Assembly (NCBI GenBank): GCA_017441205.1
Contig: JAFRYG010000024.1
Span: 6,046 to 70,045, forward strand
Source: Pseudomonadota bacterium
Lineage (GTDB): Bacteria > Myxococcota_A > Bradymonadia > UBA4248
DNA: 64,000 nucleotides
Reading direction: 5' to 3'
The notes beneath the pieces are model-generated. The model saw only the letters and a list, made by a program, of their open reading frames with translations. It was not told the origin of the DNA and did no database searches. This document shows, piece after piece, positions 1 to 64,000 of this stretch (positions within the stretch are counted from its first letter, which is position 1; each line of letters starts with the position of its first letter). The position numbers and the translations under genes are program-made.

Positions 1-23
1 CAGACATCGGCGTAGACCCGTCC

Positions 24-335
24 ATGTTTAAACATTTATGTATTACCCTTTCGAACCAAATTGTTCATTACGAAGAAGCGCACGGTATAATCGATATTGC
101 AGGAACACCTTCGGCAAAGACCCCATTGAGCCCATCCTACGATCGAAAGGACCTCATCTCCTACCAATTTGATTTTACAAGTGGTGAGTTTATATTTACT
201 CTGAAGATTAAATCTTTTATGTCATCCGAAGACTATGTTTTAAAAATCGATCCAGCCATAGCAAAATGGTTTGTAGTCGAGTGTGTCAACGCAATCGTTC
301 AGTACGAAGAGTCCTATGGCACCATAGCACTTTAA
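24..335 (+). CDS. Small hypothetical protein with an internal duplication (NQIVHYEEAHGIIDI / NAIVQYEESYGTIAL).
   Basis: Intact 103-aa ORF. The two halves share a repeated motif. No recognisable family. Confidence 0.3.
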   Translation: MFKHLCITLSNQIVHYEEAHGIIDIAGTPSAKTPLSPSYDRKDLISYQFDFTSGEFIFTLKIKSFMSSEDYVLKIDPAIAKWFVVECVNAIVQYEESYGTIAL

Positions 336-374
336 TATGTATTAATGATTTAATCAGACCGCACAAATAAATAC

Positions 375-1271
375 ATGCAAAACCAATTTTCACGCACGCA
401 ATTATTAGTTGGCAAACCGGCCATCGAAACGCTGATGGGATCGCGCGTTGCCGTATTTGGCATCGGCGGCGTAGGCGGCTACGTCGTCGAAGTCCTCGCT
501 CGAAGCGGCATTGGTGCACTCGATATCATCGATGATGATAAAATCTGCATGACCAATATCAATCGCCAGATCTATGCGCTCCTCTCTACCGTTGGTCAAT
601 ACAAAGTCGATGTTGCCGAAAAGCGCATTCTCGATATCAATCCGAAGTGCATCGTTCGAAAATATCAGACTTTTTATCTCCCAGAGACTGCATCGCAATT
701 TGATTTTGCTCAATACGACTACGTCGTCGACTGCATCGATACCGTCACGGCCAAACTCGATATTATTAAAAGATGCCATGAGCTCAATATTCCCATTATG
801 AGCAGCATGGGCGCAGCCAATAAGCTCGATCCGACGGCCTTCAAAGTCGCTGACATTTATAAAACGCGCATGGATCCGCTGGCTCGCGTCATGCGCCGTG
901 AACTCAAGAAACTGGGCATTCCCAAACTGAAATGCGTCTATAGCGAGGAAGAAGCTATCCAGCCTATCGAAGATGATACTCTTGCCGAACCTCTCCCAGA
1001 AGGGAGCAAACGACGTGTTATTCCGGCGAGTAATGCGTTTGTGCCGCCCGCAGCCGGACTGATTATCGGCGGCGAGGTGATTAAAGACCTCATTCATAAA
1101 CATCAAACCATGCGCATTGAACCTAAGGATGCAGCAACGAATGCGAATGCTGTCCATGCGCATGAACGTGCGCAGCGCATGCTCGATCTGTATAAGGCGC
1201 AGGCAAAAAATATAAAGGATAGTCAGCCAGAAACCATATTGCTCAAAGATATGATTCGCAAGCCAGATTAA
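375..1271 (+). CDS. tcdA: tRNA threonylcarbamoyladenosine dehydratase (ThiF/MoeB E1-like, TcdA/CsdL).
   Basis: GIGGVGG Rossmann motif. The stretch 'VAVFGIGGVGGYVVEVLARSGIGALDIIDDDKICMTNINRQIYAL...INP.C...VDCIDTV..K' aligns closely to E. coli TcdA as I recall it. Confidence 0.85.
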   Translation: MQNQFSRTQLLVGKPAIETLMGSRVAVFGIGGVGGYVVEVLARSGIGALDIIDDDKICMTNINRQIYALLSTVGQYKVDVAEKRILDINPKCIVRKYQTFYLPETASQFDFAQYDYVVDCIDTVTAKLDIIKRCHELNIPIMSSMGAANKLDPTAFKVADIYKTRMDPLARVMRRELKKLGIPKLKCVYSEEEAIQPIEDDTLAEPLPEGSKRRVIPASNAFVPPAAGLIIGGEVIKDLIHKHQTMRIEPKDAATNANAVHAHERAQRMLDLYKAQAKNIKDSQPETILLKDMIRKPD

Positions 1272-1608
1272 AATGGTTGTAATTATGGGACGCGGCTGTC
1301 TGCGATACGCCGCGTCAGCGACGTGTCAGGTCACGTCGCAGCTCGCCTATAGCCGTGTTATAAACGCGGCTATACTCCTGCCATGTAAAACAAGTTATGC
1401 ATTTATTCAATTTAATCATTATGTTACAATTTTTGTCAATCAAACCGCATTTTTCTGACGATTCTGGCATGAAAATATTTCATCAATCAAATCAGAGTTC
1501 TGTGTTTTTTAGCCAAAGTGCGGGTTGACTTAATTATTTGCATTCGGTAACCAATGATTTGGTTGTGCTAAAATATTGCTTTTTTTATTTTCTTTTTTAA
1601 GTGGAGGT

Positions 1609-1719
1609 ATGAAGATGAGAGTGCATTCGTTATTTTGGAAAATGAGTTTTATCTGTCTGATATTGGGGACAATCCAGGGATGCGATTCTGAGGAACTTAA
1701 TTTGAACCAACAGACTTAG
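1609..1719 (+). CDS. 36-aa unlisted ORF after a GGAGG Shine-Dalgarno. It encodes a lipoprotein-signal-like peptide (MKMRVHSLFWKMSFICLILGTIQGC...) that resembles the N-terminus of the downstream serpin.
   Basis: RBS ggagg lies 2 nt upstream of the ATG. The lipobox-like ILGTIQGC is followed by DSEELNLNQQT, comparable to serpin residues GCSDNKTDANGLNQQ. It may be a duplicated 5' fragment or a leader peptide. Confidence 0.25.
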   Translation: MKMRVHSLFWKMSFICLILGTIQGCDSEELNLNQQT

Positions 1720-1810
1720 AAACCACATCGGAAGCAATCATTAACCAAGCATTGGACCAGGCTGGGAATATGGCATTTGCAGAATATTATTATTAATCAT
1801 AGGCTATTTT

Positions 1811-3082
1811 ATGAATCAACATACGCGAACAATCCTATTATTCATTCTATGCATCATATTTCTGAGTGGCTGCTCAGATAATAAAACCGACGCCAATGGC
1901 CTGAATCAACAAGCCATGGTACATGTAGATCTCAATCCGCTGCCAGTTCCAAATGTTACCTCAGCTGAGGTACAGCCTGACCTCGGTTCACAGTTTAACG
2001 CACTCGCTTTCGAACTCGGTAAGCGAATGGAAACAGAACGCAACTTTGTCTACTCCCCATTTTCATTGCACAACCTGTTGACTGCATTGTCACTGGGGGC
2101 CAATGCAGACACCCAAAAACAACTGATGTCGACGCTTAAACTCCCTGAAACAGATACGCAATATCGCGCCTACAGTACCTGGCTGACTCATATTCTGGCA
2201 GATGGTTCCGGCGAGGATACTCAATTCCATCATGCATCGGCGATTTGGACTGATGCAAAGTTCAACTTAAATGAATCATTTGTTACAGCTCTCAAAGAGC
2301 AATTTCATACACAAAATCAGGTCGTCGACTTTGTTCATTATGCAGCGGATGTCGTCGATATCATTAACGAATGGTCAAACCTGAATACAAATGAAATGAT
2401 CAATAACATTGTTTCACAGAATGATATATCCCAAAACACATCCATGTTGCTTACCTGTGCAGACTCTTTTAATGGCAGATGGGCCACTCATTTCTATCCA
2501 GTCCAAATGACATTTTATAAACCAGGCAGTATAATACAATCGCTTGATGCGATTCACTATGTTCCCAGGACTGGCTATTATTACTCAAATGATTTACATT
2601 ACAGCGTAGCACAACTTTCTTTTCTTAACAACAAGTTTTCAATGCTATTCATTTTACCTCATGAAGTTGGCGGTCTGAACACACTCATATCAAAATTCAC
2701 CACACAGGAATTTGAAAAATTGATTGAAGGACTTGAGTTACAAAATATTAACATTACTATCCCTAAATTTAAAATTGATTACAAAGTCGCACATATTAAA
2801 AATCTATTTAATCAAATTGGATTATCCAACACCTTCAGTACCAGCTCCGATTATTCTTCCTTATCGGATAATTCGGTAATCATTGACCCTATTCTCACCA
2901 AAGCATCCATTGAAATTGGTCGGGAAGGAACCTTCTCCTCAGTTCCCATCGACATATGGCAAATTGAAGAAGGGGAACCCAGCAATCAAGTATCTTTTCT
3001 AGCAGATCATCCCTTTGCCTTTGCCATTATTCATAATCCAACCAAATCCATCCTGTTTTATGGACATTATTATGGTGAGTAG
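1811..3082 (+). CDS. Serpin-family lipoprotein (serpin 1) with a non-canonical hinge.
   Basis: Lipoprotein signal (LSGCS). Serpin N-terminal core 'FAFELGKRM...VYSPFSLHNLLTALSLGANADTQKQL' and the C-terminal serpin signature 'FLADHPFAFAIIHNPTKSILFYGHYY'. The hinge EIGREGTFSS has Arg at predicted P14. Confidence 0.8.
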   Translation: MNQHTRTILLFILCIIFLSGCSDNKTDANGLNQQAMVHVDLNPLPVPNVTSAEVQPDLGSQFNALAFELGKRMETERNFVYSPFSLHNLLTALSLGANADTQKQLMSTLKLPETDTQYRAYSTWLTHILADGSGEDTQFHHASAIWTDAKFNLNESFVTALKEQFHTQNQVVDFVHYAADVVDIINEWSNLNTNEMINNIVSQNDISQNTSMLLTCADSFNGRWATHFYPVQMTFYKPGSIIQSLDAIHYVPRTGYYYSNDLHYSVAQLSFLNNKFSMLFILPHEVGGLNTLISKFTTQEFEKLIEGLELQNINITIPKFKIDYKVAHIKNLFNQIGLSNTFSTSSDYSSLSDNSVIIDPILTKASIEIGREGTFSSVPIDIWQIEEGEPSNQVSFLADHPFAFAIIHNPTKSILFYGHYYGE

Positions 3083-3100
3083 AGGGAAGCTGCGATAATA

Positions 3101-3130
3101 GTCTTTGCCGCCGAATCCGGCGGCAAAACA
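3101..3130. terminator. Putative bidirectional hairpin terminator between the convergent serpin and transglutaminase-like genes.
   Basis: Inverted repeat TTTGCCGCCGAATCCGGCGGCAAA immediately after the serpin stop. Confidence 0.45.
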
Positions 3131-3144
3131 ATCCATTCCAGCTA

Positions 3145-4422
3145 TCACCGAATGAACTGACCATGCTGGATATAAATATATACATCGTTCGCGACATCGG
3201 AATACGCTGTGTACTCCTTGCGGTAGGAATAGCCCTTGAATTTGGTGGATAAAATATAATTGATATATCGCTCTTCGGCAGCTTCCTTGCTGATATTGTT
3301 AATCAGATTGAGCAATGTCTCGCCGACCACGAATGCATAAACATGAAGCGTCTCGCCCTTGAGCGCTTTCATCTCGCGCTTCATCAGCTGATTGAAATCC
3401 TCCATGCTGCGGACGACATTCGATCGCGTTACCGGCAAAATTACCCCCATCGCATCCAAAAATATATCGAGTCCAATCACCTCCATCGACGAATCCGTCG
3501 CATTGCATTCCGGCAGGCGCACGACATCCGTGCTGTAGCTGCTGGTGCGCCGGTAATTCATGGCTTCGAATTCAGCATCCGTGCGATTGAAGTATTTATA
3601 AATGGGAATCTGGATGGTTTTGTTCGACGCATTCCTGACGTCAAGCTTGTCGTTGGTCACATCGACATTATAATATTGACCGCGAATATTGATGATATTC
3701 CACGCATGCTCAGTCACCAGCTTTCCGGTCACGACCATCGTCGGAATACCAAGCCGGTTCATTAAAAACTGAAATGCTTTTGCATACCCCGTGCAAACGG
3801 CTTCGTGATTGACGATCGCACTGAATGCAGACTGCCGGGAATCGGCTTTCAGATTGTAATTCACTTTTGAAGCAATCTGGTTGTGTACATAGAGTTCTTT
3901 TTCTTCGACGGAATTCAGGGTTCTGGCAACCGAAAGAATCTTTTCGGCTTCGGCCTCGAACTGTGCGATCTTTTCATCCAGATTCCAGGCCAGTGACGTA
4001 TAATCGAAAGTCATCACAGCCTTATATGTACCATTGCCGTAGTCGGTAATGGTGCATTCGAATCCATCCGTAATCCAGAACAACTCAGGATGATCGTAAT
4101 AAACCCCATTAAAAATGCGCCGATAGACATTATCCTGGTAATTGCCTGTCAATTCGACCGATTTTTTTACCGCCAGGATGGCTTCATAAATGATTTTGTA
4201 CAGCTTCTTCTCTTCGGCATTGAGGCGATGATAGTAAGCCCAGAACTGTTCGTTCTGGCTGCTCGCTGACTGCATGTTCCGCGACTGATAATTCTGCATG
4301 ACCGATTTGCTCGGTGCGTGAGCACAGCCCGATGCGGCGATCATCCATCCGAATGACAGGCATAGAATAAGATAGGGTATTATTTTTTTCATATTATTTC
4401 GAGTCTCTCTCTTCGCCACCAT
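3145..4422 (-). CDS. Secreted transglutaminase-like domain protein (papain-like Cys-His-Asp fold).
   Basis: N-terminal signal/TM. Core motif 'HEAVCTGYAKAFQFLMNRLGIPTMVVTG...HAWNIINIRGQYYNVDVTND' matches the transglutaminase-like C..H..D arrangement. Confidence 0.7.
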   Translation of the reverse strand: MVAKRETRNNMKKIIPYLILCLSFGWMIAASGCAHAPSKSVMQNYQSRNMQSASSQNEQFWAYYHRLNAEEKKLYKIIYEAILAVKKSVELTGNYQDNVYRRIFNGVYYDHPELFWITDGFECTITDYGNGTYKAVMTFDYTSLAWNLDEKIAQFEAEAEKILSVARTLNSVEEKELYVHNQIASKVNYNLKADSRQSAFSAIVNHEAVCTGYAKAFQFLMNRLGIPTMVVTGKLVTEHAWNIINIRGQYYNVDVTNDKLDVRNASNKTIQIPIYKYFNRTDAEFEAMNYRRTSSYSTDVVRLPECNATDSSMEVIGLDIFLDAMGVILPVTRSNVVRSMEDFNQLMKREMKALKGETLHVYAFVVGETLLNLINNISKEAAEERYINYILSTKFKGYSYRKEYTAYSDVANDVYIYIQHGQFIR

Positions 4423-4510
4423 TCAACCTCACCTATCTCTCCATGGCCGTTGCCATCAATTATTATGTTTCGTCCATCCTTTTTTGCCCCATCCCCCTAA
4501 ATTCTCCTTC

Positions 4511-4783
4511 CCCCGTTGGGGCTGAGGAAAGAACATTTTGGAATACTTGAAACAATAAAGCCCGTAGGGCTTTTCGTTCAATAGCCCCTGGTTAAGGGCA
4601 TCGTCCTTACCAGGGGATCCGGATGATTACATAATGACATAACCCCGTAGGGGTTGTCGATAATACAACAAACGGATATGAATCATGGGTAACCCCTATG
4701 GGGTTGACAATGGAAATGCATCATTATTCCCCGGTAGCCGCTACGCGCCAACCGGGGGCTACTAAACGGTAAGTCCTACGGAC
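4511..4783. repeat. Array of at least six REP-like GC-rich palindromic units (CCCCGTTGGGG, GCCCGTAGGGC, CCCCTGGTAAGG..CCTTACCAGGGG, CCCCGTAGGGG, CCCCTATGGGG, GTCCTACGGAC).
   Basis: The palindromes can be read directly in the intergenic spacer between two minus-strand genes. Confidence 0.7.
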
Positions 4784-4923
4784 TTCTTCGCATTACCTCA
4801 TTTAATAGTTTTTTTCCCTTCCTCACCCATTGGAAAGTGGGAATTTGATTGGTGAGATACCGTTTTCCTGGAGTTTTACCCCAGACTGTACTCTTTTCGC
4901 CCTTACAGGGCTCATTCATAACA

Positions 4924-6228
4924 TTATTCGACAGGTACATACTCAAAGTCACGGATGACGGCCATGTGCTGCATCTTATGTGCCTCGGAATCATCCGCTT
5001 TCATCGGGGCAATATCGGCAAGTTCTCCGTGTTTTTTATAAACGCGTGAATCGACGACATGCCCTTTGGGATAAGATCTCTTCCCGACGACAGTCGGGGT
5101 TTCGAGGGCACAGAAATCCGGATTGCAAAGCAGATAATCGATCTGTTTATGCCGCGTTGCATTCGTCTTGACCATGCCGTCCTGATCGGCCGGCCAGTCC
5201 GCATATTTCTGTCCGACTTCGAACATTTGTCCGAAATGTCTGCGGATGGGTTCCCAGTCGGGCTGATTGAAATCGCCGCCGAGAATGACGTAATAATCTT
5301 TTTTATCCGCAGCGATTTTCTTTTCGATTTGTTTTTGCAGCGGCTCCATTTCGGCTTCGCTGTCCTGTGTGTACAGATGTACGCTCACGGCGAGCAGGTC
5401 GCGTTTGCCGGGAATATCGATGACGGCCCAGTTCCACTGGCGATCGGAGACTTTGTTGGACTTCCAGGAACCATGTTCGAGAATGGGATATTTCGATATT
5501 ATGCCGTTGGGAATACCGCCAGTACCGCGTACAAAAGTATATTCTTTCCCGAAGGTACTCGTTACAAAACTTTTGATACTATTCTTAAAGTAGTTGAATT
5601 CCTGAATCAGGACGATATCGGGTTTCATGGCTTTGAAGATGCGGATGCCTTCGCCATTGTCGTAGGATTGATCTTCGCCGGTCGTCGTATTTGCCGTCAT
5701 GATGCGCAGTTTGACTTTTTTGGAAGCCGGCGTGCCGTTGGCAGCCATATTGGCGACGAGTTCATTGATCGACGCGGGTTTGGTATCGGGAGCTTCGTCA
5801 TCCAGGCATTCGAACGTCAATTTTTGTGACGGAACGGATTTATATTTGGCATCTTTTGTATATTTGACGGCGATTTCGACCTGAAAGCTGCGATCGCCGT
5901 CGGGGACGTTGTCATCGACACCGGTCACCGTCACGACTTGAGGAACGTTCCAGTTTTCGCGCAAAAACGTGATTTCCTGGATATCGATCTTTCCTTCGGT
6001 CACATCGTTGGACGTCAGACTGAGAATGACTTTGGATTCGGGAGGCGCAGCCAGCGACACCGAGAATTTCTGGGCATCACCGAGCTCGGTCACCATGTAT
6101 TCGGCAGGCGGCGTAAATACGATTGCCGGCGAAGTTTTGGGAGGTTCGGCCTGAGCCTGATTGAAGCTCATGCCGGAAAGGAGAATGCCGAAGCCAAAGG
6201 CGAGTATTTTTATGGTGCGTTTCATCAT
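4924..6228 (-). CDS. Secreted endonuclease/exonuclease/phosphatase (EEP) family protein with an N-terminal beta-rich domain.
   Basis: Signal peptide MMKRTIKILAFGFGILLSG. EEP motifs 'KPDIVLIQEF' and 'ILGGDFN'. The listed ORF extends upstream to 6468 only by reading through the REP region, so the start was re-set to MMKRT. Confidence 0.7.
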   Translation of the reverse strand: MMKRTIKILAFGFGILLSGMSFNQAQAEPPKTSPAIVFTPPAEYMVTELGDAQKFSVSLAAPPESKVILSLTSNDVTEGKIDIQEITFLRENWNVPQVVTVTGVDDNVPDGDRSFQVEIAVKYTKDAKYKSVPSQKLTFECLDDEAPDTKPASINELVANMAANGTPASKKVKLRIMTANTTTGEDQSYDNGEGIRIFKAMKPDIVLIQEFNYFKNSIKSFVTSTFGKEYTFVRGTGGIPNGIISKYPILEHGSWKSNKVSDRQWNWAVIDIPGKRDLLAVSVHLYTQDSEAEMEPLQKQIEKKIAADKKDYYVILGGDFNQPDWEPIRRHFGQMFEVGQKYADWPADQDGMVKTNATRHKQIDYLLCNPDFCALETPTVVGKRSYPKGHVVDSRVYKKHGELADIAPMKADDSEAHKMQHMAVIRDFEYVPVE

Positions 6229-6257
6229 GAGTGGTGGGGGGGTAGAGGTTAGAGTCA

Positions 6258-6440
6258 GAGACGTTCCATGGAACGTCTGTATATAATCAGATCGCCCGCA
6301 GTGCGAATCATCAGCGCCCTGCAGGGGCGCCGGCACACAGTGTAATCCGGGGGAAAGCCAACATATATGGGCACGTATGCCGCAGGCATAGTGCCCATGT
6401 GCGGCCGTATGGAATAGGCCGCACGGTTTGTGCGCAGCGA
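6258..6440. repeat. Composite palindromic element: a GACGTTCCATGGAACGTC hairpin followed by GC-rich CGTATG-core palindromes (GGGCACGTATGCCGCAGGCATAGTGCCC; GCGGCCGTATGGAATAGGCCGCA).
   Basis: Direct reading. The same ACGTTCCATGGAACGT palindrome recurs at 36.8 kb. Confidence 0.65.
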
Positions 6441-6529
6441 CGCTGCGGCGGCGCAAGCCAAACCACAAATTACCCTAAAAAAAGGCGAAAAAAAAGAGCT
6501 CCGAAGAGCTCTTCTTTATAATGAATGCC

Positions 6530-8029
6530 TCAGGCAACCTGATCGATGGGTTTCTTTTTGGAAAAGAATCCGGAACGACCGAGGAAGGTTCCGAGCCCGA
6601 CATATAAATAACCTGAGCAGAACAGGCACATGAAAGGCACGGAGGCGTATGCGCCCATCATATAAGCATGGATGATGCCGACGACGAAATAAATGCCGAT
6701 CAGCGTTTCGACCCAGGGCTGCCAGTTGAGTTTGAAGCCGTATTTGACGTTTTTCCAATTGTCGCTGGCCCGAACAACGCCGTATTTGGGCGTGCGGACG
6801 AATCCGGTTTTGTAATTGAAGAGGGCCTCGAGGACGGCGCGGCAGTTGTTGACACTCAGACCGATGCCGAGGCTCATGACGACGGGCAGATACAGCAAGC
6901 GGCATCCCAGGGACTGTTTTCGGGCTTCTTTTTGGGCGAGCAAATAGAACATCATGACGGAGAAAGACGCGCAGATGAACATGAGCAAATCGACCCAAAG
7001 GCTAGTCATCCAGGAGTTGCGAACGCGGAACTCGACTGTCAGCGGCATCATGAGTGAGAGGATGACCATGAGAATATAGGAAACATTGCTCGTGAGGTGC
7101 ATCCAGGCTTCGAGTTTAATTTTGAACGGCAGGCGGCTTTTGAGGAGTCCGGGGAGGACTTTTTTGGCGACCTGTATGGAACCTTTTGCCCAACGGTGCT
7201 GCTGGGATTTGAAGGCGATCATTTCGACCGGAACTTCGGCAGGGGCAGTGGCTTCGTTCAGATAGATGAACTGCCATCCTTTGGACTGAGCGCGATAGGA
7301 GAGGTCGAGATCTTCTGTAATGGTATCGTGCTGCCATCCGCCGGCGTCAGCTATCGTCGATTTTCGCCAGATTCCTGCGGTTCCGTTAAAGTTGAAGAAA
7401 CGTCCGGAGCGGTTGCGTGCCGTATGTTCGATGACGAAATGGCCGTCGAGCAGAATGGACTGTGCCCGGGTCAGCGTGCTGAATTCGCGGTTGATATGTT
7501 CCCAGCGCACCTGAACCATACCGATTTTTTCGTTGGTGAAGAAATGAATCGTTCGTTCGAGGAAGTCTGGCTGCGGAATGAAGTCAGCGTCGAAGACGGC
7601 GACGAACTCGCCTGTAGCGGTTTTGAGTCCCTGTTCGAGAGCGCCGGCCTTGTAGCCGCTGCGATCATCGCGATGCAGATAGACGATATTGTAGCCTTCG
7701 GCGGCCTTGCGTTCGACGGCTTCGCGGGCTATTTGCTGCGATTCGTCCGTGGAATCATCGAGCACCTGGATCTGAAGTTTTTCGCGGGGGTAACGAATGC
7801 CTGTTACCGCATCGATCAGGCGCTCAATGACATATTTTTCGTTGAACATCGGCAGCTGAATCGTCACATTCGGGAGTGATTCGAACTGCCGTTCGGGATG
7901 TGGAATGTCCTTTTTGTGAATTCTGTAAAGAGTAGCCATGACGAACCGATGGACGCCATAGATACTCAGAATACAGAGCAAGATGAAGTACAGAAGGACA
8001 AAAAAGAAATCAAACGAAAGCATGATCAA
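6530..8029 (-). CDS. Processive family-2 glycosyltransferase (CesA/Csl-like beta-glycan synthase), polytopic membrane protein.
   Basis: D, DxD and QxxRW motifs (QQHRWAKG). The stretch 'VTIQLPMFNEKYVI...VLDDSTDE...AVFDADF' is typical of processive GT2 synthases. There are N- and C-terminal TM helices and no PilZ domain. Confidence 0.75.
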   Translation of the reverse strand: MIMLSFDFFFVLLYFILLCILSIYGVHRFVMATLYRIHKKDIPHPERQFESLPNVTIQLPMFNEKYVIERLIDAVTGIRYPREKLQIQVLDDSTDESQQIAREAVERKAAEGYNIVYLHRDDRSGYKAGALEQGLKTATGEFVAVFDADFIPQPDFLERTIHFFTNEKIGMVQVRWEHINREFSTLTRAQSILLDGHFVIEHTARNRSGRFFNFNGTAGIWRKSTIADAGGWQHDTITEDLDLSYRAQSKGWQFIYLNEATAPAEVPVEMIAFKSQQHRWAKGSIQVAKKVLPGLLKSRLPFKIKLEAWMHLTSNVSYILMVILSLMMPLTVEFRVRNSWMTSLWVDLLMFICASFSVMMFYLLAQKEARKQSLGCRLLYLPVVMSLGIGLSVNNCRAVLEALFNYKTGFVRTPKYGVVRASDNWKNVKYGFKLNWQPWVETLIGIYFVVGIIHAYMMGAYASVPFMCLFCSGYLYVGLGTFLGRSGFFSKKKPIDQVA

Positions 8030-8038
8030 GCCAAACTC

Positions 8039-8959
8039 TTACTTGCGGATTGTGCTTGTATCAAAGACATTCGCTGCCGAACCGATGCCGTATTTATCGG
8101 TGGGTTTAGCAGGCCCGCCAGACGGACGCCGAGTGCCGCTTGGTTTTTTGACAGGAGCTTTCTGTTTGACCTCATTGAAAGCCACTTCAACTGTGGAAGA
8201 CGTCGGGATATCGGTTCTCATCGTCAGAGATTTCGTAGGATATTCGGTCATCAACACGTACTGCATGGCATGTTTGTGGACGGAGTGAGCCGTATAGGCG
8301 AGGACTGCGATAACGACAGCCGCGGCTGCAGCCAGAATAATCATTGCATTTCTGGTCAGTTTGATTTTCTGCTTTTTGCTTGCTTCGGCCTGTTCTTCGG
8401 CAGCTTTATTAGCCTTCATAATGCGGATCTGCTCGGCCAATTCTTCGTTTGAGGACTGGAGCATCGCTGCTTCGGCTTCTTCGCGGGCTTTTTCGGCAGC
8501 TTTGCGTGCAGCTTCAGCTTCAGCTTCGGCGCGTTTTCTGGCTTCTTCTTCCTCGTCGATTTCGCCGGCTTCTTCTCTTCGTTTTTTCTCGATTGCTGCG
8601 AGCATCATCGTTCGGCGCTCGCCTTTTTCTTCGAGTTTTCGCTTTTCTTCCTCAAGTTTTTTCCGGGCTTCCTCAAGTTTTCTGGCCTCTTCAGCTTCCT
8701 GTTCTGCACGGAGCCGTTCTTCAGCTTCGCGGGCTCTGCGTTCTTTTTCGGCCTTTTCGGCTTCGATTTCAGCATTGGATTCGTCGAGCAGTCCGGACAA
8801 CAGATTTCCGACGCAATCCCCCGTCTGGCGCGCATGTTCTGTTACACCAGCGCGAGCTTTGCGGACGCGGGCTACTTCCTCGATTTCTTCACCGCCATCA
8901 ATTTCGGAAACTTCAGATAATTTGCTTAATGCCTGATTCAGAAGGAGATCGTCACTCAT
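8039..8959 (-). CDS. Single-pass membrane protein with a long E/K/R/A-rich coiled coil (low complexity).
   Basis: A ~150-aa charged heptad-like tract (EEARKRAEAEAEAARK...) is followed by a TM helix (AMIILAAAAAVVIAVLAY) and an S/T/P-rich tail. Plus-strand ORFs over the same DNA are S/A/R-rich junk. Confidence 0.4.
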   Translation of the reverse strand: MSDDLLLNQALSKLSEVSEIDGGEEIEEVARVRKARAGVTEHARQTGDCVGNLLSGLLDESNAEIEAEKAEKERRAREAEERLRAEQEAEEARKLEEARKKLEEEKRKLEEKGERRTMMLAAIEKKRREEAGEIDEEEEARKRAEAEAEAARKAAEKAREEAEAAMLQSSNEELAEQIRIMKANKAAEEQAEASKKQKIKLTRNAMIILAAAAAVVIAVLAYTAHSVHKHAMQYVLMTEYPTKSLTMRTDIPTSSTVEVAFNEVKQKAPVKKPSGTRRPSGGPAKPTDKYGIGSAANVFDTSTIRK

Positions 8960-9164
8960 GAGTTTTTCTCCATTGTATTGTTTTGTTTAAAAAAATGTGC
9001 CGCAGTCATTTTACCATCACCACGACATTCTTGTCCGACTACTACAGCAAATCAGGAGATGTGGCAAGCCAAAGGGTTTGACATGTGCTCAATGTCGGTT
9101 AAAGTATGAATATCCAATAGTCTTAAGCTATTGGTTTAACTGTTACCATATTTGGTGAGTATTT

Positions 9165-9644
9165 ATGCTTAAATTCACGCAATTTTCTTCACATATCAAA
9201 GTATCGGAACGGCGCGTCTTATCTATCTGGAGCGGACATGCTGATCATCTGAATCTGAATTCTGCCCCGGATTTTTCCGGAACAGTTCTCGTCGCGGCCA
9301 TTTTTTCTCTCACCGCCAGAATGCAGTACTACGTTCTTTTTTATTCCGGGGATCAGAATGTCATTGAAAACTGGAGAGTCGAACCCAGTGACATTCCGAT
9401 TTCGATGATCGAGACTTACGAAACGGAACTCATCAATCTGCTCAAATCCATGAATATCCAAATGAACCGCATTACGCCGGAAAACCCGAATCATAGCCGG
9501 CTGCTGCGCCGCCTGCCGCTTGAATTCAGTTCAAGTGAGGATTCAGCTCAGGCTGACTTCGACATATTTAATGATAATGTGACACATTCTTCATTGGATG
9601 AAGCCGATCTGAACACGCTCAAAAAGTTCTGCATCCATTTTTAA
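9165..9644 (+). CDS. Hypothetical protein.
   Basis: Intact 159-aa ORF with no recognisable motif. Confidence 0.25.
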   Translation: MLKFTQFSSHIKVSERRVLSIWSGHADHLNLNSAPDFSGTVLVAAIFSLTARMQYYVLFYSGDQNVIENWRVEPSDIPISMIETYETELINLLKSMNIQMNRITPENPNHSRLLRRLPLEFSSSEDSAQADFDIFNDNVTHSSLDEADLNTLKKFCIHF

Positions 9645-9706
9645 CCAGAATATTTTTTAGCCAATAATATCGATATTCAAGCTTTTGCGGACATCCACAG
9701 ACCCAA

Positions 9707-10483
9707 ATGGCAAACAACATGTCTCATACGATTGCAAAATTACTCATTGTTATGCTCTCCATCTGTCTTCTGACCTCGTGTGCTGAATCCAAAAAGAAAA
9801 CGGAAACAGCCAAACAGGTCGACACCGATTACCAGATGGCTCTGGGTTACTATGAGAACGGCAAAACGCCGGAGGCCATACGTTCTCTGGCGCTCGTTCT
9901 GGCCAATGATCCCAATCATGCCGAAGCCAATCACCTGATGGGCTTCATCCGTCTGGGACGCGGGCAATACGACGAAGCCATCCGGCATTTCAAAAAAGCC
10001 CTCGAAACCAAACCCGACATGCTGACATGCAAGAACAACCTCGGTGCTGCCTATCTCCACCAGGAAGAATACGAACAGGCCGCCGTCATCTTTAAGGAAC
10101 TGTCCCAATCTCCGCTCTATACCTCACCCTGGCTGGCATTCGGCAATCTCGGCTGGGCATACTACAATATGGGGATGACACAGGAAGCCATCGATGAAAC
10201 CGAAATGGCAGTTTCCCTGAATCCGGACTTCTGCCTTGGATTCAACAATCTTGGAATCTATTATCATGCGGTTGCCAGAGATGAAGAAGCCCTCAGCAAT
10301 CTCAATGAAGCCGCAAAACTCTGCACCAATTACGCGGAACCCCATCTCCATCTGGGAGTTATATACGATGCACAGGGTTCCACCGACCAGGCCTATACGC
10401 ACTTTAAACGCTGTGCCGAAATCACGCCCAAAAGTGACCTGGGCAAACGATGCGCCCAGAATGCCCGGATCATCCGGAATTAA
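9707..10483 (+). CDS. TPR-repeat lipoprotein.
   Basis: Lipoprotein signal (LLTSCAES). Repeated TPR consensus such as 'AIRSLALVLANDPNHAEANHLMGFIRLGRGQYDEAIRHFKKALETKPD'. Confidence 0.65.
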   Translation: MANNMSHTIAKLLIVMLSICLLTSCAESKKKTETAKQVDTDYQMALGYYENGKTPEAIRSLALVLANDPNHAEANHLMGFIRLGRGQYDEAIRHFKKALETKPDMLTCKNNLGAAYLHQEEYEQAAVIFKELSQSPLYTSPWLAFGNLGWAYYNMGMTQEAIDETEMAVSLNPDFCLGFNNLGIYYHAVARDEEALSNLNEAAKLCTNYAEPHLHLGVIYDAQGSTDQAYTHFKRCAEITPKSDLGKRCAQNARIIRN

Positions 10484-11088
10484 TGCCGCCAGACAGCTCC
10501 TTTGTGATTGACGAACGAGAACTCACCTTCGACAGACCCAATGGGAGCTGATTTTTCAAATGTTTCCGTCGTGCTCTGAACGGTTTCGACATGTTCGATC
10601 GTTCCCTGAATGGTTCCCGATATGCGCTTTCCGCGCTTGAGTGAATACTCCGTCAGTTTCAGTGTTCCCTTCAGCCGTGCCGTAATCTCACTGCTGCACG
10701 CGTTGATCTGAACCGCTGCACGGACACAGCCGTTTGCACTCACTTCAATTTCCTGCCCGACGAGGGTGTCCGGCTCCGGACACGTTTCGAGCGTTTCCGC
10801 ATTCGTCTGTTCGAAGCTGATAAACAGATAATTCTCCCACAAACTCTCCGATACCATTCGATACATGCGAATTCTGGAGTATCCGTCAAAGGGCGAATCT
10901 GCATCAAAATCATAAAATTTTAGCGGAAACTGTTTAACCACACATTCGAGTTTATCCGAAAGCGAGGCCTCCGATGCGGTAAGATCCAAAGTACCGCTGC
11001 TTTCTCCATTTCCGACATCATCGATCCACGCACATGCCGTCGACGACACGGCCAGACATCCCAGACTGAGCAATAAAAAACGTTTCAT
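10480..11088 (-). CDS. Secreted hypothetical protein.
   Basis: Start re-set to MKRFLLLSLGCLAVSSTACAW (signal peptide). The rest is hypothetical. Confidence 0.35.
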   Translation of the reverse strand: MKRFLLLSLGCLAVSSTACAWIDDVGNGESSGTLDLTASEASLSDKLECVVKQFPLKFYDFDADSPFDGYSRIRMYRMVSESLWENYLFISFEQTNAETLETCPEPDTLVGQEIEVSANGCVRAAVQINACSSEITARLKGTLKLTEYSLKRGKRISGTIQGTIEHVETVQSTTETFEKSAPIGSVEGEFSFVNHKGAVWRH

Positions 11089-11239
11089 AACAGCAAGAAT
11101 CCACTCATTGACGAATGCCAGCGCACGCCTGCATCCGATTCTGCAATATATTAATGATATGCTCCCTTCAGGGAAAGTCCGAAACAGCATTATTTCAAAT
11201 ATATCGGGATTGTTTTGGAGGGGGCAGCGCCCCCTGCGG

Positions 11240-11261
11240 TGCTATTGGCTGCGCCAATACG
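11240..11261. repeat. REP unit GCTATTGGCTGCGCCAATACGC, the reverse complement of the duplicated unit at 39.06 kb with one mismatch.
   Basis: Direct comparison of the two loci. Flanked by the GGGGGCAGCGCCCCC palindrome. Confidence 0.6.
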
Positions 11262-11561
11262 CACCTACCCCCTGTGCGGGAGTGCCCGCAACGCCCCGCA
11301 AACCTGAATCCCAACAATTTGCCTCAGTTCGCAAAAAGTCTGTTCACTTCACCTCCCAAATCTGATATTCATAAAAAGTATTCTCCGTCAAAACAAATAC
11401 ATGAACTCGCCATTACGCAATTATTTTGTTATGTTGCATAATGTATGGAAGTGAAGAAACGCAGTCTCTGCGCTTCATCGGACATAAACAGTCCATTTTT
11501 GGCGTTTGGTATTGTATCTGCGCCATGTTTGACGCATCACCTCAAGTACATCCGTATTCCC

Positions 11562-14500
11562 ATGTTACGAAAGCTATCCCTGTCCATTGCCCTGTTCCTC
11601 GCAATTTGTTCCCCAGCCCAGGCCGAAACGCCTGCATCGGGGCAAGCTCAAAAACTCGCCGCGCTCATGCAGCAAACGGCGATTGCGGATTCCCTGGGTG
11701 CAGAAGATGCCAATCTGAGTGAAATCGTTAAAATTCAGTCAGATGATCCCATACTTTCGCGCTATCTGGAATGGTCGAGACAATACTATTCACAAAAGTA
11801 TCAGGTTAGTCCCAAGGATTCGCCGCTGCCCGGAGCGGTAACCCAATTTTTCGTCTCATTTCCTTTTGCCAGCACCTCGATGTTTGATTTCGCACGTCCC
11901 TTTTCGCCCGAATCGGGATATGACACATCGAAATCACAGGAAGGTGCCATGTATCCGGCACTAAACTGGATGAAATACGAATCCACCGGAAACTACAGTG
12001 CTGTCCTTGCCCAGGAATGCATTGACAATTCCGGCTTTGTTACGATGTTCCTTGCGACTCGCATACGCATCGATGAGGCCAAGGGAATCGATGCATATCT
12101 CGAAATTCCATCATCCACGCCGGTCGTTGCCTGGATGAACGGCAAAAGAGTACTCGAAAACATCGAAAAAGGCCCGACACCTGCCCCAAAATACGGAGAA
12201 CGATGGCCAATACACCTCAATGACGGAGAAAACATCCTCACCATTAAGGTTGCAGCCCTCGAAACACAGCCGGCATTCTACGTTTTTCTGACGGATCGCA
12301 AGACGGGCAATCCGATTCCCTTCAAAATCGATTTGGAGCAACCCATCGTTTCAGGGCCGCTGGATGACTCGCGCCCGGAAACATCCGAACCGTCCGTTCT
12401 ATTATCCCTGTATAAGGATCAAAGCAATTCACCTGCCCTGCGATCCTATATCGCACGCGAAATCTTTTCCGAAGAAGAAGCCGATCGCCTCGTCAACGAT
12501 CTGCTGTTTACCGATGTTGAAGCGACATCCAATCTGCCGCCCGACGATTTGGAACTGGCAATTCTGGCACTCAACAACCATCCCAAAAGTCTGCAGTTTA
12601 TGGTCCGGGCAATGAAAAAACATGCCAATGATCCGCGCATGCAGCTTCTCTATGCCCGCCAGATGATTCTGGCATCCGAAGATCAGGGGGATACCGGCGT
12701 CCGCTTTGTCGATGAATGGCCGCAAATCCACCAAAACCTCGTTTCGATGACCGCACCCGTCGTCAATGGCATCTCCTACGAACCTCTCAGACGCAAACTC
12801 ATTGCTCTGTCGGAACTCAATGCCCAGCAGACGCTGACTGCCATCCGCGAAATTTCAAAAGATCCGCAAAAATGCCCCGAATGCGAACGATATCTGATTC
12901 CAAATATGATGGGATCATTGACGGATCGTTACCTGGTTGCAGAACATCTCGACTATCTCGAAAAACAGCTCGAGCATGACAGGAATTCATCGGCGCTGCT
13001 CGTCGATATCATGGACGGAAAACTCCGTCGTGCCGTGCTGCGCAATGATGAGTCGGAATTGGCCAAAACACTCGCCGAAATCCAGCAGTCGAGCGAATCA
13101 TTTTTCAAAATTCATCCTTACGACGACTATTTCTGGTCATTCTGGCTCAACGTGGTTTCTGAATATGGACTGGATTCCGAGCGCGTTAAAGCCTCACCGG
13201 AACTTGCGCAAAAGCTCTCTGATGCCGGTTTTTCGGCAGATGCAGACACATGGTTCATGCTTTACCTGTCCCAGAGAGTCAATGATCCCAAACGATGGCA
13301 AAGATATGCAGAGCATTGCCTGAAAACGGGACAAACCGCCGAAGTCATATCTGCCTACGAGATGGCCTCACGCCTTCAGCCCCAGGATACATCACTTTCG
13401 GAACGTTCCGAAATGATGAAAAAGATCGCAAACCATCCGGAAACAGAAAAAGCTGCAGCCAGTTCGGAACCGTCGTTCGAAACGCCGTATATCATCCGCG
13501 AAATTCCTGATAACCGGGATGCCAATGCAACAGGCCTGGTTTCACTGCTCGACAATCGGGTCGTCAAAATCCACGAAAATGGCCTTTCTTCCACGTACAA
13601 CCAAATCGCATTTCAAATTCTCGACGAACAGGGGCTCAAGGCTGTCCGTATGATGCCGATCAACTACTCGCCGACGGACGAAAAGCTGGAAATCATCTCG
13701 GTCACAACGATGAAAAAAGACGGTTCTGTACGTCGTCTGTACGAAACGACCGAGTACAATACTGCCGACGAATCCGTAAAAATGTACTACGATCAGCGGC
13801 AAGTCGTCATTGAAGTTCCTGGACTCGCCGTTGGCGATCGCATCGAATACCAATTCAGGCGAACGCAGATTCAGCGAGCAGCGAGCAGTGTTTCATTTTT
13901 CAGCGACATCTATCAGCTTCAATCCTGGTTCAATCGCCAATGGTCCAGATACACGATCATTGCTCCGGAATCGACGAATGTCACTCTGCTTCGCCACACG
14001 CCGGCGGGGAATCCGACTCAGGTCGGCACGAGCAAAAAGGAAGGCGGCAATATTGTCATTACCTACGAAGAAAAGGATACCCCAAGACTTCTTGCCGAAC
14101 CCCAGATGCCTGGTGCCACAGAAGTCATGCCATTCCTGCTCGTATCGACATTCAGGACCTGGCAGGAACTGACTGACTGGTTTATCGATCTGGCCTCCCC
14201 GCAATGGAAAGCGGATGACGCGATTCGCGCCAAAGTTCAGGAGCTGACCAAAGGCATCGATGATCCCTTCGAAAAGCTCAAACGAATTCATAGTTTTGTC
14301 GTCAAGTCGACGCGATACGTTGCGCTCGAATTCGGCATTCATGGGCATAAACCCTATCCGGCAGCTCAGATTTTTGAACGCCGGTTCGGCGACTGCAAGG
14401 ACAAAGCCAGTCTTCTCAAGGTCATGCTCAGGGAAGCCGGCATTGAGTCAGAATTTGTTTTGGCCAGAACGCGCCAGAATGGCGATGTTACCCTCGATCT

Positions 14501-15323
14501 TCCCAATCCCTATCTGTTTGATCATGCCATACTGTACGTACCGCAGTTTGATCTGTTCCTGGATGGAACGGCGGAATTCAGCGGTACAAGGGAACTTCCT
14601 GCGATGGATCAGGATGCACAGGTACTCGTTCTGAGTGACGCATCCACCTACAAACTGCAAAAGATACCGGTTTCCAAACCATCCGACAATCACGTCCAGC
14701 AAACCTGGGAATTTGATCTGACCCAGGGACAGGATGTCTCATTTGCCTACCATGCAGACTATAGCGGTTACATGGCCCCGAGTTATCGTGAGCGCTACCA
14801 GATTGATTCGCTGCAGCGCGAGCGTCTCGAATCAGAAATTGCCTATAATATCCACGGTTCACAGCTTAAATCCTTCGAATTTTCAGATCTTTCCGATCTC
14901 GAAAAAGACGTTTCACTCAACTATACGGCAACGACGACGCTGAGTGACATCGTCAAGTCGGACGGCAGTCTGTGGCTGGTTACCCCCATGGTCATGCCGA
15001 GCCAGATGGCCAAGAGCTTTGCCTCATCCGCCAAGCGCCGAACACCCATTGTTCAGGCCGTCCCGTTTGTCATCGATAAAACGATTACGCTCATCCTGCC
15101 GCCCGGAGCCAAAGTGACATTGCCGGAAGCAGTCAGTGAATCCGGAAAGTTTGGTTCCTACACGATCACCTCGTCCCTTGCGGATAACCGTCTGACGACC
15201 CAGATTCAGCTTACGCTGACCCAGGTCAAGATTCAGCCCGACGACTATCCTGGGTACCTGGACTTTTTACAAAGCTATGATCGCCGTCTGAACACTCAGT
15301 TCCAAATCAATCTGTCCAAATAA
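11562..15323 (+). CDS. Large secreted protein (~1,250 aa) with a C-proximal transglutaminase-like catalytic domain (DUF3857/transglutaminase-type architecture).
   Basis: Signal peptide MLRKLSLSIALFLAICSPAQA. The catalytic triad context 'RRFGDCKDKASLLKVMLREAGIESEFVLART...LFDHAILYVPQFDLFLDGT' (Cys, His, Asp) can be read directly. The DUF name is from memory of domain architectures. Confidence 0.6.
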   Translation: MLRKLSLSIALFLAICSPAQAETPASGQAQKLAALMQQTAIADSLGAEDANLSEIVKIQSDDPILSRYLEWSRQYYSQKYQVSPKDSPLPGAVTQFFVSFPFASTSMFDFARPFSPESGYDTSKSQEGAMYPALNWMKYESTGNYSAVLAQECIDNSGFVTMFLATRIRIDEAKGIDAYLEIPSSTPVVAWMNGKRVLENIEKGPTPAPKYGERWPIHLNDGENILTIKVAALETQPAFYVFLTDRKTGNPIPFKIDLEQPIVSGPLDDSRPETSEPSVLLSLYKDQSNSPALRSYIAREIFSEEEADRLVNDLLFTDVEATSNLPPDDLELAILALNNHPKSLQFMVRAMKKHANDPRMQLLYARQMILASEDQGDTGVRFVDEWPQIHQNLVSMTAPVVNGISYEPLRRKLIALSELNAQQTLTAIREISKDPQKCPECERYLIPNMMGSLTDRYLVAEHLDYLEKQLEHDRNSSALLVDIMDGKLRRAVLRNDESELAKTLAEIQQSSESFFKIHPYDDYFWSFWLNVVSEYGLDSERVKASPELAQKLSDAGFSADADTWFMLYLSQRVNDPKRWQRYAEHCLKTGQTAEVISAYEMASRLQPQDTSLSERSEMMKKIANHPETEKAAASSEPSFETPYIIREIPDNRDANATGLVSLLDNRVVKIHENGLSSTYNQIAFQILDEQGLKAVRMMPINYSPTDEKLEIISVTTMKKDGSVRRLYETTEYNTADESVKMYYDQRQVVIEVPGLAVGDRIEYQFRRTQIQRAASSVSFFSDIYQLQSWFNRQWSRYTIIAPESTNVTLLRHTPAGNPTQVGTSKKEGGNIVITYEEKDTPRLLAEPQMPGATEVMPFLLVSTFRTWQELTDWFIDLASPQWKADDAIRAKVQELTKGIDDPFEKLKRIHSFVVKSTRYVALEFGIHGHKPYPAAQIFERRFGDCKDKASLLKVMLREAGIESEFVLARTRQNGDVTLDLPNPYLFDHAILYVPQFDLFLDGTAEFSGTRELPAMDQDAQVLVLSDASTYKLQKIPVSKPSDNHVQQTWEFDLTQGQDVSFAYHADYSGYMAPSYRERYQIDSLQRERLESEIAYNIHGSQLKSFEFSDLSDLEKDVSLNYTATTTLSDIVKSDGSLWLVTPMVMPSQMAKSFASSAKRRTPIVQAVPFVIDKTITLILPPGAKVTLPEAVSESGKFGSYTITSSLADNRLTTQIQLTLTQVKIQPDDYPGYLDFLQSYDRRLNTQFQINLSK

Positions 15324-15356
15324 ATTCTGTTCCCAACTCCAACATAAGCTGAAGAT

Positions 15357-18300
15357 ATGCGCAAAATAGCCTTTGTATTGGCCCTTTCCCTTACTGTTCT
15401 GTCATACGGCTGTGCGACGACATCCCAGTCACGCCAGGGCACATGGTCTGCATGGCCCTCGCAAGCCTCGATGTCCGATACGCTGAAATCCTCGATTGCC
15501 GACATGAAATCGGGCGATCTGCAGGCTGCCGATGCCAGATTGACGCCTGACGTCAGATCCGCCGATCCTGCAGCCAGTTACCTGCATGCAGAGATTACTG
15601 CCCTGCGCGGACAGACGGCTGCTGCCGCAGATTTGATGACGGATTTTATCGCACAAAACCCACAGAATCCGCTCGTTTCTGCAGCGCTCGTCAGGCTTCT
15701 CTCCCTGAGCAATACCTCCAGTTCTCCGCTCAACTGGGAAAAGGTATCCCAGCTGAAAGTCAACGATCCCTATGCCGCTGCGCGCCTCGTCATTCTTCAA
15801 AACCGGGCACTCAGGGAAACCCATCATCCCGACCTGAAGCATCCGACAGCCCTGCCCCTGGTAAAATGGCAATGGGTTGGACCATTTACCCCTTATATTT
15901 ACACGGGATTCGAATCTGAACAGCCATTTGACGGCGATCCCATCCTCGGCGAAAGCTACGAATTGGACGGCAAACGACTCGAACGCTTTCAATACCCTGC
16001 GGACAGTTCAACGCCCATGGCATCCTCCATGTCGGGCGTTTATGCCGCAGAAACCCGCATTCAGGTCGATCGTGAAATGCCGGTTCAAATCATCGTTCAG
16101 GGCGCGCAGCTCTATACGATATTTGTCGACGGCAATCCCGTACTCTCGCGCGATTTCTCGCAATTCGGCAAGGAATCCGTACTTGCTTCGCGCTTCGTTC
16201 TTCCCCAGGGAGAACATATCATTCGACTGCGTCTTGGATTGAATGCAGCCACCGCTTCCAATCACCACGTTGCCCTTTGGATTGCGCCGTCGGATTTCAC
16301 CAGCAAAACAGACGATCTCAGTGCCCTCAGGGAACTTGACGATTTGTCCGGCAAATTGCCGGATAAAACAGAAATCAAAAAACTCGAACGCATCGACCTG
16401 ACGCATATTCTCGGCAGCACGACAGAACCAGCTGCTGATGAAACCATGCGTTCGTGGATCGGTGCATCCATGGCAGTTCTGACCGGAAGACCCCAAATCG
16501 CCGAAACCCTGATTCAGGGAGCTCTTCAGAAAGATCCCGACGATATCATTGCCCAGTATTGGAAAGCCATGCGATATCGGGCAGACGCCGATCTTGATCC
16601 TTCGCTCAGATCAGAAAATACCATCCATATTCTCAAGGATATTGCAAAAAAAGCGCCGCAGCTCGCAGCGGTTCAGCAGCTGCTCATTTCGGAATTTCTC
16701 AAACAGCAGCAGCCCAAACAGGCACTCGAAATCTGGGAAAAACATAAGAATACCCTGCCCGATACTGCAGAAATGAATTCCCTGCTGAGCGAGCTGTCCA
16801 AAACACTCGAATGGTATGACATTTCGAAGGAATATGCCCTCAAAGCCATGCAGAAGGCACCGAATTCCTGTTCGCTCGCAGTCAATGCATTTAACATCCA
16901 GACGCAGCGCAATGCCTATACATCGTTCGAGCAGCTGTCTCCGCGAATCCAGTCCTGTCCATCCATCGTTCGCGCCTATTCAAAGCTGGAAGGCAATGAT
17001 GCCGCTGAAAAATCGCGCTGGTTCAATGCGCTCGATCAGCTCGCCAAAGACAATCCCAACGACAGCTCAATCCGCCTGGAAGCCATTCTGGCCAAATCTC
17101 CGACGGCCCCAGAAAGTGCTGCGCGCGAATTTCTCGAACTCCTCGATGCCGTGTCAAAAGGCTATTATCCCAATATTTCGACAGAATCGGCGCTGGTATT
17201 GATAGATAATCTGCGCGCCGCCGGACACGAAAAGGAAGCCGAAAACGTTTTGGCAAAGATTCTCGAGCTCTATCCTGTCGCAGAAGTTTTCAGAAATATG
17301 GAATGGCAGCACCACCAGGATCGTCCTTTGAGTGAACTGCGCATTGACGGCATGAATACCATCAAAGAATATCTCGCACAGAACCGAGACGATGCCGGCA
17401 GCTCCGTCATGCTCCTGGATTATGCAGCCACCCGGATTTTCCCCACGGGTGCAAAACTGGGACTGACGCATCAGATTTCGCGCGTTCTGAGCAAAGAAGG
17501 CAAAAATGAGGTCGGCGAAATCTATCTTCCCTCCCACGCATCAGTTCTCAGAATCCGTACGATAAAAGATGGAACATTCGAAATCGTCGAACCGGAAACC
17601 ATCGATTTTAAAGATTCTGTCACTGCCCCCAACCTCGAAGTCGGCGACTATGTTGAAGTCGAATATCTGACATTCGAACCAGCGGCTTCGCGCTACATTC
17701 CCCGAGTTGCAACCGATACATTTTTCTATGGTTCCAACCAGAGCCCGCTCGTCCGCTCGGAGTATGTGTTTGAATACCCCAAAGACTGGCATGTCGAGAT
17801 CGTGGAATCCGGCCCCCGGAATCAGATTCAGCAATCCTGTGCACCGGTTGGCGAATTCATGCGTTGCTCGGCAAAACGAGAAAACATCCCGGTATTCATT
17901 CCTGAACCGCGTGCGGCCTCTCCTATCGATCTGATACCCAATATCCAGGTTTATTATCATTACGACTGGGATTACATCCGCCAGGGACTCCATGAATCCA
18001 TTACACGCCAAACGCGCGTAACCCCATACGTTCAGAGATTTTACGATAAACTTGCCGTTCCCGAAGGCGATTCGGTCTGGGAACATGCGAGAGCCATCTA
18101 CGATCAAGTCGTTGAAAGCATCGACGAAAGTGAAACGATGCGCACCAATGATGACGAAACCGCGACGAATTCCATCACGCGTGGAACCGGTTCGCGATTC
18201 ATTACCCTGAAATCGCTCTACGATATTGCCGACATTCCGAATTATTTTGCGCTCGTACACTCCATCCTGGCACCGGAAAACAGCGAACAGCTGCCTTCCA

Positions 18301-19130
18301 TGTACGAAAATGCCTATGTCACCCTGCTCGTCGTCGAAACCGAAAAGGGACCGGCATATCTTCAGCCGACAGAAGATTATATCCCCTTTGACTACTTATC
18401 GGCAGATCTTCAGGGACAGACGGTCATTCCCGTCGATCCCGCCTACGAAAGATTCATTTCGCGCCAGGAGAATCCGGAACTGCAGAGAGCAACGATCGCT
18501 ATTCAATACGAAATTTCTGAAGACGGCACAGCCAAAGCAAAATCGACTGAAGTCATGAGAGGCTCCCGGGCTCTCGTCATGCGCAACTTTCTCAATACGG
18601 TCAAAAACGATAATGACAAAGCCCAGCAGGTCGTTCAGAACAGCCTTGCCAATAACTATGGCCGCATCGAACTGACGCGCCTGGAGCACGAACAGCTCGA
18701 CGACAAGAATAAGCCCCTGACACTGCACTACGATTTCGATATCGCGAGTTTTGCCGCAGCATCAGATGGTAAGCTGGATATTATTTCGCGCATATTCGCA
18801 TATAATCTCGTCAATCAGTTTGCCCAGCTTCCGCCTTCCCAAAGGAAATATCCTGTACTCATCGATTCCGACATGCTTTCGGAACGAACGCTCACGTTCC
18901 ATGCTCCTGCCGGTTATACCTGGGATACGACGACACTGCAGGACATCAGTCTGGAGACAAAATTCGGCAAATTCAGCCGTCATACCCAACTCAACGCCGA
19001 GACCCTCGAAGTCAAAGAATCCATACAAATCCGTCCTCAGCGCATCCAGCTTGATCAGTATGCGGAATTCAGGGAATTCTGCCTCGCGGTGGATGAAGCC
19101 CAGAGAACTGTGATTTCGGCCAAAAAGTAG
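15357..19130 (+). CDS. Paralog of the preceding large protein: a lipoprotein of similar size and architecture whose equivalent triad positions appear substituted (likely inactive).
   Basis: Lipoprotein signal (LSYGCATTS). The segment 'RGTGSRFITLKSLYDIADIPNYFALVHS...YENAYVTLLV...YLQPT' aligns by eye to the active-site region of 11562..15323 with C>S, H>N and D>Q. Confidence 0.5.
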   Translation: MRKIAFVLALSLTVLSYGCATTSQSRQGTWSAWPSQASMSDTLKSSIADMKSGDLQAADARLTPDVRSADPAASYLHAEITALRGQTAAAADLMTDFIAQNPQNPLVSAALVRLLSLSNTSSSPLNWEKVSQLKVNDPYAAARLVILQNRALRETHHPDLKHPTALPLVKWQWVGPFTPYIYTGFESEQPFDGDPILGESYELDGKRLERFQYPADSSTPMASSMSGVYAAETRIQVDREMPVQIIVQGAQLYTIFVDGNPVLSRDFSQFGKESVLASRFVLPQGEHIIRLRLGLNAATASNHHVALWIAPSDFTSKTDDLSALRELDDLSGKLPDKTEIKKLERIDLTHILGSTTEPAADETMRSWIGASMAVLTGRPQIAETLIQGALQKDPDDIIAQYWKAMRYRADADLDPSLRSENTIHILKDIAKKAPQLAAVQQLLISEFLKQQQPKQALEIWEKHKNTLPDTAEMNSLLSELSKTLEWYDISKEYALKAMQKAPNSCSLAVNAFNIQTQRNAYTSFEQLSPRIQSCPSIVRAYSKLEGNDAAEKSRWFNALDQLAKDNPNDSSIRLEAILAKSPTAPESAAREFLELLDAVSKGYYPNISTESALVLIDNLRAAGHEKEAENVLAKILELYPVAEVFRNMEWQHHQDRPLSELRIDGMNTIKEYLAQNRDDAGSSVMLLDYAATRIFPTGAKLGLTHQISRVLSKEGKNEVGEIYLPSHASVLRIRTIKDGTFEIVEPETIDFKDSVTAPNLEVGDYVEVEYLTFEPAASRYIPRVATDTFFYGSNQSPLVRSEYVFEYPKDWHVEIVESGPRNQIQQSCAPVGEFMRCSAKRENIPVFIPEPRAASPIDLIPNIQVYYHYDWDYIRQGLHESITRQTRVTPYVQRFYDKLAVPEGDSVWEHARAIYDQVVESIDESETMRTNDDETATNSITRGTGSRFITLKSLYDIADIPNYFALVHSILAPENSEQLPSMYENAYVTLLVVETEKGPAYLQPTEDYIPFDYLSADLQGQTVIPVDPAYERFISRQENPELQRATIAIQYEISEDGTAKAKSTEVMRGSRALVMRNFLNTVKNDNDKAQQVVQNSLANNYGRIELTRLEHEQLDDKNKPLTLHYDFDIASFAAASDGKLDIISRIFAYNLVNQFAQLPPSQRKYPVLIDSDMLSERTLTFHAPAGYTWDTTTLQDISLETKFGKFSRHTQLNAETLEVKESIQIRPQRIQLDQYAEFREFCLAVDEAQRTVISAKK

Positions 19131-19167
19131 TTTTGCTTTTTTCCGGGAACACCTCACCAATAAAAAA

Positions 19168-19268
19168 GAGGCGCCGCGTATGGGGAAGGCTTGAAAAGCC
19201 ATTTCCCATAGCGGCGCCCAGGGCGAGCCGTATGGGCGTCTGCCATTTGCAGCGCCCATAGGCGAGTG
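19168..19268. repeat. REP-like GC-rich palindromes (GGCGCCGCGTATGGG...CCCATAGCGGCGCC; GAGCCGTATGGGCGTCTGCC...GCGCCCATAGGCGAG).
   Basis: Direct reading. Lies between convergent genes. Confidence 0.6.
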
Positions 19269-19273
19269 CCAGA

Positions 19274-20602
19274 TTAAATTTTATTGACGCGCCCCATGAA
19301 GAGAGCGGTATTGGTATCGGTTTCCATCAGGAAGAACAAGAAGGGGTGATCGACGACAATTTCGATCGGATTCGAGGGAGGCGGAAGCATTGCCTTTGTC
19401 CGCATAACCACTGCGGTTGCGGCAGCAGCTTCGGCACCTTTTTCGTTCACATCGATGTAAGCTTTTTGAAGCACCTCGGAAATCATGAGTTCGTCGGAAT
19501 CAGACATGCGCGAGAAATCTGCATCGTGTGTAAAAGCCGTCGTCATGCCGAGAGAATTCAGCATCTGCCTGAGGGAAAGGCTCGTTTCGATGCGGAATTT
19601 CGGCATTTTCAGCTTCACCATGCGACTCGACATTGCTTCGCGCATTTTGCGAATCTCTTCTGCGGTCAAAGTCGCGGTAACCTTATTCAGGGCTTCGTCG
19701 ACATCGACGCCATCGGCAACTTTCGGCAGGATGACAAACAGCGAATAACCGCCGATGAATGACAAATCCACTGCGATAAAAGCTTCATTATCCAGATAGA
19801 CGCGATGCTTTTTGTTATGCTGCATCATATCGACCTGGATGACGCCGTCGTGCGTTTTAAAATCGGCCTTTTGCGTTGCCGATTCACTGAACGAATCAAA
19901 CCATGGGGCCTTAAAATAGATGGCATTGGTCAAAACGACGCGCGTCAGTGAGCTGAGAATACCCGGAGGCAGAATATCCTGGATTTTGCCCTGAGTGGAT
20001 TCTGCAACGTCAGCATTGATGGTTTTGCGGGCATTTTCCGTATCGCCGATGAAATCGAGCTGACGCGGCTTAACGTCGTAGGCTGCAGATACACGCTCCA
20101 TATAATCAGGCAAAAGATTGCTCGTTTTTTCAACCCAGATGCGATTGTCTATCGTGACCGTAACATTTTCGTCAGAGGCAGACTCAGCCATTGCCTTCTC
20201 GACATCTTTACCCATTTCGCTCAAATTCTTTGCATCCGGCAGCCCAAGAGCCTTTCTCATCTCGGAAATTGTGGTTCCGCATGCACCTTCGTAGACCATT
20301 CCCAAAGCTCTCTGTGCCGAGAAAGGAGAAACGACAGCCGAACCTTCCTGCATATTTCTGAGCATATTCAGACCGAAATTGTTATTGGCATCGCTCCATG
20401 CAGCCATTTCGATTGCCGCATCAGAACTCACGACACACTCTTTTGGGGCAGCTTTGGGAGCCGGAACGTTGGCATTATCGGAATTTTCCGCAGTCTGGTT
20501 CTCGGAAACAGCGGTTTCGACGTTTTCGGGAGTTTGCTTTTTGGAGCATCCCACGAGACACATTGCGGCAATGATACCTGTAATTATCAGAGATTTTTTC
20601 AT
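19274..20602 (-). CDS. Serpin-family lipoprotein (serpin 2) with a canonical inhibitory hinge.
   Basis: Start re-set to MKKSLIITGIIAAMCLVGCSKK (lipobox). The core 'VVSPFSAQRALGMVYEGACGTTISEM' and the hinge 'EKGAEAAAATAVVMRTKAML' match the inhibitory E-x-G-T/A-E-A-A-A-A-T consensus. C-terminal 'VDHPFLFFLMETDTNTALFMGRV'. Confidence 0.8.
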   Translation of the reverse strand: MKKSLIITGIIAAMCLVGCSKKQTPENVETAVSENQTAENSDNANVPAPKAAPKECVVSSDAAIEMAAWSDANNNFGLNMLRNMQEGSAVVSPFSAQRALGMVYEGACGTTISEMRKALGLPDAKNLSEMGKDVEKAMAESASDENVTVTIDNRIWVEKTSNLLPDYMERVSAAYDVKPRQLDFIGDTENARKTINADVAESTQGKIQDILPPGILSSLTRVVLTNAIYFKAPWFDSFSESATQKADFKTHDGVIQVDMMQHNKKHRVYLDNEAFIAVDLSFIGGYSLFVILPKVADGVDVDEALNKVTATLTAEEIRKMREAMSSRMVKLKMPKFRIETSLSLRQMLNSLGMTTAFTHDADFSRMSDSDELMISEVLQKAYIDVNEKGAEAAAATAVVMRTKAMLPPPSNPIEIVVDHPFLFFLMETDTNTALFMGRVNKI

Positions 20603-20907
20603 AACAATCCTGGAGCAACAATCAAACATCAAAACGAATGCCCGTTTCGAAATCATCCGTCCTGTAAATGGAAATCGTGGAACTGACAAAACCGGAAAAC
20701 CGGGATTCATCCGAATATCCGGAATTTCCGATCACTGTATGGTAATACTAACGATAAATGCGATGTTTTAGAAAGAAAAAATTGAGCAAACATCTTCCGG
20801 AATACGGTCTTTATACTTTACCCTAAAACGTGGATATAATATGATATAATCAGTTCGATATGCCAAAGACTGTCCTCCGCAAGGAAGGCGTGTCTTGAGT
20901 CTGCTCA

Positions 20908-22686
20908 TTGCAGATCAGCAAAATACGGGAAAGCAATATGCGTCTAAGAGAACTCAAAAACGGTGTTCAAATCTGTCCGGAAATCACACTTGATTCGCTG
21001 CTTTATACCCATAACAGCATTGCACTCTACCTGGCATCCGACACTGACAGTGGGCATACACTGGTTCATCTTTTGCCGGATATTGAGGATGCCTCCCTCG
21101 AAGTTCTGCAAAAAGTCGTTGAGTTCTATAAAGATAACCTCAAGCTCGAAACGCGCTGCGGTCGTTTTGAAGAGTTTTTATATTTTTCAGAGCCATTTCC
21201 ATTGGGTGAATACATGTTTGAGTGGCTTGAACGCCGGGAACGCGTAGCCCTTCCCGAAGCCCTCAAACGCATCATCTCTTTGCTCAAGATACTGCAGCAG
21301 GCGCACGAAAAGGACATTTACAATGGCCGCATTACGCCTCAGTCCGTTCTTCTTGAGCGTTCGGGAGTTGCCTTTGGTCTGAGAATGATGGGACTCGGCG
21401 TAGCCCAGGCTTTGCCCCCCTCGCTCAGATACGATATCGACTGGTTCGACTATACGTTCGACCTGGAAGGCATGAGCCCTGCTGCCGTTGATATCTATGG
21501 TATTGCCATCATTCTGATGGGATTGGTCAGCGGTGAATCCGGAATCGACAGCTTCGAAGCCACCGGTCTGCTGCCGCAATCCCTGCGCGGCGGCATTCTT
21601 CAACAGGCCATGGAACGCGCACTCGCACTCAGAATCGACGCATACCCAACCATCCTTGCGTTCAGCCTCGATCTCGAAGCTGCGCTGCTCGAAATTGACG
21701 ACCGTCAGGGCGAAGTCTACGTCGGCGACCTCGTCGGTTTTGAATCTGCCATAAAAAGCATCTCAAGTATTCATGAGGAAAAGCCCGAAAACTCAGGCGT
21801 CTGGAGTTCGATGTTCGAGACGCTCGAACAGAATGAACGCTCGAGCCTTTTGTGCTCCCTGACATCCCTGACCGCAATCCCTGCCCTCGGCCCCGAAGAT
21901 GACGATGATATTACCAAAGTAACCACATTGCCTCAGGCCCTCGTCGGCATGCAGCGTATCAAATCCGCACATCAGCACGAGGACGAATGCAAAACCGATA
22001 TCCTCGCAGCTCCAATGGCTCTGCAGGACGAGGTAGACAATTCATCCGCCGAGGCCGCAGAGGTAGACAATTCATCCGCCGAGGCCGCACCCGAGGAACA
22101 GGCACCTGCGCAGCCGGATAAACCCGAAGACAAATTCGCCAGTATCAAAAATCTCGAAGCCGAACTGCAGAGCGATGACGAGGAAGATGATGCTCCAACG
22201 CGCGTCATGATGCGTCCGAATTATGCCACCATCAGTTTTGGGCAAACCGGACAGGGCGTCAACTCTTCCATCGAAGAAGTCATTAAGAATTCTTCATCCG
22301 AACGGGCAACCGTCACGACCATGCTGGATCGCATCCAGCAGGCAACCGTTATCGAATTCGAGTGCGAACTCAAACACGACATCCAGTATGATCCCAATGA
22401 TCCTGTTGCATTTCCACCGGAAGACGAATCCCAGGACAGCCAGTCTGACGATTCACCGAATTCTTCTCTCGTCAGGAATGCAGCAGAAGCCAAGTCAAAA
22501 ACCAAAACCGGCAAATCACCAAATATCAATGCCCCGCAAAAAGCTGATGTCGTCGCCCACACATCCACGCACTTCAAGGCACCCAGCAAATTCAGCAAGG
22601 GCCAGAAGTTCCTCCTGATATTCCTCATCATCGTTGTCATTGCTCTGGGAATCGCGATGGCCATGCATTATTACCATTTAATATAA
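20908..22686 (+). CDS. C-terminally membrane-anchored pseudokinase (degenerate Hanks-type kinase fold).
   Basis: Kinase-like subdomains are present, but the catalytic loop reads 'NGRITPQSVLL' where HRDLKPENILL is expected (Asp lost) and DFG reads 'MGLG'. Subdomain IX-like 'DIYGIAIILMGLVSG'. Acidic repeat DNSSAEAAEV x2. C-terminal TM 'FLLIFLIIVVIALGIAMAM'. Confidence 0.45.
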   Translation: MQISKIRESNMRLRELKNGVQICPEITLDSLLYTHNSIALYLASDTDSGHTLVHLLPDIEDASLEVLQKVVEFYKDNLKLETRCGRFEEFLYFSEPFPLGEYMFEWLERRERVALPEALKRIISLLKILQQAHEKDIYNGRITPQSVLLERSGVAFGLRMMGLGVAQALPPSLRYDIDWFDYTFDLEGMSPAAVDIYGIAIILMGLVSGESGIDSFEATGLLPQSLRGGILQQAMERALALRIDAYPTILAFSLDLEAALLEIDDRQGEVYVGDLVGFESAIKSISSIHEEKPENSGVWSSMFETLEQNERSSLLCSLTSLTAIPALGPEDDDDITKVTTLPQALVGMQRIKSAHQHEDECKTDILAAPMALQDEVDNSSAEAAEVDNSSAEAAPEEQAPAQPDKPEDKFASIKNLEAELQSDDEEDDAPTRVMMRPNYATISFGQTGQGVNSSIEEVIKNSSSERATVTTMLDRIQQATVIEFECELKHDIQYDPNDPVAFPPEDESQDSQSDDSPNSSLVRNAAEAKSKTKTGKSPNINAPQKADVVAHTSTHFKAPSKFSKGQKFLLIFLIIVVIALGIAMAMHYYHLI

Positions 22687-22689
22687 TGA

Positions 22690-23685
22690 ATGGTTCGTGA
22701 ACCTTTGCACATCATCCGCAATGCATTCATCCTCATTCCACTCGCCATAACGGGAATCCTCTTTTGGAATCCCAATGTGGCCCAGGGAACCGAGTGGCCG
22801 GATTGTCAGTTGTCCAATTCGGCATACTGCAGCAACTCCTGGCAGGGTGGATATGCATTCGCACATTGGATAAATCAACAATCACCACAAACGCTTTACC
22901 AGGATGAAGGCAGCATTGAACAAATCCATGCCAATCCTGCGCACCTCCTGATATGGCCGAATCCCCCAGCCGTCTCACTTCAGACAGTCCTCGATATTCT
23001 GGCTTCGGGATCCAGTATCCTCGTATTTGATGAGTCTGATACGACGCTCGAATGGTATCGGAATCTGTTCGATAAACGTGCCATAACCATCGATTCCCCG
23101 GCAATTCAGCAGGCATCACATATCAATGGAAGCCAGGCGCTCCCCGTCATTCCTCCAACCAGGGATTTCATCCGGGATCTTGAGTTTGCCGGCGATACCT
23201 CGCAATGGCAGATCGCATTCAATCATCCCTCCCCCATCGTCGTACATGAACAGGGACATACGAGTTTTCACCTTGTCTTTGCTTTCCGAAATCCTCATAC
23301 TGAAAATTCCGGAACCGCCGTCATCATCCGAGACGAAAGTACATGGACAGAACTCATGATGAATACGCTCGACAATTCAAAATTCCTCCATGCCATTCTG
23401 GACTCCATGTGTCCGGCAAAACAAGCATGCACGATTCACTTGTATGAACCGGCATTCCAGTGGTCCGCCCCCGTCATTTCCGATGAACCCGAATCCCCTG
23501 AATGGCAGGAAACCATTCAAAAAAGCATTGAACAGTCGCGCCAAAAATGGACGGACTGGATGGATTCCAACGAACCCCTGTTCAAACAAATTCCCTGGAA
23601 AGAAATTCTCATTTCCATCCTTTTGCTTTGGACAATCATCGCTGTCATCGCCATATTTCCTCTGACAAGGACAAAATCAGGTTGA
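22690..23685 (+). CDS. Hypothetical membrane protein with N- and C-terminal TM helices.
   Basis: The start lies 3 nt after the previous stop. Hydrophobic segments at both termini. The topology resembles DUF4350-type proteins (memory only, not asserted). Confidence 0.3.
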   Translation: MVREPLHIIRNAFILIPLAITGILFWNPNVAQGTEWPDCQLSNSAYCSNSWQGGYAFAHWINQQSPQTLYQDEGSIEQIHANPAHLLIWPNPPAVSLQTVLDILASGSSILVFDESDTTLEWYRNLFDKRAITIDSPAIQQASHINGSQALPVIPPTRDFIRDLEFAGDTSQWQIAFNHPSPIVVHEQGHTSFHLVFAFRNPHTENSGTAVIIRDESTWTELMMNTLDNSKFLHAILDSMCPAKQACTIHLYEPAFQWSAPVISDEPESPEWQETIQKSIEQSRQKWTDWMDSNEPLFKQIPWKEILISILLLWTIIAVIAIFPLTRTKSG

Positions 23686-23692
23686 GGATGTC

Positions 23693-25834
23693 ATGTTCAT
23701 TTTGCTCATTCTCCCCCTGCTTGCCCCCATTTCGATAATGCAATTTGTCCAGCAGCTGGAAGCGACCAGTCTGCCCGCGCTCATTCGCTGGCATCCGGGA
23801 GTCTGTTTCCGCCCGACAGAACAAACAGCAGCGCTCTCCAAAGATCAGGAAATTACCTGCGTTCTGGCACACGCCGGACAGTACCCGCCATCACGTTCCC
23901 AATTCAATCATATTCAGAATCAGTGTTGCTTCTTCGAGCCTGCGGAGAATGGTATTTTCTGGGCCATCGGAGAATCCGTGATGTCACAGGTCATCCCGGT
24001 TTCCAAAGAAAATCTGGAAGCGACCAATGTTTTCGGCTGCTCGCACGAAGAATTTGAACTCCACGCCGCAGAACTCCAGGATATACTCGCACTGGATACG
24101 ACCAACGATGAACCCATTCCGGATGTCCGAATCACCCTTTCGGATGATTCCGTCCACCTGATTTCCTACACAAAAGTCACGGATGATGACGGCTACGCCG
24201 TATTTCCCGTCATCCCCGGTGAAAACTACGTCATCACCATGCGCGCAGATGGATATCTTCCGGCTGCGCCGCAAAAAATTACTGGCACAGCTGATACCCG
24301 GCAGGAATACGTCGTCGAACTCGATCCCGGCCTGTCCCTGTCCGGCACGGTTTTGTCCCCGCAATCTGCTCCCATCAATAATGCACACCTCCACGTCGAA
24401 ATCGAACGCCCCGATGGCAGTCTCTGGAGCTCCGACATCGATCAGCCCCGCAACATATCCGGCATAGCAAGGCATTCCCAGGACGAGTGGTCTTCCTCGC
24501 GAAGTTCCTGGTCGACCTCCGAAAACGGCAGATTTCGCGTTACCCCCCTTCCTCCCGGCAAGATCCGCATATTCGCAGAACACAGCAGCTATGCTCCTTC
24601 TGCATGGCTGTCCCTGGATGCCGTCAATACCAGAGATCTCCCGGAAGTCACCCTCACGACGAAGCCCCCGAAACACGCCTGGATCCGGGTAGAATCTCAG
24701 GAACACGTTGCCATTTCCGCAGATCTGACCATTCTGGATGCAGAAACCGGTTATGAAGTTTCGTCCATCAAAACACCCAAAACCGGATCCCTCGAACTTA
24801 AAACGCTCCCGGAAAAAGTCGTTTTCTTTGCATTTTCAGACAGTTACGCCCCACTCCGCGTCGAACGCTCCATACAGGATCACGACGAAATCATCCTCAC
24901 GCTCGATCAGGCCGTTTCGGATTCCATCACCATCTCACTCTTCAACCGGGATAATGTCCCACTCCAGAATGCCACACTGAGCCTGGCCTCTTCCGAACAG
25001 CAAAAGTCCCACCCACTTTGTCTTGCCAAAACAGATTCCCAGGGAAAGGCAACCCTCGAATTCTGCCCCAAATCTTTCTGGATCGATGTTTTTCATCCCG
25101 ATTATACCCATCACCGCCAGTTTATCACGCTCGACAAGCCTGCTGCCGAAATCTATCTGTCCACTGGTCAGGACATTCAAATTGCGATGATCGACGAACA
25201 AACCGGTGAACCCGTTTCCGACGTCACATGCACGCTGAATTCGACTTTCACTGAATCCGGTTCATCCTCCGTCCTCAGCGAAACGATTCAGGTCACCGAT
25301 GGACACCTCGTCGCACGACATCAGGCCGACGTCCCCCACAAAATCCAGTGTACGGCATCGCCCCAGCGAACGATTACACAGGAATTTCAGCTTTCGGAAG
25401 TGCCCGAATCCCTGAAATTCCCCCATGTTATTACACGTTCATGCGTCGTTCTGGACGCATTCGGTGCAGCCATTCCCTACGCCCGCATCGACATGGGCAA
25501 TCAACAGTTAGAAACGGACGAAACCGGCCGCATTCATCTGACTGCCATTCCCAATACGACACTCCATGTCTACCACTGGCAGCACGGACACACGCAAATG
25601 CACTTTTCGGAAGGCACGTCCGAACTCGAACTTCGCCTCCCCGATACCCCCATGCCCGGACTCGCCGACTGCCTCACAGCCCATCAAATGCCGCATATTC
25701 AGGACAGTGCTGCCATCCAGCTCGATTCTTCGAACAAAAAATATGGTACGCAGCGCGGCGATTATGCAGAATCCTGCACCGACTCACAACTCGTCATCGT
25801 TCGCGATGGCAATCGCATTCGTATTCGCTGGTAA
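23693..25834 (+). CDS. Large secreted protein with repeated carboxypeptidase-regulatory-like (beta-sandwich) domains.
   Basis: The start lies 7 nt after the previous stop. Recurrent 'D..G.a.l......Y.l...a.GY' units (DDDGYAVFPVIPGENYVITMRADGY; KTDSQGKATLEF; ETDETGRIHLTAIPNTTLHV). Confidence 0.35.
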   Translation: MFILLILPLLAPISIMQFVQQLEATSLPALIRWHPGVCFRPTEQTAALSKDQEITCVLAHAGQYPPSRSQFNHIQNQCCFFEPAENGIFWAIGESVMSQVIPVSKENLEATNVFGCSHEEFELHAAELQDILALDTTNDEPIPDVRITLSDDSVHLISYTKVTDDDGYAVFPVIPGENYVITMRADGYLPAAPQKITGTADTRQEYVVELDPGLSLSGTVLSPQSAPINNAHLHVEIERPDGSLWSSDIDQPRNISGIARHSQDEWSSSRSSWSTSENGRFRVTPLPPGKIRIFAEHSSYAPSAWLSLDAVNTRDLPEVTLTTKPPKHAWIRVESQEHVAISADLTILDAETGYEVSSIKTPKTGSLELKTLPEKVVFFAFSDSYAPLRVERSIQDHDEIILTLDQAVSDSITISLFNRDNVPLQNATLSLASSEQQKSHPLCLAKTDSQGKATLEFCPKSFWIDVFHPDYTHHRQFITLDKPAAEIYLSTGQDIQIAMIDEQTGEPVSDVTCTLNSTFTESGSSSVLSETIQVTDGHLVARHQADVPHKIQCTASPQRTITQEFQLSEVPESLKFPHVITRSCVVLDAFGAAIPYARIDMGNQQLETDETGRIHLTAIPNTTLHVYHWQHGHTQMHFSEGTSELELRLPDTPMPGLADCLTAHQMPHIQDSAAIQLDSSNKKYGTQRGDYAESCTDSQLVIVRDGNRIRIRW

Positions 25835-25917
25835 TTCTTTGGCGGGGCAGCCTTTCGCGCAGATGCGCGATACGGCCTGCCCGTCTGCGCTATGCCTGCG
25901 GCATACGCGCAGACACT

Positions 25918-26781
25918 TTATGCTTTGCCGCCACGTCGTTTCAAAGCACTCTCGAGCGTCTGTTCCATCAGACTGATCACGGTCATGGGCCCAACGCCGC
26001 CGGGAACCGGCGTAATATAGCTCGCCACTTCAGACGCCGGGCCAAAATCCACATCGCCGTGAATTACGCCGTCCGGCGTTTTCGTAAACCCGCAGTCCAC
26101 AACGATCGCGCCCGGCTTAATCCAGTCTCCTTTGACGAGTTCCGGAGAACCTGCCGCAACGACGATCAAATCCGCGCGACGCACATGGGATGCAAGATCC
26201 TTCGTACGGGTATGACACATCGTCACCGTCGCATTGCGCCGCTGAAGCATCAGACTCATGGGTTTTCCAACGATATTGCTCCGGCCGATAACCACGGCAT
26301 CCAATCCTGTCAAATCCAGATGATACGCATCCAGAAGACGAATGATCCCGCGCGGCGTACACGGCTCAAACGCATTCGATTCCCCGAGCAGCAGTGCCCC
26401 CATCGCCGCCCGCGTCAGTCCATCGGCATCCTTATCGGCCCGAACGCGGTTCGGCAATGCAACCGCATCCAGATGCTTCGGCAGCGGAAGCTGAACAAAT
26501 ACAGCATCACATTCCGGATCCGCATTGCAGGCATCTATCCGCTCCTCCACTTCAGCGGAGCTCACATCTTCATCAAAATGAAATACTTCGTGACGAAATC
26601 CAAGCTTCTCCGCCATTTTGCACTTCGTGCGAACATAACTCGCACTTGCCGGATTCTCACCCACCAGAATGACACACAGTCTGGGCGCCGTTTCCGGCGA
26701 AAAATGAGATAAAACTTTTTCACGAATATCGTTCTGAATTGAAAGCGAAACCGCTTTTCCATCGAGAATTGTCGCCGTCAT
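25918..26781 (-). CDS. folD: Bifunctional 5,10-methylene-tetrahydrofolate dehydrogenase/cyclohydrolase.
   Basis: Full-length match to the FolD family by eye (ILDGK...YVRTK...PLPKH..D.DG...NIVGKP...TV..CHSRT...ADIVV.A.G.P..V...W...GA.V.DVG). Confidence 0.9.
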   Translation of the reverse strand: MTATILDGKAVSLSIQNDIREKVLSHFSPETAPRLCVILVGENPASASYVRTKCKMAEKLGFRHEVFHFDEDVSSAEVEERIDACNADPECDAVFVQLPLPKHLDAVALPNRVRADKDADGLTRAAMGALLLGESNAFEPCTPRGIIRLLDAYHLDLTGLDAVVIGRSNIVGKPMSLMLQRRNATVTMCHTRTKDLASHVRRADLIVVAAGSPELVKGDWIKPGAIVVDCGFTKTPDGVIHGDVDFGPASEVASYITPVPGGVGPMTVISLMEQTLESALKRRGGKA

Positions 26782-26786
26782 TTGGA

Positions 26787-27314
26787 TCATGCCTCCCGAA
26801 GTATCTTCAATATTTCAGTAATATCCAGCCCATCCCGATTCCACGGGCGCTTGAGCGAAAGCAGCCGCCCACCGCGGGATTCCCAGCGCGGACCATAACC
26901 CGCGCGATCATCGATCAGCCATGTTCCGGGTTGAGCACAGATTTCCTTGGGTTGACCAATTAATACATTTTTCGTGTGCAGGTTCTCATAAACCCATTGC
27001 CACTTGCCATACGAACTCTCAGGAAAAGGAGCCGGTGTCGTCAGAACCACGCAGGTCGCACCGGTTTTCTGTGCCGTTTCCCACAGCTCATCCGTCCACG
27101 GAAGCTTGGGCAGATTCAGCCACCACTGAATTCCCTGTGAACGCACTTTTCCCCAAAAATCTCCCTTGGGTATCGACAATCCCCACTCTCCGACTTCCGC
27201 CCACTGGGCTTCCGTATAACTTGCAGGATCGTCCCCAAACAACTTCACCAGGCCATAGTGCATATCGACCAGTACACCATCCAAATCAATACAGATGACC
27301 TTTGGTTTTTCCAT
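26787..27314 (-). CDS. HAD-superfamily 5'(3')-deoxyribonucleotidase-like protein (NT5C family).
   Basis: HAD motif I 'ICIDLDGVLVDM' at the N-terminus. Small (~175 aa) and Trp-rich like the NT5C family. Confidence 0.55.
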   Translation of the reverse strand: MEKPKVICIDLDGVLVDMHYGLVKLFGDDPASYTEAQWAEVGEWGLSIPKGDFWGKVRSQGIQWWLNLPKLPWTDELWETAQKTGATCVVLTTPAPFPESSYGKWQWVYENLHTKNVLIGQPKEICAQPGTWLIDDRAGYGPRWESRGGRLLSLKRPWNRDGLDITEILKILREA

Positions 27315-27407
27315 ACTATCCTCCTCCCGTTCAGTTGCACGACAACCCCAATCCCCCCGGAAACACGCAGTCCCTCATCAAAGCACTGCACGGTTTCCTG
27401 CCAGATA

Positions 27408-29396
27408 TCAGCCCATCCTGCCCAGACCATCCAGAACGACGCGCATCGAAGCCGGTCTGTCATAGGGATTCGGCGAAAGGCAGGATTCGACCAGCTGGGC
27501 TATCGAAACCGGAACCATGGGATTAATCTGACGAATCGGTTCAAAAATGCCCGACATCTGAGCCGTATAAATTGCAACTGCATTCGAACCATTATAAGGC
27601 AGACGCTGAGTAAAACACTCATAACATACGACGCCGAACGAAAACACATCCGCCTGAACCGTAATCGGCTCACCACGGGACTGTTCCGGAGCCATATAAA
27701 ATGGCGTCCCAATCCCCTGGCCAGGAATATTTGCACACGGCATATCCATCGTACTCGCGATGCCGAAGTCCATCAGATACGGATGAAACGAATCCGCTTC
27801 TATCATGATATTCGCGGGTTTTAAATCGCGATGGATGACGCCCCTGTCATGTGCAGCCACAAGTGCTTCTGCAACCTGTATCAACAGCCTCAGGCTCATC
27901 ATCAGCGGCAGCGGTGATTCCTTCAGATGCTGACTCAGATTCTTGCCGTTGATGTAGCGCATCGTAAAGAAATACAATCCTTCGAGCTGCTCCAGATGAT
28001 AAGCAGGAAGAATATAGGCATGCTCCAGATCCCGCGTAATTTTCAATTCGCGTTTAAAACGCTGAAGCCAGGCCGCATCCGAAACAAGCTCCGGACGAAG
28101 CACCTTGAGCGCAAGAATCTCCGTCAGAATCGTATCCAGAACCTTATAGACCGTCCCGGTTCCGCCAGACCCCAGCTCATCCAGAATCTGATAGCGCGAA
28201 CGCGCCAGAACCTCTGCCGGAGAAATCGTCACAGCAGTCCTCAGACCCGAATTGATCGTCCAGAAACTGTTGGAACTGCGATGGACAACGCGCGTTTCAA
28301 AGCCTTCAATGGCCGGAGATGTCAGCGTGTCTTCAAAAACGATATCCCCGCCCGACGACCGCTCAACCGGCGTTTCTGATGATTCCGGCCCTCTGGCATG
28401 CAGCGATCTGTTGCGGTCACTCGATGGCACTTCCACTGAAATACAGGCTTCATCTCCCGTAATGAGATTGATGACGTCACTCCGAAATTCCACACTCTCC
28501 GTTGTCAGCACCGGCGGAAAATCATCAAAATGCCCCCGCATGATATCCATGCGGACTTCCGGCGGCTGATAAGTCCCAAACGCCAGGATAATCTCCTCAA
28601 GTGCCTGCGCAAGCTGACGATAGGATCCAAAACGCTGCTGCGGACGCTCCGCAAGTGTATGGTGGAAAAACTCTATCGCAATCTTCAGTGACTCACCGGG
28701 AATATTCGACCGGTTCAGCACATCCATCATCCCCATCCAGCGAGGTTCCCATTCATCCGGCTGAAATTCACTTGTAATGCATTGATAAAGCAGAGCACCA
28801 ACCGAATAGACATCGCTTTCAACGCTCACTGCTTCGTGGCGTCTCCATTCGGGCGTGTCGAACTTTTCATTCATTTCCGAGTCAAAGCGGAATCGACGAC
28901 GCATCTCAGCCTCGACGAATCCCTTCACATAGACTTCACCCGTCTGCGACATCAAAATATACGGCGGTATCAGCGAAAAATGAGTCAGCTGCCTCTGATA
29001 GGCTTCGTCCAGAACATTGACGGCATCTCTGAGCACCGACGCAAAAAATGCCGGACTCAGTGTATTGCCGCCCTTGCCGGCCAGCTGCGACATCTCACCA
29101 ATCGACAGATGCGCCCACTCATAGGGATAAACCGCATACGCCCCCTGCGAACGGCTCAGCCCAAGTTCGCAGAGCGGAATAAGCCCCGGCATCTGAATAT
29201 GCGAATAACGGCGACAGGCATCCTGGAAACAAAGCCGAAGCTCCGCAGTCCCGCACAATTCCTTGCTCAACGCAATGATATTGTACCAACGACTGCTATC
29301 CTCCTCGGCTGTCGCAAGATAGTACTCATAGTAACGCGGCGAATCCAGCGTCTCTCGCACAACGTAACCAGGAAATTGTCCAACCCGTTGAAACAT
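27408..29396 (-). CDS. Tandem kinase protein: an N-terminal pseudokinase domain plus a C-terminal active Hanks-type Ser/Thr protein kinase.
   Basis: The C-terminal domain carries GSGGTGTVYK, ALK, HRDLKPANIMI, DFGIAS and TPFYMAPE. The N-terminal domain keeps the kinase fold (subdomain IX 'SDVYSVGALLYQCIT') but has HFSLIPPYIL for HRDLKPENIL and KGF for DFG, and lacks the Gly loop. Confidence 0.75.
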   Translation of the reverse strand: MFQRVGQFPGYVVRETLDSPRYYEYYLATAEEDSSRWYNIIALSKELCGTAELRLCFQDACRRYSHIQMPGLIPLCELGLSRSQGAYAVYPYEWAHLSIGEMSQLAGKGGNTLSPAFFASVLRDAVNVLDEAYQRQLTHFSLIPPYILMSQTGEVYVKGFVEAEMRRRFRFDSEMNEKFDTPEWRRHEAVSVESDVYSVGALLYQCITSEFQPDEWEPRWMGMMDVLNRSNIPGESLKIAIEFFHHTLAERPQQRFGSYRQLAQALEEIILAFGTYQPPEVRMDIMRGHFDDFPPVLTTESVEFRSDVINLITGDEACISVEVPSSDRNRSLHARGPESSETPVERSSGGDIVFEDTLTSPAIEGFETRVVHRSSNSFWTINSGLRTAVTISPAEVLARSRYQILDELGSGGTGTVYKVLDTILTEILALKVLRPELVSDAAWLQRFKRELKITRDLEHAYILPAYHLEQLEGLYFFTMRYINGKNLSQHLKESPLPLMMSLRLLIQVAEALVAAHDRGVIHRDLKPANIMIEADSFHPYLMDFGIASTMDMPCANIPGQGIGTPFYMAPEQSRGEPITVQADVFSFGVVCYECFTQRLPYNGSNAVAIYTAQMSGIFEPIRQINPMVPVSIAQLVESCLSPNPYDRPASMRVVLDGLGRMG

Positions 29397-29519
29397 TCAG
29401 AAATAAACCCACAAGACCAGAACACCACACACAAAACTCAGCCATCTTTACACCAACACTGCCGAAATTACCAGCCATCAATCACACATCTAATTTGCTA
29501 TTTTTCAATCTATTATTGT

Positions 29520-29600
29520 CTTTTGGGCGCACACTATCGCCGCCTCCGCGCGGCGATACGTCGTGCGCGGCGGCACTATGCTCATTGGCATACGTGCCGC
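29520..29600. repeat. REP-like palindromic element (GCGCACACTATCGCCGCC...GGCGATACGTCGTGCGCGGCGGCACTATGC).
   Basis: Direct reading. Located upstream of the 1,306-aa gene. Confidence 0.5.
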
Positions 29601-29731
29601 CTTTTTATTTCACACTGACACACAAAAGGATTAAAACCACCACATATTGCTGGCATCCCCCGGCAGTCATTCATACATCACAACAGCGCAGATAAAGACA
29701 TACAATAACTCTGACGCTGCCCAGCCTATAG

Positions 29732-32700
29732 TTGCAATCCATGGAATCTTTTGAACTGCTCGACAAATGGTTTGTTCGCTCCACCCGAAGACTCATCAGT
29801 ATGACAGAATCCCTCATTTGTCAGGCAGGAGCTCGCCCTTCCATTGCTGAAGCCGAAGGCTTTTCCATCCTCAATCAGAGATCTGCCGCTCTCCTCAGTC
29901 AGGACATTCCGGATCTTTCGCTGCCGGCAACGTCATCCACGCTGGTCTGCCACCGCGAACGACATCTCTTGGATGCTCTCGAACTCAAAATGCCGTTCGA
30001 ACTCCAGGCCGCATCCGCCCAGGAAGCCGTCTATCACTGCCTCATCGCCCATGATATCGCAGCAAAACTCAATATCCCGGGGCTCTGCTCTGTCGATGAC
30101 ACACTCGCTCAGCGCCTCGAAGGCGCCAGAATGCCAACGCGCGAAATGATCGATATGATCACCCCAATCGGTCAGACATCCTTCCCGAATTTCATCGACG
30201 AAAATGCCATTATCTCGATTATACGGAACAGTTTCGAACGGTTTAATCCACTCTTTTCCATCGACCTCAATATCTTCGAAGCTGAATCCATACAGGATGA
30301 CGGCATTTGCTTCGTCACAACCGGACGGTATCGGGAACATGCAGATATTTTGTGCAAAAAACTCAACGAAATCGGGTTTTCTGCCGGATACCTCATTCTA
30401 AAACTCATCAAGCCATTCCCGGAACACGAGATTACCGGACTCCTGCACAATCAAAAGCATATCATTGTCCTCGGCGAGGACGATATCTCCGAACAATCCT
30501 TCATTCTGTCCGGTTTGCATGAAATACAGACGTCGTTCAGCGTCAGCTGGCAGCTTCTGTACATCCCCATGCAAAAAGAATCGCGTTTCGAAAAACTCGC
30601 TTCAATCCTGAATATCGCCCCCGGAGACCTCGAATCTGCCTTCGATAATGATTCCGTTTCTTCCGGTTTTGTGATCGGGGCTGCCCCCGGTGGCCAGATG
30701 AGCCGCGGACTGCTGTTCGATCTGGCAGCTGAACTCTCCAAAATGAACGGATATTCAGCGTTTCCCACCAAAAGTACTCACCCCCTCATCAACTCGATCG
30801 GCATCGAAAAAACGCGATCAAAACACCAGGGAACAGAAAAAAGACTCATTGATCTCCTTTTCCTGTCCCATCCCGGACTTATCGACATTCAGGATATACT
30901 CAATGATGTCGCCCCACATGGCATCATTCTCGTCCTCGGCAGAAGCGTCGAAGAAGCATCCATCTGGCCGCTCTTCAGTTTCGACATGAAAAATACGATA
31001 GAGAAAAAAGATATCTCCGTCTATTTTCTCCCGGGATCGCTACTTAACGAATACCAGATGATCGACAAATACGGTTCGTACGTCGTTCACGGAGCTCTGC
31101 TCGGGCTTTTTGCCAAGCGCGCACAGGAGAATCTCGATTTTCAGGCACTTCCGAAGAACCGCATCCTTTCCGGCGAAGCATTCAACCGCCTCATGATCGG
31201 TTCAACTTCGTTTTCTGAAGTCGATCGTTCCGTTAAACAAAGCGACCGATTCGATCCCTATTTTGCGCCGCAAATCAATCTGCCGAGGATGCTGCCAAGT
31301 GTCCGGAATCGTACAAATTCCGCTGACTGGCGTTCAAGCGTCCGAAATTTCTTCGTCCGCGGGCAGTCTACAGACGCCCATCATCACCCGCTTCCCGGCC
31401 TTTCCATCCGTCCGGCAGCCCTTAACCCGTACCTCGAATCCCTCGAAAGAGAACACTTCTATCCGCTGATCGTTACGCGAATAACCGGAAATCCCAAACT
31501 TCAGACGCAGCGGCTGGATGAAACCCTGCGGTCAAAATTCGGCGATCTTTCTGATCGCCCGCAGGCTGCGCAATCGCTGACACAATACATCGCCTGTGCC
31601 GAAAAAATTGCCGATGCCTCATTGCATATCACTCCGGCCAAAACACTGCTCAACGAAGCTCTCGAATCCGTGCACAGGCTTTATCCGGACTTCGATACCT
31701 TCATTTTCTCGGGAATACGGGAATTCATCGCCGGCCTGGATTCGGAATGTCACCTCGTCGGTCTGAATCCTCATACGCTGCTCGATTTGTACGTTCTTTC
31801 GGTTCGTGCTGCGCGCCGCAGCCGCATGCATGACGTCGGTGCAGAAATCCGAACACTGGTCACTCAGCTGCGCGAAAAGCTCCGCGTCGATGATGCTTAC
31901 GGGCCCTTCGGTATGTCTGAATCGGTGCTCAAAGATGCATTTGGTCCAGACGCCACAGAATTGCTCGACACAAACGAAATAGCGCATGATCTGCAGCACC
32001 GTCACTGCGGCCACAAACAGCACGATCCCGAGCGGCTCACGCGGATGTTCGATACCCTTAAAACCCTCGAATCCTTCCTCAAATCCATCGAATCATCCGA
32101 CGATCTCATCTTCACCTATCCCCCCGAAATTCAGGTCAAAACGACTTACGACCGGGTTCGCACGGTCTGTCACAATGAACCCATCGCTGTCGCAAACGGG
32201 CTGTTCGATGCCATCAGCCAAAAACATATCGAGGCATTCAAAGCCATGAGAATTGCCCGCCTCGATATCGACAACGCGTTTGATCCCAACTATCACGGCG
32301 ATATTCTTGAACATTTTACCTGGCAGGATCTCTCCGAAGATGAGCTGCGGCTGCTGCCTGTCATTTGTATCGCCGAAACCACCGCCCATCTCTACGCACA
32401 GCTATCCCCGTTGTCACGTCTGATTCGTGCCGGAAAGCCGCTCGATGTCCTCGTCTTTGAATCGACTTCCAAAGCGATGAGCACGGATCCCGTTACCAGC
32501 CAGCCCAGTTACGACCCGGGATTCAGTTATCTTGCCACCGCATTCCGCGAAGCATTCGTCGCTCAGTCCACGCTTGCAAGACCCGATCATCTCGTGGCCA
32601 ATCTCGCCCGCATGAACCAGTACCTCAGGCCCGCAATCACAGTCGTTGCCTGCCCCACATGGTCTTGGCGTCTGCCTGCCAGAGTACAGCTCGAAGCAGC

Positions 32701-33652
32701 CCATTACGGACGCACTGCGCCCATGTTCCAGTACACCCCCAACATCGATAAATACCATTCCGAACGCTTCAACATTAACGGCAACCCACAGCCCGATCTC
32801 ATCTGGCCCACATGTTCCTTCTCGTACATCGACGAAGATGGAAACATCCGGCAAATGGAAGGCACATTCACTTTTGCCCACGCGCTTGCACTGGAACCCG
32901 GTTACCACAAATACTTCCGCATTCTTCCCAATGAAGCATGGAATGATGAATTGATCGAAATCGGTGAATTCCTCAAAAATCCGTCTTTCGACAAACCGCA
33001 AATTCCATACATCTGGGGCGTCGTCGATTCTCAGCTTCGCAAATGCATCATGACGAGAGATGTCGCCAACGCCTGCATCGACAGGATGCAGCGCTGGAAA
33101 GCCCTCAAGGAACTCTCGCGCGTCACCCCCGTTCAAAACGACGCATTGTCACAGCATGCCTTCGATGATGTTTCCGAAAAACTCGAAGCATCCCGGCAAG
33201 CCTTCAGCGATGTTTCTGAAAAGCTCGAAACATCGCAGAATGTTCTGCGCAATACGGCCAATGTACTTACGCAATGTCTGCGCGAAATACACATCCAGAT
33301 CGAGAATTCCCCCGAGGAATCCTACGATCTCAACGAAGCCATGCGCGAAGAATCTGCATACATCGAAGGACTCGCTGAAGATTACAAGGACACACCTCAG
33401 GAAACATCAAAAGAAGAAATGACTGCAGCCCCGCAGGATACCCCCCCGGTCGCAGAGCAGCCGCAGCAGCCGGCACTTCCCTATATCGAAACGAACAGAT
33501 GCCTGAGCTGCGGTGCATGTGTCAGCATCAATGACAAAATCTTTGGCTTCAATGAAAACGAACAGGCCATTCTCATCAAACAGGATGCTACATGCGATGA
33601 ATGCCGCGAAGCCGCCGAAACATGCCCGGCTGAATGCATCCATGTTTCATAG
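29732..33652 (+). CDS. Large (1,306-aa) hypothetical cytoplasmic protein ending in a single-cluster [4Fe-4S] ferredoxin-like domain.
   Basis: The C-terminal ~55 aa read 'CLSCGACVSINDKIFGFNENEQAILIKQDATCDECREAAETCPAEC', a Cys pattern typical of ferredoxin (CxxCxxC...CP). The ~1,200-aa body has no motif I can name. The true start could be M at 29801. Confidence 0.45.
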   Translation: MQSMESFELLDKWFVRSTRRLISMTESLICQAGARPSIAEAEGFSILNQRSAALLSQDIPDLSLPATSSTLVCHRERHLLDALELKMPFELQAASAQEAVYHCLIAHDIAAKLNIPGLCSVDDTLAQRLEGARMPTREMIDMITPIGQTSFPNFIDENAIISIIRNSFERFNPLFSIDLNIFEAESIQDDGICFVTTGRYREHADILCKKLNEIGFSAGYLILKLIKPFPEHEITGLLHNQKHIIVLGEDDISEQSFILSGLHEIQTSFSVSWQLLYIPMQKESRFEKLASILNIAPGDLESAFDNDSVSSGFVIGAAPGGQMSRGLLFDLAAELSKMNGYSAFPTKSTHPLINSIGIEKTRSKHQGTEKRLIDLLFLSHPGLIDIQDILNDVAPHGIILVLGRSVEEASIWPLFSFDMKNTIEKKDISVYFLPGSLLNEYQMIDKYGSYVVHGALLGLFAKRAQENLDFQALPKNRILSGEAFNRLMIGSTSFSEVDRSVKQSDRFDPYFAPQINLPRMLPSVRNRTNSADWRSSVRNFFVRGQSTDAHHHPLPGLSIRPAALNPYLESLEREHFYPLIVTRITGNPKLQTQRLDETLRSKFGDLSDRPQAAQSLTQYIACAEKIADASLHITPAKTLLNEALESVHRLYPDFDTFIFSGIREFIAGLDSECHLVGLNPHTLLDLYVLSVRAARRSRMHDVGAEIRTLVTQLREKLRVDDAYGPFGMSESVLKDAFGPDATELLDTNEIAHDLQHRHCGHKQHDPERLTRMFDTLKTLESFLKSIESSDDLIFTYPPEIQVKTTYDRVRTVCHNEPIAVANGLFDAISQKHIEAFKAMRIARLDIDNAFDPNYHGDILEHFTWQDLSEDELRLLPVICIAETTAHLYAQLSPLSRLIRAGKPLDVLVFESTSKAMSTDPVTSQPSYDPGFSYLATAFREAFVAQSTLARPDHLVANLARMNQYLRPAITVVACPTWSWRLPARVQLEAAHYGRTAPMFQYTPNIDKYHSERFNINGNPQPDLIWPTCSFSYIDEDGNIRQMEGTFTFAHALALEPGYHKYFRILPNEAWNDELIEIGEFLKNPSFDKPQIPYIWGVVDSQLRKCIMTRDVANACIDRMQRWKALKELSRVTPVQNDALSQHAFDDVSEKLEASRQAFSDVSEKLETSQNVLRNTANVLTQCLREIHIQIENSPEESYDLNEAMREESAYIEGLAEDYKDTPQETSKEEMTAAPQDTPPVAEQPQQPALPYIETNRCLSCGACVSINDKIFGFNENEQAILIKQDATCDECREAAETCPAECIHVS

Positions 33653-33677
33653 AATCCCATTTCCCTATTCCGTATCC

Positions 33678-35861
33678 ATGACATCCCTTTTTGATCGCCC
33701 GACCAGAAAAGAAACGACTGAACACCTCAACGAACCGCTGGCAGCACGCATGCGGCCGCGGACACTCGATGAATTCTGGGGACAGGAACATATCCTTGCA
33801 AAAGGAAGATTGCTGCGCAGAGCTATCGAAGCAGATCAGCTCTCGAGCGTCATCTTTTACGGTCCGCCAGGTACAGGAAAAACGACACTCGCCAGAATCA
33901 TCGCCAACACGACTAAATCCAAATTTCTGTCCATCAATGCCGTGCTCGCCGGCGTCAAAGACATTCGGGATGCCATAGATTCTGCCAAACAGAACTTTGG
34001 ACTTATCGGCCGAAAAAGCATCCTCTTTGTCGACGAAGTTCATCGCTTTAACAAGAGCCAGCAGGATGCATTGCTGCCGTGGGTCGAAAACGGAACCATC
34101 ACGCTTATCGGCGCAACCACCGAGAATCCGTATTTCGAAGTCAACAAGGCTCTCGTCAGTCGTTCGCGCATTTTTCAGCTTCTTTCGCTGACCGAAACCG
34201 ACTTGCGCGGCATTGTCATGCAGGCTCTGCGGGATCCTGACCGCGGATACGGCCTGCTCAATGTTACGATGCGGGAAGAAGCACTCGCACATCTCGTCAA
34301 CGTGGCCAATGGCGATGCCCGGGCACTGCTGAATGCCCTCGAACTTGCAGTCACGACGACTCCGATGGACGAAAACGGTCAAATTGAGATCACCCTTGCC
34401 GTCGCTGAAGAATCCATCCAACAGCGAGCCATTTTGTACGACAAGGAAGGCGACGCTCACTTCGATACGATCAGTGCTTTTATCAAGAGCATTCGGGGAA
34501 GCGATCCTGATGCAGCCCTGTACTGGCTCGCACGCATGGTCCAGGCCGGCGAATCTCCGAATTTTATCTTTCGCAGACTCCTGATCAGCGCCTGCGAAGA
34601 TATCGGTCTGGCTGACCCGCAAGCCGTCAGTGTCGTCGAATCCTGTGCCCAGGCATTCGATCGCATCGGATTGCCAGAGGGCAGATATCATCTGGCGCAT
34701 GCCACGCTCTATCTGGCTACTGCCCCCAAATCCAATTCCTCCATGGCTTTCTTCGACGCCCTGTCAGTCGTTCAGAAAGAATCTTCCTACGAAGTTCCCA
34801 ATCCCCTCAAGGACGCATCCCGCGATAAGGATGGATTGGGGCACGGACAAGGATATCTGTATCCCCATGCCTACCGCGATCACTGGGTTGCACAGCAGTA
34901 TTTGCCCGATGGCCTGCAGGGAAGGATCTTCTATCATCCGACAAACATGGGGTACGAAGCCACCATCGCAGAAAAAGTCATACAAAACCGTGAAGCCCAG
35001 CTCGCTCTCACCGAGGAACGTCGCGACGATGACACATCGACCTCGGAAGAGAGATGGATCGGAAGAACTTTTGACGGAGGAGCCGCAAGGGCGCAGGCCA
35101 TTCGGGAAGAAATCTTCCAGGCCGCCCGGCTTTCCCCAAACGCCCGAGTCCTCGATATCAACGCCGCATCCGGCCTTCTGACCTTCGAAGCGCTCAGACA
35201 ATGCCCGGATGGCGGTGTATTCAGTCTCGTCACCCCATCACAAACTGCCGAGAACTTCCGAAAACTCATGGAACAAAAACCGGAAATCGAACGTGCGGTC
35301 ATCCGGTCTGTCGACGATTTTTCGCCGCAGTCCATCCTAGCATTCGAAGATATCGCATTCGATGCCATCATCGGAAGAAATTTCCTGCATCTGACGGACG
35401 ATTTGCCGGATCTGCTCTGCGCAGTTCAAAAAATGCTCAGCCCCGACGGACACGCCGCCTTCACCAATATTCTGCCCGGTTCCATGCCCAGAATTTCTGC
35501 ACTCATCGACAGTTCAAAGCACCTCGATTCCAATCTGACACAGGCATGGAAAAATGCCGAAGAACAGCTTCTGCGCTCAGAACAGGGAAGTCAGTTTACG
35601 TTCACATCACTCGAAAATGCAGCCAAAATCGCGCATCTCAATGCCCGTCTCCGACGCCTGGAATTCGACGGAACCATGACGATTACGCCCTCGGTTTTCA
35701 GTCACTGGTTTTCGCATAACGCTTCAAAACCGAGTTATATCGACAAGCTCGAATTGCATTTATCAAAAGAATCATGTGATTCCATCACACAATGGGCACA
35801 CTTGTTCCTGCGCAATCAAACCGTCGCATGGCCTTCTGTGATTGCCATGATTGCATGGTAA
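33678..35861 (+). CDS. rarA: Replication-associated recombination protein A (AAA+; RarA/MgsA) fused to a ~300-aa C-terminal Rossmann-like extension.
   Basis: The first ~430 aa align to E. coli RarA (Walker [12 protein letters not shown]; '[31 protein letters not shown]'; '[11 protein letters not shown]'; '[14 protein letters not shown]'). The extension carries '[15 protein letters not shown]', a weak class-I methyltransferase motif-I-like segment. Start re-set to MTSLFDRP at 33678. Confidence 0.75.
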
Positions 35862-35864
35862 ATA

Positions 35865-35893
35865 AAAAAAGCGGAATGATTCCATTCCGCTTT
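35865..35893. terminator. Bidirectional rho-independent terminator.
   Basis: A-run, then the hairpin AAAGCGGAATGATTCCATTCCGCTTT, then T-rich sequence. It sits between the convergent rarA-fusion and infC genes. Confidence 0.65.
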
Positions 35894-35900
35894 CCGGTGA

Positions 35901-36509
35901 TCAATCCTCACTCGCAGCTGGTGCCGGTTCCGGCTTATCCGAGGATTTATCGGATTTATCCTTGTCGCTGCTGTTGAGCGGTTCTATCGTCGCCGTAATC
36001 ATCTTGCCTTCGATCCTGGCCGGCTGAGCAGCCTGCGCACAATCACTGAAGAGCGCCATGATCTCTTCCATTTTGGTCAGCCACAGCTCTGCGTGCGACT
36101 GTTCACGACCGCGCAGACGCATGACCAGACGAACGCGATCTCCATGCGCAATAAAGCCTTTCGCTTTGCGCACCATCGTTTCCATATCATGATCATCTGT
36201 TTTCGGACGAAGACGAAGTTCTTTCAGATCCACTTTTGCCGCTTTTGAACTCGCTGCTTTCTTGGCCTGTTCGTAACGGAACTTGCCAAAATCCATGATC
36301 CTGCAGACGGGCGGTTTGGCATTGGGAGCCACTTCCACCAAATCAAGTCCATGATCCGAAGCAATTGCACGTGCCTCATCAGGACTCATAATACCAAGCT
36401 TATCTCCTTCCGGACCAATAACCAGAATTTGAGCTATGCGGATTTGGTGATTGATTCTGTACTGATTCTCATCTCCCGGAGCTCCGGGCCCTGTCTGACG
36501 CCGCTTCAT
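35901..36509 (-). CDS. infC: Translation initiation factor IF-3.
   Basis: Aligns to E. coli IF3 ('VRLI...G..LG......A...A...GLDLVE..PNA.PPVCRIMDFGKF.YE', 'LVMRLRGRE'). The 5' end is uncertain because IF-3 often uses a non-ATG start. Confidence 0.85.
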   Translation of the reverse strand: MKRRQTGPGAPGDENQYRINHQIRIAQILVIGPEGDKLGIMSPDEARAIASDHGLDLVEVAPNAKPPVCRIMDFGKFRYEQAKKAASSKAAKVDLKELRLRPKTDDHDMETMVRKAKGFIAHGDRVRLVMRLRGREQSHAELWLTKMEEIMALFSDCAQAAQPARIEGKMITATIEPLNSSDKDKSDKSSDKPEPAPAASED

Positions 36510-36725
36510 GAACCTAAAAACTTCCTTTATGCAAAAACAAAAAAAAAATCCGGACTATTCCGGTAACAAACCAATTTTTTTCAATATCAAATTATACATT
36601 TGTGCGCAATATTATTGTTTTTGGGCAATACAAGCTCCACGGTGAATCATTTTGCCAACCAATACTCATTATTCCCTATTTCCCGGGGTTACACTGCGCT
36701 CACCCCAATTTGCTGAATCCAAACA

Positions 36726-36839
36726 TCACATACCGTGGGTTTCACTCAGGCGCCCCTACAGGGCGCTTCTGATGTGATGCCCCTACGGGGCGTGCCTGAT
36801 TTTATTATGTACAGACATTCCATGGAACGTCTCTTCTAA
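36726..36839. repeat. Composite palindromic element: GCCCCTACAGGGCGC and GCCCCTACGGGGCGTGCC units followed by an ACAGACATTCCATGGAACGTCTCTTCTAA hairpin.
   Basis: Direct reading. It shares the CCATGGAACGTCT palindrome with 6.26 kb and the '...ACGTCTCTTCTAA' tail with the 48.5-kb units. Confidence 0.6.
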
Positions 36840-36969
36840 CAACCAACCATTACGCATTGCGCATTACAAACTAACCGCCAACCACTAAAAAAAACTCTTT
36901 CCCCTTCGCGCCATTCGTTACATAACAGTGCATGGGGCTCAAAATACAGCCAGGAGTACGGATCATACA

Positions 36970-38799
36970 ATGAAAGACAACATCATTTATGAAATTCAGC
37001 CACAAAAGGTGTACGCATTCCTGGCCAAACACAATGTCTGGGCCGTTTCCGATTCCGATGATTCGGGGCTGAACAAGGCAATGCTCGATATCCGGGCGGA
37101 TACGCAGATCAAACCCGTTCCCGGAAAACCCAAAACTGTACACAAAATATGGCTCGTTCCCAACGACAGCTTCCAGAATATCAAGCCCCTGCTGGATACC
37201 CTCGGATATGCCATTTTCAGCGCGCCCCCTGCCCCTTCGGCATCCTTTCAGGTCCCGGCATCCGGCAAAACCGCGCAGCCATCTCCCGTTCCCTGTGTGG
37301 AACATACCTATTCCATTGCCGAACTGAGCAAAGAGATCAAGGGAACCATCAATGCCGCCTTTTGTCAGAAAATATGGGTCAGAGGCGAAATCTGCGGTCT
37401 CAAATCCCCCAATCCCCATCTGTATTTTGACCTCATAGACAGTACTTCCCATGCCAAATCCCCCGACAAGCTCAAAGCCATTATCTGGGCCGATACATGG
37501 AGGATGATTGCGCAGAAAATCCAGGAAAATCGGATTCCAAAACTCGCGGAAGGCATGGAAATCCGGGTCGCCGGAACGCTCAATTACTATGCCCCCGGAA
37601 GTCAGGTTTCCTTCTGCATCCAGGATATCGACGAGCAATTTGCCGAGGGAGAATTTTATCGCCGAAAAGCCGAAATTGAAGCCAAACTCAGGGAACTGGG
37701 CATTCACGACAAAAACGCCGCGATCCCGATGCCGGTTTTTCCAGGCCGTCTCGCGGTTTTTTCGAACCAGACGGCAGCAGGCTGGCGAGATTTTGTCACT
37801 GAATTACAGAAAGAGGGATTTCCGTTTCGGATTACGCTGTTTCAGGTCGGCCTGCAAGGCAACCACCTGGAACCCTCATTTCTCAATGCATTCAAAGCGT
37901 TAAGCCATATCGGATTCGATCAGTTCGATCTGGGCATCATCATACGGGGCGGCGGCGGCGTCACGGAACTCGGGGGCTTCAACAGTTTTCCGATTGCCGA
38001 ATTCATTGCAAACTGTCCGCTCAAATTCGTCATCGGCGTCGGACACGAAGAGGACAGGACTGTTCTGGATGAAATTGCGCTTCGGCACAAGACTCCGACA
38101 GCCGTTGCCCAGGCGCTCAACGAGATCATGAACTCGCACGACCTTTTTCTGCACACCGCCAGCCAGTCACTCCATACCGAAACGGCCAGAATCCTCACCG
38201 AAACTCAGAACGCGCTCCAGCAGCACGCCATGAAATGCGCCAATGCGCTCAAAGACAAACATATACAGGCCAACAAAACGCTCTCCGCCCTTAAGAATGC
38301 GCTCAAATCCGCATCACTCCAACGATGTCATGAAGCCGATATCGACATCCGCAATTATCAGGCCGACATCAGACTCGCGGTACACCGCAAGACCGAAGAA
38401 AAACTCACTTATCTGCGCATGCTGCAAAACCAGATTGCACAAAATGCGCAAGCGGTCTGTGCCAATGAACGCCAGCATCTGGATTCACTCAAATCCGGCA
38501 TCAAAACAGCTTCTGATTTGCGCATTCATACAGAAAATGCCGGGCTGAGGCAAAATGCAGCCATTCTGCGGGAACGCACAAACAATGCGCAAAACAATAT
38601 TAAAATGCATCTGGATATACTAAAAGACAAACTTGCCCTGCTCGATCCGCGAAAACAGTTCGAGCGAGGATTTGTTGTGCTCACGGGAAAAAGCGGAAAA
38701 AGCATTTCGAAAATTCAGGATGTTTCTCTTCATGATAAGCTGACCGTCCGACTCATCGATGGCCACGTCGATGTCACCGTCGATTCGATCCGGGATTAG
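36970..38799 (+). CDS. xseA: Exodeoxyribonuclease VII large subunit.
   Basis: The OB-fold region 'IWVRGEICGLK.....HLYFDL.D' and the catalytic core 'IIRGGGGVTELGGFNSFPIAEFIANCPLKFVIGVGHEEDRTVLD' match XseA. Start re-set to MKDNIIYE. Confidence 0.85.
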   Translation: MKDNIIYEIQPQKVYAFLAKHNVWAVSDSDDSGLNKAMLDIRADTQIKPVPGKPKTVHKIWLVPNDSFQNIKPLLDTLGYAIFSAPPAPSASFQVPASGKTAQPSPVPCVEHTYSIAELSKEIKGTINAAFCQKIWVRGEICGLKSPNPHLYFDLIDSTSHAKSPDKLKAIIWADTWRMIAQKIQENRIPKLAEGMEIRVAGTLNYYAPGSQVSFCIQDIDEQFAEGEFYRRKAEIEAKLRELGIHDKNAAIPMPVFPGRLAVFSNQTAAGWRDFVTELQKEGFPFRITLFQVGLQGNHLEPSFLNAFKALSHIGFDQFDLGIIIRGGGGVTELGGFNSFPIAEFIANCPLKFVIGVGHEEDRTVLDEIALRHKTPTAVAQALNEIMNSHDLFLHTASQSLHTETARILTETQNALQQHAMKCANALKDKHIQANKTLSALKNALKSASLQRCHEADIDIRNYQADIRLAVHRKTEEKLTYLRMLQNQIAQNAQAVCANERQHLDSLKSGIKTASDLRIHTENAGLRQNAAILRERTNNAQNNIKMHLDILKDKLALLDPRKQFERGFVVLTGKSGKSISKIQDVSLHDKLTVRLIDGHVDVTVDSIRD

Positions 38800-38820
38800 T
38801 TTTTATACAGGAATAAGACC

Positions 38821-39051
38821 ATGGCCGCGCAAGAAAACAAAACGCCCCCAGCATCCACCTACGCGCAGGATATACAGCGCATTCAGACGATCGTCGATCT
38901 GCTCAGCCAGAAGGACTGCGATATCGACGATATGCTCAAATACGTCAACGAAGCGACAGAGCTCATCGAGCGATGCCAGGACAAACTCGCACGAACCGGA
39001 ATCCAAATCAACGAAGCGCTCGAACGGCTCGATGCGGCCAAAGACACATAA
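38821..39051 (+). CDS. xseB: Exodeoxyribonuclease VII small subunit.
   Basis: A 76-aa helical protein immediately after xseA, with the XseB-like segment 'IVDLLSQKDCDIDDMLKYVNEATELIERCQDKL'. Confidence 0.8.
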   Translation: MAAQENKTPPASTYAQDIQRIQTIVDLLSQKDCDIDDMLKYVNEATELIERCQDKLARTGIQINEALERLDAAKDT

Positions 39052-39060
39052 GAAGCGCAG

Positions 39061-39129
39061 GCGTATTGGCACAGCCAATAGCCGGCGCCCGTGCGGTGCG
39101 TATTGGCACAGCCAATAGCACCGTTCCAA
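39061..39129. repeat. Two direct copies (period 47 bp) of the hairpin unit GCGTATTGGCACAGCCAATAGC (REP family).
   Basis: Direct reading. One copy also occurs in inverse orientation at 11.24 kb. Confidence 0.7.
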
Positions 39130-39158
39130 TCCCAATCCAGTCATAAGGATAATTCACG

Positions 39159-40535
39159 ATGAAACTATCAACACTCATGCTCAGCTTCGCAGCGGCAATC
39201 TGTCTGGCGATGGGTTCACCTGCTGCCGCCGAGGAGGTCAATATGGCTCAGCAAACACAGGAAAATGTCAAAATTCCGTTCGAACAGTTCACGCTAGATA
39301 ACGGTCTGCGCGTATTTTTGCTGCGCGACAACTCCCTTCCCATCATCACCGTCAATCTGTGGTTCGACGTCGGCTCGAAGGACGAGCAGCCGGGCAGAAC
39401 CGGATTTGCGCATCTGTTCGAGCATCTGATGTTCATGGGAACAGAAAAAGTCCCCAACATCGATATTCTGCTCGAGAGCGGCGGCGGTTCGAACAATGCA
39501 TCCACGCGCGAGGATGTGACGAATTATTACACGGTAGCCCCCGAAAATATGCTCGAAACCGTGTTGTTCATTGAGGCCGACCGCTTTGCGCATCTGGCGG
39601 ATGCGATGACCCAGGAAAAACTCGATAAACAGCGGGATGTCGTGCTGAACGAACGCAGACAATCCTACGAAAATCAGCCCTATGGCAAACTGTGGCTCGA
39701 TTTGCCCACCGTCCTCTATCCCGAGGGCCATCCCTATGCCCATCCGGTCATCGGTTCCGTTCAGGATATCAAAAACGCAACGATCCAGGATGTCACTGAC
39801 TTTTTCAATACTTACTACGTCCCGGCCAATGCCTCGCTCGTCGTCGGAGGCGATTTCGATTCCGAACGAGCCAAGTCGCTCATCACCAAATATTTCGGTG
39901 CCATTCCCAAACGTCCAAAACCTGTCACCGCTGCAATTCCTCAGGTCACAGCACCGGTCAAAACCAGACATACCATTCAGGACGACGTCCAGGTGCCCAA
40001 ACTTACCCTTATCTGGCACTCCCCGGCGTTCATGGCCAAAGGCGATGCCGAACTCGATATTCTCTCCAATATTCTTTGCAAAGGCCAGACTTCGCGCCTC
40101 ATCAACCGCCTCGTCTACGAAAAGCAGCTGGCATCCAACGTTTCGTGCGGCCAGATCTCGGGACTTGCATCCGTGTTCATGATCGATGCCATGCCGCTGC
40201 CCGGCGTTTCGGTCGAAACGCTCGAAGCCGAAATTCTGGATGAACTCTCAAAGATTACCAGGGACGGCGTTTCCGAAGAGGAATTTGCCCGCACCAAAAA
40301 CGGCATCGAAACCGCATTTGTCAAGCAGCTCCAGTCCATCGGTTCGAGGGCCGACAGCTTCAACAGCTACGCATTCTACACCCACGATACGGACTTTCCC
40401 GCAGGTGATCTCAGACGTTACCGCCAGGCAACGACCGCGACGCTCATGGAAGTCATCAAACTCATCTTCAGCGATGATTCCCGCAGAAGCGCCCTCATTG
40501 TTACCCCCCGCACACCATCCGGAGAACAGCAATGA
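39159..40535 (+). CDS. Secreted M16-family zinc peptidase, active subunit (HxxEH).
   Basis: Signal peptide present. The inverted zinc motif 'HLFEHLMFMGTEK' and downstream Glu-containing region are typical of pitrilysin-family enzymes. Confidence 0.8.
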   Translation: MKLSTLMLSFAAAICLAMGSPAAAEEVNMAQQTQENVKIPFEQFTLDNGLRVFLLRDNSLPIITVNLWFDVGSKDEQPGRTGFAHLFEHLMFMGTEKVPNIDILLESGGGSNNASTREDVTNYYTVAPENMLETVLFIEADRFAHLADAMTQEKLDKQRDVVLNERRQSYENQPYGKLWLDLPTVLYPEGHPYAHPVIGSVQDIKNATIQDVTDFFNTYYVPANASLVVGGDFDSERAKSLITKYFGAIPKRPKPVTAAIPQVTAPVKTRHTIQDDVQVPKLTLIWHSPAFMAKGDAELDILSNILCKGQTSRLINRLVYEKQLASNVSCGQISGLASVFMIDAMPLPGVSVETLEAEILDELSKITRDGVSEEEFARTKNGIETAFVKQLQSIGSRADSFNSYAFYTHDTDFPAGDLRRYRQATTATLMEVIKLIFSDDSRRSALIVTPRTPSGEQQ

Positions 40536-42016
40536 AACCAGCCCATTGTCTCACTCTGATAATTGCAGCCGCATCGCTGTCGCTGAATGCATGTCAGTCC
40601 ACTTCTTCCGGCGAACAAACGCCCGTTTCCGCAGTGCAAAACACCATGAATACCGATTTCAGTCTTCCAGAAATTCCCCCCGCAAAACTCTTCCAGCATG
40701 CAACACCGGAAATCTTCAAACTCGATAACGGCATGGATGTCTGGTACGTACACAACCCGCTCATTCCGCTCATGAGCCTGAAAGTCGTATTCACCCAGGG
40801 CGCATCCATCGATCCTGCCGACAAATCCGGTCGTTCCTCCATGACCGCCATCCTGCTCAAGGAAGGTGCGAACGGAAAATCCGCGCAGCAGATATCCAAC
40901 GAAATTGAGTTCATCGGTGCCACGCTTTCCCCGGCCATCACTCAGGATGCCGCATCCATCACGCTCCAGTCCATGACCCAGTTCTTCGAACAGGGACTCG
41001 ATATTCTCGCCGATATCTGGCTCAAACCATCTTTTGAACAGAGCGCATTCGACCGCATCCAAAAAATCGTACTCAATGGCCTCAAACAACGCGAAGATGC
41101 GCCGACCGCCATCGCAAAGCTCGCCTCTAATCGGGACTATTTCGGCGAGGACCATCCCTACGCCAGATCCGCCGACGGCTACATCGACACCATCTCCGGC
41201 ATGTCCCTCAAAGACATTCAGGAAGCCTATCAGCAGATATTCACACCATCGCGCGCAGCATTTATCGCAGTCGGCAACATTCCGGCCGATGAACTCAAAA
41301 AAATGCTCAACAGCCGGTTCGGTTCCCTGAATATCACGCCGGTTGCCGACGAAATGCCCAAGCCAGAAGTCCCCGCGCCCGTCCGACGTCTCACCATCGT
41401 CGACAAACCCAACGCCCCGCAGACGGTCATCCGCATCTATCAGCCAGCCATCGTAGCCACCTCGCTCAAAACCCTCCCCTGGCAATTCATCAACATCCCG
41501 TTCGGCGGCAGCTTCACGAGCAGGCTCATGCAGAATATCCGCGAGGACAAAGGCTATTCCTACGGCGCAAATGCCGTCGTCGCGTCGCAGAAATTCGCAG
41601 GCGTCCTGCTCTCGACCTCGCAGGTCGCCACCGAAGTCACTGGCGCAGCGCTCAAGGAATTCCTCTATGAACTCGATCGCCTCCCCAAAGGAGACTTCAC
41701 GCAGGAAGAATTCGAACGCGCCCGCGAAACCTGGAAATCCGAACTCGTTCAGTCGTTCGAAACACAATCCGGAGTACTCGCAACCATCTCCAGCCTGTAT
41801 CTCAATCAAAAGCCCGTCGATGCCATCAATGCCTTCGCTCGAAGCCTCGACAGCTTTACGCTCGAACAGTTCAACGAAATCGCACGCGAATTCCCAACCA
41901 TCGATCAGATCAGCATCACGCTGGTCGGCGACAAAAACACCATCCTTGAACAAATTAAGGATATGGCTCTTCCGCAACCGACCTTCAGGGATCTCGAAGG
42001 CAAAATCATTCCGTAG
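40532..42016 (+). CDS. M16-family peptidase, non-catalytic partner subunit (lacks HxxEH).
   Basis: Overlaps the upstream gene by 4 nt. M16 fold-like with signal peptide, but no HxxEH motif. Confidence 0.7.
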   Translation: MKPAHCLTLIIAAASLSLNACQSTSSGEQTPVSAVQNTMNTDFSLPEIPPAKLFQHATPEIFKLDNGMDVWYVHNPLIPLMSLKVVFTQGASIDPADKSGRSSMTAILLKEGANGKSAQQISNEIEFIGATLSPAITQDAASITLQSMTQFFEQGLDILADIWLKPSFEQSAFDRIQKIVLNGLKQREDAPTAIAKLASNRDYFGEDHPYARSADGYIDTISGMSLKDIQEAYQQIFTPSRAAFIAVGNIPADELKKMLNSRFGSLNITPVADEMPKPEVPAPVRRLTIVDKPNAPQTVIRIYQPAIVATSLKTLPWQFINIPFGGSFTSRLMQNIREDKGYSYGANAVVASQKFAGVLLSTSQVATEVTGAALKEFLYELDRLPKGDFTQEEFERARETWKSELVQSFETQSGVLATISSLYLNQKPVDAINAFARSLDSFTLEQFNEIAREFPTIDQISITLVGDKNTILEQIKDMALPQPTFRDLEGKIIP

Positions 42017-42160
42017 TTATGAGTTGGGAGTTATGAGTTGGGAGTTATGAGTTGGGAGTTATGAGTTAAGCAATCGCAAAGTTCCTCGCCAATGAATCAG
42101 GTAAGTAAAGTACCAAGACTTCCAACTAAACTCCCCACACCCAACACCCAACTCCCCACT
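42017..42160. repeat. A tandem 14-bp repeat (TTATGAGTTGGGAG x3.6) plus a nearby partial inverse copy (CCCAACTCCCC). This is the left arm of an inverted-repeat pair whose partner is at 57.03 kb.
   Basis: Direct reading. The reverse complement of 57028..57060 shares an exact 22-mer, GAGTTGGGAGTTATGAGTTGGG, with 42021..42042. Confidence 0.75.
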
Positions 42161-42164
42161 CAAT

Positions 42165-45100
42165 ATGCCGCTATTTAACGATTCTTTGCCGCTGCACACC
42201 GAACACATTCTCGGGAAACGCTGCGAAATTCTCCAGAATTACGCACCCAATAACCAGTTCTTTCTCGAAACGCTCCAGATCGAAGCCCCCAAAAACAAAT
42301 CAAGACGGCTCAAAAAACTGCATGCGGCCTGTACGACAGACTTTATTTCCCAGATTTTCAGCCCGCTTCAGTCCGGCAATGAAATCAATTCTGAGCTGAT
42401 TGCGTTCGATTTTGATGAACAAAATGCCCTCTGGCTGCACACCTTCTATCCGGCAGCACAGTCCACGCTATCCATGCGGCTGAGCGCGCTTCCCATCTAC
42501 TCCACCGCGCTCATTCTCAGACTCGAACGCATATTTACCATCGGAATCCACACGAAATCTCCCGTCGATCTGTGTTTTGATTTCCTCGAAACAGCCGTTC
42601 ACCTCCTCGAAAATTCTCCGAACGCACCGTCCGATCTGGCTTTCGATGCGACCACGGCATCGATCTCTTTCAGCCCCATACAGGGTCTCATCGATATTCT
42701 CAACCTCGACTGTGAATACGATCCCGGACATACAAAAGTCTGGATCGACAAGCATCTGCTCCATATCCAGTACGAAGAGGACACGCTGATCCTCCCTCCA
42801 TCCAAACCTCAGCTGCCGCAAACCATCGAAGTTACTCGCTTTTTTGATACCAATCCAACCGAATCCCTCGACGAAAATCTGTCCGATATTCAGGCATTTG
42901 ATTTCGAAGATCCCAGTCTCGAAGTCCAGGATATCTCCAAAAGCGAAGAACTCTCGATGTTCAAGCTGATTCGGGAATTCGGAAAATCCCCCAACGACAA
43001 GCGCCAGAATTGGCTGATGTCCGAAGATTCCGATGTCATTCCCACTGCTGCGCTCACCACAAACACGCCACCGCCCTTCAATGTAAAAAATATTGATTTG
43101 GACTGTCCGACATTAATGGCCATCCATATGGCCATTCATTCCGGCGAGGGAATATCTCCGGAAGCAGCGAAACTCGTTCTCGAAGAAGCCCAGCAACATC
43201 TCCCCCCTGTGCTCAGGCCGGCACTTCTCTACATGCTCCACTTCTGGGCACCTTCCCTGGATGAAGAGATCAAGCTCGAAGCCCTCAATGACTCCGCTGC
43301 GCCATCGCCATCCCCTCTGATCATCAGTATTCTCAAGGATATTTATCGCACCCAGAACAGCGACACGATGCTGATCGCCCTTCTGCAGCGACAGATCAAT
43401 GCCTGTACGTTCAACATCCATCAGACCATTGCGCTCGAACTCGAAAGCATCGGAATTCTGGCTTCAAAGCTCGAGATGCATACCGTTGCCCTCAAACGGC
43501 TCGAAGCGCTCAAATCCACAGTTCTGCAGCATGGCAATCCACAGGAACGCATTCGGTTTGCACTCTGTTACCACCACTCCCAGTATACCGGAATGGCCAT
43601 ACAATATCTCAGACTATGGATGAACCAGGCCGAAGATCCCCAGACGACTGCACTCTATGGCTATCAGCTCGCCAATGTAATGTTCGAACACAATGAACCC
43701 ATGCAGTCGATCATCACAGTCTGCAACCAAATCCTCGATGCCATTCCGCAGCACATCGAAACGCTGGAACTGCTCGCCAGGTGTCTGGAATCCACGAATC
43801 GATTCAGAGATGCATCCGATGCATGGATGCAGTGTTTTGAACGATTTGTCCGTCTTTGGGAAACCGCTCAGCTGCAGTACCAGATGATGCCCTCCAGCGA
43901 CAATGAACTCTGGCTCCATACCTGCCAATCGAGAGCCATCCATGCCGCAGAAATGATCGAAAAATCGATGGATGATCCCCAGGATGCGTCCATCCGGATT
44001 CTCGTTCTCAATGATCATCTGCGTCTGGAACCAGGATCTGTTCGCGTCGTTGCGCGTTTGCTCAAAGATCTCGAAGCAACGCACGCTTTTCACGAAATGG
44101 CACACACCTGCCTCAGTTTTTTAAAGCACAACAAAGGCACCATTTCACCCAAGGATGAAATTGCCATCCGGCTTACCCTGCACAATATCTACGATCGGGA
44201 ACTGGATCGCCCCTACGATGCCATCGAACAGCTCAACAAAGCCCGGGCGCTGTCTGCATTCGATCCCAGAGTCATCTATACAGAAATTGAACGATGCAGA
44301 AAATCCGGACAAAAAAAGGAACAAATCAGTCTGCGCCTCGCCCTCATCGATGCGCTGCCCCCGGCCGAAGCCGTCGAACAAACCCTCGAGCTCGTCAACA
44401 TCTACGAATCCCTCGACACACCGCCGGAGCAGATTGTCGACATTCTGCGAAAAACGAATGCCAGATCCCCAAACAACCCGCAGATCCTGCTCGAACTCCG
44501 TCTGTACCTCAGAAAAATCGGTCAGAACTTCGAACTGGCAACCGTACTGGAAAAGCTGGCAAGAGTTACGCAGGATCTCCAAATGCGTAAGAATATTCTG
44601 CTCGAAGCCAGCGAAGTAAACGAAAAGCTCGGCAATATTCAGATCGCACAGTCGCAGTACCACGAAGCACAGCTGTGCAGTCCCATTGACCCCGACAATA
44701 ACGACGGCTTTATGCCGCAGAGTATTCACGGGGATTTCATGGCAGACGGCCCTCAGTATCAGGCATCATCGCCGCTTTCCTCCATGATGCTGACCTCCCG
44801 ATCCCTGTCCATCGTCGAAGATATTTCGGGACTTCTCTCAGATCCATCCATATCCAACGTCGATCAAATCCTCGACGATACCACGACTCCACCGGGAACC
44901 CCTTCCTCCCAGAACACGCCCATATCGAATATCCTGCAGAACACGCCCCCGAATGCCCAGAGCGAACCTTCGCCGAACGAAGTATCTCACTCAGGATTTG
45001 ACAACATGCTCGCGGATGATGCCCCGCTCGAAGACCAAATCGTCGAAGCCCGTATCCGGGGCAATACCCAGGCGCTTCTCGAACGGCTGCTGCTCTCCAT

Positions 45101-46346
45101 CCAATCCATTCCCGAAGCCGAACAACCGCCCAGAGTTCTGCAGGAAATCGCATGCATTTATCTGTATGATCGCCATGATCCACAAACGGCGCGCCAGTTC
45201 CTCGAAAGAGCGTCTGCTTTGAATCACGATATCGCGTTCGGCGAGCAGACGCTCAATGCCCTCGAGATAATCTATCAATCCATGAAGATGTATAAGGAAC
45301 TCGCCGAAGTCTATGAGAAGAAATGCGAGATCCTGACCATCGCAGATGAACGAAGAAAGTACGAAATGCGACTCGCACAGATTCGCTATGAGCATCTGGG
45401 ACAGACAGATCTCGCCATCGAAACACTCAATAATCTGCTCCAGCGCATGCCGAAGAACGAAACCGCCCTCCAACTGCTGGCACAAATTTACATCGATACG
45501 CAGAATCCCACCAAAGCCATCGAAACACTCAAAATCATCACGCCGCTGCTGAAACCGGATTCCAAACCGATGGCGCAGCATCTTCTGCGCCTGATTTCGC
45601 TGCATATTCAAAACGACAATATCAATGAAGCCAAAAAACTCATGCATGCGCTGCTCGACCACAATAACTACGTCGATAAACTGGCTGTCATTGAACTCTA
45701 TAAACGAACCTGCCGCGAACACGACGAATGGAACGAACTGCTCGATATTCTCCTGGACGAACTCGCGTTTTATCTTCGCATTCCCAGACAGGAGCTCAAT
45801 CTGTTTGAACTCATCCGGACCAACCAGATGAATACGCTCTCTGCCGGCGTCCATACACTTCGTGAATATGCCGATGTCCTCTATCTGAAACTTCACAGAA
45901 TTGACGAAGCCACCGAAATTTACCAATTCCTGACCAAGCTGCTTCCGGATGATGACTATCCCAAAAATATTCTGTTCGAAATTGCCGAACAGCATCCCGA
46001 AAATGAGTCCGTCATTTCCAGAATAGTGGAGCTCAGTGCACCCCATAAGATGGCATCCATGGCGAGCACATCGGGAACCGCGCTTTTGAGCGATAACAAG
46101 GATACAAGCGCCATTTATGAGGAAATTGAAGCTGCATTCAAGTATATCCAGACCGGTTCCTCCGATTCAGCCAGCCAAAAGCTGACCCAAATCGAAAGTC
46201 AGACCGACGCCATGAAGAGAAAAAAGTACTATGCACCAATTATTTTTGCACTAAGACAGCATTTATATGCTAAGATAGAATCGGGTGCATCTAATCAGAC
46301 GATGGATGAAGGGGAAACGATCCCGCCCGCAGATAATGATTCCTAA
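42165..46346 (+). CDS. Very large (1,393-aa) cytoplasmic TPR/helical-repeat protein.
   Basis: Long arrays of amphipathic helix pairs with TPR-like spacing throughout. No enzymatic motif seen. Confidence 0.45.
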   Translation: MPLFNDSLPLHTEHILGKRCEILQNYAPNNQFFLETLQIEAPKNKSRRLKKLHAACTTDFISQIFSPLQSGNEINSELIAFDFDEQNALWLHTFYPAAQSTLSMRLSALPIYSTALILRLERIFTIGIHTKSPVDLCFDFLETAVHLLENSPNAPSDLAFDATTASISFSPIQGLIDILNLDCEYDPGHTKVWIDKHLLHIQYEEDTLILPPSKPQLPQTIEVTRFFDTNPTESLDENLSDIQAFDFEDPSLEVQDISKSEELSMFKLIREFGKSPNDKRQNWLMSEDSDVIPTAALTTNTPPPFNVKNIDLDCPTLMAIHMAIHSGEGISPEAAKLVLEEAQQHLPPVLRPALLYMLHFWAPSLDEEIKLEALNDSAAPSPSPLIISILKDIYRTQNSDTMLIALLQRQINACTFNIHQTIALELESIGILASKLEMHTVALKRLEALKSTVLQHGNPQERIRFALCYHHSQYTGMAIQYLRLWMNQAEDPQTTALYGYQLANVMFEHNEPMQSIITVCNQILDAIPQHIETLELLARCLESTNRFRDASDAWMQCFERFVRLWETAQLQYQMMPSSDNELWLHTCQSRAIHAAEMIEKSMDDPQDASIRILVLNDHLRLEPGSVRVVARLLKDLEATHAFHEMAHTCLSFLKHNKGTISPKDEIAIRLTLHNIYDRELDRPYDAIEQLNKARALSAFDPRVIYTEIERCRKSGQKKEQISLRLALIDALPPAEAVEQTLELVNIYESLDTPPEQIVDILRKTNARSPNNPQILLELRLYLRKIGQNFELATVLEKLARVTQDLQMRKNILLEASEVNEKLGNIQIAQSQYHEAQLCSPIDPDNNDGFMPQSIHGDFMADGPQYQASSPLSSMMLTSRSLSIVEDISGLLSDPSISNVDQILDDTTTPPGTPSSQNTPISNILQNTPPNAQSEPSPNEVSHSGFDNMLADDAPLEDQIVEARIRGNTQALLERLLLSIQSIPEAEQPPRVLQEIACIYLYDRHDPQTARQFLERASALNHDIAFGEQTLNALEIIYQSMKMYKELAEVYEKKCEILTIADERRKYEMRLAQIRYEHLGQTDLAIETLNNLLQRMPKNETALQLLAQIYIDTQNPTKAIETLKIITPLLKPDSKPMAQHLLRLISLHIQNDNINEAKKLMHALLDHNNYVDKLAVIELYKRTCREHDEWNELLDILLDELAFYLRIPRQELNLFELIRTNQMNTLSAGVHTLREYADVLYLKLHRIDEATEIYQFLTKLLPDDDYPKNILFEIAEQHPENESVISRIVELSAPHKMASMASTSGTALLSDNKDTSAIYEEIEAAFKYIQTGSSDSASQKLTQIESQTDAMKRKKYYAPIIFALRQHLYAKIESGASNQTMDEGETIPPADNDS

Positions 46347-46389
46347 GTATTGTGTGCCTTTTGATAACATTTTAGCCCAGAGTAAGACG

Positions 46390-48435
46390 ATGAAAGTAAA
46401 CAAATTAATTTTGGCGATATCGACTTTAAGTACGTGTACTTTCTTTGCCTGCGCTGACAGTGTGGATAATCCGCAGTCAGTTGCATGTGATCCCAATTCG
46501 ACCCTCTGCGCAGATAATGATTATCAATTGTCATGCGACGCAGCCGGTTCGGATTACAGCGTTCAGGTATGCGAGCACGGATGCAATTCAGAAACGAACA
46601 CATGCAATCCGGCTCCCGCCGACACGAATACGCATACGCCGCAAAATGCCCCCGGCATCGAAGTAAAGCCGGAATGCCAGGAAGACGATGCTTACTGCTC
46701 CAGCGAGGAAGTGTTAAAAAAATGCCTGGATGGCCGCTATTATGACTTCGAATGCACGGAAGACATGGTTTGTGATCCGGAGAGCCAGGCATGCGTGTTG
46801 GTGTCAGAACTCCCCGACAGCGCATGTGATTCCGATACATTTGAGCCTTCCTGCGATGGAAACATGCTCACAATTTGCCTGGACGATGTCATTGTGCGTC
46901 AGGCATGTGATTCCGCTGATTTGTGTGATGCCGAGCATTCCAGATGCCTGCTTCCCGAACCTCCTTCGTGCGGCGACTGCGCCGACGATGAATTCTGTGA
47001 CGAAAAATCACAGACCTGCATGCCGAAAGAATGTGATCTCGATGATGCGCCCAAATGCGTCAATGGACTCGCCTATAAGTCCTGCGATAACTGGCAGTAT
47101 AAAATCCATTCCTGCGGCGACGGATTAAAATGCAAATACGGTCAATGCTACGATCCCAATGGCGCTGAACCTCAGCCACAGCCAGATCCAGACCCTCAGC
47201 CTCCGGTCACGCCTCAACCCGATCCCGATGAGACTGGCACCAATGCCGGATATAATTGTCCTGCCGGACAGATCACCGTCTCCGACAGTGAACTGAAAAC
47301 ATTCTGCGTTCTGGATCCCAATGAACCTCTGGGTGAAGTCAAAGGAAAATCACAGTATTACTGCACGCCCGGTGCCATCGAAGGCCGCTACTGCCGCACT
47401 GTTCCCGCCGAGAATCCAGACTCCAGAGTTTCTATGAAACCTGGACAGAAATGTACCGAAGAACAGCTCAATCCCGCAAGCAACACGCTCAGAGTCCATA
47501 TCATCGACGTCGGACAGGGCGATTCCATCTGGATTCAGACCCCAACCGGACAGAATGTCCTCATCGACGGCGGCGATACCGGTGCCTTCGGAACCGCCGG
47601 CGGACCAATCGTCCACGATTATCTCACATTCCACGGCTTCCCCGCCGGCAGTGAATTCGACGCCGTATTCCTCACCCATCCGCACGCCGATCACTACGGC
47701 GGTCTGGCCAATATCTTCAATAAAGATAAGGATACGAAAAAAGTTAAATACGCCCACGGGATGAAAAATTACATCGATCCCATGGAACCTCAGACCACAG
47801 AAGCTGTCCCGACCGGATATATTAACTGGATTAAGAAAGTTCATAAATATCTGGACAGCAGCCACATCTATATGCCGGCTGAGGATATGTTCAGCACGAC
47901 CACGCCGATGCCCGAAGAGTTCTTTGGTCCCGAGGCCAAGGCCTACTTCATCAGAAGCACCAAAAAGCTTACAAACGCCGCAGGAAAAGCTGCGAATAAC
48001 AATCGCGCATCCATCATGTTCCAGCTCACGTATGCCGGACGTTCGTTCATGTTCACCGGTGATGCCGAAGTAGAACAGGAAGCAGAAGCTATCAGCAAAT
48101 CCCCGGATCATATCGCATCGAACTTCCTCAAGGTCTGCCATCACGGGTCGCCTACATCTTCGAGCGTAAAATTCCTCGATGCCGTTTGGAATTCTATCCC
48201 CAAGGCTGACCGGTATGCTCTGATTTCCAGCGGTCGCGGAAAATTCAGCGGCACATATATTCCCGCCGTCCCAATCCTCGACAGACTCATGTCATACCTG
48301 GAACCGGATCACCTCTACAGCACTTCCGTCGGTGACGACGATAAAACCGAGTCCGAAGCCTATCGCGATGACAACATCCTCATCGTCGTCAAACCCGATG
48401 GCGATTATTACGCCTGCTACGCAGGAACCAATTAA
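46390..48435 (+). CDS. Secreted lipoprotein: N-terminal Cys-rich repeat modules, a Pro-rich linker, and a C-terminal metallo-beta-lactamase fold (ComEC/Rec2-like).
   Basis: Start re-set to MKVNKLILAISTLSTCTFFACADS. At least four Cys-rich modules (e.g. 'CDPESQACV', 'CDEKSQTCMPKEC'). Linker PQPQPDPDPQPPVTPQPDPDE. MBL motifs 'IIDVGQGDSIWIQTPTGQNVLIDGG' and 'VFLTHPHADHYGG'. Confidence 0.65.
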   Translation: MKVNKLILAISTLSTCTFFACADSVDNPQSVACDPNSTLCADNDYQLSCDAAGSDYSVQVCEHGCNSETNTCNPAPADTNTHTPQNAPGIEVKPECQEDDAYCSSEEVLKKCLDGRYYDFECTEDMVCDPESQACVLVSELPDSACDSDTFEPSCDGNMLTICLDDVIVRQACDSADLCDAEHSRCLLPEPPSCGDCADDEFCDEKSQTCMPKECDLDDAPKCVNGLAYKSCDNWQYKIHSCGDGLKCKYGQCYDPNGAEPQPQPDPDPQPPVTPQPDPDETGTNAGYNCPAGQITVSDSELKTFCVLDPNEPLGEVKGKSQYYCTPGAIEGRYCRTVPAENPDSRVSMKPGQKCTEEQLNPASNTLRVHIIDVGQGDSIWIQTPTGQNVLIDGGDTGAFGTAGGPIVHDYLTFHGFPAGSEFDAVFLTHPHADHYGGLANIFNKDKDTKKVKYAHGMKNYIDPMEPQTTEAVPTGYINWIKKVHKYLDSSHIYMPAEDMFSTTTPMPEEFFGPEAKAYFIRSTKKLTNAAGKAANNNRASIMFQLTYAGRSFMFTGDAEVEQEAEAISKSPDHIASNFLKVCHHGSPTSSSVKFLDAVWNSIPKADRYALISSGRGKFSGTYIPAVPILDRLMSYLEPDHLYSTSVGDDDKTESEAYRDDNILIVVKPDGDYYACYAGTN

Positions 48436-48465
48436 TATATAACAAAATAATATATAACAATACGC

Positions 48466-48513
48466 AGCCCCTGTGGATATGACTTGTTCATATCCACAGG
48501 GGCTAAAATTTTG
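48466..48513. terminator. Rho-independent terminator.
   Basis: Hairpin AGCCCCTGTGGATATGA..TCATATCCACAGGGGCT followed by AAAATTTTG. Confidence 0.6.
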
Positions 48514-48514
48514 T

Positions 48515-48668
48515 ACAGACGTGCGAACCACACGTCTCTTCTAAAAATGAATATGCCACGCGCCTTCAGGGCGTGGCTGATTTTTTATATATTAACCCGG
48601 TAATAATCGCGAATCGCACGTTGCTTCTAAAATATACAGACGTGTCGCGACATGTTTCTTATAAAATC
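48515..48668. repeat. Array of four hairpin units of the 'AGACGT..ACGTCT-CTTCTAAAA' family, plus GCCACGCGCCTTCAGGGCGTGGC.
   Basis: Direct reading. The units are ACAGACGTGCGAACCACACGTCTCTTCTAAAAA, CGCGAATCGCACGTTGCTTCTAAAATA and ACAGACGTGTCGCGACATGTTTCTTATAAAATCG. Confidence 0.6.
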
Positions 48669-48676
48669 GAAAACCA

Positions 48677-48973
48677 TCATTTGCGTTTTGGATTGCAGGG
48701 ATACCACCCTCGCTCCACGCGTTTTTTCTGATGATAAAGCTCAACGATGCACCAGAAAAATGTGCATCCCAGAATGCCAAGAATCCCCGAAAGTACCGTC
48801 GACTGAGCAAATAGCGCAAATCCCAGTGTGATACATCCCAAAACAGCAAAGAGCGGCCAACATTTTGTACCCCAGTAATACTCAGCCTTGATCACAATCG
48901 GATGAAATACGCCAATAATAACAAATGATACAATTGCTATCACAATACCGCTAAAATTCAGCTCTTCGAACAT
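48677..48973 (-). CDS. Small (98-aa) integral membrane protein.
   Basis: Three predicted TM helices. Hypothetical. Confidence 0.35.
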   Translation of the reverse strand: MFEELNFSGIVIAIVSFVIIGVFHPIVIKAEYYWGTKCWPLFAVLGCITLGFALFAQSTVLSGILGILGCTFFWCIVELYHQKKRVERGWYPCNPKRK

Positions 48974-48993
48974 AAAACTCCACTAAAACATTT

Positions 48994-49124
48994 TGTCTGC
49001 CGTATTCGCCCCGCGAATAGGCAGACACAGGCCGTGTGTGAAACAGCGGCCAACTGCAAAAAGCGCTGTCTGCCGTATTCGCCCCGCGAATAGGCAGACA
49101 CAGGCCGCGTGTGAAACAGCGGCC
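48994..49124. repeat. Two direct copies (58 bp each, period 73 bp, one mismatch) of a double-hairpin unit (GTCTGCCGTATTCGCCCCGCGAATAGGCAGAC + GGCCG.GTGTGAAACAGCGGCC).
   Basis: Direct reading. Confidence 0.8.
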
Positions 49125-49141
49125 TGCTCATAAAATATCTA

Positions 49142-49912
49142 TTATCCCGGTCCGTAACTGCGTACGAAATTCGGGCGTTCCTCTGCCGGAGCATCTTTTT
49201 CCTTGCGAGGTTTGTAGGCTTTCATGCCGACCTGAGTCATGCCCTTTTCGGTAAAGATGAACAGCGTATTCTTTCTCGAAAGCAGGTCCGCAGTAAGTTT
49301 CGCCGTCGAATTTTTAATATGCCACGGGCTGTCTTCGGTCGGTTCCGATTTCGTAATCTGATCCCAGGGACACAAATAGAATATTTCCTCGAGGAAATTC
49401 CTGAAATCGTTGACAAAATTGACGCTCTGAACATCGATGAATTCAATATTGCCAATATGAGTCTGGCGCATTTCGTCGATCATATCGGTTGCTTCCGTGA
49501 GCGGCAAATCCGCCACATCGAAATTCAAATCGCGCTCCAAGTCGTAATAACGCTCAATCTTCGGGATATTGCGCAAAATGAATTGCGGCGTGCATTCGAC
49601 GACCTGATCATCGACGTCGTTGGGACGTTCGATTTTTGAAGGTTCTGCCGACGATTCGAGCTCCATGCGATGAAGTTCAAAAACATGATTCGCAAAAACG
49701 CTGTAGTCCTGACATATTGGCTTTTCGATATGTACGGATTTCGGCAGCTGACGCACCGAAAGCGCCATATTTTCATCAGCAAAAGCCCATCTCCAGAATC
49801 CGCATTCCGGGCGATGATGGCGACTGGCGAGGTCTTCCGGTCCGAGATCTGCAAAAACTATCGTCATATCGACAGACGACGAATCGGGTGTTTTTACGGT
49901 ATCTTCGGACAT
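49142..49912 (-). CDS. Hypothetical acidic cytoplasmic protein (256 aa).
   Basis: Intact ORF. No recognisable motif. Confidence 0.3.
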   Translation of the reverse strand: MSEDTVKTPDSSSVDMTIVFADLGPEDLASRHHRPECGFWRWAFADENMALSVRQLPKSVHIEKPICQDYSVFANHVFELHRMELESSAEPSKIERPNDVDDQVVECTPQFILRNIPKIERYYDLERDLNFDVADLPLTEATDMIDEMRQTHIGNIEFIDVQSVNFVNDFRNFLEEIFYLCPWDQITKSEPTEDSPWHIKNSTAKLTADLLSRKNTLFIFTEKGMTQVGMKAYKPRKEKDAPAEERPNFVRSYGPG

Positions 49913-50039
49913 GATATGCCTTTTCGATTATTAACTGGCTCTGTCCCCCGAGCGCAGCCATATACTCTCATCTTTTTATTGCTCATGATTACGAATAACC
50001 ATGATTGGCATTCATTGTAATCACTACGGCGCCATGGAT

Positions 50040-50205
50040 GGCGGCGAGAGGCGAGGGAGGCATGTCCAGGGATGGACATTCGACCCGCAACTACGATTGC
50101 ACTGAAAAGCGTGCGGGGGATGTAGGGGGTGTTCACAACCGAACACCCCCTGCCGCGTAAGCGTAAAAAATCAAGCACCCGCGCTGCAAAGCGCGAATGC
50201 AAAAT
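50040..50205. repeat. GC-rich REP-like palindromic cluster (GGCGCCATGGATGGCGGCG; GGGGGTGTTCACAACCGAACACCCCC; GCACCCGCGCTGCAAAGCGCGAATGC).
   Basis: Direct reading. Confidence 0.5.
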
Positions 50206-50220
50206 ATATAAAGTTATATA

Positions 50221-50436
50221 TTATTTATCGCCGTCCGACCCGACGCTGACGCTCGTATGGACTTCTTCTTCCTGCTGATAATATTCACTTGTATAATTGC
50301 ATGTGCGGACGATACCGAGAGCTTCCTCGATCTCCTTTGTCACTTCCATGCATTTTTTTCCCTTAAAACCAACGGGATGAATTTCGACAGAACCATCCGG
50401 ATTGATGGAAAACTCAATTGACTGTTTTGTTGCCAT
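50221..50436 (-). CDS. DUF2997-family small protein.
   Basis: The 71-aa sequence 'MATKQSIEFSINPDGSVEIHPVGFKGKKCMEVTKEIEEALGIV...TSEYYQQE' matches my recollection of DUF2997 consensus (small, conserved Cys, C-terminal acidic tail). Confidence 0.55.
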   Translation of the reverse strand: MATKQSIEFSINPDGSVEIHPVGFKGKKCMEVTKEIEEALGIVRTCNYTSEYYQQEEEVHTSVSVGSDGDK

Positions 50437-50468
50437 CTTATGTTCCTCTCTTCGCGATTAATTCTATT

Positions 50469-50864
50469 CTAGCCCCAGCGCGTTGCCGTCAGTTTGATGA
50501 CGTTCGTCACTTTGTCTTCTTCCATATCCAGGGTGTAGTGCTTCTTCTTCAGTTCCTTGACGACCTTGTGATAAGCATATCGCTGCTGGAGCTGATTGAC
50601 GAACTGCTGCTCATTGACGCCGCGGGTTGCTTCGACGCCCCACCAGTCGGCGAGAAGTTCACATCCATTTTCATTGATGCGCAAACCGACATCATATTTG
50701 CCGCTCACTTTGATAGAAATATCGGCTTTTTCGAGCTGCTGATTGTAACCACGAACATTGACGCCTTCTTCCGAATGTACGCACTCGTAGCCGAGATCTT
50801 TAATTGCCTCGAGGATACATTCAAGATCTTTCATCTTGGATTCAACGGTTGAAAAATGACTCAT
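50469..50864 (-). CDS. DUF1257-family protein (Ycf35-like).
   Basis: 'MSHFS..........L..L..A..DLG' at the N-terminus and 'QRYAYHKVV' near the C-terminus are characteristic of DUF1257/Ycf35 as I recall it. Lies 32 bp upstream of the DUF2997 gene. Confidence 0.55.
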   Translation of the reverse strand: MSHFSTVESKMKDLECILEAIKDLGYECVHSEEGVNVRGYNQQLEKADISIKVSGKYDVGLRINENGCELLADWWGVEATRGVNEQQFVNQLQQRYAYHKVVKELKKKHYTLDMEEDKVTNVIKLTATRWG

Positions 50865-50920
50865 ACTATTCCCTCAACTTAAATCAGTAAAAGTCCCGGC
50901 ATTTTGCCGGGACTGCTCAA

Positions 50921-52474
50921 CTACATCTCAAGATGGCGAATTTGCTTGTCTTCGCTGCTGCTGCCCTCTTCGTCCAGGCTTGCGCGGCGTGCACGGCTCT
51001 TGGCCCAGTCGCGCATGTAATCGATGCGTTCTTTCATCTGATAGGAAAGCGGAATGATTTCGTTGCAGCTGCGAACGACGCTGTCGGTATCGATATCCTT
51101 CTTGGCTTCATACGCATCGAACAGAGAAGAAACGATTGCCTGTTCAATTTCGGATCCCGAAAATCCCTGCGTTGCAGCGACGATGCGCGGAATATCAAAA
51201 TCCGCGACCTTTCGGTTCTTCTTGATGATGTGGATCTCAATGATCGTCTTGCGTTCTGCGGGGCTCGGAAGATCGACGAAGAAGATTTCGTCAAAACGGC
51301 CTTTACGAAGCAATTCCGGCGGAAGCATCGAAACATCGTTCGCCGTAGCGATGACGAATACCGGGCTCGTCTTTTCCTGAAGCCACGTAATAAAGGAACC
51401 GAAAACGCGTGCGCCCGTGCCGCCGTCCGTCGATCCGGACGACTTCGTTCCAGAAAATCCCTTCTCCAACTCATCCATCCACAGAATACACGGCGCGACG
51501 GCTTCTGCCGTTGCGATGGCTTTGCGCATGTTCTCTTCCGAAGAACCGACGAGGGATGAAAACACCTTGCCGACATCCAGACGAAGCAGCGGCATCTTCC
51601 ACAATGCACCGACGGATTTTGCAGTCAGTGACTTTCCGCAGCCCGGCAATCCGAGCAGCAGAATGCCCTTCGGCAATGGAAGTCCGAACTCACGGGCCTT
51701 CGAACTGAAGGCAAGATTACGCGTCTTGAGCCAGCTCTTCAGAATCTCGAGACCACCGATATCGCGAAGCTTCAAATCGGATTGATAGAACTCGAGCAGA
51801 CCATTCTTGCGGATGAGGTTTTTCTTTTCATCGACGATCGTCTCGATATCGAAATCGTGTTTGATGATCAGGCTCTTCGAGAACACGTTCGAGGCTTCGA
51901 CTGCCGTCAGACCGAGAGCTGCTTCGACGACTTTTTCGCGGAAATACGGATCATTGCGTACCTGCTGGCAGAGATCATCCGGAACGCTCTTGAGTACCTG
52001 GAGAACCAGCTCATTGATAACGGTTCGGTTCGGGAGATCATAATCGATCACGCTGACTTCCTTTTCGAGTTCCGCAGGAAGTTTGAATGTCGGGCTCAGA
52101 AGCAGCACGTGCTTCTTGTAGCGACTCGTTTTGAACTCGCGGCTCAGATCACGAAGTCGGCGCGTAACCTGAGGATCCGACAAATACGGATGAAAATCCC
52201 TTAGCACGAACACGGCATCATTTTCGTAACGGAAAATATGCTCCATTGCGCGCTGTGGATCGCGGATATCGTTAAATGTATCGCCATCGCCCCCCTGGAA
52301 CCCTTCCGTACACGACCAGGTCACAAAACGACGATTACGGCGTTCACAAATTTTGCGAAGATTATTTTCAACACGCTCTTCTTCCGTACTCGTGACATAT
52401 AAAAGAGGATACCTTGCACGAATCAGATACTCAATTTCCTCTTCTGAAGAAACATTCGCTCGAATTCCTTCCAT
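50921..52474 (-). CDS. AAA+ ATPase with an ~270-aa N-terminal domain (Ycf46-like).
   Basis: Walker A 'LLLGLPGCGKSLTAKSV'; Walker B 'ILWMDELEK'; sensor/Arg-finger region 'VIATANDVSMLPPELLRKGRFDEIFFVDLP'. A single AAA module at the C-terminus. Confidence 0.85.
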   Translation of the reverse strand: MEGIRANVSSEEEIEYLIRARYPLLYVTSTEEERVENNLRKICERRNRRFVTWSCTEGFQGGDGDTFNDIRDPQRAMEHIFRYENDAVFVLRDFHPYLSDPQVTRRLRDLSREFKTSRYKKHVLLLSPTFKLPAELEKEVSVIDYDLPNRTVINELVLQVLKSVPDDLCQQVRNDPYFREKVVEAALGLTAVEASNVFSKSLIIKHDFDIETIVDEKKNLIRKNGLLEFYQSDLKLRDIGGLEILKSWLKTRNLAFSSKAREFGLPLPKGILLLGLPGCGKSLTAKSVGALWKMPLLRLDVGKVFSSLVGSSEENMRKAIATAEAVAPCILWMDELEKGFSGTKSSGSTDGGTGARVFGSFITWLQEKTSPVFVIATANDVSMLPPELLRKGRFDEIFFVDLPSPAERKTIIEIHIIKKNRKVADFDIPRIVAATQGFSGSEIEQAIVSSLFDAYEAKKDIDTDSVVRSCNEIIPLSYQMKERIDYMRDWAKSRARRASLDEEGSSSEDKQIRHLEM

Positions 52475-52584
52475 TGACGTCTGCTCCTGGCTGCTGGTGA
52501 ATCAAACATGACCAAAAGTCATGCTAAAATCTGTTTTCGTTTATTAATCAGCCGAATCCGTGCGTTCACAGACCAGCTCAATTC

Positions 52585-54618
52585 CTACATCTGCAGTACG
52601 CTGCGCATATCCTTAAGCTTGTCCTTGATCTCCGCAAGCGAGTTCTGACCGGAATCCAGTGAACTGGCGATATCCTCAAAAATAATTTTGGGATCGTAAT
52701 CCTTCAGAACGTTCTCGAGGCGCGTTTTTTCCTGGCCCACGAGCTTAGAAACATCGATCTTCACATAAGCCACGAACACGCGCTGAAGATCCGTAATGCT
52801 TGCATCGAGCATCTCCAAATCGCTGCGCCACTGGCTCACGACATCATTGATGTCGGAATACAGCCCCTTGACGCGTTCAAGCAGGCCACTGTCTGCGCCG
52901 CCCGCCGACTCGCGAAGCGAGGCAATTTGTGCTTCAGCATCGCGAAGCGATTTTTCAAGTGCGGCCACGCGTTCACTGCTGTCGCCGGACTGCATGGATT
53001 CCAGCTCGTGAATGCGATCCCTGAGCCGCTGCACATCCTCATCCGAAGCACTTTCTGCAGCGCTCAGCTGTTTCTGCAGCAACTCCGCCTCACTCGTCTT
53101 GCGGTTCAGACTTTCCCTCACCTGTGCAAGTTCCTGGAGCAATGCTGCACTGTCTCCGCCGCCTTTTGAACGCAGTGAATCCTGCAGCTGCCGAATCTCG
53201 CGGGCGCGATCATTCAGATTACCCTTGAGCTCGCTGAACATGACCTCATGCTGTTCGACGACCTTCTTCATATCGCGGTTCCGGCGCTGGCTCTCTTCGA
53301 GAGATGCATTCAGCGTATCGACATTTTCTTTCAGGCGCTCGACATTCTCGCGCTCTTCCTTGCACGAAAACTGAGCAATATCGAGTTCGCGCTGCAGCTC
53401 TTCCAGGAGGTGATTCTTCTTCGTCAGCTGAACCTTCAAATCCGCTATCGCTGTCTCCGCATTCGATGTCGCCATCCCCTTCGATTCCAGCGTTTCCTTC
53501 AGCGTCTGAAGCTCCATCTTCAGGGATTCCGCCTCATCCTGCGATGTAACGAGATCGCGGCGGCACTCCTGGTACTGCTCTTTCTGGTGATCGAGCTGTT
53601 CCTTGAGCTTGTCGATCATATCCTTCAGACCGGTCACGACCGTTTCATGATATTCATTCCGACGCTCATAATCCGTCAGAATCTGATCGCGCTCATCCAG
53701 CTTTTCCTGAAGTTCCTTGATCACATCGCCATTGCCGGCGCCGGCGCGAGCTTCCTCAAGATCGTGCTTCAGCTTGGCATTCTCTTCCTGAAGTCTGCTG
53801 ACTTCATCCGATGCCGCACCGGAATTATAGGGTGCCCGGGATCGCTGCTGCCCCGATACCGGTTGCTGCGATGACATCGGCTGCTGCATACCCATCGGCT
53901 GCTGCATACCCATTGGCTGCTGCTGGGGTGACATCGGCTGCTGCATACCCATTGGCTGCTGCTGGGGCGACATCGGCTGCTGCATACCCATCGGCTGCTG
54001 CATGCCCATCGGCTGCTGAGCAGCCATCGCCTGCTGGGATGCCATCGGCTGCTGCATACCCATCGGCTGCTGCATACCCATCGGCTGCTGGGGTGACATC
54101 GGCTGCTGCATACCCATTGCGCCCTGCTGAACCGGCCTGCCCATCGGACTGCGATTGTCCTGCTGGTAATTGCCGCGGTTCGAAACCGGGGCCGCCGAAT
54201 AGCCACCGCGATTGTACTGCTGCTGGTACATCGCCGGATTCTGCATCATTCCTGGTGCCATCGGAATCTGATCTGCCATCCGGGGAACATTATCCGCACC
54301 GCCGTCTCCAACGACGCGTATCGAAAAATTCCCGCACAACAGCTCACTGCCCACGAACAGCTCAAGCACCTCTCCCGGCTGAAGCCGCATTCCGTCTACT
54401 TTCGTGCCATTCGTCGGCCTGCTGTTCGGCGGATCCTGTACAAAAAGTTTCCCATCCCGCCAGGTCACCATCGCATGAACTCGGGATACCGACGCGTTCG
54501 TCGTCTGAACACCGCAATCCGGATTGCGGCCTATCATAACGACATTCTTGCGCTCATTGAGCTCTACAGCTTTCTCCCAACCATTTTGATCGTTGTATAC
54601 TAACTTTACCAAGGACAC
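52585..54618 (-). CDS. FHA-domain protein with a Q/M/P-rich low-complexity tract and a ~350-aa coiled coil.
   Basis: The N-terminal ~105 aa form an FHA domain ('VMIGRNPDCGVQTTNASVSRVHAMVTWRDGKLFVQDPPNSRPTNGTKVDG'). About 20 'QQPMGM' repeats follow. The C-terminal half is heptad-rich (LQEENAKLKHDLEE...). Confidence 0.75.
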   Translation of the reverse strand: MSLVKLVYNDQNGWEKAVELNERKNVVMIGRNPDCGVQTTNASVSRVHAMVTWRDGKLFVQDPPNSRPTNGTKVDGMRLQPGEVLELFVGSELLCGNFSIRVVGDGGADNVPRMADQIPMAPGMMQNPAMYQQQYNRGGYSAAPVSNRGNYQQDNRSPMGRPVQQGAMGMQQPMSPQQPMGMQQPMGMQQPMASQQAMAAQQPMGMQQPMGMQQPMSPQQQPMGMQQPMSPQQQPMGMQQPMGMQQPMSSQQPVSGQQRSRAPYNSGAASDEVSRLQEENAKLKHDLEEARAGAGNGDVIKELQEKLDERDQILTDYERRNEYHETVVTGLKDMIDKLKEQLDHQKEQYQECRRDLVTSQDEAESLKMELQTLKETLESKGMATSNAETAIADLKVQLTKKNHLLEELQRELDIAQFSCKEERENVERLKENVDTLNASLEESQRRNRDMKKVVEQHEVMFSELKGNLNDRAREIRQLQDSLRSKGGGDSAALLQELAQVRESLNRKTSEAELLQKQLSAAESASDEDVQRLRDRIHELESMQSGDSSERVAALEKSLRDAEAQIASLRESAGGADSGLLERVKGLYSDINDVVSQWRSDLEMLDASITDLQRVFVAYVKIDVSKLVGQEKTRLENVLKDYDPKIIFEDIASSLDSGQNSLAEIKDKLKDMRSVLQM

Positions 54619-54721
54619 TTCTCCTTCTTAAAGCGCAAAAGGAAACTACCTCTGTTTTAATGCATTCTCCCCTCTTTTGTCCACACTCCGTTCAAAAATC
54701 CAACGACCATTTGGTAAATCT

Positions 54722-54822
54722 CATTTTTTTGTCACGGGCGCGGCTATCCCGGCTCCGCCGGAATACGCCCGCGCTCGGGCCGGCTATGCGCCTCACGGCG
54801 CATACGCCCGCCCCTATTATTT
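54722..54822. repeat. REP-like GC-rich palindromes with CGTATG/CATACG cores (GGAATACGCCCGCGCTCGGGCCGGCTATGCGCC; CGGCGCATACGCCCGCCCC).
   Basis: Direct reading. Confidence 0.55.
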
Positions 54823-54823
54823 C

Positions 54824-56707
54824 TTATTCAATCGCATAGCGAATCGTCAGCTCAAACGTCTCCGGCGTCGTCCCCAGATCTATCCCCAAATGAAAATTGC
54901 GCTCCGGATCCGCGTCCTGCCACGTAAGCCCGCGCTCACTCACATCCAGATGAAGCAACGATGATCCGCTCTCGAGATCCTTGCCTTTGACTTCCCCCAG
55001 AAGGGATTTGTCCGAAGCCACCAAAACCTCATCTTTTGTGACCTCAAGCTCCGCCCCGTAATCCACATCGTCATCCGCTATCTCCAGATCCGCATCGCTG
55101 TAGTCCGGTGCTTCCTCCGGATTGTCTGCAGCCTTCTTCACTGGCTGATTCCCGAATTCACGCTCAAGACGCTCGTCCGCACTCTCCGAAGAAATCACAT
55201 CCGTCAGAATCGCCAAATCCGCGGCTCGTTCCCCGCGATACAAAGCCGCATATTTTCTGGGATCACCAATATTCCCTTCGTACAGCGCTGCTCCGATATA
55301 ATGTCCTCCATGCGCGATGCGCCTCAGTTTCCCGATATCCGCATCATCCTGTGCAAAAATGTGATTCAGCGCCTCCAGTTCCGGACACTTAAACGGATCC
55401 TGCTTTACCGCATCGCGGTACGAATCCATCCCCGCAATGATCTGCTCTGCAGGTACAGACAGCCAGGCCTCCGCAAGCGGCTTATCCCCTGACGCCGAAA
55501 ACTCCAGTTTCTGCGCCTGCCAGTTCAGTAACCCCCAAATCCACGGCGAAACCTTGGGAACGAAACTCACAACCGTATCAAATCCCAGTACACTCCCCCC
55601 CGAAACCGGCTTTACCTGAAACGTTATCTTCGGAATATTCGATGCAATCCGGCGAAGATCCTTTACACACGCCATTTCCAGTGCCGCACCCCCGTCACTG
55701 CTGAACTTCTTCGCCGTCTCCTGAATTGCAACGAGCTGATTCAGCGCACCGTTAATATCAAACATCCCCACGATACACGTCGAATCCGAAATGCCAAGTC
55801 CGCTCAGCTGCGCACGCGCCGTCTGCCCCTGCGCAGGAACTGCCAGAAGCTCCGGCAAAAGCTGACTCGCGTGCTCATCATCACTCACAACCGTGACGAT
55901 GACATGATCCTTGCCCCAATAAAATGCAAGTTCCCCCTTCTTTCCCGGCGATATCTCCACGAGCGACCAGTGCGAGGTATTCTTGTCCATCTCGCGCATC
56001 TTCACTAGATTCTGCGTCCAGTACGACTCCACGATCTTCCGGAACTTGGGCACATCCTCGAGCGATACCTTCAGTACCGGCGTCTGACGCACAAAATACA
56101 AGACAAAATGCGACATCTGCCTGCCCATAATCCCAATTGACTTCAGCTTCGCCGGCGAAAATGAACGAAATACCCCCTTCAAAAAACCACGAACCGAGGT
56201 TTCAAAGGCCGATCCGGAATCCGGTACTGCCTTCAGATTTCCCATCACGAGGTTTGATGCATGCTTCATGAAATCTTCAACATCCGCTCGCTCAAGATCA
56301 AAATCTCCTGCAGATGCCACCAGCAAAAAACTTCCCCCGGGAACCGTATCCAGCAGCGGATTCATTGCAATTCCCGCCTTTTTCGCAAATACAGGACGAT
56401 AATTGCTTACACCGTACACTCGCTTTTCCTGCACGCCGGAATCTGCTGCCCCCTGCGACTCCGCAGCAGCTTCATCCAGAATCTTCAGCGAATCCTCTGC
56501 CGGAACATCTCCCTGAACATCCGCGTCAGCCTGAATCGCCGCAGGATTCTCTTCCGATTTGGCGACCTCATCCCTGACGGCATCATCCGTTTTCTTGCTG
56601 CACGAAAAACTGAACAAACACAATAAAATGCAAAAAATGCCGCCTGCAATATGAATCGATCGCATTGACTTATCTCTTCTCATCCGCATGTTTTCCAAAA
56701 ATGACAC
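54824..56707 (-). CDS. Hypothetical lipoprotein (~610 aa).
   Basis: The N-terminal hydrophobic segment ends in 'FSFSCSKK' (lipobox-like). The body has no recognisable family. The start may be M at 56665. Confidence 0.35.
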   Translation of the reverse strand: MSFLENMRMRRDKSMRSIHIAGGIFCILLCLFSFSCSKKTDDAVRDEVAKSEENPAAIQADADVQGDVPAEDSLKILDEAAAESQGAADSGVQEKRVYGVSNYRPVFAKKAGIAMNPLLDTVPGGSFLLVASAGDFDLERADVEDFMKHASNLVMGNLKAVPDSGSAFETSVRGFLKGVFRSFSPAKLKSIGIMGRQMSHFVLYFVRQTPVLKVSLEDVPKFRKIVESYWTQNLVKMREMDKNTSHWSLVEISPGKKGELAFYWGKDHVIVTVVSDDEHASQLLPELLAVPAQGQTARAQLSGLGISDSTCIVGMFDINGALNQLVAIQETAKKFSSDGGAALEMACVKDLRRIASNIPKITFQVKPVSGGSVLGFDTVVSFVPKVSPWIWGLLNWQAQKLEFSASGDKPLAEAWLSVPAEQIIAGMDSYRDAVKQDPFKCPELEALNHIFAQDDADIGKLRRIAHGGHYIGAALYEGNIGDPRKYAALYRGERAADLAILTDVISSESADERLEREFGNQPVKKAADNPEEAPDYSDADLEIADDDVDYGAELEVTKDEVLVASDKSLLGEVKGKDLESGSSLLHLDVSERGLTWQDADPERNFHLGIDLGTTPETFELTIRYAIE

Positions 56708-56834
56708 ACCTTCACTACGGGCTCTCTATTACAGGCAACCGCACCGCAGATGTCCAGAAAAATCACTCGTTTTTCTTCGACAAAATCAAATGCTCTTATA
56801 ACAAGAGAGTCGATAACCTCAAAGCCGCTTTGTT

Positions 56835-57066
56835 GTTCGTAGCTTTGAGTTTTGAGTTTTGAGAGGTGAATGAATGACCTGAGAATGAGAATTGGACTGA
56901 GAACAAGAAGACGACTGATGTTAGTGAATAGTGAATAGTGAGTAGTGAATAGTGATGAGAATTTATAGCTTATAGAGAGGGTCGATGTTATCTGTACTTT
57001 AGCAAAAGTCTCGGTGATTGCTTTACGCCCAACTCATAACTCCCAACTCCCAACTCATGATGAGCC
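56835..57066. repeat. Simple-sequence block (TTTGAGTTTTGAGTTTTGAG; GTGAATAGTGAATAGTGAGTAGTGAATAGTGA) ending in CCCAACTCATAACTCCCAACTCCCAACTCATGA. This is the right arm of the inverted-repeat pair with 42.02 kb.
   Basis: Direct reading. A 22-bp exact reverse-complement match to 42021..42042. Confidence 0.75.
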
Positions 57067-57121
57067 ATAAAAAAAAGAGCACCCTTCCGGGTGCTCTCTG
57101 CAATTTCAAAGAACTTATGGA

Positions 57122-59026
57122 TTAAAATCCAATATCAAAGTCTCCGCCAAAATCCATCCAATCTGGAATTTTGGTACACGTATCCCAGTCAATATTATCA
57201 AGTCTATCTAATACAGTTAAGATATCAGCGCCAAGATCTTCAGCCCACTCCTCTACACATTCCTCTCCGAGATCATCATAGTCTTCCGCATTTCCACCTT
57301 CACTGACAAATATACCTATGAGTTTTGAGTCACCCGACTCTAAGTCAGCACAGGTCTTAAAGGTTTTCATTACATTCAGGAATTCCGCCTTGGTTTGCGG
57401 ATAATTATCACATATATTGCCGGAAACTTGTTTCGGCACGCAGGCGCCAGACTGCGGATCGCACGCTTGGTTTTCATTGCATATCGAAGGATCCTGAACG
57501 CACGACGAGGAAACTTGTTTCGGCACGCAGGCGCCAGACTGCGGATCGCACGCTTCGTCGCTCTTGCAAATCGAAGGATCCTGAATGCAGGTAACATTTC
57601 CGACGCCCCCTTTCGGCACGCAGGCGCCAGACTGCTGATCGCACACTTCGTCGCTCTTGCAAATCGAAGGATCCTGAATGCAGGTAACATTTCCGACGCC
57701 CCCTTTCGGCACGCAGACGCCAAACACCTTGTTGCATTCCTCATCGGCACCGCATTGACTGCTATCCGAACATGCCTTGCCCTCGCCGATCACGACATCT
57801 TCAAATACGCCATCGAAGTACTCGCACTTAAACACGTTAAATGCATTCGGATCGCCTTCAATATTAATCGAAATCCCTTCTATCCACTTATCGCCGCAGG
57901 CATCCTGGATGGCATCCCAATTACTCTCATTGATACCCTCGCTCGCCGCAATAGGTAAAATGGCATCCAGCTTGTTATCGAGATCCTGGCATGATGATGC
58001 ATTAAGAATCGCATTCACCAGTGCTTCCTTGGTCTTGGGATAAGCATTACAGTCAATACTTGCAGGCTGCTGACTTGCCTGACACTGGCCATTCACGCAC
58101 TGACCGCCATTGCAAATCGAAGGATCCTCTGTGCAGGTTTTGGCCGGCTGTTCCGGATTATTGGGAATACAGAATCCCTTGCTGCATGTCGCATCGGCAC
58201 CACAGTTCAGAACAGAACATGCGTCCACACACTCACCACTTGAGCAGAACTCGCCGACATTACATACCTTCTTCGCGCAGGGATCCAGATTCATTCCATA
58301 AATGCACTTTACTTTGATTTCTTCAAGCTTGAGTTCAAAAGCCGCACGATCTGCCTCAGGTACATTCTTGAACCGCCACTCTTCGACACATTCATCAAAT
58401 GAACATGGTACGTCGCTTGCGTCAGGACATGTACTTTCCATCAAATCGAGATACTGACTCTCTATGGGATAGCGTGCATTGATCTCCCCCAGACTCTTCG
58501 ATAATGATTCGCACTCCACCTCAGATGCCATGACGACTCTATACACTTCGTCATATAATTCCTGAATCTTCAAACCACTCGGAATGGAACATTCGGTGCC
58601 GACTTCTTTTACCGCTTCTTCTTTTCCTTCCTTGTACCAGTCAAAACTCGTAACCTCCTGATTGCTCTCGCATTTGGAAATATTCTGCTGCAGAATTGCA
58701 ATCTGTGCCTTCAGATTGGGATCATTATAATTGTCGCCAGACAACAGCAAACCATTCGATTTTTTCAAAACCTCTGCAACAATATCACACCATGCTTTGC
58801 TGCCGGGTTCCGCTGTTGCGCCTGCTTTTGCAACAGCAACCGACACTTCCGACACCATTGCCGCAGCCTCCGATTCCGATGGAGCAGACGTGAGCTTCTT
58901 ACCGACATCCTTGGGGCTGGCAGTTCCACCCGAACCACCACCACCTTCGTTCACTTCCGTCTCAGAGACATCACACGAAAACATGCAAAGTGACAACAAA
59001 ATCGACAATATGGTTAACTTCTTCAT
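57122..59026 (-). CDS. Cys-rich repeat lipoprotein with tandem near-identical ~30-aa modules.
   Basis: Lipoprotein signal (LSLCMFSCDVSE). The modules read 'CVPKGGVGNVTCIQDPSICKSDE(V/A)CD(Q/P)QSGA' x2, followed by two diverged copies. Many further Cys pairs. The module is shared with the 46390..48435 protein. Confidence 0.6.
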   Translation of the reverse strand: MKKLTILSILLSLCMFSCDVSETEVNEGGGGSGGTASPKDVGKKLTSAPSESEAAAMVSEVSVAVAKAGATAEPGSKAWCDIVAEVLKKSNGLLLSGDNYNDPNLKAQIAILQQNISKCESNQEVTSFDWYKEGKEEAVKEVGTECSIPSGLKIQELYDEVYRVVMASEVECESLSKSLGEINARYPIESQYLDLMESTCPDASDVPCSFDECVEEWRFKNVPEADRAAFELKLEEIKVKCIYGMNLDPCAKKVCNVGEFCSSGECVDACSVLNCGADATCSKGFCIPNNPEQPAKTCTEDPSICNGGQCVNGQCQASQQPASIDCNAYPKTKEALVNAILNASSCQDLDNKLDAILPIAASEGINESNWDAIQDACGDKWIEGISINIEGDPNAFNVFKCEYFDGVFEDVVIGEGKACSDSSQCGADEECNKVFGVCVPKGGVGNVTCIQDPSICKSDEVCDQQSGACVPKGGVGNVTCIQDPSICKSDEACDPQSGACVPKQVSSSCVQDPSICNENQACDPQSGACVPKQVSGNICDNYPQTKAEFLNVMKTFKTCADLESGDSKLIGIFVSEGGNAEDYDDLGEECVEEWAEDLGADILTVLDRLDNIDWDTCTKIPDWMDFGGDFDIGF

Positions 59027-59584
59027 TCTCTATCTCCAAATCTGCTCACGAAACCCCAAACGCCACCCATGACAATTTTGTTTCATGAAAAATAATAACA
59101 AAAACATTGCCGTTCAAAGCACGGCATGGGAGTAATCAGCATTATCCGTGCCATCGTCAAATTTTTTAAAATCGGCATTTTCACGCTCCCGGATATGCTT
59201 TCCTGATGCTCCGATCTATGGCTTAATGCCTGGACTTCATGAATATAACGACAACTTCCGGAACAAAAAAGTGTGCTCAAGCTCAAACTTTCTCACCGTA
59301 TCACATAAGCGGCAAGCTGTAACTATTCAGCCTAACGTCTGACTGTTTTACGGATTTGCTCAGGCCTAATGGTCTCGCTGTTTTTTTAATCGTGAGCAAC
59401 GTTAGTTGCGAACAAATCCGTTTGTTAAAAATGACAAACACACCATGGCTGAACAGTTACGGCAAGCCTTCTCAAAACTGAATAACGCCTTTGCATTTCA
59501 ACACTTTTTGACTTACGATAGGCGTAGCAGATCTTGCAGTATGACGCTGTGTATTTTTCGCATTATGACAAAAGGATCATAATC

Positions 59585-59995
59585 ATGATAAAAGACTTCC
59601 TGCTGACCATCGCAAAATCCATAAAAAAACCTGCCATGCTCATTGGCGTCACCGGCTTCAGTACGACTGTCGCCGCATGCTACGGACCTCCGCCGGCACC
59701 GCCTGAGTCCGAACTCAATGCCGCTTCCGAAAGAATGCTGATTCAATGCGTCGATGGTACAAAAACCGACAAAGACTGCCAGTACGGATGCAAAAATAGC
59801 ACATGCCTCCAGAAATTCGGCAATGCCGGCGATCCCTGCGACGCAAACCTCTATGTCGAAACATGCGTCAATGATGCACAATCCGAACAAACCGCAAATA
59901 CAAAACGCGCATGCGTCGACGGACATATCGCAGAAGTCCCGTGCCCGAATTGCACGAACAATCAGGATCAGATCTCCTGCCAGACTTCAGAATAA
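59585..59995 (+). CDS. Small Cys-rich secreted protein or lipoprotein.
   Basis: Start re-set to MIKDFLL...VAACYG. Twelve Cys in ~110 mature residues. Confidence 0.4.
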   Translation: MIKDFLLTIAKSIKKPAMLIGVTGFSTTVAACYGPPPAPPESELNAASERMLIQCVDGTKTDKDCQYGCKNSTCLQKFGNAGDPCDANLYVETCVNDAQSEQTANTKRACVDGHIAEVPCPNCTNNQDQISCQTSE

Positions 59996-60030
59996 AAAAA
60001 TCCCCCGGCCCAACGGACCGGGGGAAAATC
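59993..60030. terminator. Bidirectional rho-independent terminator.
   Basis: AAAAAAA-TCCCCCGGCCCAACGGACCGGGGGA-AAATC between convergent genes. Confidence 0.65.
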
Positions 60031-60039
60031 ACTGCAGAA

Positions 60040-62175
60040 TTACAACCCCTTCAGCCGCCTCACCAAAGCCACAAACTCTGCACGATATTCATCGCTGTCG
60101 AGCGAAGATATCCCCTTGAGCTGCCCAAGAATGCTGTCGTATGTCGCCGTCCCCTTGAACGGTGAATTATTCAGTATCATGGCCGTCGCAGCAACCGCCG
60201 ATGCAAAATTCATATTGTTGCTCATGGTACTGCGGACCGATGATGCATTCACAGGCCAACTCAGCTCCGTGCTCACATCGCCATCCGGCTTCTTATAACG
60301 AAGCTTCACTGTCGCATATTCGTCGCTCTTGACGGCCTCGACTTTCTGGTACTTCGAAGATGGTTCCGGCACTTCTACGGCTGAACCCGTTTCTACAATT
60401 TCATACAGAATTGTAACCTGATGCCCGGCACCGACCTCGCCGCCGTCTTTCTTATCGTCCGCAAAATCCTCGGCATTCAGCTTGCGCGTCTCATACCCAA
60501 TCTGACGATACCCCTTGATCTTGCCGGGGTTAAAGTCGACCTGGAATTTCACGTCTTTGGCCGCAACAAATACCGTCGACATAAACTCATCCACGAGCAC
60601 TCGGCGCCCTTCGCGCAATGTATCTATATAATGATAACTGCCATTGCCGTAGTCCGCCAGCGCTTCCAAACGGTTGTCCTTGTAATTCCCCATGCCGACG
60701 CCCAAAACCGACAGGAAAATCCCGCTTGCGCGCTTCTTTTCTATCAATGACTTCAGCTCATTCGTATTCGAAATACCGACGTTCAGGTCGCCGTCCGTTC
60801 CCATGATGATTCTGTTGTTGCCGCCTTTGATATAGTTCTTTTTGGCAACCGCATACGCCATCTTGATGCCGGCTTCGCCGTTCGTCACGCCGTCCGCATC
60901 AAACAGCGTCAGAGCCTTCATGATCGTCGCATGATGATCCCCGGGCACGCCATCGATAATGAATCGCTCGGCTCCGGAATAGGTCACAATCGAAATCCTG
61001 TCCTGCGCCGTCAGCTTCGGCAGCATCGATATGATCGACGCCTTGATCAGCGCCAGTCTGTCGTGACCGCGCATCGATCCCGATATGTCCAGCAAAAATA
61101 CAATATTCGATGCCGGACGTTCCTCCATATTCAGTTCGCGGGTTTTCGCACCCACCAGCATCAGCTTTGTATCCTTGTTCCACGGACACCCCGCGATCTC
61201 TGTCGTGACCGAAAATGGCTCGCCGGCTTTCGGATTCGGATAATCGTACTTAAAGTAATTGATCATCTCCTCGACGCGCAGTCCCTGATTCCTCGGTGCC
61301 CTGCCTTCGTTGATCGCCCGACGGAAAACACCATAGGACGCCGTATCCACATCCGCCCCAAACGTCGACAACGGATTCGCCGCTGTATTGATAAACCGGT
61401 TCGGATCATACTGGCTGTACTCGTCCGTATTCATTGCAGTCGGCGGCAAATCTGCTTCTGCTATCCCGCCGGTAGCAAACACATTACCCCTGCCTATGTT
61501 ATACTTTTCTGCGGCCTTAGGGGCTGCAGCCTTCATAGCAGGAGCTTCTGCGGATGCATCCATCATCATCATAGGCGCCGATTTTGCCTCAGTGCTGCGC
61601 CCACCTGACGGCTTGGATACTTTTTTGACCTTGACATTCCCCCTCCTGGCCCCAGACTGGTCATACATACGGTTGCTGGTATGACCTTCCAGAAAATCCA
61701 GGTCGCCGGCTTCGATATCGGCCAGTGCTTTGGCGAGCTTCTTCTCCACTTCCTTGGTACGTTCGGCCTTGGGATCGCCCGGCTTAAGCTCAACTTCAGG
61801 CAATTTGATATCCCATTTGTCGTCCGTAAGCGGCGCATACTCCGGCTGCTTCACATCCGATGCCTTCAGATCCGGTTCCACCGGTGCATTCGGGTCAGTC
61901 ACGGGCGTCGGTTCGGGCTTCGCCTCCGGCTGCACATCCCGGGCTGCAATCAGCTCACCATCCTTGCCATTCTCCACGACTTCCGGCGCCGGCAACGCAA
62001 CGTCGGAATCCTCACCTCCCGCCTGCTCCCCAGCCGTCCCAGGTTCCGATGAAGGTGCAGTCTCTGCTGCAGGCTCCTGCGGAACGGACGACGGGGAATT
62101 CACATCCTTCACACAACCTGTGGCAAACGCACATACAACAGATACCAATACAGCAATACCAGGTTTCGTATTCAT
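60040..62175 (-). CDS. von Willebrand factor A domain lipoprotein (YfbK-like architecture).
   Basis: Lipoprotein signal (FATGCVKD). MIDAS 'LLDISGSM' plus 'TDGDLN'. The C-terminal region is typical of YfbK-type vWA proteins. A Pro/Glu/Ala-rich N-terminal linker. Confidence 0.75.
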   Translation of the reverse strand: MNTKPGIAVLVSVVCAFATGCVKDVNSPSSVPQEPAAETAPSSEPGTAGEQAGGEDSDVALPAPEVVENGKDGELIAARDVQPEAKPEPTPVTDPNAPVEPDLKASDVKQPEYAPLTDDKWDIKLPEVELKPGDPKAERTKEVEKKLAKALADIEAGDLDFLEGHTSNRMYDQSGARRGNVKVKKVSKPSGGRSTEAKSAPMMMMDASAEAPAMKAAAPKAAEKYNIGRGNVFATGGIAEADLPPTAMNTDEYSQYDPNRFINTAANPLSTFGADVDTASYGVFRRAINEGRAPRNQGLRVEEMINYFKYDYPNPKAGEPFSVTTEIAGCPWNKDTKLMLVGAKTRELNMEERPASNIVFLLDISGSMRGHDRLALIKASIISMLPKLTAQDRISIVTYSGAERFIIDGVPGDHHATIMKALTLFDADGVTNGEAGIKMAYAVAKKNYIKGGNNRIIMGTDGDLNVGISNTNELKSLIEKKRASGIFLSVLGVGMGNYKDNRLEALADYGNGSYHYIDTLREGRRVLVDEFMSTVFVAAKDVKFQVDFNPGKIKGYRQIGYETRKLNAEDFADDKKDGGEVGAGHQVTILYEIVETGSAVEVPEPSSKYQKVEAVKSDEYATVKLRYKKPDGDVSTELSWPVNASSVRSTMSNNMNFASAVAATAMILNNSPFKGTATYDSILGQLKGISSLDSDEYRAEFVALVRRLKGL

Positions 62176-62461
62176 AAATCCTCCTTCGTTTTGTCGGCAA
62201 AATGCCTGCCATACACACCATATATATATAAATTAATCATACAGGTGTCTACTATTTTTCATTTTTGTGCAGCGGCTATCGGCTCGCCGCCGATACGCCG
62301 CATGCAGCCGGCCTTTTCCCTGCGGGAATACGGCCGGCTATTTATCTTTATATATAATTTCAACATCGCCGCACAGTTAATGCGCCATATTGCATTCCGG
62401 CAACAGGCACACAGGCGATTTGAAGAGACGTTCGTCAAAACGTCTCACCACGGACACTTCA

Positions 62462-63151
62462 TTAGAATCTCAACCGGAAATGAAGACCCGGTTTCAGAAA
62501 ATGAACGACATTGTTCATCCTGATTTTCCTTATTTTTCCATTATCAATTTCTTCTTCGTACTTCATTTTGTTCAGACCGACGGTATAGTCCACGCCGATC
62601 CCCATGCCGAAAATGTCGGTAAAATATCCGGTCAGACTCGCCGATGCCTTGAATGACAATGCCGCCGAAGCCTTGCCATCATCATTGACGATAATCGGAG
62701 TGCGCATATCGGGAACCAAATCATCCCCGTTGGAATACATCACCCCTGCGCCAAACCCCAAATCCAGCTCAAACCTATCCGTTATCGGGGGGGATACCCG
62801 GGCAACCAGATACGTTCCGCCGAGAAAATACCACTTCTCATCATCAAATTGATATCCAATACACCAACAGTAATCGGCTGGCTTAATGGCATAAAGATCC
62901 TGATCAATATAAAGGCCGGCGTAGCGCCACTTATAGCCAATCGATACGCTGCCGCCAAAGCCGCGCATATCCTTATCCAAATCAGCCCCCATTGACATCG
63001 GATCGTACACGCTCTGCTCATAGTAAAAACGCGCATAATTCACCGAAATCCGAAGGTCCACGCCTTCGCTCGACGCCTGAGCAAATGCCATCGCCGGAAT
63101 CAGCAGAAAAACAAGTGCAAGAATTGCAGAAAACCATTTCCCAGTTCCCAT
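62462..63151 (-). CDS. Small outer-membrane beta-barrel protein.
   Basis: Signal peptide present. Alternating hydrophobic beta-strand pattern and a C-terminal aromatic residue (...LHFRLRF). Confidence 0.55.
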   Translation of the reverse strand: MGTGKWFSAILALVFLLIPAMAFAQASSEGVDLRISVNYARFYYEQSVYDPMSMGADLDKDMRGFGGSVSIGYKWRYAGLYIDQDLYAIKPADYCWCIGYQFDDEKWYFLGGTYLVARVSPPITDRFELDLGFGAGVMYSNGDDLVPDMRTPIIVNDDGKASAALSFKASASLTGYFTDIFGMGIGVDYTVGLNKMKYEEEIDNGKIRKIRMNNVVHFLKPGLHFRLRF

Positions 63152-63815
63152 AAAACACCACCTTTAAATGATCTGAAGTCTCCGCGCCCCAAACGCGAAG
63201 ACACAACAATGATGGGTAATTCTACATTGTCCGATCATTAAAAATCAACATATAATTCATCCACTTACGGATGATTCGTAGCAAATCAGCCCTGTTCAAA
63301 AGCTAGAGCTTTCATATTTGCAGCCCCCGGTTGCGTTATTGTTATGGACATGGTTAATGAGCATATCAAAAGAAGTCCGTTAGAGGCTTCTGGCGAGTAG
63401 CCCACGGTTGGAGCGCAGCGACCACCGTGGGACAAATGAGATACACCAAAATCAATCCCCGTAGGGGATGCCCCAGGAAAAGGAAAATCGTATATTGTTG
63501 TCATTATCTATGGCCAGTACAAAAGGGCCTATTGATCAGTTGCTCCTTAAGCTTCAAGCACGGAACTGCAAATATTCACGAACAAAATATCCACATTCGT
63601 ATAACAGAGCTATATTATTTGTATGTGGATATAATATTCAAATCATACTATTCACCGCCGCACATTCCAAACAATCAGCAGGCGGCGGCGTATCCGGCTC
63701 TTGGCGGATAGCCGCCGCAGGCAGGCCGTATGCGCCATCGGCGCATAGGACGCCTCCCCCAAATATCATCACAAATATCGTTCCCGGTCTTCAGGACAGG
63801 AAGCATATTCCACGG

Positions 63816-64000
63816 TTAGAACCTGAACCGGAAGTGCAGACCCGGCCTCAAATAATGAATATAATTGCGAACATATACTTTATAGGTATCGGATGCTTCA
63901 ATCTCGGCTCTGTTAAAGCCAATGGTATAATCAAAATCGAGTCCCATCCCGAAAACATCTGTAAAATACACTGTAAAGCTGGCTGATGCCTTGAGTGAAA
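63816..64000 (-). CDS. Paralogous outer-membrane beta-barrel protein. Only the C-terminal part lies in the window.
   Basis: The 3' end is highly similar in DNA and protein to the 3' end of 62462..63151 (…GLHFR.RF*). Confidence 0.45.
   Translation of the reverse strand, partial: SLKASASFTVYFTDVFGMGLDFDYTIGFNRAEIEASDTYKVYVRNYIHYLRPGLHFRFRF

Follow-up and report, generated by a model that had tools for sequence, protein, structure and literature searches.

Genes and heptamer arrays of the window

The window, the whole 64-kb stretch of DNA analyzed here, comes from an uncultured lineage, for which Bradymonadales is the nearest named relative (M16B identity 44%). A conserved string of plus-strand genes encodes M16A (39159-40535), M16B (40532-42016) and a giant TPR protein (42165-46346). 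It is followed by a Cys-rich MBL-fold protein (46285-48435, plus strand) and DUF4491 (48677-48973, minus strand), both also present in the conspecific contigs L211 and L212. From 49142 to 56707, minus-strand genes encode hyp256, DUF2997 (50221-50436), DUF1257, an AAA ATPase, an FHA coiled-coil protein and a 627-aa lipoprotein (54824-56707). This gene content confirms the first-pass annotation, which had described a 15-kb interval bounded by inverted simple-sequence repeats, here called the left and right arms.

The left arm (42015-42075, plus strand), delimited with TRF and inverted-repeat comparison, consists of (AGTTATGAGTTGGG)x3.8 followed by the 8-nt tail AAGCAATC. TRF places the array itself at about 42015-42067 with 100% matches, equal to 7.7 heptamers in which GAGTTAT and GAGTTGG alternate. 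Its first two bases are also the final two of the M16B stop codon, TAG (42014-42016), and its G-rich strand is the M16B coding strand. The right arm (57016-57058, minus strand), delimited in the same manner, reads on the minus strand as two GAGTTGG units, one GAGTTAT and a further GAGTTGG, followed by the same tail; its tandem part covers 57028-57056 with 4.1 copies (TRF), and its G-rich strand is the coding strand of hyp634, the gene to its right. The arms start 0 and 64 nt downstream of the M16B and hyp634 stop codons, respectively. At 57028-57049, the 22-mer CCCAACTCATAACTCCCAACTC matches the reverse complement of 42021-42042 exactly, and the ungapped inverted repeat reaches 43 nt at 81% (42033-42075 / 57016-57058), taking in the non-repeat 8-mer that abuts both arrays. 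Both the tandem 14-mer at the M16B stop and its 22-bp partner at 57.03-57.06 kb had been noted at first pass and are real.

Further arrays accompany the arms. The runs announced ahead of the right arm are present as (TTTGAGT)x2.9 (56844-56863, plus strand; TRF and periodicity scan), part of a degenerate heptamer-periodic stretch of about 130 nt (56832-56963), and as (TAGTGAA)x4.9 (56922-56955, plus strand; TRF), upstream of the lipoprotein gene. An array of opposite orientation, AACTCCC/CACCCAA on the plus strand and G-rich on the minus strand, occupies 42129-42161 (TRF, x4.7) and ends 4 nt ahead of the ATG of the TPR giant. A weak (CATTACG)x2.9 array lies in the infC-xseA spacer (36848-36867, plus strand; TRF and periodicity scan), so heptamer arrays are not limited to the two arms. 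Neither of these last two arrays was mentioned in the first-pass annotation.

The heptamer excess is not a product of chance. Allowing up to 2 mismatches, the 12-mer GAGTTGGGAGTT occurs 19 times in the window, where shuffles give 5.1 +/- 2.2; 14 of these matches fall in the two arm-bearing spacers. When the full window was scanned for periodicity, period 7 (and 14) alone was prominent, in intergenic DNA throughout. At a match threshold of 85%, segments for periods 5-9 came from period 7 alone; at 71%, period 7 gave six segments, all intergenic, periods 6 and 12 gave a few, and periods 5, 8, 11 and 13 gave none across the window. Every array is confined to the spacers 36510-36927, 42017-42164 and 56708-57121. 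With at least three head-to-tail 7-nt copies, a period-7 excess and a non-coding position near ORF ends, the arms share these properties with heptanucleotide long SSRs. Genuinely palindromic REP-like families are present elsewhere in the window.

The two arm-bearing spacers differ in their predicted structure. Folding predicts an imperfect long RNA hairpin across the M16B-TPR spacer (42013-42172, plus strand), in which the left array pairs with the inverted array 60 nt away, 42129-42161 forming the 3' arm. Its minimum free energy is -46.1 kcal/mol (z = -3.2; folding window 42005-42185), and none of 200 shuffles was equally stable. The L212 spacer folds into the same architecture more weakly (-33.6 kcal/mol, z = -1.9); the stability of the hairpin is not conserved between the two. 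The right-arm spacer shows no unusual structure (z = -0.7). The intrinsic terminator of hyp634, an 11-bp stem followed by a T run (57074-57099, minus strand), sits between the hyp634 stop codon and the right arm; the arms are not themselves terminators, as had been suggested earlier. The sole canonical G4 motif of the window (42133-42157, minus strand) lies within the opposite-orientation array, and a C>T change in L211 and L212 destroys it through the loss of one G-tract. The arms fall outside the G4 consensus (at least four G3+ tracts, loops of 1-7 nt), having three GGG tracts and 11-nt or mixed loops.

Conservation of the 15-kb interval

The order xseB-M16A-M16B-TPR giant recurs in the related contigs L205-L208 (M16B identity 59-61%) and L209 (65%), whose TPR giants of 1311-1349 aa are 40-48% identical to that of the window. 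Relatives thus retain the gene string, which puts the left arm inside ancestral synteny. In L205-L208, the TPR giant is followed by a convergent hyp250/304-DUF2997-DUF1257-AAA-FHA block. In L082-L084 (M16B identity 71%), the TPR gene is lost and the convergent hyp256-FHA block stands directly after M16B; these closest relatives are the only ones in which the 627-aa lipoprotein was seen. As a whole, the hyp256-through-FHA block is convergent to M16B or TPR in nine of nine related loci. MBL and DUF4491 are the sole interval genes missing at this position from all more distant relatives. The interval is mostly kept in relatives, with TPR and the MBL-DUF4491 pair varying independently of each other. 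Beyond the right arm, hyp634 is without synteny in relatives and hypervariable between strains.

The proposal that the interval is an invertible or horizontally acquired cassette fails on synteny, orientation, composition and the lack of a recombinase. In the conspecific and related contigs compared, the interval was never found absent or inverted as one unit; all share one and the same orientation, and the window is collinear with L211 and L212. Among 38 ORFs scanned against Pfam, which include all large ORFs of the window, none gave a recombinase, integrase or transposase, in agreement with the annotated absence of the latter two from the interval. Furthermore, the window contains neither a tRNA nor an Rfam match, and island attachment sites of the tRNA or direct-repeat type were not found in it. 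GC of the interval genes is 0.43-0.56 against 0.40-0.54 in the flanks, GC3 is 0.43-0.66 against 0.39-0.66, codon usage lies within the flank range, and GC skew is negative both inside and outside. We rejected the segment as a genomic island or composite transposon, as mobility genes, deviant composition and unit-wise presence or absence are all lacking. As a candidate for invertible DNA it has inverted ends, with neither a recombinase nor a second orientation. The 15 kb between the arms is ordinary, largely conserved chromosome and neither a mobile nor an invertible cassette.

Variation of the arrays and origin of the arms

A third copy of the array was found in the conspecific contigs L211 and L213, which come from independent samples. 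Here, a gene for a 411-aa lipoprotein (gene411) ends 4 nt before TGGGAGTTATGAGTTGGGAG. The same array trails three unrelated stop codons (M16B, hyp634 and gene411) within the 64 kb of the window and about 25 kb of conspecific contigs, and we use the term dispersed family for these three 3'-end loci rather than for a genome-wide census. The first-pass annotation had itself named repeats at many unrelated 3' gene ends genome-wide, together with an uninterrupted syntenic interval in relatives, as evidence against its cassette, and at least three such ends are now seen in the species. The short-read contigs L001 and L213 both terminate inside the array.

To follow changes in copy number, we compared the window with L212, to which it is about 99% identical outside two variable spots. 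Left of 57122 there are 12 indels, of which three are exact unit changes of 14, 7 and 7 nt; these three lie in arrays that make up 1% of the sequence (enrichment p = 2e-4). More specifically, the left array of L212 is one 14-nt unit shorter than that of the window, the right arm of L211 and L212 carries one additional 7-nt unit (AACTCCC), and the TAGTGAA array of the window is one 7-nt unit longer than in L211 and L212. Such exact unit differences between nearly identical strains indicate that the arrays gain and lose whole units through replication slippage. Slippage alone leaves the shared compound 14-mer and the common tail unexplained.

Across larger distances, the GAGTTNN family was not found in any relative examined, and the equivalent spacers of L083 carry (TGCCTAC)x3 in direct orientation. 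The heptamer arrays turn over rapidly between relatives. At least 120 unrelated metagenome contigs, with a GC content of 31-72%, also contain (NNGAGTT)n arrays, and in 1.26 Mb of unrelated genomes no other period is as common as 7.

Very probably, both arms belong to one heptamer SSR family that is species-specific, dispersed and slippage-prone and occurs behind stop codons, and the 15 kb they enclose form no unit. The family has the unit GAGTTNN, mostly as the compound 14-mer GAGTTAT-GAGTTGG; its arrays lie in non-coding DNA, shortly after a stop codon, and the G-rich strand is the coding strand of the preceding gene. The arms would then be mutually inverted because one trails a plus-strand gene (M16B) and the other a minus-strand gene (hyp634). 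The common 14-mer and 8-nt tail suggest copying between loci rather than independent slippage.

The arrays might instead serve chiefly as substrates for ectopic recombination that reshuffles gene neighborhoods, which we regard as possible yet doubtful. In L211, gene411 is joined inside the left array in place of M16B, and the following 16.4 kb differ from L212 by 1 base (99.994% identity), so that the gene411-array-TPR giant arrangement could be one product of such an exchange. The gene411-array junction recurs in L213, but that contig stops within the array and is hence silent on what follows. The gene411 orthologue of a relative has MatE/TatD/TrmO and not TPR downstream of it, and a role in rearrangement has been proposed for long heptamer arrays (MacGregor 2015, PMC4679880). 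Against this, the L211 junction could be a short-read assembly chimera formed through the shared 30-45-nt repeat, as the single-base difference between L211 and L212 would also allow, and the reciprocal product was not seen among the contigs compared. Within the dispersed SSR family, arrays may still act as short homologies for ectopic recombination, as the single conspecific contig L211 would suggest.

We consider it rather unlikely that the arrays are kept for a functional RNA structure, either as an intercistronic hairpin that would set, relative to M16A/B, how well the TPR giant is translated or how stable its mRNA is, or as REP-like 3'-end stabilizers. The predicted fold of the left spacer, which begins at the stop codon, ends 4 nt short of the next start and keeps its architecture in L212, is consistent with such a role. 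Inverted pairs of heptamer arrays also occur in other phyla (L018, L079, L090, L098, L103, L106, L136 and L161), for at least 16 of the 120 metagenome arrays an inverted partner lies no more than 200 nt away, and arrays of the GAGTTNN unit are enriched between convergent ORFs (27/57, p = 2e-4). However, the right arm lies past a strong intrinsic terminator in a spacer of ordinary folding energy, relatives with the same M16B-TPR junction have neither hairpin nor array there, and strains drift apart in copy number and hence in stability. Covariation support is absent because the arms are simple repeats.

A role as phase-variation (contingency) switches that toggle the lipoprotein gene and the TPR giant is improbable. 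Three arrays show whole-unit copy-number polymorphism between near-identical strains, one downstream gene encodes a predicted lipoprotein, and its neighbor hyp634 is hypervariable. Yet 137-350 nt separate the arrays from the start of the lipoprotein gene downstream, a search for a -35/-10 spacer containing an array found none, and the G-rich arrays are anchored to the stop codon of the upstream gene and not to a downstream promoter. Published heptamer families likewise show no preference for surface or contingency genes (PMC4692102).

That the arms are recombination sites of a 15-kb cassette is hardly credible: a genuine inverted repeat flanks the interval, MBL and DUF4491 inside it are species-specific and hyp634 beyond the right arm is non-syntenic and strain-hypervariable, but both the M16B-TPR junction and the AAA block are ancestral, the same array trails a third, unrelated gene, and 22-43 nt of imperfect homology lie at the minimum needed for RecA-dependent exchange.

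For the dispersed SSR family, our working model is that the left array and the inverted C-rich array would form a long hairpin between the M16B and TPR cistrons. Its stability would shift with copy number and could modulate expression of the TPR giant. The right arm, located beyond the terminator, is most likely a neutral DNA-level repeat.

Comparison with known repeat systems

With Hin/Gin/Cin, fimS and the shufflons, the locus shares inverted repeats at both segment ends. Unlike these systems, it has no recombinase gene in the window and no second orientation among the contigs compared, its arms belong to a wider family of repeats, and what they enclose is conserved chromosome. Like REP/BIME elements, the arrays are small, dispersed, intergenic 3'-end repeats that are hairpin-capable and break short-read assemblies. 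They differ in being tandem repeats rather than self-complementary palindromes of about 20-40 nt with their own stem-loop, and no RAYT (Y1 transposase) was found in the 64-kb window. The alternative reading of the arms as a REP-like terminator family holds for locally amplified repeats at 3' gene ends, and not for REP palindromes or terminators.

The TAACTGA repeats of marine Beggiatoaceae, Cyanobacteria and Bacteroidetes, for which a translational or rearrangement role has been put forward (MacGregor 2015, PMC4679880), are likewise short intergenic heptamer arrays of patchy phylogenetic distribution, with a unit common to unrelated phyla. They mostly lie a few nt upstream of start codons, whereas the G-rich arrays described here trail stop codons. 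The GGGNATC and GGGGA(C/T)T repeats of Xanthomonas and Nostoc (Rehm et al. 2015, PMC4692102) follow the same positional rule as the arms: behind a stop codon, at 0-50(-100) nt, the G-rich strand is the coding strand (M16B, hyp634, gene411), and at most 50 nt before a start it is the non-coding strand (42129-42161, TPR giant). In both cases, the arrays are unlinked to mobile elements or particular gene classes. In contrast to the GGGNATC-type repeats, the arms miss the G4 consensus, and the sole G4-competent array loses a G-tract in conspecifics.

Heptamers are the most abundant class of long SSRs in bacteria, where they are intergenic and lie near stop codons on the coding strand (PMC4692102, PMC4679880). 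A close comparator is the class of heptanucleotide long SSRs (Mrazek et al. 2007, as relayed in PMC4679880 and PMC4692102), including the STRR heptamers of Calothrix PCC 7601 (as relayed in PMC4692102). As described in these secondary accounts, they share with our arrays 3-5 head-to-tail 7-nt copies, an intergenic position, a unit that differs between related genomes and a unit number that varies between strains; one unit at several loci of a genome is a probable further common feature. The GAGTTAT/GAGTTGG compound 14-mer and the host lineage are not known to have been described, and Nostoc or Xanthomonas have hundreds of loci against the three documented here. The GAGTTNN arrays belong to the known class of bacterial intergenic heptamer repeats, to which they add the GAGTTAT/GAGTTGG unit as a new member.

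Gene content and synteny between the arms

The 15 kb between the two repeat arms of the window (42017-57066) are ordinary chromosome, most of which is conserved in relatives. The gene map was confirmed by Pfam. On the plus strand, M16A (39159-40535) and M16B (40532-42016) precede a gene for a large TPR protein (the TPR giant, 42165-46346) and one for an MBL-fold protein (46285-48435). The minus strand carries DUF4491 (48677-48973), the hypothetical 256-aa hyp256 (49142-49912), DUF2997 (50221-50436), DUF1257 (50469-50864), an AAA ATPase (50921-52474), an FHA coiled-coil protein (52585-54618), a 627-aa protein without Pfam match that had been annotated as a lipoprotein (54824-56707) and the hypothetical 634-aa hyp634 (57122-59026). 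Exact-protein look-ups for the TPR giant and the 627-aa lipoprotein returned nothing on record.

The first-pass annotation had considered this segment a possible 15-kb invertible or horizontally acquired cassette, a view contradicted by synteny across the left arm, the absence of mobility genes and a composition like that of the flanks. It had correctly seen no integrase or transposase inside the segment; not one of the large ORFs across the window encodes a recombinase, integrase or transposase, a tRNA scan of the window detected none, and Rfam at the gathering threshold matched no family.

Homologues of M16B come from a small uncultured clade labelled 'Proteobacteria bacterium' at NCBI, with Bradymonadales at 44%. 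The GTDB representative with the best AAA match (63%) was rejected as a comparison for the arms, since common synteny is limited to AAA/DUF1257/FHA. Synteny was read from contigs of nine relatives. In L205-L208 (M16B 59-61%), xseB-M16A-M16B-TPR giant is followed by a convergent hyp250/304-DUF2997-DUF1257-AAA-FHA block, and the TPR giant (1311-1349 aa) is 40-48% identical to that of the window. L209 (M16B 65%) carries xseA-xseB-M16A-M16B-TPR giant, while L082-L084 (M16B 71%) are without the TPR giant, so that M16B is directly followed by hyp256-DUF2997-DUF1257-AAA-FHA and a lipoprotein gene. These gene orders indicate that the M16B|TPR junction, the site of the left arm, is ancestral, that the AAA block is ancestral and convergent to M16B in every case, and that MBL and DUF4491 alone are specific to the window's species. 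In none of the nine relatives' contigs is the interval missing or inverted as one unit, which had been proposed as a check, and no M16B-TPR spacer contains a heptamer array.

The genes of the interval do not stand out in GC, GC3 or codon usage, each lying within the flanking range. Furthermore, GC skew is negative both inside and outside the interval, whatever the gene strand, a pattern that speaks against inversion having been recent or frequent. The exception in the window is a positive island at ~5-8 kb (EEP-family and GT2 genes), possibly the result of a local inversion or of acquisition. Relative to infC-MgsA, the block from M16A to the lipoprotein gene has one orientation in the window and L082 and the opposite one in L083/L084, with breakpoints in the spacers upstream of infC and of the lipoprotein gene, whose window counterparts are the repeat-rich 36510-36927 and 56708-57121. 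The minus-strand AAA ATPase (50921-52474) is 92-97% identical in relatives whose adjoining genes reach only 40-76%, and the AAA-DUF1257-DUF2997 cassette occurs in at least 597 GTDB species representatives from many bacterial phyla and some archaea.

Heptamer arrays at the two arms

Both arms belong to a hypermutable, species-specific family of heptanucleotide SSRs that sits behind stop codons. The left array, (AGTTATGAGTTGGG)x3.8 with 100% matches (42015-42067; TRF), starts within the M16B stop codon, and the 22-mer at 57028-57049 is an exact reverse complement of part of it. Aligned without gaps, the arms form an inverted repeat of 43 nt at 81% (42033-42075 / 57016-57058) that includes the non-repeat 8-mer AAGCAATC, which adjoins both arrays. 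The right spacer holds further TTTGAGT x2.9 (56844-56863) and TAGTGAA x4.9 (56922-56955) arrays (TRF). The first-pass description of the arms and of these additional runs thus stands, yet it had missed two arrays: an AACTCCC-like x4.7 array of opposite orientation in the left spacer (42129-42161), which stops 4 nt short of the TPR giant's ATG, and a weak CATTACG x2.9 array in the infC-xseA spacer. The occurrence of arrays is non-random: with up to two mismatches, the 12-mer GAGTTGGGAGTT occurs 19 times versus 5.1 +/- 2.2 in shuffles, and in a periodicity scan period 7 (and 14) alone stands out, intergenic in every case.

In the direction of transcription, the left arm runs from the M16B stop through a GAGTTRK array to AAGCAATC; on the minus strand, the right arm runs from the hyp634 stop through an intrinsic terminator (57074-57099) and a GAGTTRK array to AAGCAATC. 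Both arms thus lie behind a stop codon, the G-rich strand coinciding with the coding strand, and they are inverted relative to each other by construction because M16B and hyp634 lie on opposite strands. Outside the arrays and the abutting AAGCAATC, the two spacers are dissimilar (local alignment score 16, within shuffles with a mean of 17.4), which rules out that a longer, for example MITE-like, element was copied to both sites.

The RNA of 42005-42185 is predicted to form one long imperfect hairpin, with the two inverted arrays paired along the spacer between M16B stop codon and TPR start codon (MFE -46.1 kcal/mol, z = -3.2; 0/200 shuffles as stable). In the conspecific contig L212, with one 14-mer fewer, the architecture is kept and the fold is weaker (-33.6 kcal/mol, z = -1.9). 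Lacking a U-tract, the hairpin is not an intrinsic terminator; it may have a regulatory effect. In the right spacer, RNA structure beyond the hyp634 terminator is not significant (z = -0.7). The sole canonical G4 motif of the window lies at 42133-42157 on the minus strand, where a C>T change in the conspecific L211 and L212 destroys one G-tract. A G-quadruplex reading was rejected, as neither arm matches the motif and the single array that does match is not preserved from strain to strain.

The window also carries other repeats. REP-like nested hairpins (GC-rich outer stem, CTAT, inner stem-loop, ATAC(G), outer stem), often in adjacent pairs, occupy many spacers here (11237-11265, 25838-25917, 29530-29600, 48990-49125, 54740-54815, 62270-62345) and in relatives (L082 9715-9805; L083 10655-10715; L209 10640-10900); a 57-nt unit is directly duplicated at 48994-49125. 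A second, small palindromic family, TACAGACGT...ACGTCTCT(TCTAA), is found at 6257-6293, 36798-36834, 48516-48545, 48630-48665 and 62440-62455, two copies forming a 37-nt inverted pair at 89%. Tandem repeats within genes include 87/93-nt units in the hyp634 gene (57422-57722), an in-frame 18/54-nt array in the FHA protein gene (53860-54117) and a perfect 30-nt duplication (22030-22089) in the ORF 20908-22686.

Unit-number variation and a third array locus

The contigs L211 and L212, traced through a 97% identical MBL homologue, derive from other samples. Window 40418-57589 and L212 are collinear at ~99% identity, except in the 48.4-48.9 kb spacer and hyp634, and L211 is collinear from 42039 rightwards. 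The left array is one 14-mer shorter in L212 than in the window, the TAGTGAA array is one unit longer in the window, and the right arm is one unit longer in L211/L212. Three of the 12 indels left of 57122 thus lie in arrays that make up 1% of the sequence (p = 2e-4). Such exact-unit changes are the signature of slipped-strand mispairing and provide direct strain-level evidence of whole-unit slippage, from which we infer that slippage generates the arrays. The most divergent stretch of the interval is the MBL-DUF4491 spacer (48418-48917; 91% to L212 vs ~99%), with a perfect bidirectional terminator (48466-48504) and copies of both palindromic families. The minus-strand hyp634 (57122-59026) is hypervariable, being 77-84% identical to L211/L212 with many indels, compared with ~99% for everything to its left.

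To the left of its array, L211 carries not M16B but a 411-aa lipoprotein gene (gene411), whose stop lies 4 nt before TGGGAGTTATGAGTTGGGAG. The gene411-array junction recurs in L213, a contig from an independent sample and assembler that ends inside the array, as does the M16B contig L001. L211 and L212 differ by one base in the 16.4 kb right of the junction, and in a relative the gene411 orthologue is followed by MatE/TatD/TrmO rather than the TPR giant. Two explanations are possible. Recombination between arrays may have put gene411 in the place of M16B ahead of the TPR giant. Alternatively, gene411 may be followed by an array of its own at another site, which would make L211 a chimera joined at the repeat. 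Whichever holds, this array is also found behind a third gene, unrelated to the other two, a placement at unrelated 3' gene ends that the first-pass annotation had itself named as speaking against a cassette. L211 remains one candidate case of array-coincident rearrangement. Heptamer arrays break short-read assemblies and may give rise to chimeric contigs.

A structured intergenic element of ~200 nt lies between the hyp256 start and the DUF2997 stop (50002-50198), with a second copy (89.5%) upstream of gene411 (L211 3363-3562). Because the latter is absent from the 99%-identical L213, the element looks like a recent, MITE-like insertion, with no transposase seen.

Family turnover and comparison with published heptamer repeats

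GAGTTNN arrays are absent from all relatives' contigs. L083 instead carries (TGCCTAC)x3 after M16B and again upstream of the lipoprotein gene, in direct orientation, and L205 has (GTGGAGT)x~12 elsewhere. Beyond the clade, a JGI metagenome scan for GAGTTRKGAGTTGGGAGTT matched at least 120 contigs (GC 31-72%). None of the 120 listed is related to this lineage by tblastx, and they are therefore uninformative on this genome's own repeat census. In at least 16 of these 120, a second array in inverted orientation lies no more than 200 nt away, and among the matches listed 27 of 57 analysable arrays sit between convergent ORFs (p = 2e-4). The listed (NNGAGTT)n arrays are often (GGGAGTT)n, reach 31 units, come from very different environments and sometimes form hairpins as inverted pairs; one heptamer type thus recurs across phyla. 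Unrelated genomes totalling 1.26 Mb have period 7 as their commonest period, and inverted array pairs also occur there (e.g. L018, L079).

Taken jointly, these observations allow a more far-reaching reading, which we consider improbable. GAGTTNN arrays would be copied between 3' gene ends by whatever mechanism, as suggested by the common compound 14-mer and 8-nt tail, and would serve as hypermutable joints that favour recombination. Changes in unit number would tune the hairpin between M16B and the conserved TPR giant, and array exchange would swap whole upstream genes (M16B vs gene411) in otherwise identical strains, with same-type (NNGAGTT)n arrays recurring across many phyla, preferentially between convergent genes. 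If true, this would amount to SSR-based operon rewiring in an uncultured lineage. Copying between loci and recombination at arrays are both inferred. The main value of the analysis is a caution: dispersed SSR copies that trail opposite-strand genes always mimic inverted repeats bounding a cassette, and the synteny of relatives settles such false cassettes quickly.

Among the long SSRs of bacteria, heptamers form the most abundant class; G-rich arrays favour the coding strand within 50 bp past stop codons or the non-coding strand within 50 bp ahead of start codons, and their function is unresolved in the literature (PMC4692102; PMC4679880; bioRxiv 10.1101/2022.06.06.494920). The published '5'-neighbour closer' rule showed no bias in the listed metagenome arrays (25 vs 31, with crude ORF calls). 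The excess of arrays between convergent ORFs comes from these calls as well. As a whole, the distribution and position of the arrays described here agree with published heptamer SSRs, and they extend the hosts of intergenic heptamer arrays by an uncultured lineage ('Proteobacteria bacterium', with Bradymonadales as its nearest named relative).

Follow-up and report, generated by a model that had tools for sequence, protein, structure and literature searches.

The gene described here, which comes from an uncultured myxobacterium of gut type, occupies positions 46390..48435 of the forward strand in the window, by which we mean the whole 64,000-nt stretch of DNA that was analysed. It is complete: 681 intact codons form an uninterrupted open reading frame, translated into a protein of 681 amino acids and closed by a stop codon. 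Two alternative starts, GTG 46285 and ATG 46336, are possible and would only place additional residues before the signal peptide. The gene caller chose ATG 46336 for P0001, a 97%-identical protein encoded on two independent metagenome contigs, where the neighbours are the same, while family members in the alignment begin at a Met aligned with the 46390 start. A perfect hairpin of 17–18 bp is located at 48466..48504, 30 nt past the stop codon, where two genes converge, and is likely a bidirectional terminator.

Residues 1–21 (46390..46452, forward strand) form a lipoprotein signal peptide, as read from the sequence and with a lipobox regular expression. It consists of a basic n-region (MKVNK), a hydrophobic core (LILAISTLSTCTFFA) and the lipobox TFFA-C21, and it is the only hydrophobic stretch of the protein. 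The segment MKVNKLILAISTLSTCTFFAC, followed by ADS, matches the PROSITE-type lipobox rule, in which the Cys lies within the first ~40 residues. This pattern is matched by 50 of 55 family members, most of the exceptions appearing N-terminally truncated, and C21 is conserved at a level of at least 90% in the family alignment. The protein would be exported by the Sec pathway, cleaved by signal peptidase II and anchored by a lipid at Cys21. The residue at +2 after the lipid-anchor Cys is Ala, which under the E. coli rule would direct the protein to the outer membrane; lipoprotein sorting in M. xanthus follows a +2 Lys rule. The number of Cys residues in the protein implies an oxidising compartment. 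We infer lipidation, cellular location and disulfide formation, with the enzyme most likely residing at the cell surface or in the periplasm.

Thirty Cys residues fall within residues 33–253, which comprise four 6-Cys modules and one 4-Cys mini-module, and all 30 are invariant across P0001–P0005. The first module, M1 (residues 32–74, 46483..46611), is predicted to form a three-strand sheet with a hairpin, and is followed by a disordered Pro/Thr-rich linker (residues 75–94, 46612..46671) with pLDDT below 50 at residues 77–91. M2 (residues 95–138, 46672..46803) has a tail, CTEDMVCDPESQACVL, that represents a motif shared with another lipoprotein of the window, and M3 (residues 145–189, 46822..46956) ends in CDSADLCDAEHSRCLL. 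The mini-module M4 (residues 193–213, 46966..47028; SCGDCADDEFCDEKSQTCMPK) precedes M5 (residues 214–256, 47029..47157), the best conserved module within the long-form subfamily, for which the N-terminal model reaches a pLDDT of 87–90. A second, Pro-rich linker (residues 257–286, 47158..47247) starts with PQPQPDPDPQPPVTPQPDPDE; residues 256–286 include 11 Pro among 31 residues, and pLDDT drops below 50 over residues 264–282. All these features lie on the forward strand. The Cys modules were given no identity by the Pfam search. Extending from the anchor, a strongly acidic stalk (net charge −38, pI 4.05) of ~240 residues would be built of five beta-hairpin modules, four with 6 Cys and one with 4, holding up to 15 disulfides, with one flexible Pro/Thr-rich linker breaking the stalk and the Pro-rich linker following it.

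The motif C-x5-C-[DN]-x5-C-[VMLI]-[PL] is present three times in this protein and four times in a 634-aa Cys-rich lipoprotein encoded at 57122..59026, and is absent elsewhere in the window in six-frame translation. Part of the sequence that encodes the four copies in the second lipoprotein (C-x5-C-[DN]-x5-C-V-P; 57434..57754, reverse strand) is a 93-bp tandem repeat, and M4 is the copy closest to these repeats. An HMM derived from those repeats alone scored 10.7 bits on residues 122–136, a value reached by none of 1000 composition-preserving shuffles. A sequence-only reading of this DNA had proposed that the two lipoproteins share the Cys-rich module. What they share is only the short Cys motif of 15–17 residues; homology of the whole module was rejected, as whole-protein BLAST gave a non-significant E 0.2 and the full 6-Cys module HMM was silent on the 57122..59026 protein and matched no other ORF of the window.

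The stalk leads to what would be the catalytic head, composed of a neck with five Cys residues and a metallo-beta-lactamase (MBL) domain of ComEC type. The neck (residues 287–362, 47248..47475, forward strand) is family-specific, has no Pfam match or identity in the Pfam search, and contains the invariant positions G287, N289, C290, C306, C325, C335, R336, Q353, C355 and P362. It is followed by the ComEC-type MBL-fold phosphodiesterase domain (residues 363–681, 47476..48432, forward strand), recognised in Pfam, NCBIfam, PDB and Foldseek comparisons, whose family-specific insertions (residues 440–530 and 640–662) follow motif II and lie close to the C-terminus. In the first of three forward-strand motifs, motif II (H430-P-H432-A-D434-H435; 47677..47694), the residues correspond to H598, D600, D602 and H603 of ComEC from M. 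glycerini. Asp558 of motif IV (FTGD; 48061..48063) corresponds to D700 of the structure 9ic4, and motif V (H584-H585-G-S587 in KVCHHGS; 48139..48150) to its H725 and S728. The residues mutated in BLACT-Mg (9ic4) were D541, H598, D600, D602, H603, D700 and H725, plus S728 (PMC12455585). Their equivalents in the alignment are D373, H430, H432, D434, H435, D558, H584 and S587, and among 33 family members each of these catalytic positions is either invariant or conserved to 90% or more. All the ComEC-specific motifs (IDVGQGD, N-x-x-S, FTGD and KVxHHGS) are likewise present and conserved. Further residues are invariant in the family (W381, Y461-D463-P464, Y477, W480, R608, R616, D649, K652 and R659-D660-D661-N662), and together with the insertions they could define a different substrate pocket.

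Lactamase_B, matched by the MBL domain with E 1e-10, was the sole Pfam family found. The best NCBIfam match was a partial one to ComEC_Rec2 (TIGR00361; E 1e-22), scoring 79.9 bits against a curated cut-off of 190 and covering only C-terminal-domain positions of the model. By sequence, the best PDB matches were all ComEC, and the family profile matched six ComEC structures with E 1e-23 to 2e-13, compared with E 0.45 for Pce. [quoted passage not shown] The beta-CASP insertion domain of RNase J, CPSF73 and Artemis/SNM1 type is absent from the protein. The anti-phage MBL systems Avs1a and 6A-MBL gave weak partial NCBIfam matches far below the cut-offs and were rejected; those proteins are cytoplasmic. 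The architecture put forward in the sequence-only reading, a lipoprotein signal with Cys-rich modules, a Pro-rich linker and a ComEC-like MBL domain, is borne out by sequence, Pfam and model, as is its intact HxHxDH motif (HPHADH at residues 430–435). The MBL HMM scan that it had suggested returned the two profile matches given above, and the metal ligands, whose loss it had considered, survive careful alignment.

Codon changes relative to P0001 demonstrate that constraint is stronger on the catalytic part than on the N-terminal part. Residues 281–681 differ by 18 synonymous and 6 nonsynonymous changes, residues 1–280 by 3 synonymous and 11 nonsynonymous ones (Fisher p 0.002), and the MBL domain is under purifying selection. 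Substitutions and indels cluster at residues 99–110, inside M2; a diversity-generating retroelement was rejected as their source, since the changes are not adenine-specific.

A different or lost chemistry was weighed against these data. The protein could be a lactonase, a beta-lactamase, a sulfatase, a glyoxalase-type hydrolase, or an adhesin in which just the fold is retained, and Pfam indeed gives generic Lactamase_B alone, with weak profile matches to arylsulfatase and organophosphorus hydrolases (E 0.003–0.02). Those matches are, however, weaker than the ComEC ones by some 20 orders of magnitude, the ComEC-specific motifs are complete and conserved, and the catalytic residues are invariant in a domain under purifying selection, so that we regard this explanation as very improbable.

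Compared with the MBL domain of ComEC/Rec2 (9ic4 from Moorella glycerini and the M. thermoacetica C-terminal domain), the protein has the same IDVGQGD, H-x-[HD]-x-D-H, N-x-x-S, TGD and HHGS motifs, every experimentally probed catalytic residue is kept, and both domains are extracytoplasmic. Motif II reads HPHADH here and HPDADH in Moorella and Bacillus, while some other ComECs also have HPHADH. The differences comprise ~60 extra insertion residues, the 76-residue Cys-containing neck and two additional conserved Cys (C583 and C676). Moreover, the ComEC domain is attached to a channel, whereas here it is joined to a lipid and a Cys-rich stalk. No Pfam match was found for the Competence channel domain (PF03772) or for the OB-fold domain DUF4131, the N-terminus consisting of the Cys-rich modules instead. 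The possibility that the protein is a fragment of comEC, also raised in the sequence-only reading, was rejected on these grounds and because the gene has its own signal peptide, an upstream gene encoding a 1393-aa TPR protein, and homologues with the same architecture.

The same reading had treated a stand-alone ComEC-like MBL domain as unusual, which proved wrong. The PF03772 channel domain is present in just 4 of the 120 best database matches, most of which are proteins of 370–600 aa with fusions to LTD, Excalibur, HhH and the like. Such stand-alone ComEC-like "MBL fold metallo-hydrolase" proteins, with SH3 among their other fusions, are found in Chloroflexota, Firmicutes, Elusimicrobiota, Acidobacteriota and other groups, and are often annotated as "competence protein ComEC". 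They resemble the protein studied here in being soluble or anchored ComEC-type MBL proteins, free of the channel and predicted to be exported. [quoted passage not shown] The protein belongs to a common class of stand-alone ComEC-like enzymes that is itself uncharacterised; no characterised stand-alone ComEC-type MBL protein or activity data were found in the literature searched. Hvo_1477 of Haloferax was considered as such a nuclease and rejected, being a thermonuclease rather than an MBL protein.

The architecture is common to ~54 related protein clusters, and all close relatives come from MAGs of uncultured Myxococcota type, several per genome and with differing N-terminal heads. Family members occur, for instance, in the MAGs JAZRWH01, JAZRVP01, JAZRWV01, CAMCLY01 and JAFUEE01. 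Lamin-tail domains (LTD) are carried by the paralogues P0012, P0017, P0043 and P0051, and a fusion to trypsin also occurs in the family. Short-form relatives occupy a conserved slot flanked by tsaD on one side and by thrS or a LysM-SLT gene on the other, adjoining tsaD in 12 MAG loci; this slot represents housekeeping synteny rather than a functional link. No conserved operon partner was detected by neighbour clustering or when 13 neighbours from the window were compared with 79 related loci by tblastn. The sole tblastn match, of the VWA protein encoded at 60040..62175 to locus L009 (E 6e-6), is distant from the MBL gene and non-syntenic. Neither a paralogue nor comEC was found elsewhere in the window, and no conserved neighbourhood indicating DNA metabolism was found at the related loci.

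This distribution bears on the idea that the family acts in trans in competence: where a Myxococcota ComEC is devoid of the MBL domain, the family would provide a separate lipoprotein of the periplasm as the nuclease for the strand that is not transported. The protein studied here would then be a stalked paralogue of the core enzyme. The domain is of ComEC type by both sequence and fold, and no more than 52% of the proteins with a Competence domain also carry Lactamase_B, which has been gained and lost many times (PMC6299819); in Deltaproteobacteria, a gain was reported in Desulfuromonadales (PMC6299819). The position of the short forms by tsaD is a core-genome slot, as expected for an old, housekeeping-like gene, and a separate nuclease has a precedent in EndA of S. 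pneumoniae (PMC5031224). Nevertheless, the several paralogues per genome bear very different heads, that with trypsin included, which fits an arsenal of secreted hydrolases better than a single machine part. Additionally, com genes were not found near this gene or its relatives, the gene itself sits outside the conserved slot, and docking on a channel in the inner membrane is difficult to square with a stalk of 240 residues. We consider a role of this kind improbable.

On balance, we favour the view that the protein is an exported, lipid-anchored ComEC-type phosphodiesterase that degrades DNA at the cell surface or in the periplasm, and hold it to be somewhat probable. Its function is most likely that of an extracytoplasmic binuclear-metal phosphodiesterase, probably a DNase; the surface or secreted nuclease of the sequence-only reading remains, as an extracytoplasmic nuclease, the best single reading, with DNA as the presumed substrate. 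Two divalent metal ions (Mn2+ or Zn2+) would be held by H430, H432, D434, H435, D558 and H584, and Asp434 would serve as the general base for a bridging hydroxide, the nucleophile in the attack on the phosphodiester bond. The isolated ComEC C-terminal domain of Moorella was shown to be a Mn2+-dependent phosphodiesterase and DNase (PMC8579336, PMC12455585), and by analogy with its endonuclease and 5'->3' exonuclease activities the substrate here would be DNA. The degradation of extracellular or periplasmic DNA may serve nutrient scavenging or predation by a gut-dwelling myxobacterium; this role and the identity of the metals are what we infer. Surface-anchored bacterial DNases function in eDNA scavenging or biofilm control (PMC3929857). 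The B. subtilis lipoprotein thermonucleases YokF and YncB, Shewanella ExeM and staphylococcal Nuc (PMC3929857) share the proposed cell biology of an anchored eDNA nuclease, but their catalytic folds (SNase, EEP) are unrelated, and the analogy concerns function alone.

A link to nucleic acids is suggested by the LTD of the paralogues and the HhH and Excalibur domains of more distant stand-alone relatives. Against the DNase reading, the protein itself has no OB, HhH or LTD domain, while the isolated ComEC domain is a poor DNA binder dependent on the OB fold (PMC12455585). The acidity of the stalk, the MBL net charge of −11, the family's own insertions and the absence of a DNA-metabolism neighbourhood also speak against it. 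As a discriminator of DNA binding by the MBL domain, net charge proved uninformative, since generic ComEC-like domains are just as acidic (median net charge −12 in both the family and the generic set).

Some of these features would suit a Pce-like cell-wall phosphodiesterase, cutting phosphodiester-linked decorations or backbones of other microbes' surface polymers, with phosphorylcholine, teichoic acids or phosphoglycans as candidate substrates and the Cys modules as glycan-binding heads docking onto prey or fungal walls. In structure, the nearest homologue of the ComEC domain was reported to be Pce (PMC12455585). Pce/CbpE of Streptococcus pneumoniae (2bib, 1wra) is also a modular surface protein that combines a binuclear MBL-fold phosphodiesterase with a surface-binding module, and both the acidic stalk, unfavourable to DNA binding, and the family-specific inserts around the MBL core are consistent with such a role. 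The modules themselves weakly resemble chitin-binding modules. The best PDB matches of the N-terminal model in Foldseek are peritrophin/CBM14-type proteins, including EHEP (E 5e-5), while the chitotriosidase CBM14, tachycitin and Der p 23 reach Foldseek probabilities of 0.8–0.97. In a sequence search of 1.84 billion representatives, a CBM19-like repeat protein from a fungus and a 4xCBM14 protein were among the only matches of the modules outside the family, and hhalign against CBM19-like repeats gave a probability of 63%. Like CBM14 (peritrophin-A) and CBM19, these are small tandem 6-Cys beta-hairpin modules, but the matches by fold and by profile are weak, the Cys spacing is not the same and no Pfam model exceeds its threshold. 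CBM_14 scored 14.4 bits on M2 alone, below the 22.1 cut-off, CBM_19 had no Pfam match in the protein, and single-module Foldseek comparisons with CBM14 domains combined probabilities of 0.9–0.97 with E 0.3–1.5. Sequence profiles favour ComEC (E 1e-23) over Pce: the relation to Pce is not significant, and no stretch passes alone against 1wra (E 0.45). Choline-binding repeats, which in Pce lie C-terminal to the enzyme whereas the Cys-rich modules here are N-terminal, had no Pfam match in the protein, and the domain found on some paralogues is LTD, not a glycan-binding one. We regard a Pce-like role as unlikely.

A broader proposal, which we regard as doubtful, is that gut and rumen Myxococcota possess an arsenal of lipid-anchored ComEC-type phosphodiesterases, or else that the conserved tsaD-adjacent short form is the missing strand-degrading nuclease that acts in trans for an MBL-less ComEC. 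In the arsenal, a single neck and MBL head would be mounted on swappable stalks (CBM-like Cys modules, lamin-tail, trypsin) in a lineage-specific manner, and the stalks would dock the enzyme on prey or fungal walls or on DNA during predation. If either alternative were true, the very large class of stand-alone ComEC-like MBL proteins would gain a physiological role for the first time.

Genomes and metagenomes abound in stand-alone MBL proteins of ComEC type, which are routinely mis-annotated as "competence protein ComEC". The present clade offers a clean and well-conserved case, its export signal being clear and its active site intact, which makes it a reasonable first biochemical target for the class. 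As a consequence for annotation, this gene should not be counted as evidence of natural competence. Should the protein act as a DNase on the surface of uncultured gut myxobacteria, it would bear on the use of prey DNA by these putative predators, as well as on the turnover of extracellular DNA in the gut.

The gene at 46390..48435 (+), which encodes a predicted lipoprotein with a ComEC-type metallo-beta-lactamase (MBL) domain, consists of 681 codons and a stop codon with no interruption. Alternative upstream starts (GTG at 46285 and ATG at 46336) would add only residues preceding the signal peptide, and the starts of relatives are methionines aligned with 46390. P0001, a database protein 97% identical to the product, was found on two independent metagenome contigs, where its gene is preceded by a 1393-aa TPR gene and followed by DUF4491, hypothetical, DUF2997, DUF1257, and AAA genes, as in the window. 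A perfect 17-18 bp hairpin (48466..48504) is located 3' of the stop codon, between convergent genes. The reading frame, the start of the relatives, the shared neighbours of P0001, and the hairpin demonstrate that this is a genuine gene and that the boundaries assigned in the sequence-only reading are right.

Some features of these surroundings are described here in their own right. DUF2997 (71 aa), DUF1257 (131 aa), and an AAA ATPase (517 aa) are encoded as a compact trio at 50221..52474 (-), which is kept in both contigs of the 97%-identical strain (L080 and L081). L080 contains pentapeptide-repeat and other genes in place of the two M16 peptidase genes found upstream of the TPR gene in the window (~39159..42016) and in L081; a strain-level rearrangement boundary between L080 and the window is located just upstream of the TPR-MBL pair. 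Other genes of the window encode a Ser/Thr kinase, FHA proteins, TPR giants, serpins, and transglutaminase-like proteins, a content that fits a myxobacterium-like chromosome. Two full-length bacterial serpins (1811..3082 (+) and 19274..20710 (-); Pfam E 1e-70 and 1e-99) occur near giant transglutaminase-core and DUF3857 proteins (3145..4422 (-) and 11445..15323 (+)), an unusual concentration of protease-control genes. A 1306-aa protein of odd architecture (29732..33652 (+)) matches Pfam solely in a C-terminal single-cluster 4Fe-4S ferredoxin domain (Fer4_13).

In the signal of the MBL lipoprotein (residues 1-21, MKVNKLILAISTLSTCTFFAC), a basic n-region precedes a hydrophobic core and a lipobox. 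Of the 55 family members, 50 have a lipobox of this kind, and the majority of those lacking it look N-terminally truncated. Residues 32-256 contain 30 Cys that form five modules. M1, M2, M3, and M5 each span ~43 residues and follow the pattern C-x6-8-C-x7-8-C-x9-11-C-x3-5-C-x4-6-C, while M4 is a 4-Cys mini-module of 21 residues; all module Cys are invariant in the long-form relatives P0001-P0005. In the AlphaFold model (mean pLDDT 83 over the full length), each 6-Cys module folds into a sheet of three strands and then a hairpin. The module region is strongly acidic (net -38, pI 4.05). Disorder is predicted for the two Pro-rich linkers (residues 75-94 and 257-286), where pLDDT falls below 50. 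The second linker leads into a neck (residues 287-362), which had no Pfam match, is kept in all relatives, and contains the invariant residues G287, N289, C290, C306, C325, C335, R336, Q353, C355, and P362.

The Cys modules likewise had no Pfam match. When the module region was compared with 1.84 billion representative proteins, just eight were found at E <= 1e-3: the family member P0002, five prokaryotic Cys-repeat proteins (P0122-P0126), a fungal protein whose repeats are CBM19-like (P0121), and a 4xCBM14 protein (P0127). The N-terminal model (pLDDT 73) has as its top structural match EHEP (E 5e-5), a protein built of peritrophin-type modules. For single modules, the matches to CBM14, tachycitin, and Der p 23 have high probabilities but non-significant E-values, and hhalign gave 63% probability against CBM19-like repeats and 19% against CBM14. 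These matches hint at, but do not establish, modules of the small glycan-binding type.

It had been proposed that the Cys module is shared with the lipoprotein at 57122..59026 (-). A pattern drawn up post hoc from the data, C-x5-C-[DN]-x5-C-[VMLI]-[PL], has three copies in the MBL lipoprotein and four in the 57122..59026 protein; a six-frame translation of the window contains no others. An HMM of the 57122 repeats alone scored 10.7 bits at residues 122-136 (a score reached by none of 1000 shuffles) and 8.3 bits at residues 197-213, while whole-length similarity of the two proteins was not significant. The shared element is therefore a disulfide hairpin motif of 15-17 residues and not a module. 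The 57122..59026 protein itself (634 aa, 46 Cys) had no Pfam match. Its GGVGNVTCIQDPSICKSDE[VA]CD[QP]QSGACVPK units are encoded by a 93-bp tandem repeat (57431..57722, 3.2 copies), whose recent expansion suggests that this surface protein is fast-evolving. Further along, a small Cys-rich protein (59534..59995 (+), 153 aa) with a lipobox-like N-terminus has 'C..G...C.YGC...TC' segments that recall M1, and the module HMM did not detect it. Tandem repeats of 18 and 54 nt (53860..54117) also encode the long Met/Gln/Pro-rich tract (MGMQQP-type) of an FHA-domain protein at 52585..54618 (-), in which ~350 residues of coiled coil follow the tract.

The catalytic domain (residues 363-681) has ComEC_Rec2 (TIGR00361) as its top curated partial match, at E 1e-22 and far under the whole-protein cut-off. 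Its closest solved relatives by sequence are ComEC proteins in every case: the sequence alone matches 9ic4, the Moorella glycerini ComEC nuclease domain, at E 5e-15, and a profile of 33 family members matches six ComEC entries at E 1e-23 to 2e-13. In the M. glycerini enzyme, D541, H598, D600, D602, H603, D700, H725, and S728 were mutated, and metal-ligand mutants were virtually inactive (PMC12455585). By alignment counting, the counterparts of these eight residues are D373, H430, H432, D434, H435, D558, H584, and S587, each of them invariant across the family or conserved to at least 90%; the objection that metal ligands are missing therefore fails, and they are intact, as first described.

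In isolation, the ComEC domain acts as a phosphodiesterase and DNase that depends on Mn2+ (PMC8579336), with endonuclease and 5'->3' exonuclease activities (PMC12455585). In the best-supported model, the protein would be exported by Sec and lipid-anchored at Cys21, the acidic, disulfide-locked stalk and two flexible linkers would keep the neck and MBL head off the membrane, and a binuclear metal centre (H430, H432, D434, H435, D558, H584) would activate water for phosphodiester cleavage. DNA is somewhat favoured as the most likely substrate, since the domain falls by sequence in the ComEC nuclease clade and LTD or HhH domains occur on paralogues and distant relatives. Against a DNase, the protein lacks a DNA-binding module, the reference ComEC domain without its OB fold is a poor DNA binder (PMC12455585), and family-specific insertions may reshape the pocket. 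The MBL fold is also near that of Pce, the pneumococcal teichoic-acid phosphorylcholine esterase, and a Pce-like wall phosphodiesterase is an unlikely alternative to the DNase. Other catalysis, or none, is very improbable. Elsewhere in the window, the 514-aa product of 4924..6468 (-) has an Endonuclease/Exonuclease/phosphatase (EEP) domain and may be a second nuclease or phosphatase.

Neither a Competence (PF03772) nor a DUF4131 domain was found in the protein or nearby, so the objection that it is a comEC fragment fails and the view of a stand-alone domain holds. The accompanying premise, that such a domain normally belongs to the channel, needs correction: among the best 120 of 816 database matches, PF03772 is present in four (P0096, P0107, P0112, P0119), and the remainder are stand-alone proteins of 370-600 aa with LTD, Excalibur, HhH, SH3, and similar domains. 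Only 52% of ComEC proteins themselves have a Lactamase_B domain (PMC6299819). The source name of the stand-alone proteins is often 'competence protein ComEC'. A trans-acting competence nuclease is an improbable role here. The cultivable Myxococcus sp. RHSTA-1-4 has two stand-alone MBL genes in tandem (L052, 8744..12486; 794 and 453 aa), whose products share ~31% identity with the MBL domain and which offer distant relatives usable for genetics.

The family comprises ~54 clusters with 40-56% identity across neck and MBL domain, and is followed by a large score gap (from E 1e-89, through a single fragment at 1e-41, to 1e-23) beyond which lies the generic stand-alone group. It differs from generic ComEC-like domains by insertions downstream of motif II and ahead of the last strands, by additional invariant residues such as W381, Y461-D463-P464, W480, R616, D649, K652, and R659-D660-D661-N662, and by two additional conserved Cys, C583 (inside KVCHHGS) and C676. 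The N-terminal regions are highly variable: among them are short leaders that contain Cys, the stalk of five modules seen in the present subgroup, lamin-tail domains (P0012, P0017, P0043, P0051; P0017 also with a trypsin domain), and CPL1-like Cys modules (P0014, P0018). In a locus scan that took a single genome for each species, the 19 closest loci belonged to uncultured Myxococcota, Myxococcales, Bradymonadales, or 'Proteobacteria' MAGs and one bin titled Bacteroidaceae, with two loci per MAG at most; several record titles indicate that the samples came from gut or rumen, with roe deer omasum and dairy cattle colon among the sources. Short-form members occupy a conserved housekeeping slot in 12 loci (L002-L004, L006-L011, L013, L016, L019), with tsaD directly downstream and thrS or a LysM-SLT lytic transglycosylase gene upstream on the other strand; in L004, family copies flank tsaD on either side. 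The five-module subgroup is found outside this slot and has no conserved neighbours among the compared related loci.

Compared with the 97%-identical strain, the gene shows 21 synonymous and 17 nonsynonymous codon differences, distributed as 18 and 6 in residues 281-681 and as 3 and 11 in residues 1-280 (Fisher p 0.002). The catalytic part is constrained, and non-Cys positions of the stalk evolve faster. Residues 99-110 (46684..46719), in the first loop of M2, hold a cluster of five amino-acid substitutions and an indel of one codon, which may mark either a binding loop subject to diversifying selection or a tract of micro-recombination. A DGR is an unlikely source of this cluster, because the changes are not adenine-specific.

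Exported stand-alone ComEC-type MBL proteins are a kind already present in databases and uncharacterised. The clade described here is a distinct variant of them, given its lipobox, neck, insertions, and Cys-module stalk and the finding of close members only in uncultured Myxococcota-type MAGs. It would be no great surprise to a specialist, and is a good candidate for the first biochemical test of the stand-alone class, as well as a warning not to take the genes of that class for competence genes.

Follow-up and report, generated by a model that had tools for sequence, protein, structure and literature searches.

For decades, Ycf46 and Ycf35 have carried the label "hypothetical chloroplast reading frames". 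Both are conserved in cyanobacteria, in plastids of the red lineage and in many phyla that do not photosynthesize, and in cyanobacteria their genes rank with those most strongly induced by stress; to our knowledge, neither has been given a biochemical activity, partner or substrate. The literature searched likewise records no biochemical function for the triad of a Ycf46-like AAA+ ATPase, DUF1257 (Ycf35) and DUF2997, as a preliminary description of the locus studied here had stated. In cyanobacteria, slr0373-slr0374-slr0376 has been described as a "stress-responsive operon" that is induced by stress and blue light and in a ppGpp/RpaB-dependent manner, and that has a CO2-utilization phenotype (PMC7496141; bioRxiv 10.1101/2025.07.21.665879). 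This stress link is joined by a redox-sensitive cysteine of Ycf46 (PMC7496141; bioRxiv 10.1101/2025.07.21.665879; PMC13214033), which was placed in the P-loop by peptide mapping. In Synechocystis, DUF2997 clusters with another ycf35 copy and the ferredoxin Fed7 (PMC4284462). Here, a locus was analyzed in which the triad lies directly downstream of a gene for an FHA/coiled-coil protein, within a 64,000-nucleotide stretch of a Bradymonadia contig (hereafter, the window).

Layout of the locus and its gene products

The locus comprises the following features:

52585-54618, minus strand: FHA/coiled-coil gene (677 aa, GTG start)
50921-52474, minus strand: Ycf46-family AAA+ ATPase gene (517 aa; Pfam AAA)
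50469-50864, minus strand: DUF1257 (Ycf35-like) gene (131 aa; Pfam DUF1257)
50221-50436, minus strand: DUF2997 mini-protein gene (71 aa; Pfam DUF2997)
50175-50200, minus strand: terminator-like hairpin (consensus scan and sequence reading)
49142-49912, minus strand: gene X (256 aa; no Pfam family), the fifth member, 3′ of DUF2997

On recheck, the ORF coordinates, strand and lengths first given for the triad and the FHA gene were reproduced exactly, as were the spacers in the window (110, 56, and 32 bp from FHA through AAA and DUF1257 to DUF2997). The FHA, AAA, DUF1257, and DUF2997 matches all exceed the curated Pfam cut-offs, confirming the proposed identity of the triad. Close homologues of all four genes keep the same order in other genomes, which identifies them as genuine genes rather than ORFs that arose by chance. 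The AAA gene in the window has its own Shine-Dalgarno sequence. Beginning 21 nt past the DUF2997 stop codon, a hairpin with an 11-bp stem containing 7 G-C pairs is followed by TTGATTTTTT, and this is probably where, in this genome, the FHA-AAA-DUF1257-DUF2997 transcript terminates. The hairpin is a pattern match and the only well-placed site in a promoter and terminator scan whose total counts, including that of terminator-like sites in the region, did not rise above shuffled expectation. An Rfam scan of positions 48000-58000 gave no match.

The ATPase consists of a family-specific N-domain (aa 1-232; nt 51779-52474) followed by an AAA module and C-terminal helix (aa 233-517), with the Pfam AAA match (2.6e-28) covering aa 271-401. 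A query with the N-domain (aa 1-235) retrieved 3,789 representative clusters, defined at 50% identity, at E≤1e-3, mostly proteins of ~500-550 aa. Cyanobacterial Ycf46 aligns over its full length (residues ~11-517) at 43-45% identity; more broadly, full-length identity is 60-65% across Myxococcota orders and 43-50% between phyla. Judged by this N-domain and the end-to-end alignment, the ATPase is a true member of the Ycf46 family, as first suggested. Walker A GLPGCGKS (275-282), Walker B D334-E335, sensor-1 N379, and arginine fingers R390/R393 scarcely vary among 41 diverse family members, predicting a single classic-clade AAA module with intact catalytic motifs. Pore loop 1 reads L308-V-G and is mostly aliphatic (L/I/V) across the family, with Tyr in a minority; the D1 ring of p97, which translocates weakly, has an aliphatic loop as well, so it is not certain that the ATPase unfolds processively. 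The best solved relatives are D2 domains of Cdc48/p97/VAT, which cover aa 233-496 only (E down to 8e-54), and the N-domain has no Pfam family and no significant sequence match in the PDB. Alignment of the N-domain with the protein's own AAA module by hhalign (E 0.0037, probability 9%), in a register that fits Walker B, sensor 1 and the lid, is a weak hint that the N-domain may be a degenerate AAA fold. Membership in the Cdc48/VAT, PAN/Mpa, FtsH, and CdvC/Vps4 families was rejected, with NCBIfam scores of 52-99 bits against cut-offs of 500-1008 and no match in Pfam or the PDB to their characteristic N-domains. The C-terminus (..HLEM), as read from the sequence, lacks an HbYX motif.

Starting with an FHA domain at its N-terminus, the 677-aa protein encoded upstream continues through a Q/M/P-rich tract and a long coiled coil to conserved C-terminal helices; these four regions map as follows:

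54325-54564, minus strand: FHA domain (aa ~19-98; HMM envelope and alignment of 13 orthologues)
53833-54303, minus strand: Q/M/P-rich low-complexity linker (aa 106-262; "PMGMQQ"-type repeats)
52588-53832, minus strand: coiled coil (aa ~263-560) and C-terminal helical region (aa ~561-677), with sub-threshold coiled-coil matches

The FHA domain matches Pfam at 2.5e-11 (aa 28-93; 44.2 bits against a cut-off of 20.7) and retains the phosphothreonine-binding residues G-R31, S45-R-x-H48, and N70-G71, with GR, SRxH, and NG conserved in nearly all of the 13 aligned orthologues. The family score and loop residues together qualify it as a predicted phosphothreonine binder. The linker (Q 26%, M 18%, P 15% over aa 106-262) is encoded by a tandem repeat at 53860-54117 with a period of 18/54 nt, and varies by lineage, with orthologues carrying unrelated sequence at this position (e.g., R/S/D-rich in locus L007). 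The coiled-coil region shows weak, sub-threshold matches to the ATG16, HOOK, crescentin rod, and SMC families, and the C-terminal "INDxxSQWR...LRxLR" region is conserved across orders, from Bradymonadales to Kofleriaceae.

DUF1257 (PF06868, Ycf35; 4.4e-21, 75.5 bits vs 22.2) begins with an invariant MSHF that is common to the window and cyanobacterial members, and DUF2997 (PF11211; 5.2e-17, 61.9 bits vs 24.1, full model 1-47) has one nearly invariant Cys in a GxxC motif. A sequence search for solved structures of DUF1257, DUF2997, and X returned none, and a fold comparison of DUF1257 gave no functional clue.

Gene X, the hairpin and the viral DUF2997-DUF1257 copies considered below are additional to the features first described. 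In the window, X lies 308 bp 3′ of DUF2997, beyond the terminator-like hairpin. Homologues directly follow DUF2997 in L001, L004, L007, L011, L018, and L092-L095, including L094, where an inserted gene displaces DUF2997 and X stays with it. Within the clade of FHA-linked ATPases described below, X was found in Bradymonadales-type and several other Myxococcota loci and not in those of Kofleriaceae/Haliangiales. X carries a conserved "PQFxLRN" motif; the Thr of its "TPQF" was considered as an FHA ligand and rejected, because other orthologues have E, S or Y in its place. An AF2 model built from 31 homologues was unreliable (pLDDT 55) and was kept out of the fold search.

Distribution and genomic setting

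Conservation of the triad, or at least of the AAA and DUF1257 genes, reaches from cyanobacteria to numerous phyla without photosynthesis, in agreement with the preliminary description. DUF1257 lies directly 3′ of the ATPase gene in 11/11 cyanobacterial and 8/8 Planctomycetota loci, and in the FHA-linked Myxococcota loci as well. Wherever DUF2997 was found beside the ATPase, it adjoins DUF1257, and the two genes overlap by ~10 nt in relatives. Homologues of all three core genes are present in phages; DUF2997 and DUF1257 are adjacent in 77 of 80 viral loci, and phages P-SSM2 and P-SSM5 carry the pair without the ATPase. DUF1257 and DUF2997 are thus an obligate pair, usually located beside the ATPase and standing alone in cyanophages, and the fact that the pair travels alone in cyanophages suggests that it is a self-contained functional unit.

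The genome scan for ATPase loci took 15 sequences as input. The order FHA/coiled coil, AAA, DUF1257, DUF2997 recurs in 17 independent Myxococcota loci whose other flanking genes differ, with intergenic gaps of -4 to ~230 bp (-4 to 30 bp in many). In a neighbor-joining tree, the FHA-linked ATPases form one clade, the sole other member of which comes from a contig without upstream sequence. A second Myxococcota ATPase clade has no FHA gene, which shows that the link follows the paralogue rather than the taxon. In Kofleriaceae/Haliangiales loci, four tandem FHA genes precede the ATPase. The link was absent from every locus of other phyla examined (at least 70), indicating that FHA is a lineage-specific add-on and not a general property of the triad. 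The FHA/coiled-coil gene was recruited once upstream of the ATPase in one Myxococcota clade and then retained; conservation of gene order inside one phylum can partly reflect shared ancestry. The proposed FHA link is accordingly conserved within that one clade, but does not extend to the loci from other phyla.

The preliminary description had also placed an active Ser/Thr kinase and two pseudokinases in the window. A single ORF with a Pkinase domain does exist (27408-29396, minus strand), ~22 kb away, but neither Pfam nor a purpose-built kinase HMM found a pseudokinase in the window. A kinase (L001, L011, L029) or PP2C phosphatase (L007, L024, L029) occurs within 8 kb in 5 of the 13 FHA-linked loci scanned, at positions that differ between loci; PP2C is also present in L092 and L093, outside that scan; in these two loci and in L007 it lies 2-4 kb upstream, which local synteny alone may explain. 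Co-occurrence of kinases with the triad is neither positionally conserved nor above expectation for the kinase-rich Myxococcota. An FHA system with its cognate kinase or phosphatase in the locus was considered and set aside, there being no conserved adjacent kinase or PP2C. Overall, the early reading of the locus as a phospho-regulated AAA+ remodelling module is partly supported.

The block had further been placed inside a repeat-bounded 15-kb segment. The repeats exist (a 14-nt unit present 3.8 times at 42015-42067, matched at 57024-57058 by an imperfect copy in inverted orientation), but both are short intergenic microsatellites of ~30-50 nt with 7-nt periodicity. In L011, an M16-M16-TPR block directly abuts X-DUF2997-DUF1257-AAA-FHA, as it does in the window; because L011 shares this order, the interval between the repeats is ancestral synteny, except for a metallo-beta-lactamase/DUF4491 pair that was inserted, and it finds no support as a unit. 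More widely, the operon sits in conserved chromosomal synteny with M16 peptidases, xseA, and infC. A mobile genomic island was also considered and rejected, with no integrase or transposase, no break in composition, and the M16/TPR synteny kept in L011.

Proposed mechanism and alternative explanations

The explanation favored here, to which we give about an even chance of being correct, is that the operon encodes a vertically inherited, Myxococcota-specific, FHA-coupled variant of the Ycf46/Ycf35/DUF2997 remodelling module that would be gated by phosphothreonine. Each step of the mechanism is drawn from domains and gene order. The ATPase would act as a hexameric protein remodeller or unfoldase, and a DUF1257-DUF2997 heterocomplex, bound to its N-domain, would serve as the universal cofactor or adaptor. 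The FHA/coiled-coil protein may form a dimeric scaffold whose FHA heads read Thr phosphorylation by unlinked Ser/Thr kinases and whose conserved C-terminal helices dock on the ATPase; we propose that remodelling or client delivery would therefore occur only after phosphorylation. X is a candidate for a client or an additional cofactor, and a layer of redox control may come from C279, the cysteine of the P-loop. Judging by the analogous slr0373-slr0374-slr0376 and Synpcc7942_0416-0418 operons, the module probably drives a stress or growth-arrest response.

A different arrangement of the same proteins, in which the FHA/coiled-coil protein is the client, forming phosphorylation-controlled filaments, bundles or condensates that the ATPase is dedicated to disassembling, is unlikely. 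Taking helical or coiled-coil assemblies apart is typical of classic-clade AAA+ ATPases, as in the action of NSF on SNARE bundles and of Vps4/CdvC on ESCRT-III, and the protein's weak resemblance to crescentin rod, SMC, and HOOK-type coiled coils, its Q/M/P-rich repeat tract and the strict pairing of FHA and ATPase genes within the clade are consistent with such a role. However, the composition of the low-complexity tract is not conserved among orthologues, and no MIT- or SNAP-like recognition module was found. Moreover, the ATPase, DUF1257, and DUF2997 occur in many phyla without such a coiled-coil partner, so disassembling this protein cannot be the core job of the motor.

There is a slim chance that the locus is an ordinary housekeeping ycf46-like operon and the FHA gene an inherited syntenic neighbor that is functionally uncoupled from it. 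The restriction of the link to one phylum-level lineage, the lack of a conserved kinase and, in the window, the 110-bp gap before an AAA gene with its own Shine-Dalgarno sequence all fit this view. Against it, adjacency and orientation are kept across Bradymonadales-, Kofleriaceae/Haliangiales-, and other Myxococcota-type genomes while all other flanks have changed, intergenic gaps shrink to between -4 and 30 bp in many loci, the FHA gene number has expanded at exactly the site upstream of the ATPase in Kofleriaceae/Haliangiales, and Myxococcota also hold the ATPase clade that lacks FHA.

A role in anti-phage defence or conflict, either IetA-like or as a new type with an FHA sensor and an AAA+ effector, is improbable. 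PADLOC IetA models do match the ATPase (1.2e-25), as does NCBIfam IteA_antiphage (77 bits), and all three core genes have phage homologues; the IteA score, however, is far under its cut-off of 510, the match spans the generic AAA module only, and no IetS-type protease partner is present. The full-length conservation of the ATPase within and between phyla, together with conserved chromosomal synteny and the lack of an integrase, transposase or other island hallmark, instead points to a vertically inherited cellular function. It is highly improbable that these genes are carried by a mobile 15-kb segment with the inverted repeats as its ends. Although there were five repeat matches where chance would give 0.02, the repeats are microsatellites, L011 keeps the same gene order, no mobility genes lie in the interval, and neither GC nor skew stands out.

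The phosphothreonine-gated reading can be extended to a broader scheme, which we regard as speculative and doubtful as a whole. Ycf46 with DUF1257-DUF2997 would be a universal stress-gated remodelling switch with an exchangeable input, supplied by a small ribbon-helix-helix/zinc-ribbon protein in cyanobacteria and by one to four FHA readers in the Myxococcota clade; cyanophages would use a pair of their own to capture or silence host Ycf46 during infection; and DUF1257-DUF2997 would constitute a new class of AAA+ adaptor, with the invariant, free MSHF N-terminus of DUF1257 and the invariant DUF2997 Cys as its functional center.

Significance and comparison with known systems

The FHA-coupled operon offers a new experimental handle on an old and widespread module. 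It suggests a concrete regulatory input for the Ycf46 module, namely threonine phosphorylation, and two specific proteins to use as bait, X and the FHA/coiled-coil scaffold. Bradymonas and Haliangium, culturable heterotrophs of the same orders, would allow study of the module while sidestepping the complication of photosynthesis, and the cyanophage DUF2997-DUF1257 pair points to a directly testable role in host takeover.

Among described systems, IetAS shares a generic AAA module with the window ATPase, the PADLOC match noted above; membership was rejected at 77.3 bits for NCBIfam IteA_antiphage against 510, with no adjoining IetS serine protease. Cdc48/p97/VAT share with the window AAA module Walker A/B, sensor-1 and the arginines of the second region of homology, and p97 D2 likewise has a P-loop cysteine, but the window protein has only one active AAA module and scores 99 against a cut-off of 803 for NCBIfam CDC48.

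In the threonine-phosphorylation pathway of the T6SS (PpkA/PppA-Fha1-ClpV), Thr phosphorylation is read by an FHA scaffold, through which it governs an AAA+ ATPase from the same locus. The likeness to the window operon is one of logic only: the window has neither T6SS structural genes nor a linked kinase/phosphatase pair, and ClpV is of the Clp/Hsp100 type, whereas the window ATPase is of the classic-clade, single-ring type. The cyanophage pair (P-SSM2 PSSM2_178/179; PHROGs 23133 and 20456) belongs to the same two families, adjacent and overlapping, with DUF1257 ~30-35% identical to that of the window over its full length; its gene order is reversed, however, and no ATPase or FHA gene is linked to it, except in 2 of 80 loci.

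Cyanobacterial ycf46 loci, for their part, have no FHA gene and no gene X, and no DUF2997 gene was detected there within 8 kb of ycf46; their upstream slot is filled by a ~110-130-aa protein with a putative ribbon-helix-helix and zinc ribbon, known from weak matches only. The cyanobacterial and plastid Ycf46 proteins themselves (slr0374, Synpcc7942_0417) nevertheless have the same layout as the window ATPase, with the same N-domain and a single AAA module, and the cyanobacterial Ycf46 carries the same P-loop cysteine.

Organization of the operon and its AAA+ ATPase

Four minus-strand ORFs form a conserved operon whose coordinates are exactly those of the preliminary description, with intergenic distances of 110 bp (FHA-AAA), 56 bp (AAA-DUF1257), and 32 bp (DUF1257-DUF2997). 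The assignment of the two small ORFs to DUF1257 and DUF2997 was confirmed by Pfam searches, in which these matches, as well as those to AAA and FHA, all exceeded the gathering thresholds. A fifth gene, termed X, follows DUF2997.

Genes of the operon and gene X
52585-54618, minus strand: FHA/coiled-coil protein, 677 aa, GTG start (Pfam FHA, 2.5e-11, aa 28-93)
50921-52474, minus strand: AAA+ ATPase, 517 aa (Pfam AAA, 2.6e-28, aa 271-401)
50469-50864, minus strand: DUF1257 protein, 131 aa (Pfam, 4.4e-21)
50221-50436, minus strand: DUF2997 protein, 71 aa (Pfam, 5.2e-17)
49142-49912, minus strand: gene X, 256 aa, no Pfam family

In database searches, the ATPase was matched most closely by proteins of 94% identity, and one relative at 87% identity is named 'Bradymonadales bacterium' in its source; together with an identical copy of X described below, this marks the window as part of a Bradymonadales-like (Myxococcota) MAG. 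Querying genomes with an alignment of 15 sequences returned 80 loci, labelled in their records as Myxococcota, Armatimonadota, Verrucomicrobiota, Planctomycetota, Cyanobacteria, Sumerlaeota, KSB1, Nitrospinaceae, and Actinomycetota, together with two MAGs labelled archaeal. Cyanobacterial ATPases align to window residues ~11-517 with 43-45% identity; thus, the designation 'Ycf46-like' is now a tested statement. Solved relatives are restricted to aa 233-496, the best being the D2 rings of Cdc48/p97/VAT (E down to 8e-54), while the first ~232 residues (N-domain) have no Pfam family and no relative in the PDB by sequence. The curated NCBIfam models for CDC48, FtsH, PAN, CdvC, Mpa, and IteA scored only 52-99 bits against cut-offs of 500-1008, which excludes the ATPase from all six families.

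Almost no variation was seen among 41 diverse family members in Walker A (GxxGCGKS), in Walker B (DE), in the Asn of sensor 1, or in either arginine finger; pore loop 1 reads L/I/V/Y-V-G. The protein is an intact classic-clade AAA+ motor joined to an N-domain specific to this family. The N-domain defines a large family: used alone as a query against 1.84 billion representatives, it matched 3,789 clusters, mostly proteins of ~500-550 aa, with E<=1e-3; the number with E<=1e-10 was 1,629. When the N-domain profile was compared with that of the AAA module of the same protein (E 0.0037, probability 9%), Walker B was placed opposite 'FVLRDFH', sensor 1 opposite 'LLLSP', and the lid opposite 'GLTAVEA', which gives only a hint that the N-domain may be a degenerate AAA fold.

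An oxidative switch at the P-loop cysteine is known for the p97 D2 ring. The window ATPase has a cysteine, Cys279 (codon 51638-51640), within its Walker A motif GLPGCGKS, and this residue is kept in most family members; by analogy, it could possibly serve as an oxidative off-switch. Mapped by homology, it corresponds to Cys269 of slr0374, and the redox-responsive sites of Synechocystis include the slr0374 tryptic peptide 260-271, which contains Cys269 (PMC13214033). Redox state is a possible further input to the ATPase via Cys279.

Two other arrangements of AAA+ genes were observed. A KSB1 MAG (L053, 5356-11627) encodes three Ycf46-like paralogues of 614-628 aa in tandem, with a DUF1257-DUF2997 pair between the first and second. 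Elsewhere in the window, an ORF at 33513-35861(+) encodes an MgsA/WRNIP-type AAA+ protein (RuvB_N, AAA_assoc_2, MgsA_C) with a C-terminal SAM-methyltransferase domain, an unusual fusion, provided that this ORF represents one gene.

Coupling to an FHA/coiled-coil protein in Myxococcota

To compare gene neighbourhoods, ORFs were called on all fetched loci and searched with HMMs built iteratively from the window proteins. AAA-DUF1257-DUF2997 is directly preceded by an FHA/coiled-coil gene of the same orientation, at gaps of -4 to ~230 bp, in 17 independent loci (window, L001, L004, L007, L011, L012, L013, L014, L016, L018, L024, L029, L048, and L092-L095); three more loci have no upstream sequence. 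No FHA gene occupies this position in ~70 loci from other phyla, so the link between FHA and the other three genes holds for one clade rather than for the module at large. Neighbor-joining analysis of 89 ATPases grouped the FHA-linked proteins in a single clade, whose sole other member is from a contig without upstream sequence, and FHA is missing from a second clade of Myxococcota (Anaeromyxobacter, Archangium, and one Kofleriaceae contig); FHA coupling therefore arose once and tracks the paralogue. That the FHA gene is an accidental syntenic neighbour and no more is a rival explanation, to be weighed against its retention in 17 loci between which the genes outside the cluster vary, and alongside its absence from the other phyla.

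The FHA/coiled-coil orthologues share only 21-42% identity; they keep an FHA domain at the N-terminus, including its G-R, S-R-x-H, and N-G loop residues, and have a C-terminal helical block in common, while the composition of the intervening linker is unrelated among them. In the window protein, a Q/M/P-rich tract (aa 106-262), encoded by an 18-nt-period repeat (53860-54117), precedes a long region with sub-threshold matches to many coiled-coil families. The coupling is monophyletic and conserved, with the predicted pThr-binding residues intact. Loci labelled Kofleriaceae/Haliangiales (L012, L029, L013, L016, L024, and L048) have three extra FHA genes before the FHA/coiled-coil gene, making four in tandem; the extra genes encode proteins of about 260, 500-650, and 154 aa with a C-terminal FHA domain. 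In L012 and L029, the two checked, X is replaced after DUF2997 by a DUF4157/'eCIS_core' protein and a pentapeptide-repeat protein; the regions concerned, tandem FHA genes included, are 2723-7955 and 10206-11503 in L012 and 332-7953 and 10268-11629 in L029.

A kinase context for the operon, proposed earlier, was not borne out. The sole Pkinase ORF of the window (27408-29396, minus strand) is 22 kb distant, and neither of two supposed pseudokinases was detected in the window. Within 8 kb of the FHA-linked cluster, kinase genes are present in L001, L011, and L029, and PP2C genes in L007, L024, L029, L092, and L093, but their positions differ among loci, and an excess over the kinase-rich Myxococcota background is not clear.

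The operon had also been placed inside a repeat-bounded 15-kb segment. The repeats exist (a 14-nt microsatellite at 42015-42067 and an imperfect inverted copy at 57024-57058); the segment does not hold as a unit, since in L011, a Myxococcota relative, an M16-M16-TPR block adjoins X-DUF2997-DUF1257-AAA-FHA as it does in the window, and the interval between the repeats is ancestral synteny. Neither mobility genes nor a composition shift was found in this interval, and the reading of the cluster as cargo of a mobile island is poorly supported, as is that of a defence system.

Other features of the window include a Cys-rich, lipoprotein-like ORF with no Pfam family (57122-59026, minus strand), in which 87-93-nt tandem repeats (57422-57722) encode 'CxQDPSICKSDExCDxQSGACVPK' modules. 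The window also encodes two serpins, which are uncommon in bacteria, and two TPR/DUF3857 proteins (~1,260-1,290 aa), located at 1811-3082(+), 19274-20710(-), and 11445-19130(+); the first large TPR protein has a transglutaminase-core domain as well, and the second has DUF3858.

The DUF1257-DUF2997 pair and gene X

DUF1257 and DUF2997 are an obligate pair. They lie beside or close to the ATPase in Planctomycetota (8/8 loci); DUF1257 does so in five of 10 Verrucomicrobiota loci, four of which (not L068) contain DUF2997, and neither was found within 8 kb of the ATPase in any of 12 Armatimonadota loci. Neither protein has a solved relative by sequence; the AF2 model of DUF1257 is a confident (pLDDT 91.6) alpha+beta sandwich. 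Its N-terminal M-S-H-F is invariant in Myxococcota, cyanobacteria, KSB1, the archaeal-labelled MAGs, and some Planctomycetota, and is replaced in Verrucomicrobiota and other Planctomycetota by a hydrophobic segment of ~30 aa (L031, L034, L037, L039, L054, L060, L061, L068, L069, and L082), suggesting a membrane-anchored variant. In DUF2997, a single Cys, set in a GxxC sequence, is nearly invariant, and a T-x-E-[YF]-Y motif is conserved. The two reading frames share ~10 nt in close relatives, suggesting translational coupling and a stoichiometric complex.

All three families have PHROGs counterparts (DUF2997, phrog_23133; DUF1257, phrog_20456; ATPase N-domain, phrog_8638). A scan of IMG/VR confirmed 452 DUF1257 relatives; among the 80 marine viral loci kept (L096-L175, GC 32-40%), DUF2997 is immediately upstream of DUF1257 and overlapping in 77, the reverse of the order in the window, and the ATPase is found in only two. 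Two cultured T4-like cyanophages, P-SSM2 (PSSM2_178/179) and P-SSM5, carry the pair as well; in Prochlorococcus phage P-SSM2, it is located (L176, 147491-148070) ~2.7 kb downstream of a gene annotated as ferredoxin. A Ycf46-like ATPase with the N-domain is present in Corndog-type mycobacteriophages, for instance as Catdawg gp97 (L177, 59669-61447; 26% identity over aa 12-230; annotated just 'AAA-ATPase'), with 33 other mycobacteriophage records. Since the viral pair nearly always lacks the ATPase, DUF2997-DUF1257 is a self-contained unit, movable without the motor, and a cofactor or regulator role therefore fits better than that of a substrate.

Every Bradymonadales-type locus has gene X after DUF2997, as do L007, L018, and L092-L095; with the insertion of a 776-aa gene in L094, DUF2997 and X are shifted as a unit. 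An identical copy is found on contigs of metagenome assemblies labelled XIEF21. In the window, X lies 308 bp beyond DUF2997, with a terminator-like hairpin (50175-50200) in between; the gap is 0-60 bp in relatives. The AF2 model of X was unusable; its sequence has a conserved 'PQFxLRN' motif and, in the window's subclade, a [ST]-[FY]-G-P-G tail (49142-49156) behind a charged low-complexity linker. This tail, missing from more distant orthologues, could be a docking or recognition tag. Just downstream of X are two tandem 69-nt copies (48994-49062 and 49067-49135, 91% identical), each holding the palindrome TGTCTGCC...GGCAGACA, which look like a REP-like intergenic element.

Proposed mechanism and the cyanobacterial stress operon

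In the proposed mechanism, the Ycf46-type ATPase would be a hexameric remodeller, with DUF1257-DUF2997 as its adaptor or regulator. A dimer of the FHA/coiled-coil protein would, via its conserved C-terminal region, tether phosphothreonine-marked proteins to the motor or activate it, X would be a client or accessory factor, and the output may resemble the stress or growth-arrest response of cyanobacteria. The chief rival is a disassembly model, NSF/Vps4-like, in which the FHA/coiled-coil protein is itself the client of the ATPase.

All three core families were known before, as was the link between ycf46 and ycf35, though uncharacterised; DUF1257 and DUF2997 rarely appear in the searchable literature, and none of the papers listed there concerns FHA. 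The additions made here are a clade coupled to FHA, in which the number of FHA genes ranges from one to four, gene X, an upstream slot that can be exchanged, and the scale of the viral DUF2997-DUF1257 pair. Nothing is overturned; rather, a long-standing 'function unknown' module gains testable partners and a testable input signal.

In Cyanobacteria (11/11 loci), the order is small protein, Ycf46, and DUF1257 (116 aa). The upstream protein (L072, L073, L077, L080, L081, L083, L088, L090, and L091) is conserved, 110-130 aa long, and encoded about 100-200 bp before ycf46. It has an N-terminal RHH-like 'KVTLYLPxxLHRxLK' motif, a CPxC zinc-ribbon-like motif, and an invariant C-terminal ELVPC; its Pfam search was empty and its PDB profile matches were weak (CopG-family RHH, 0.061; SvtR, 0.09). 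By its motifs, it looks like a ribbon-helix-helix domain with a CPxC zinc ribbon and is probably of the slr0373 family. The surveyed loci have the same three-gene layout as the published stress-responsive operon slr0373-slr0374-slr0376 of Synechocystis and Synpcc7942_0416-0418 (PMC7496141; bioRxiv 10.1101/2025.07.21.665879). One difference lies in the upstream slot, which is occupied by this small protein in the cyanobacterial operon and by the FHA/coiled-coil gene in the FHA-linked Myxococcota loci.
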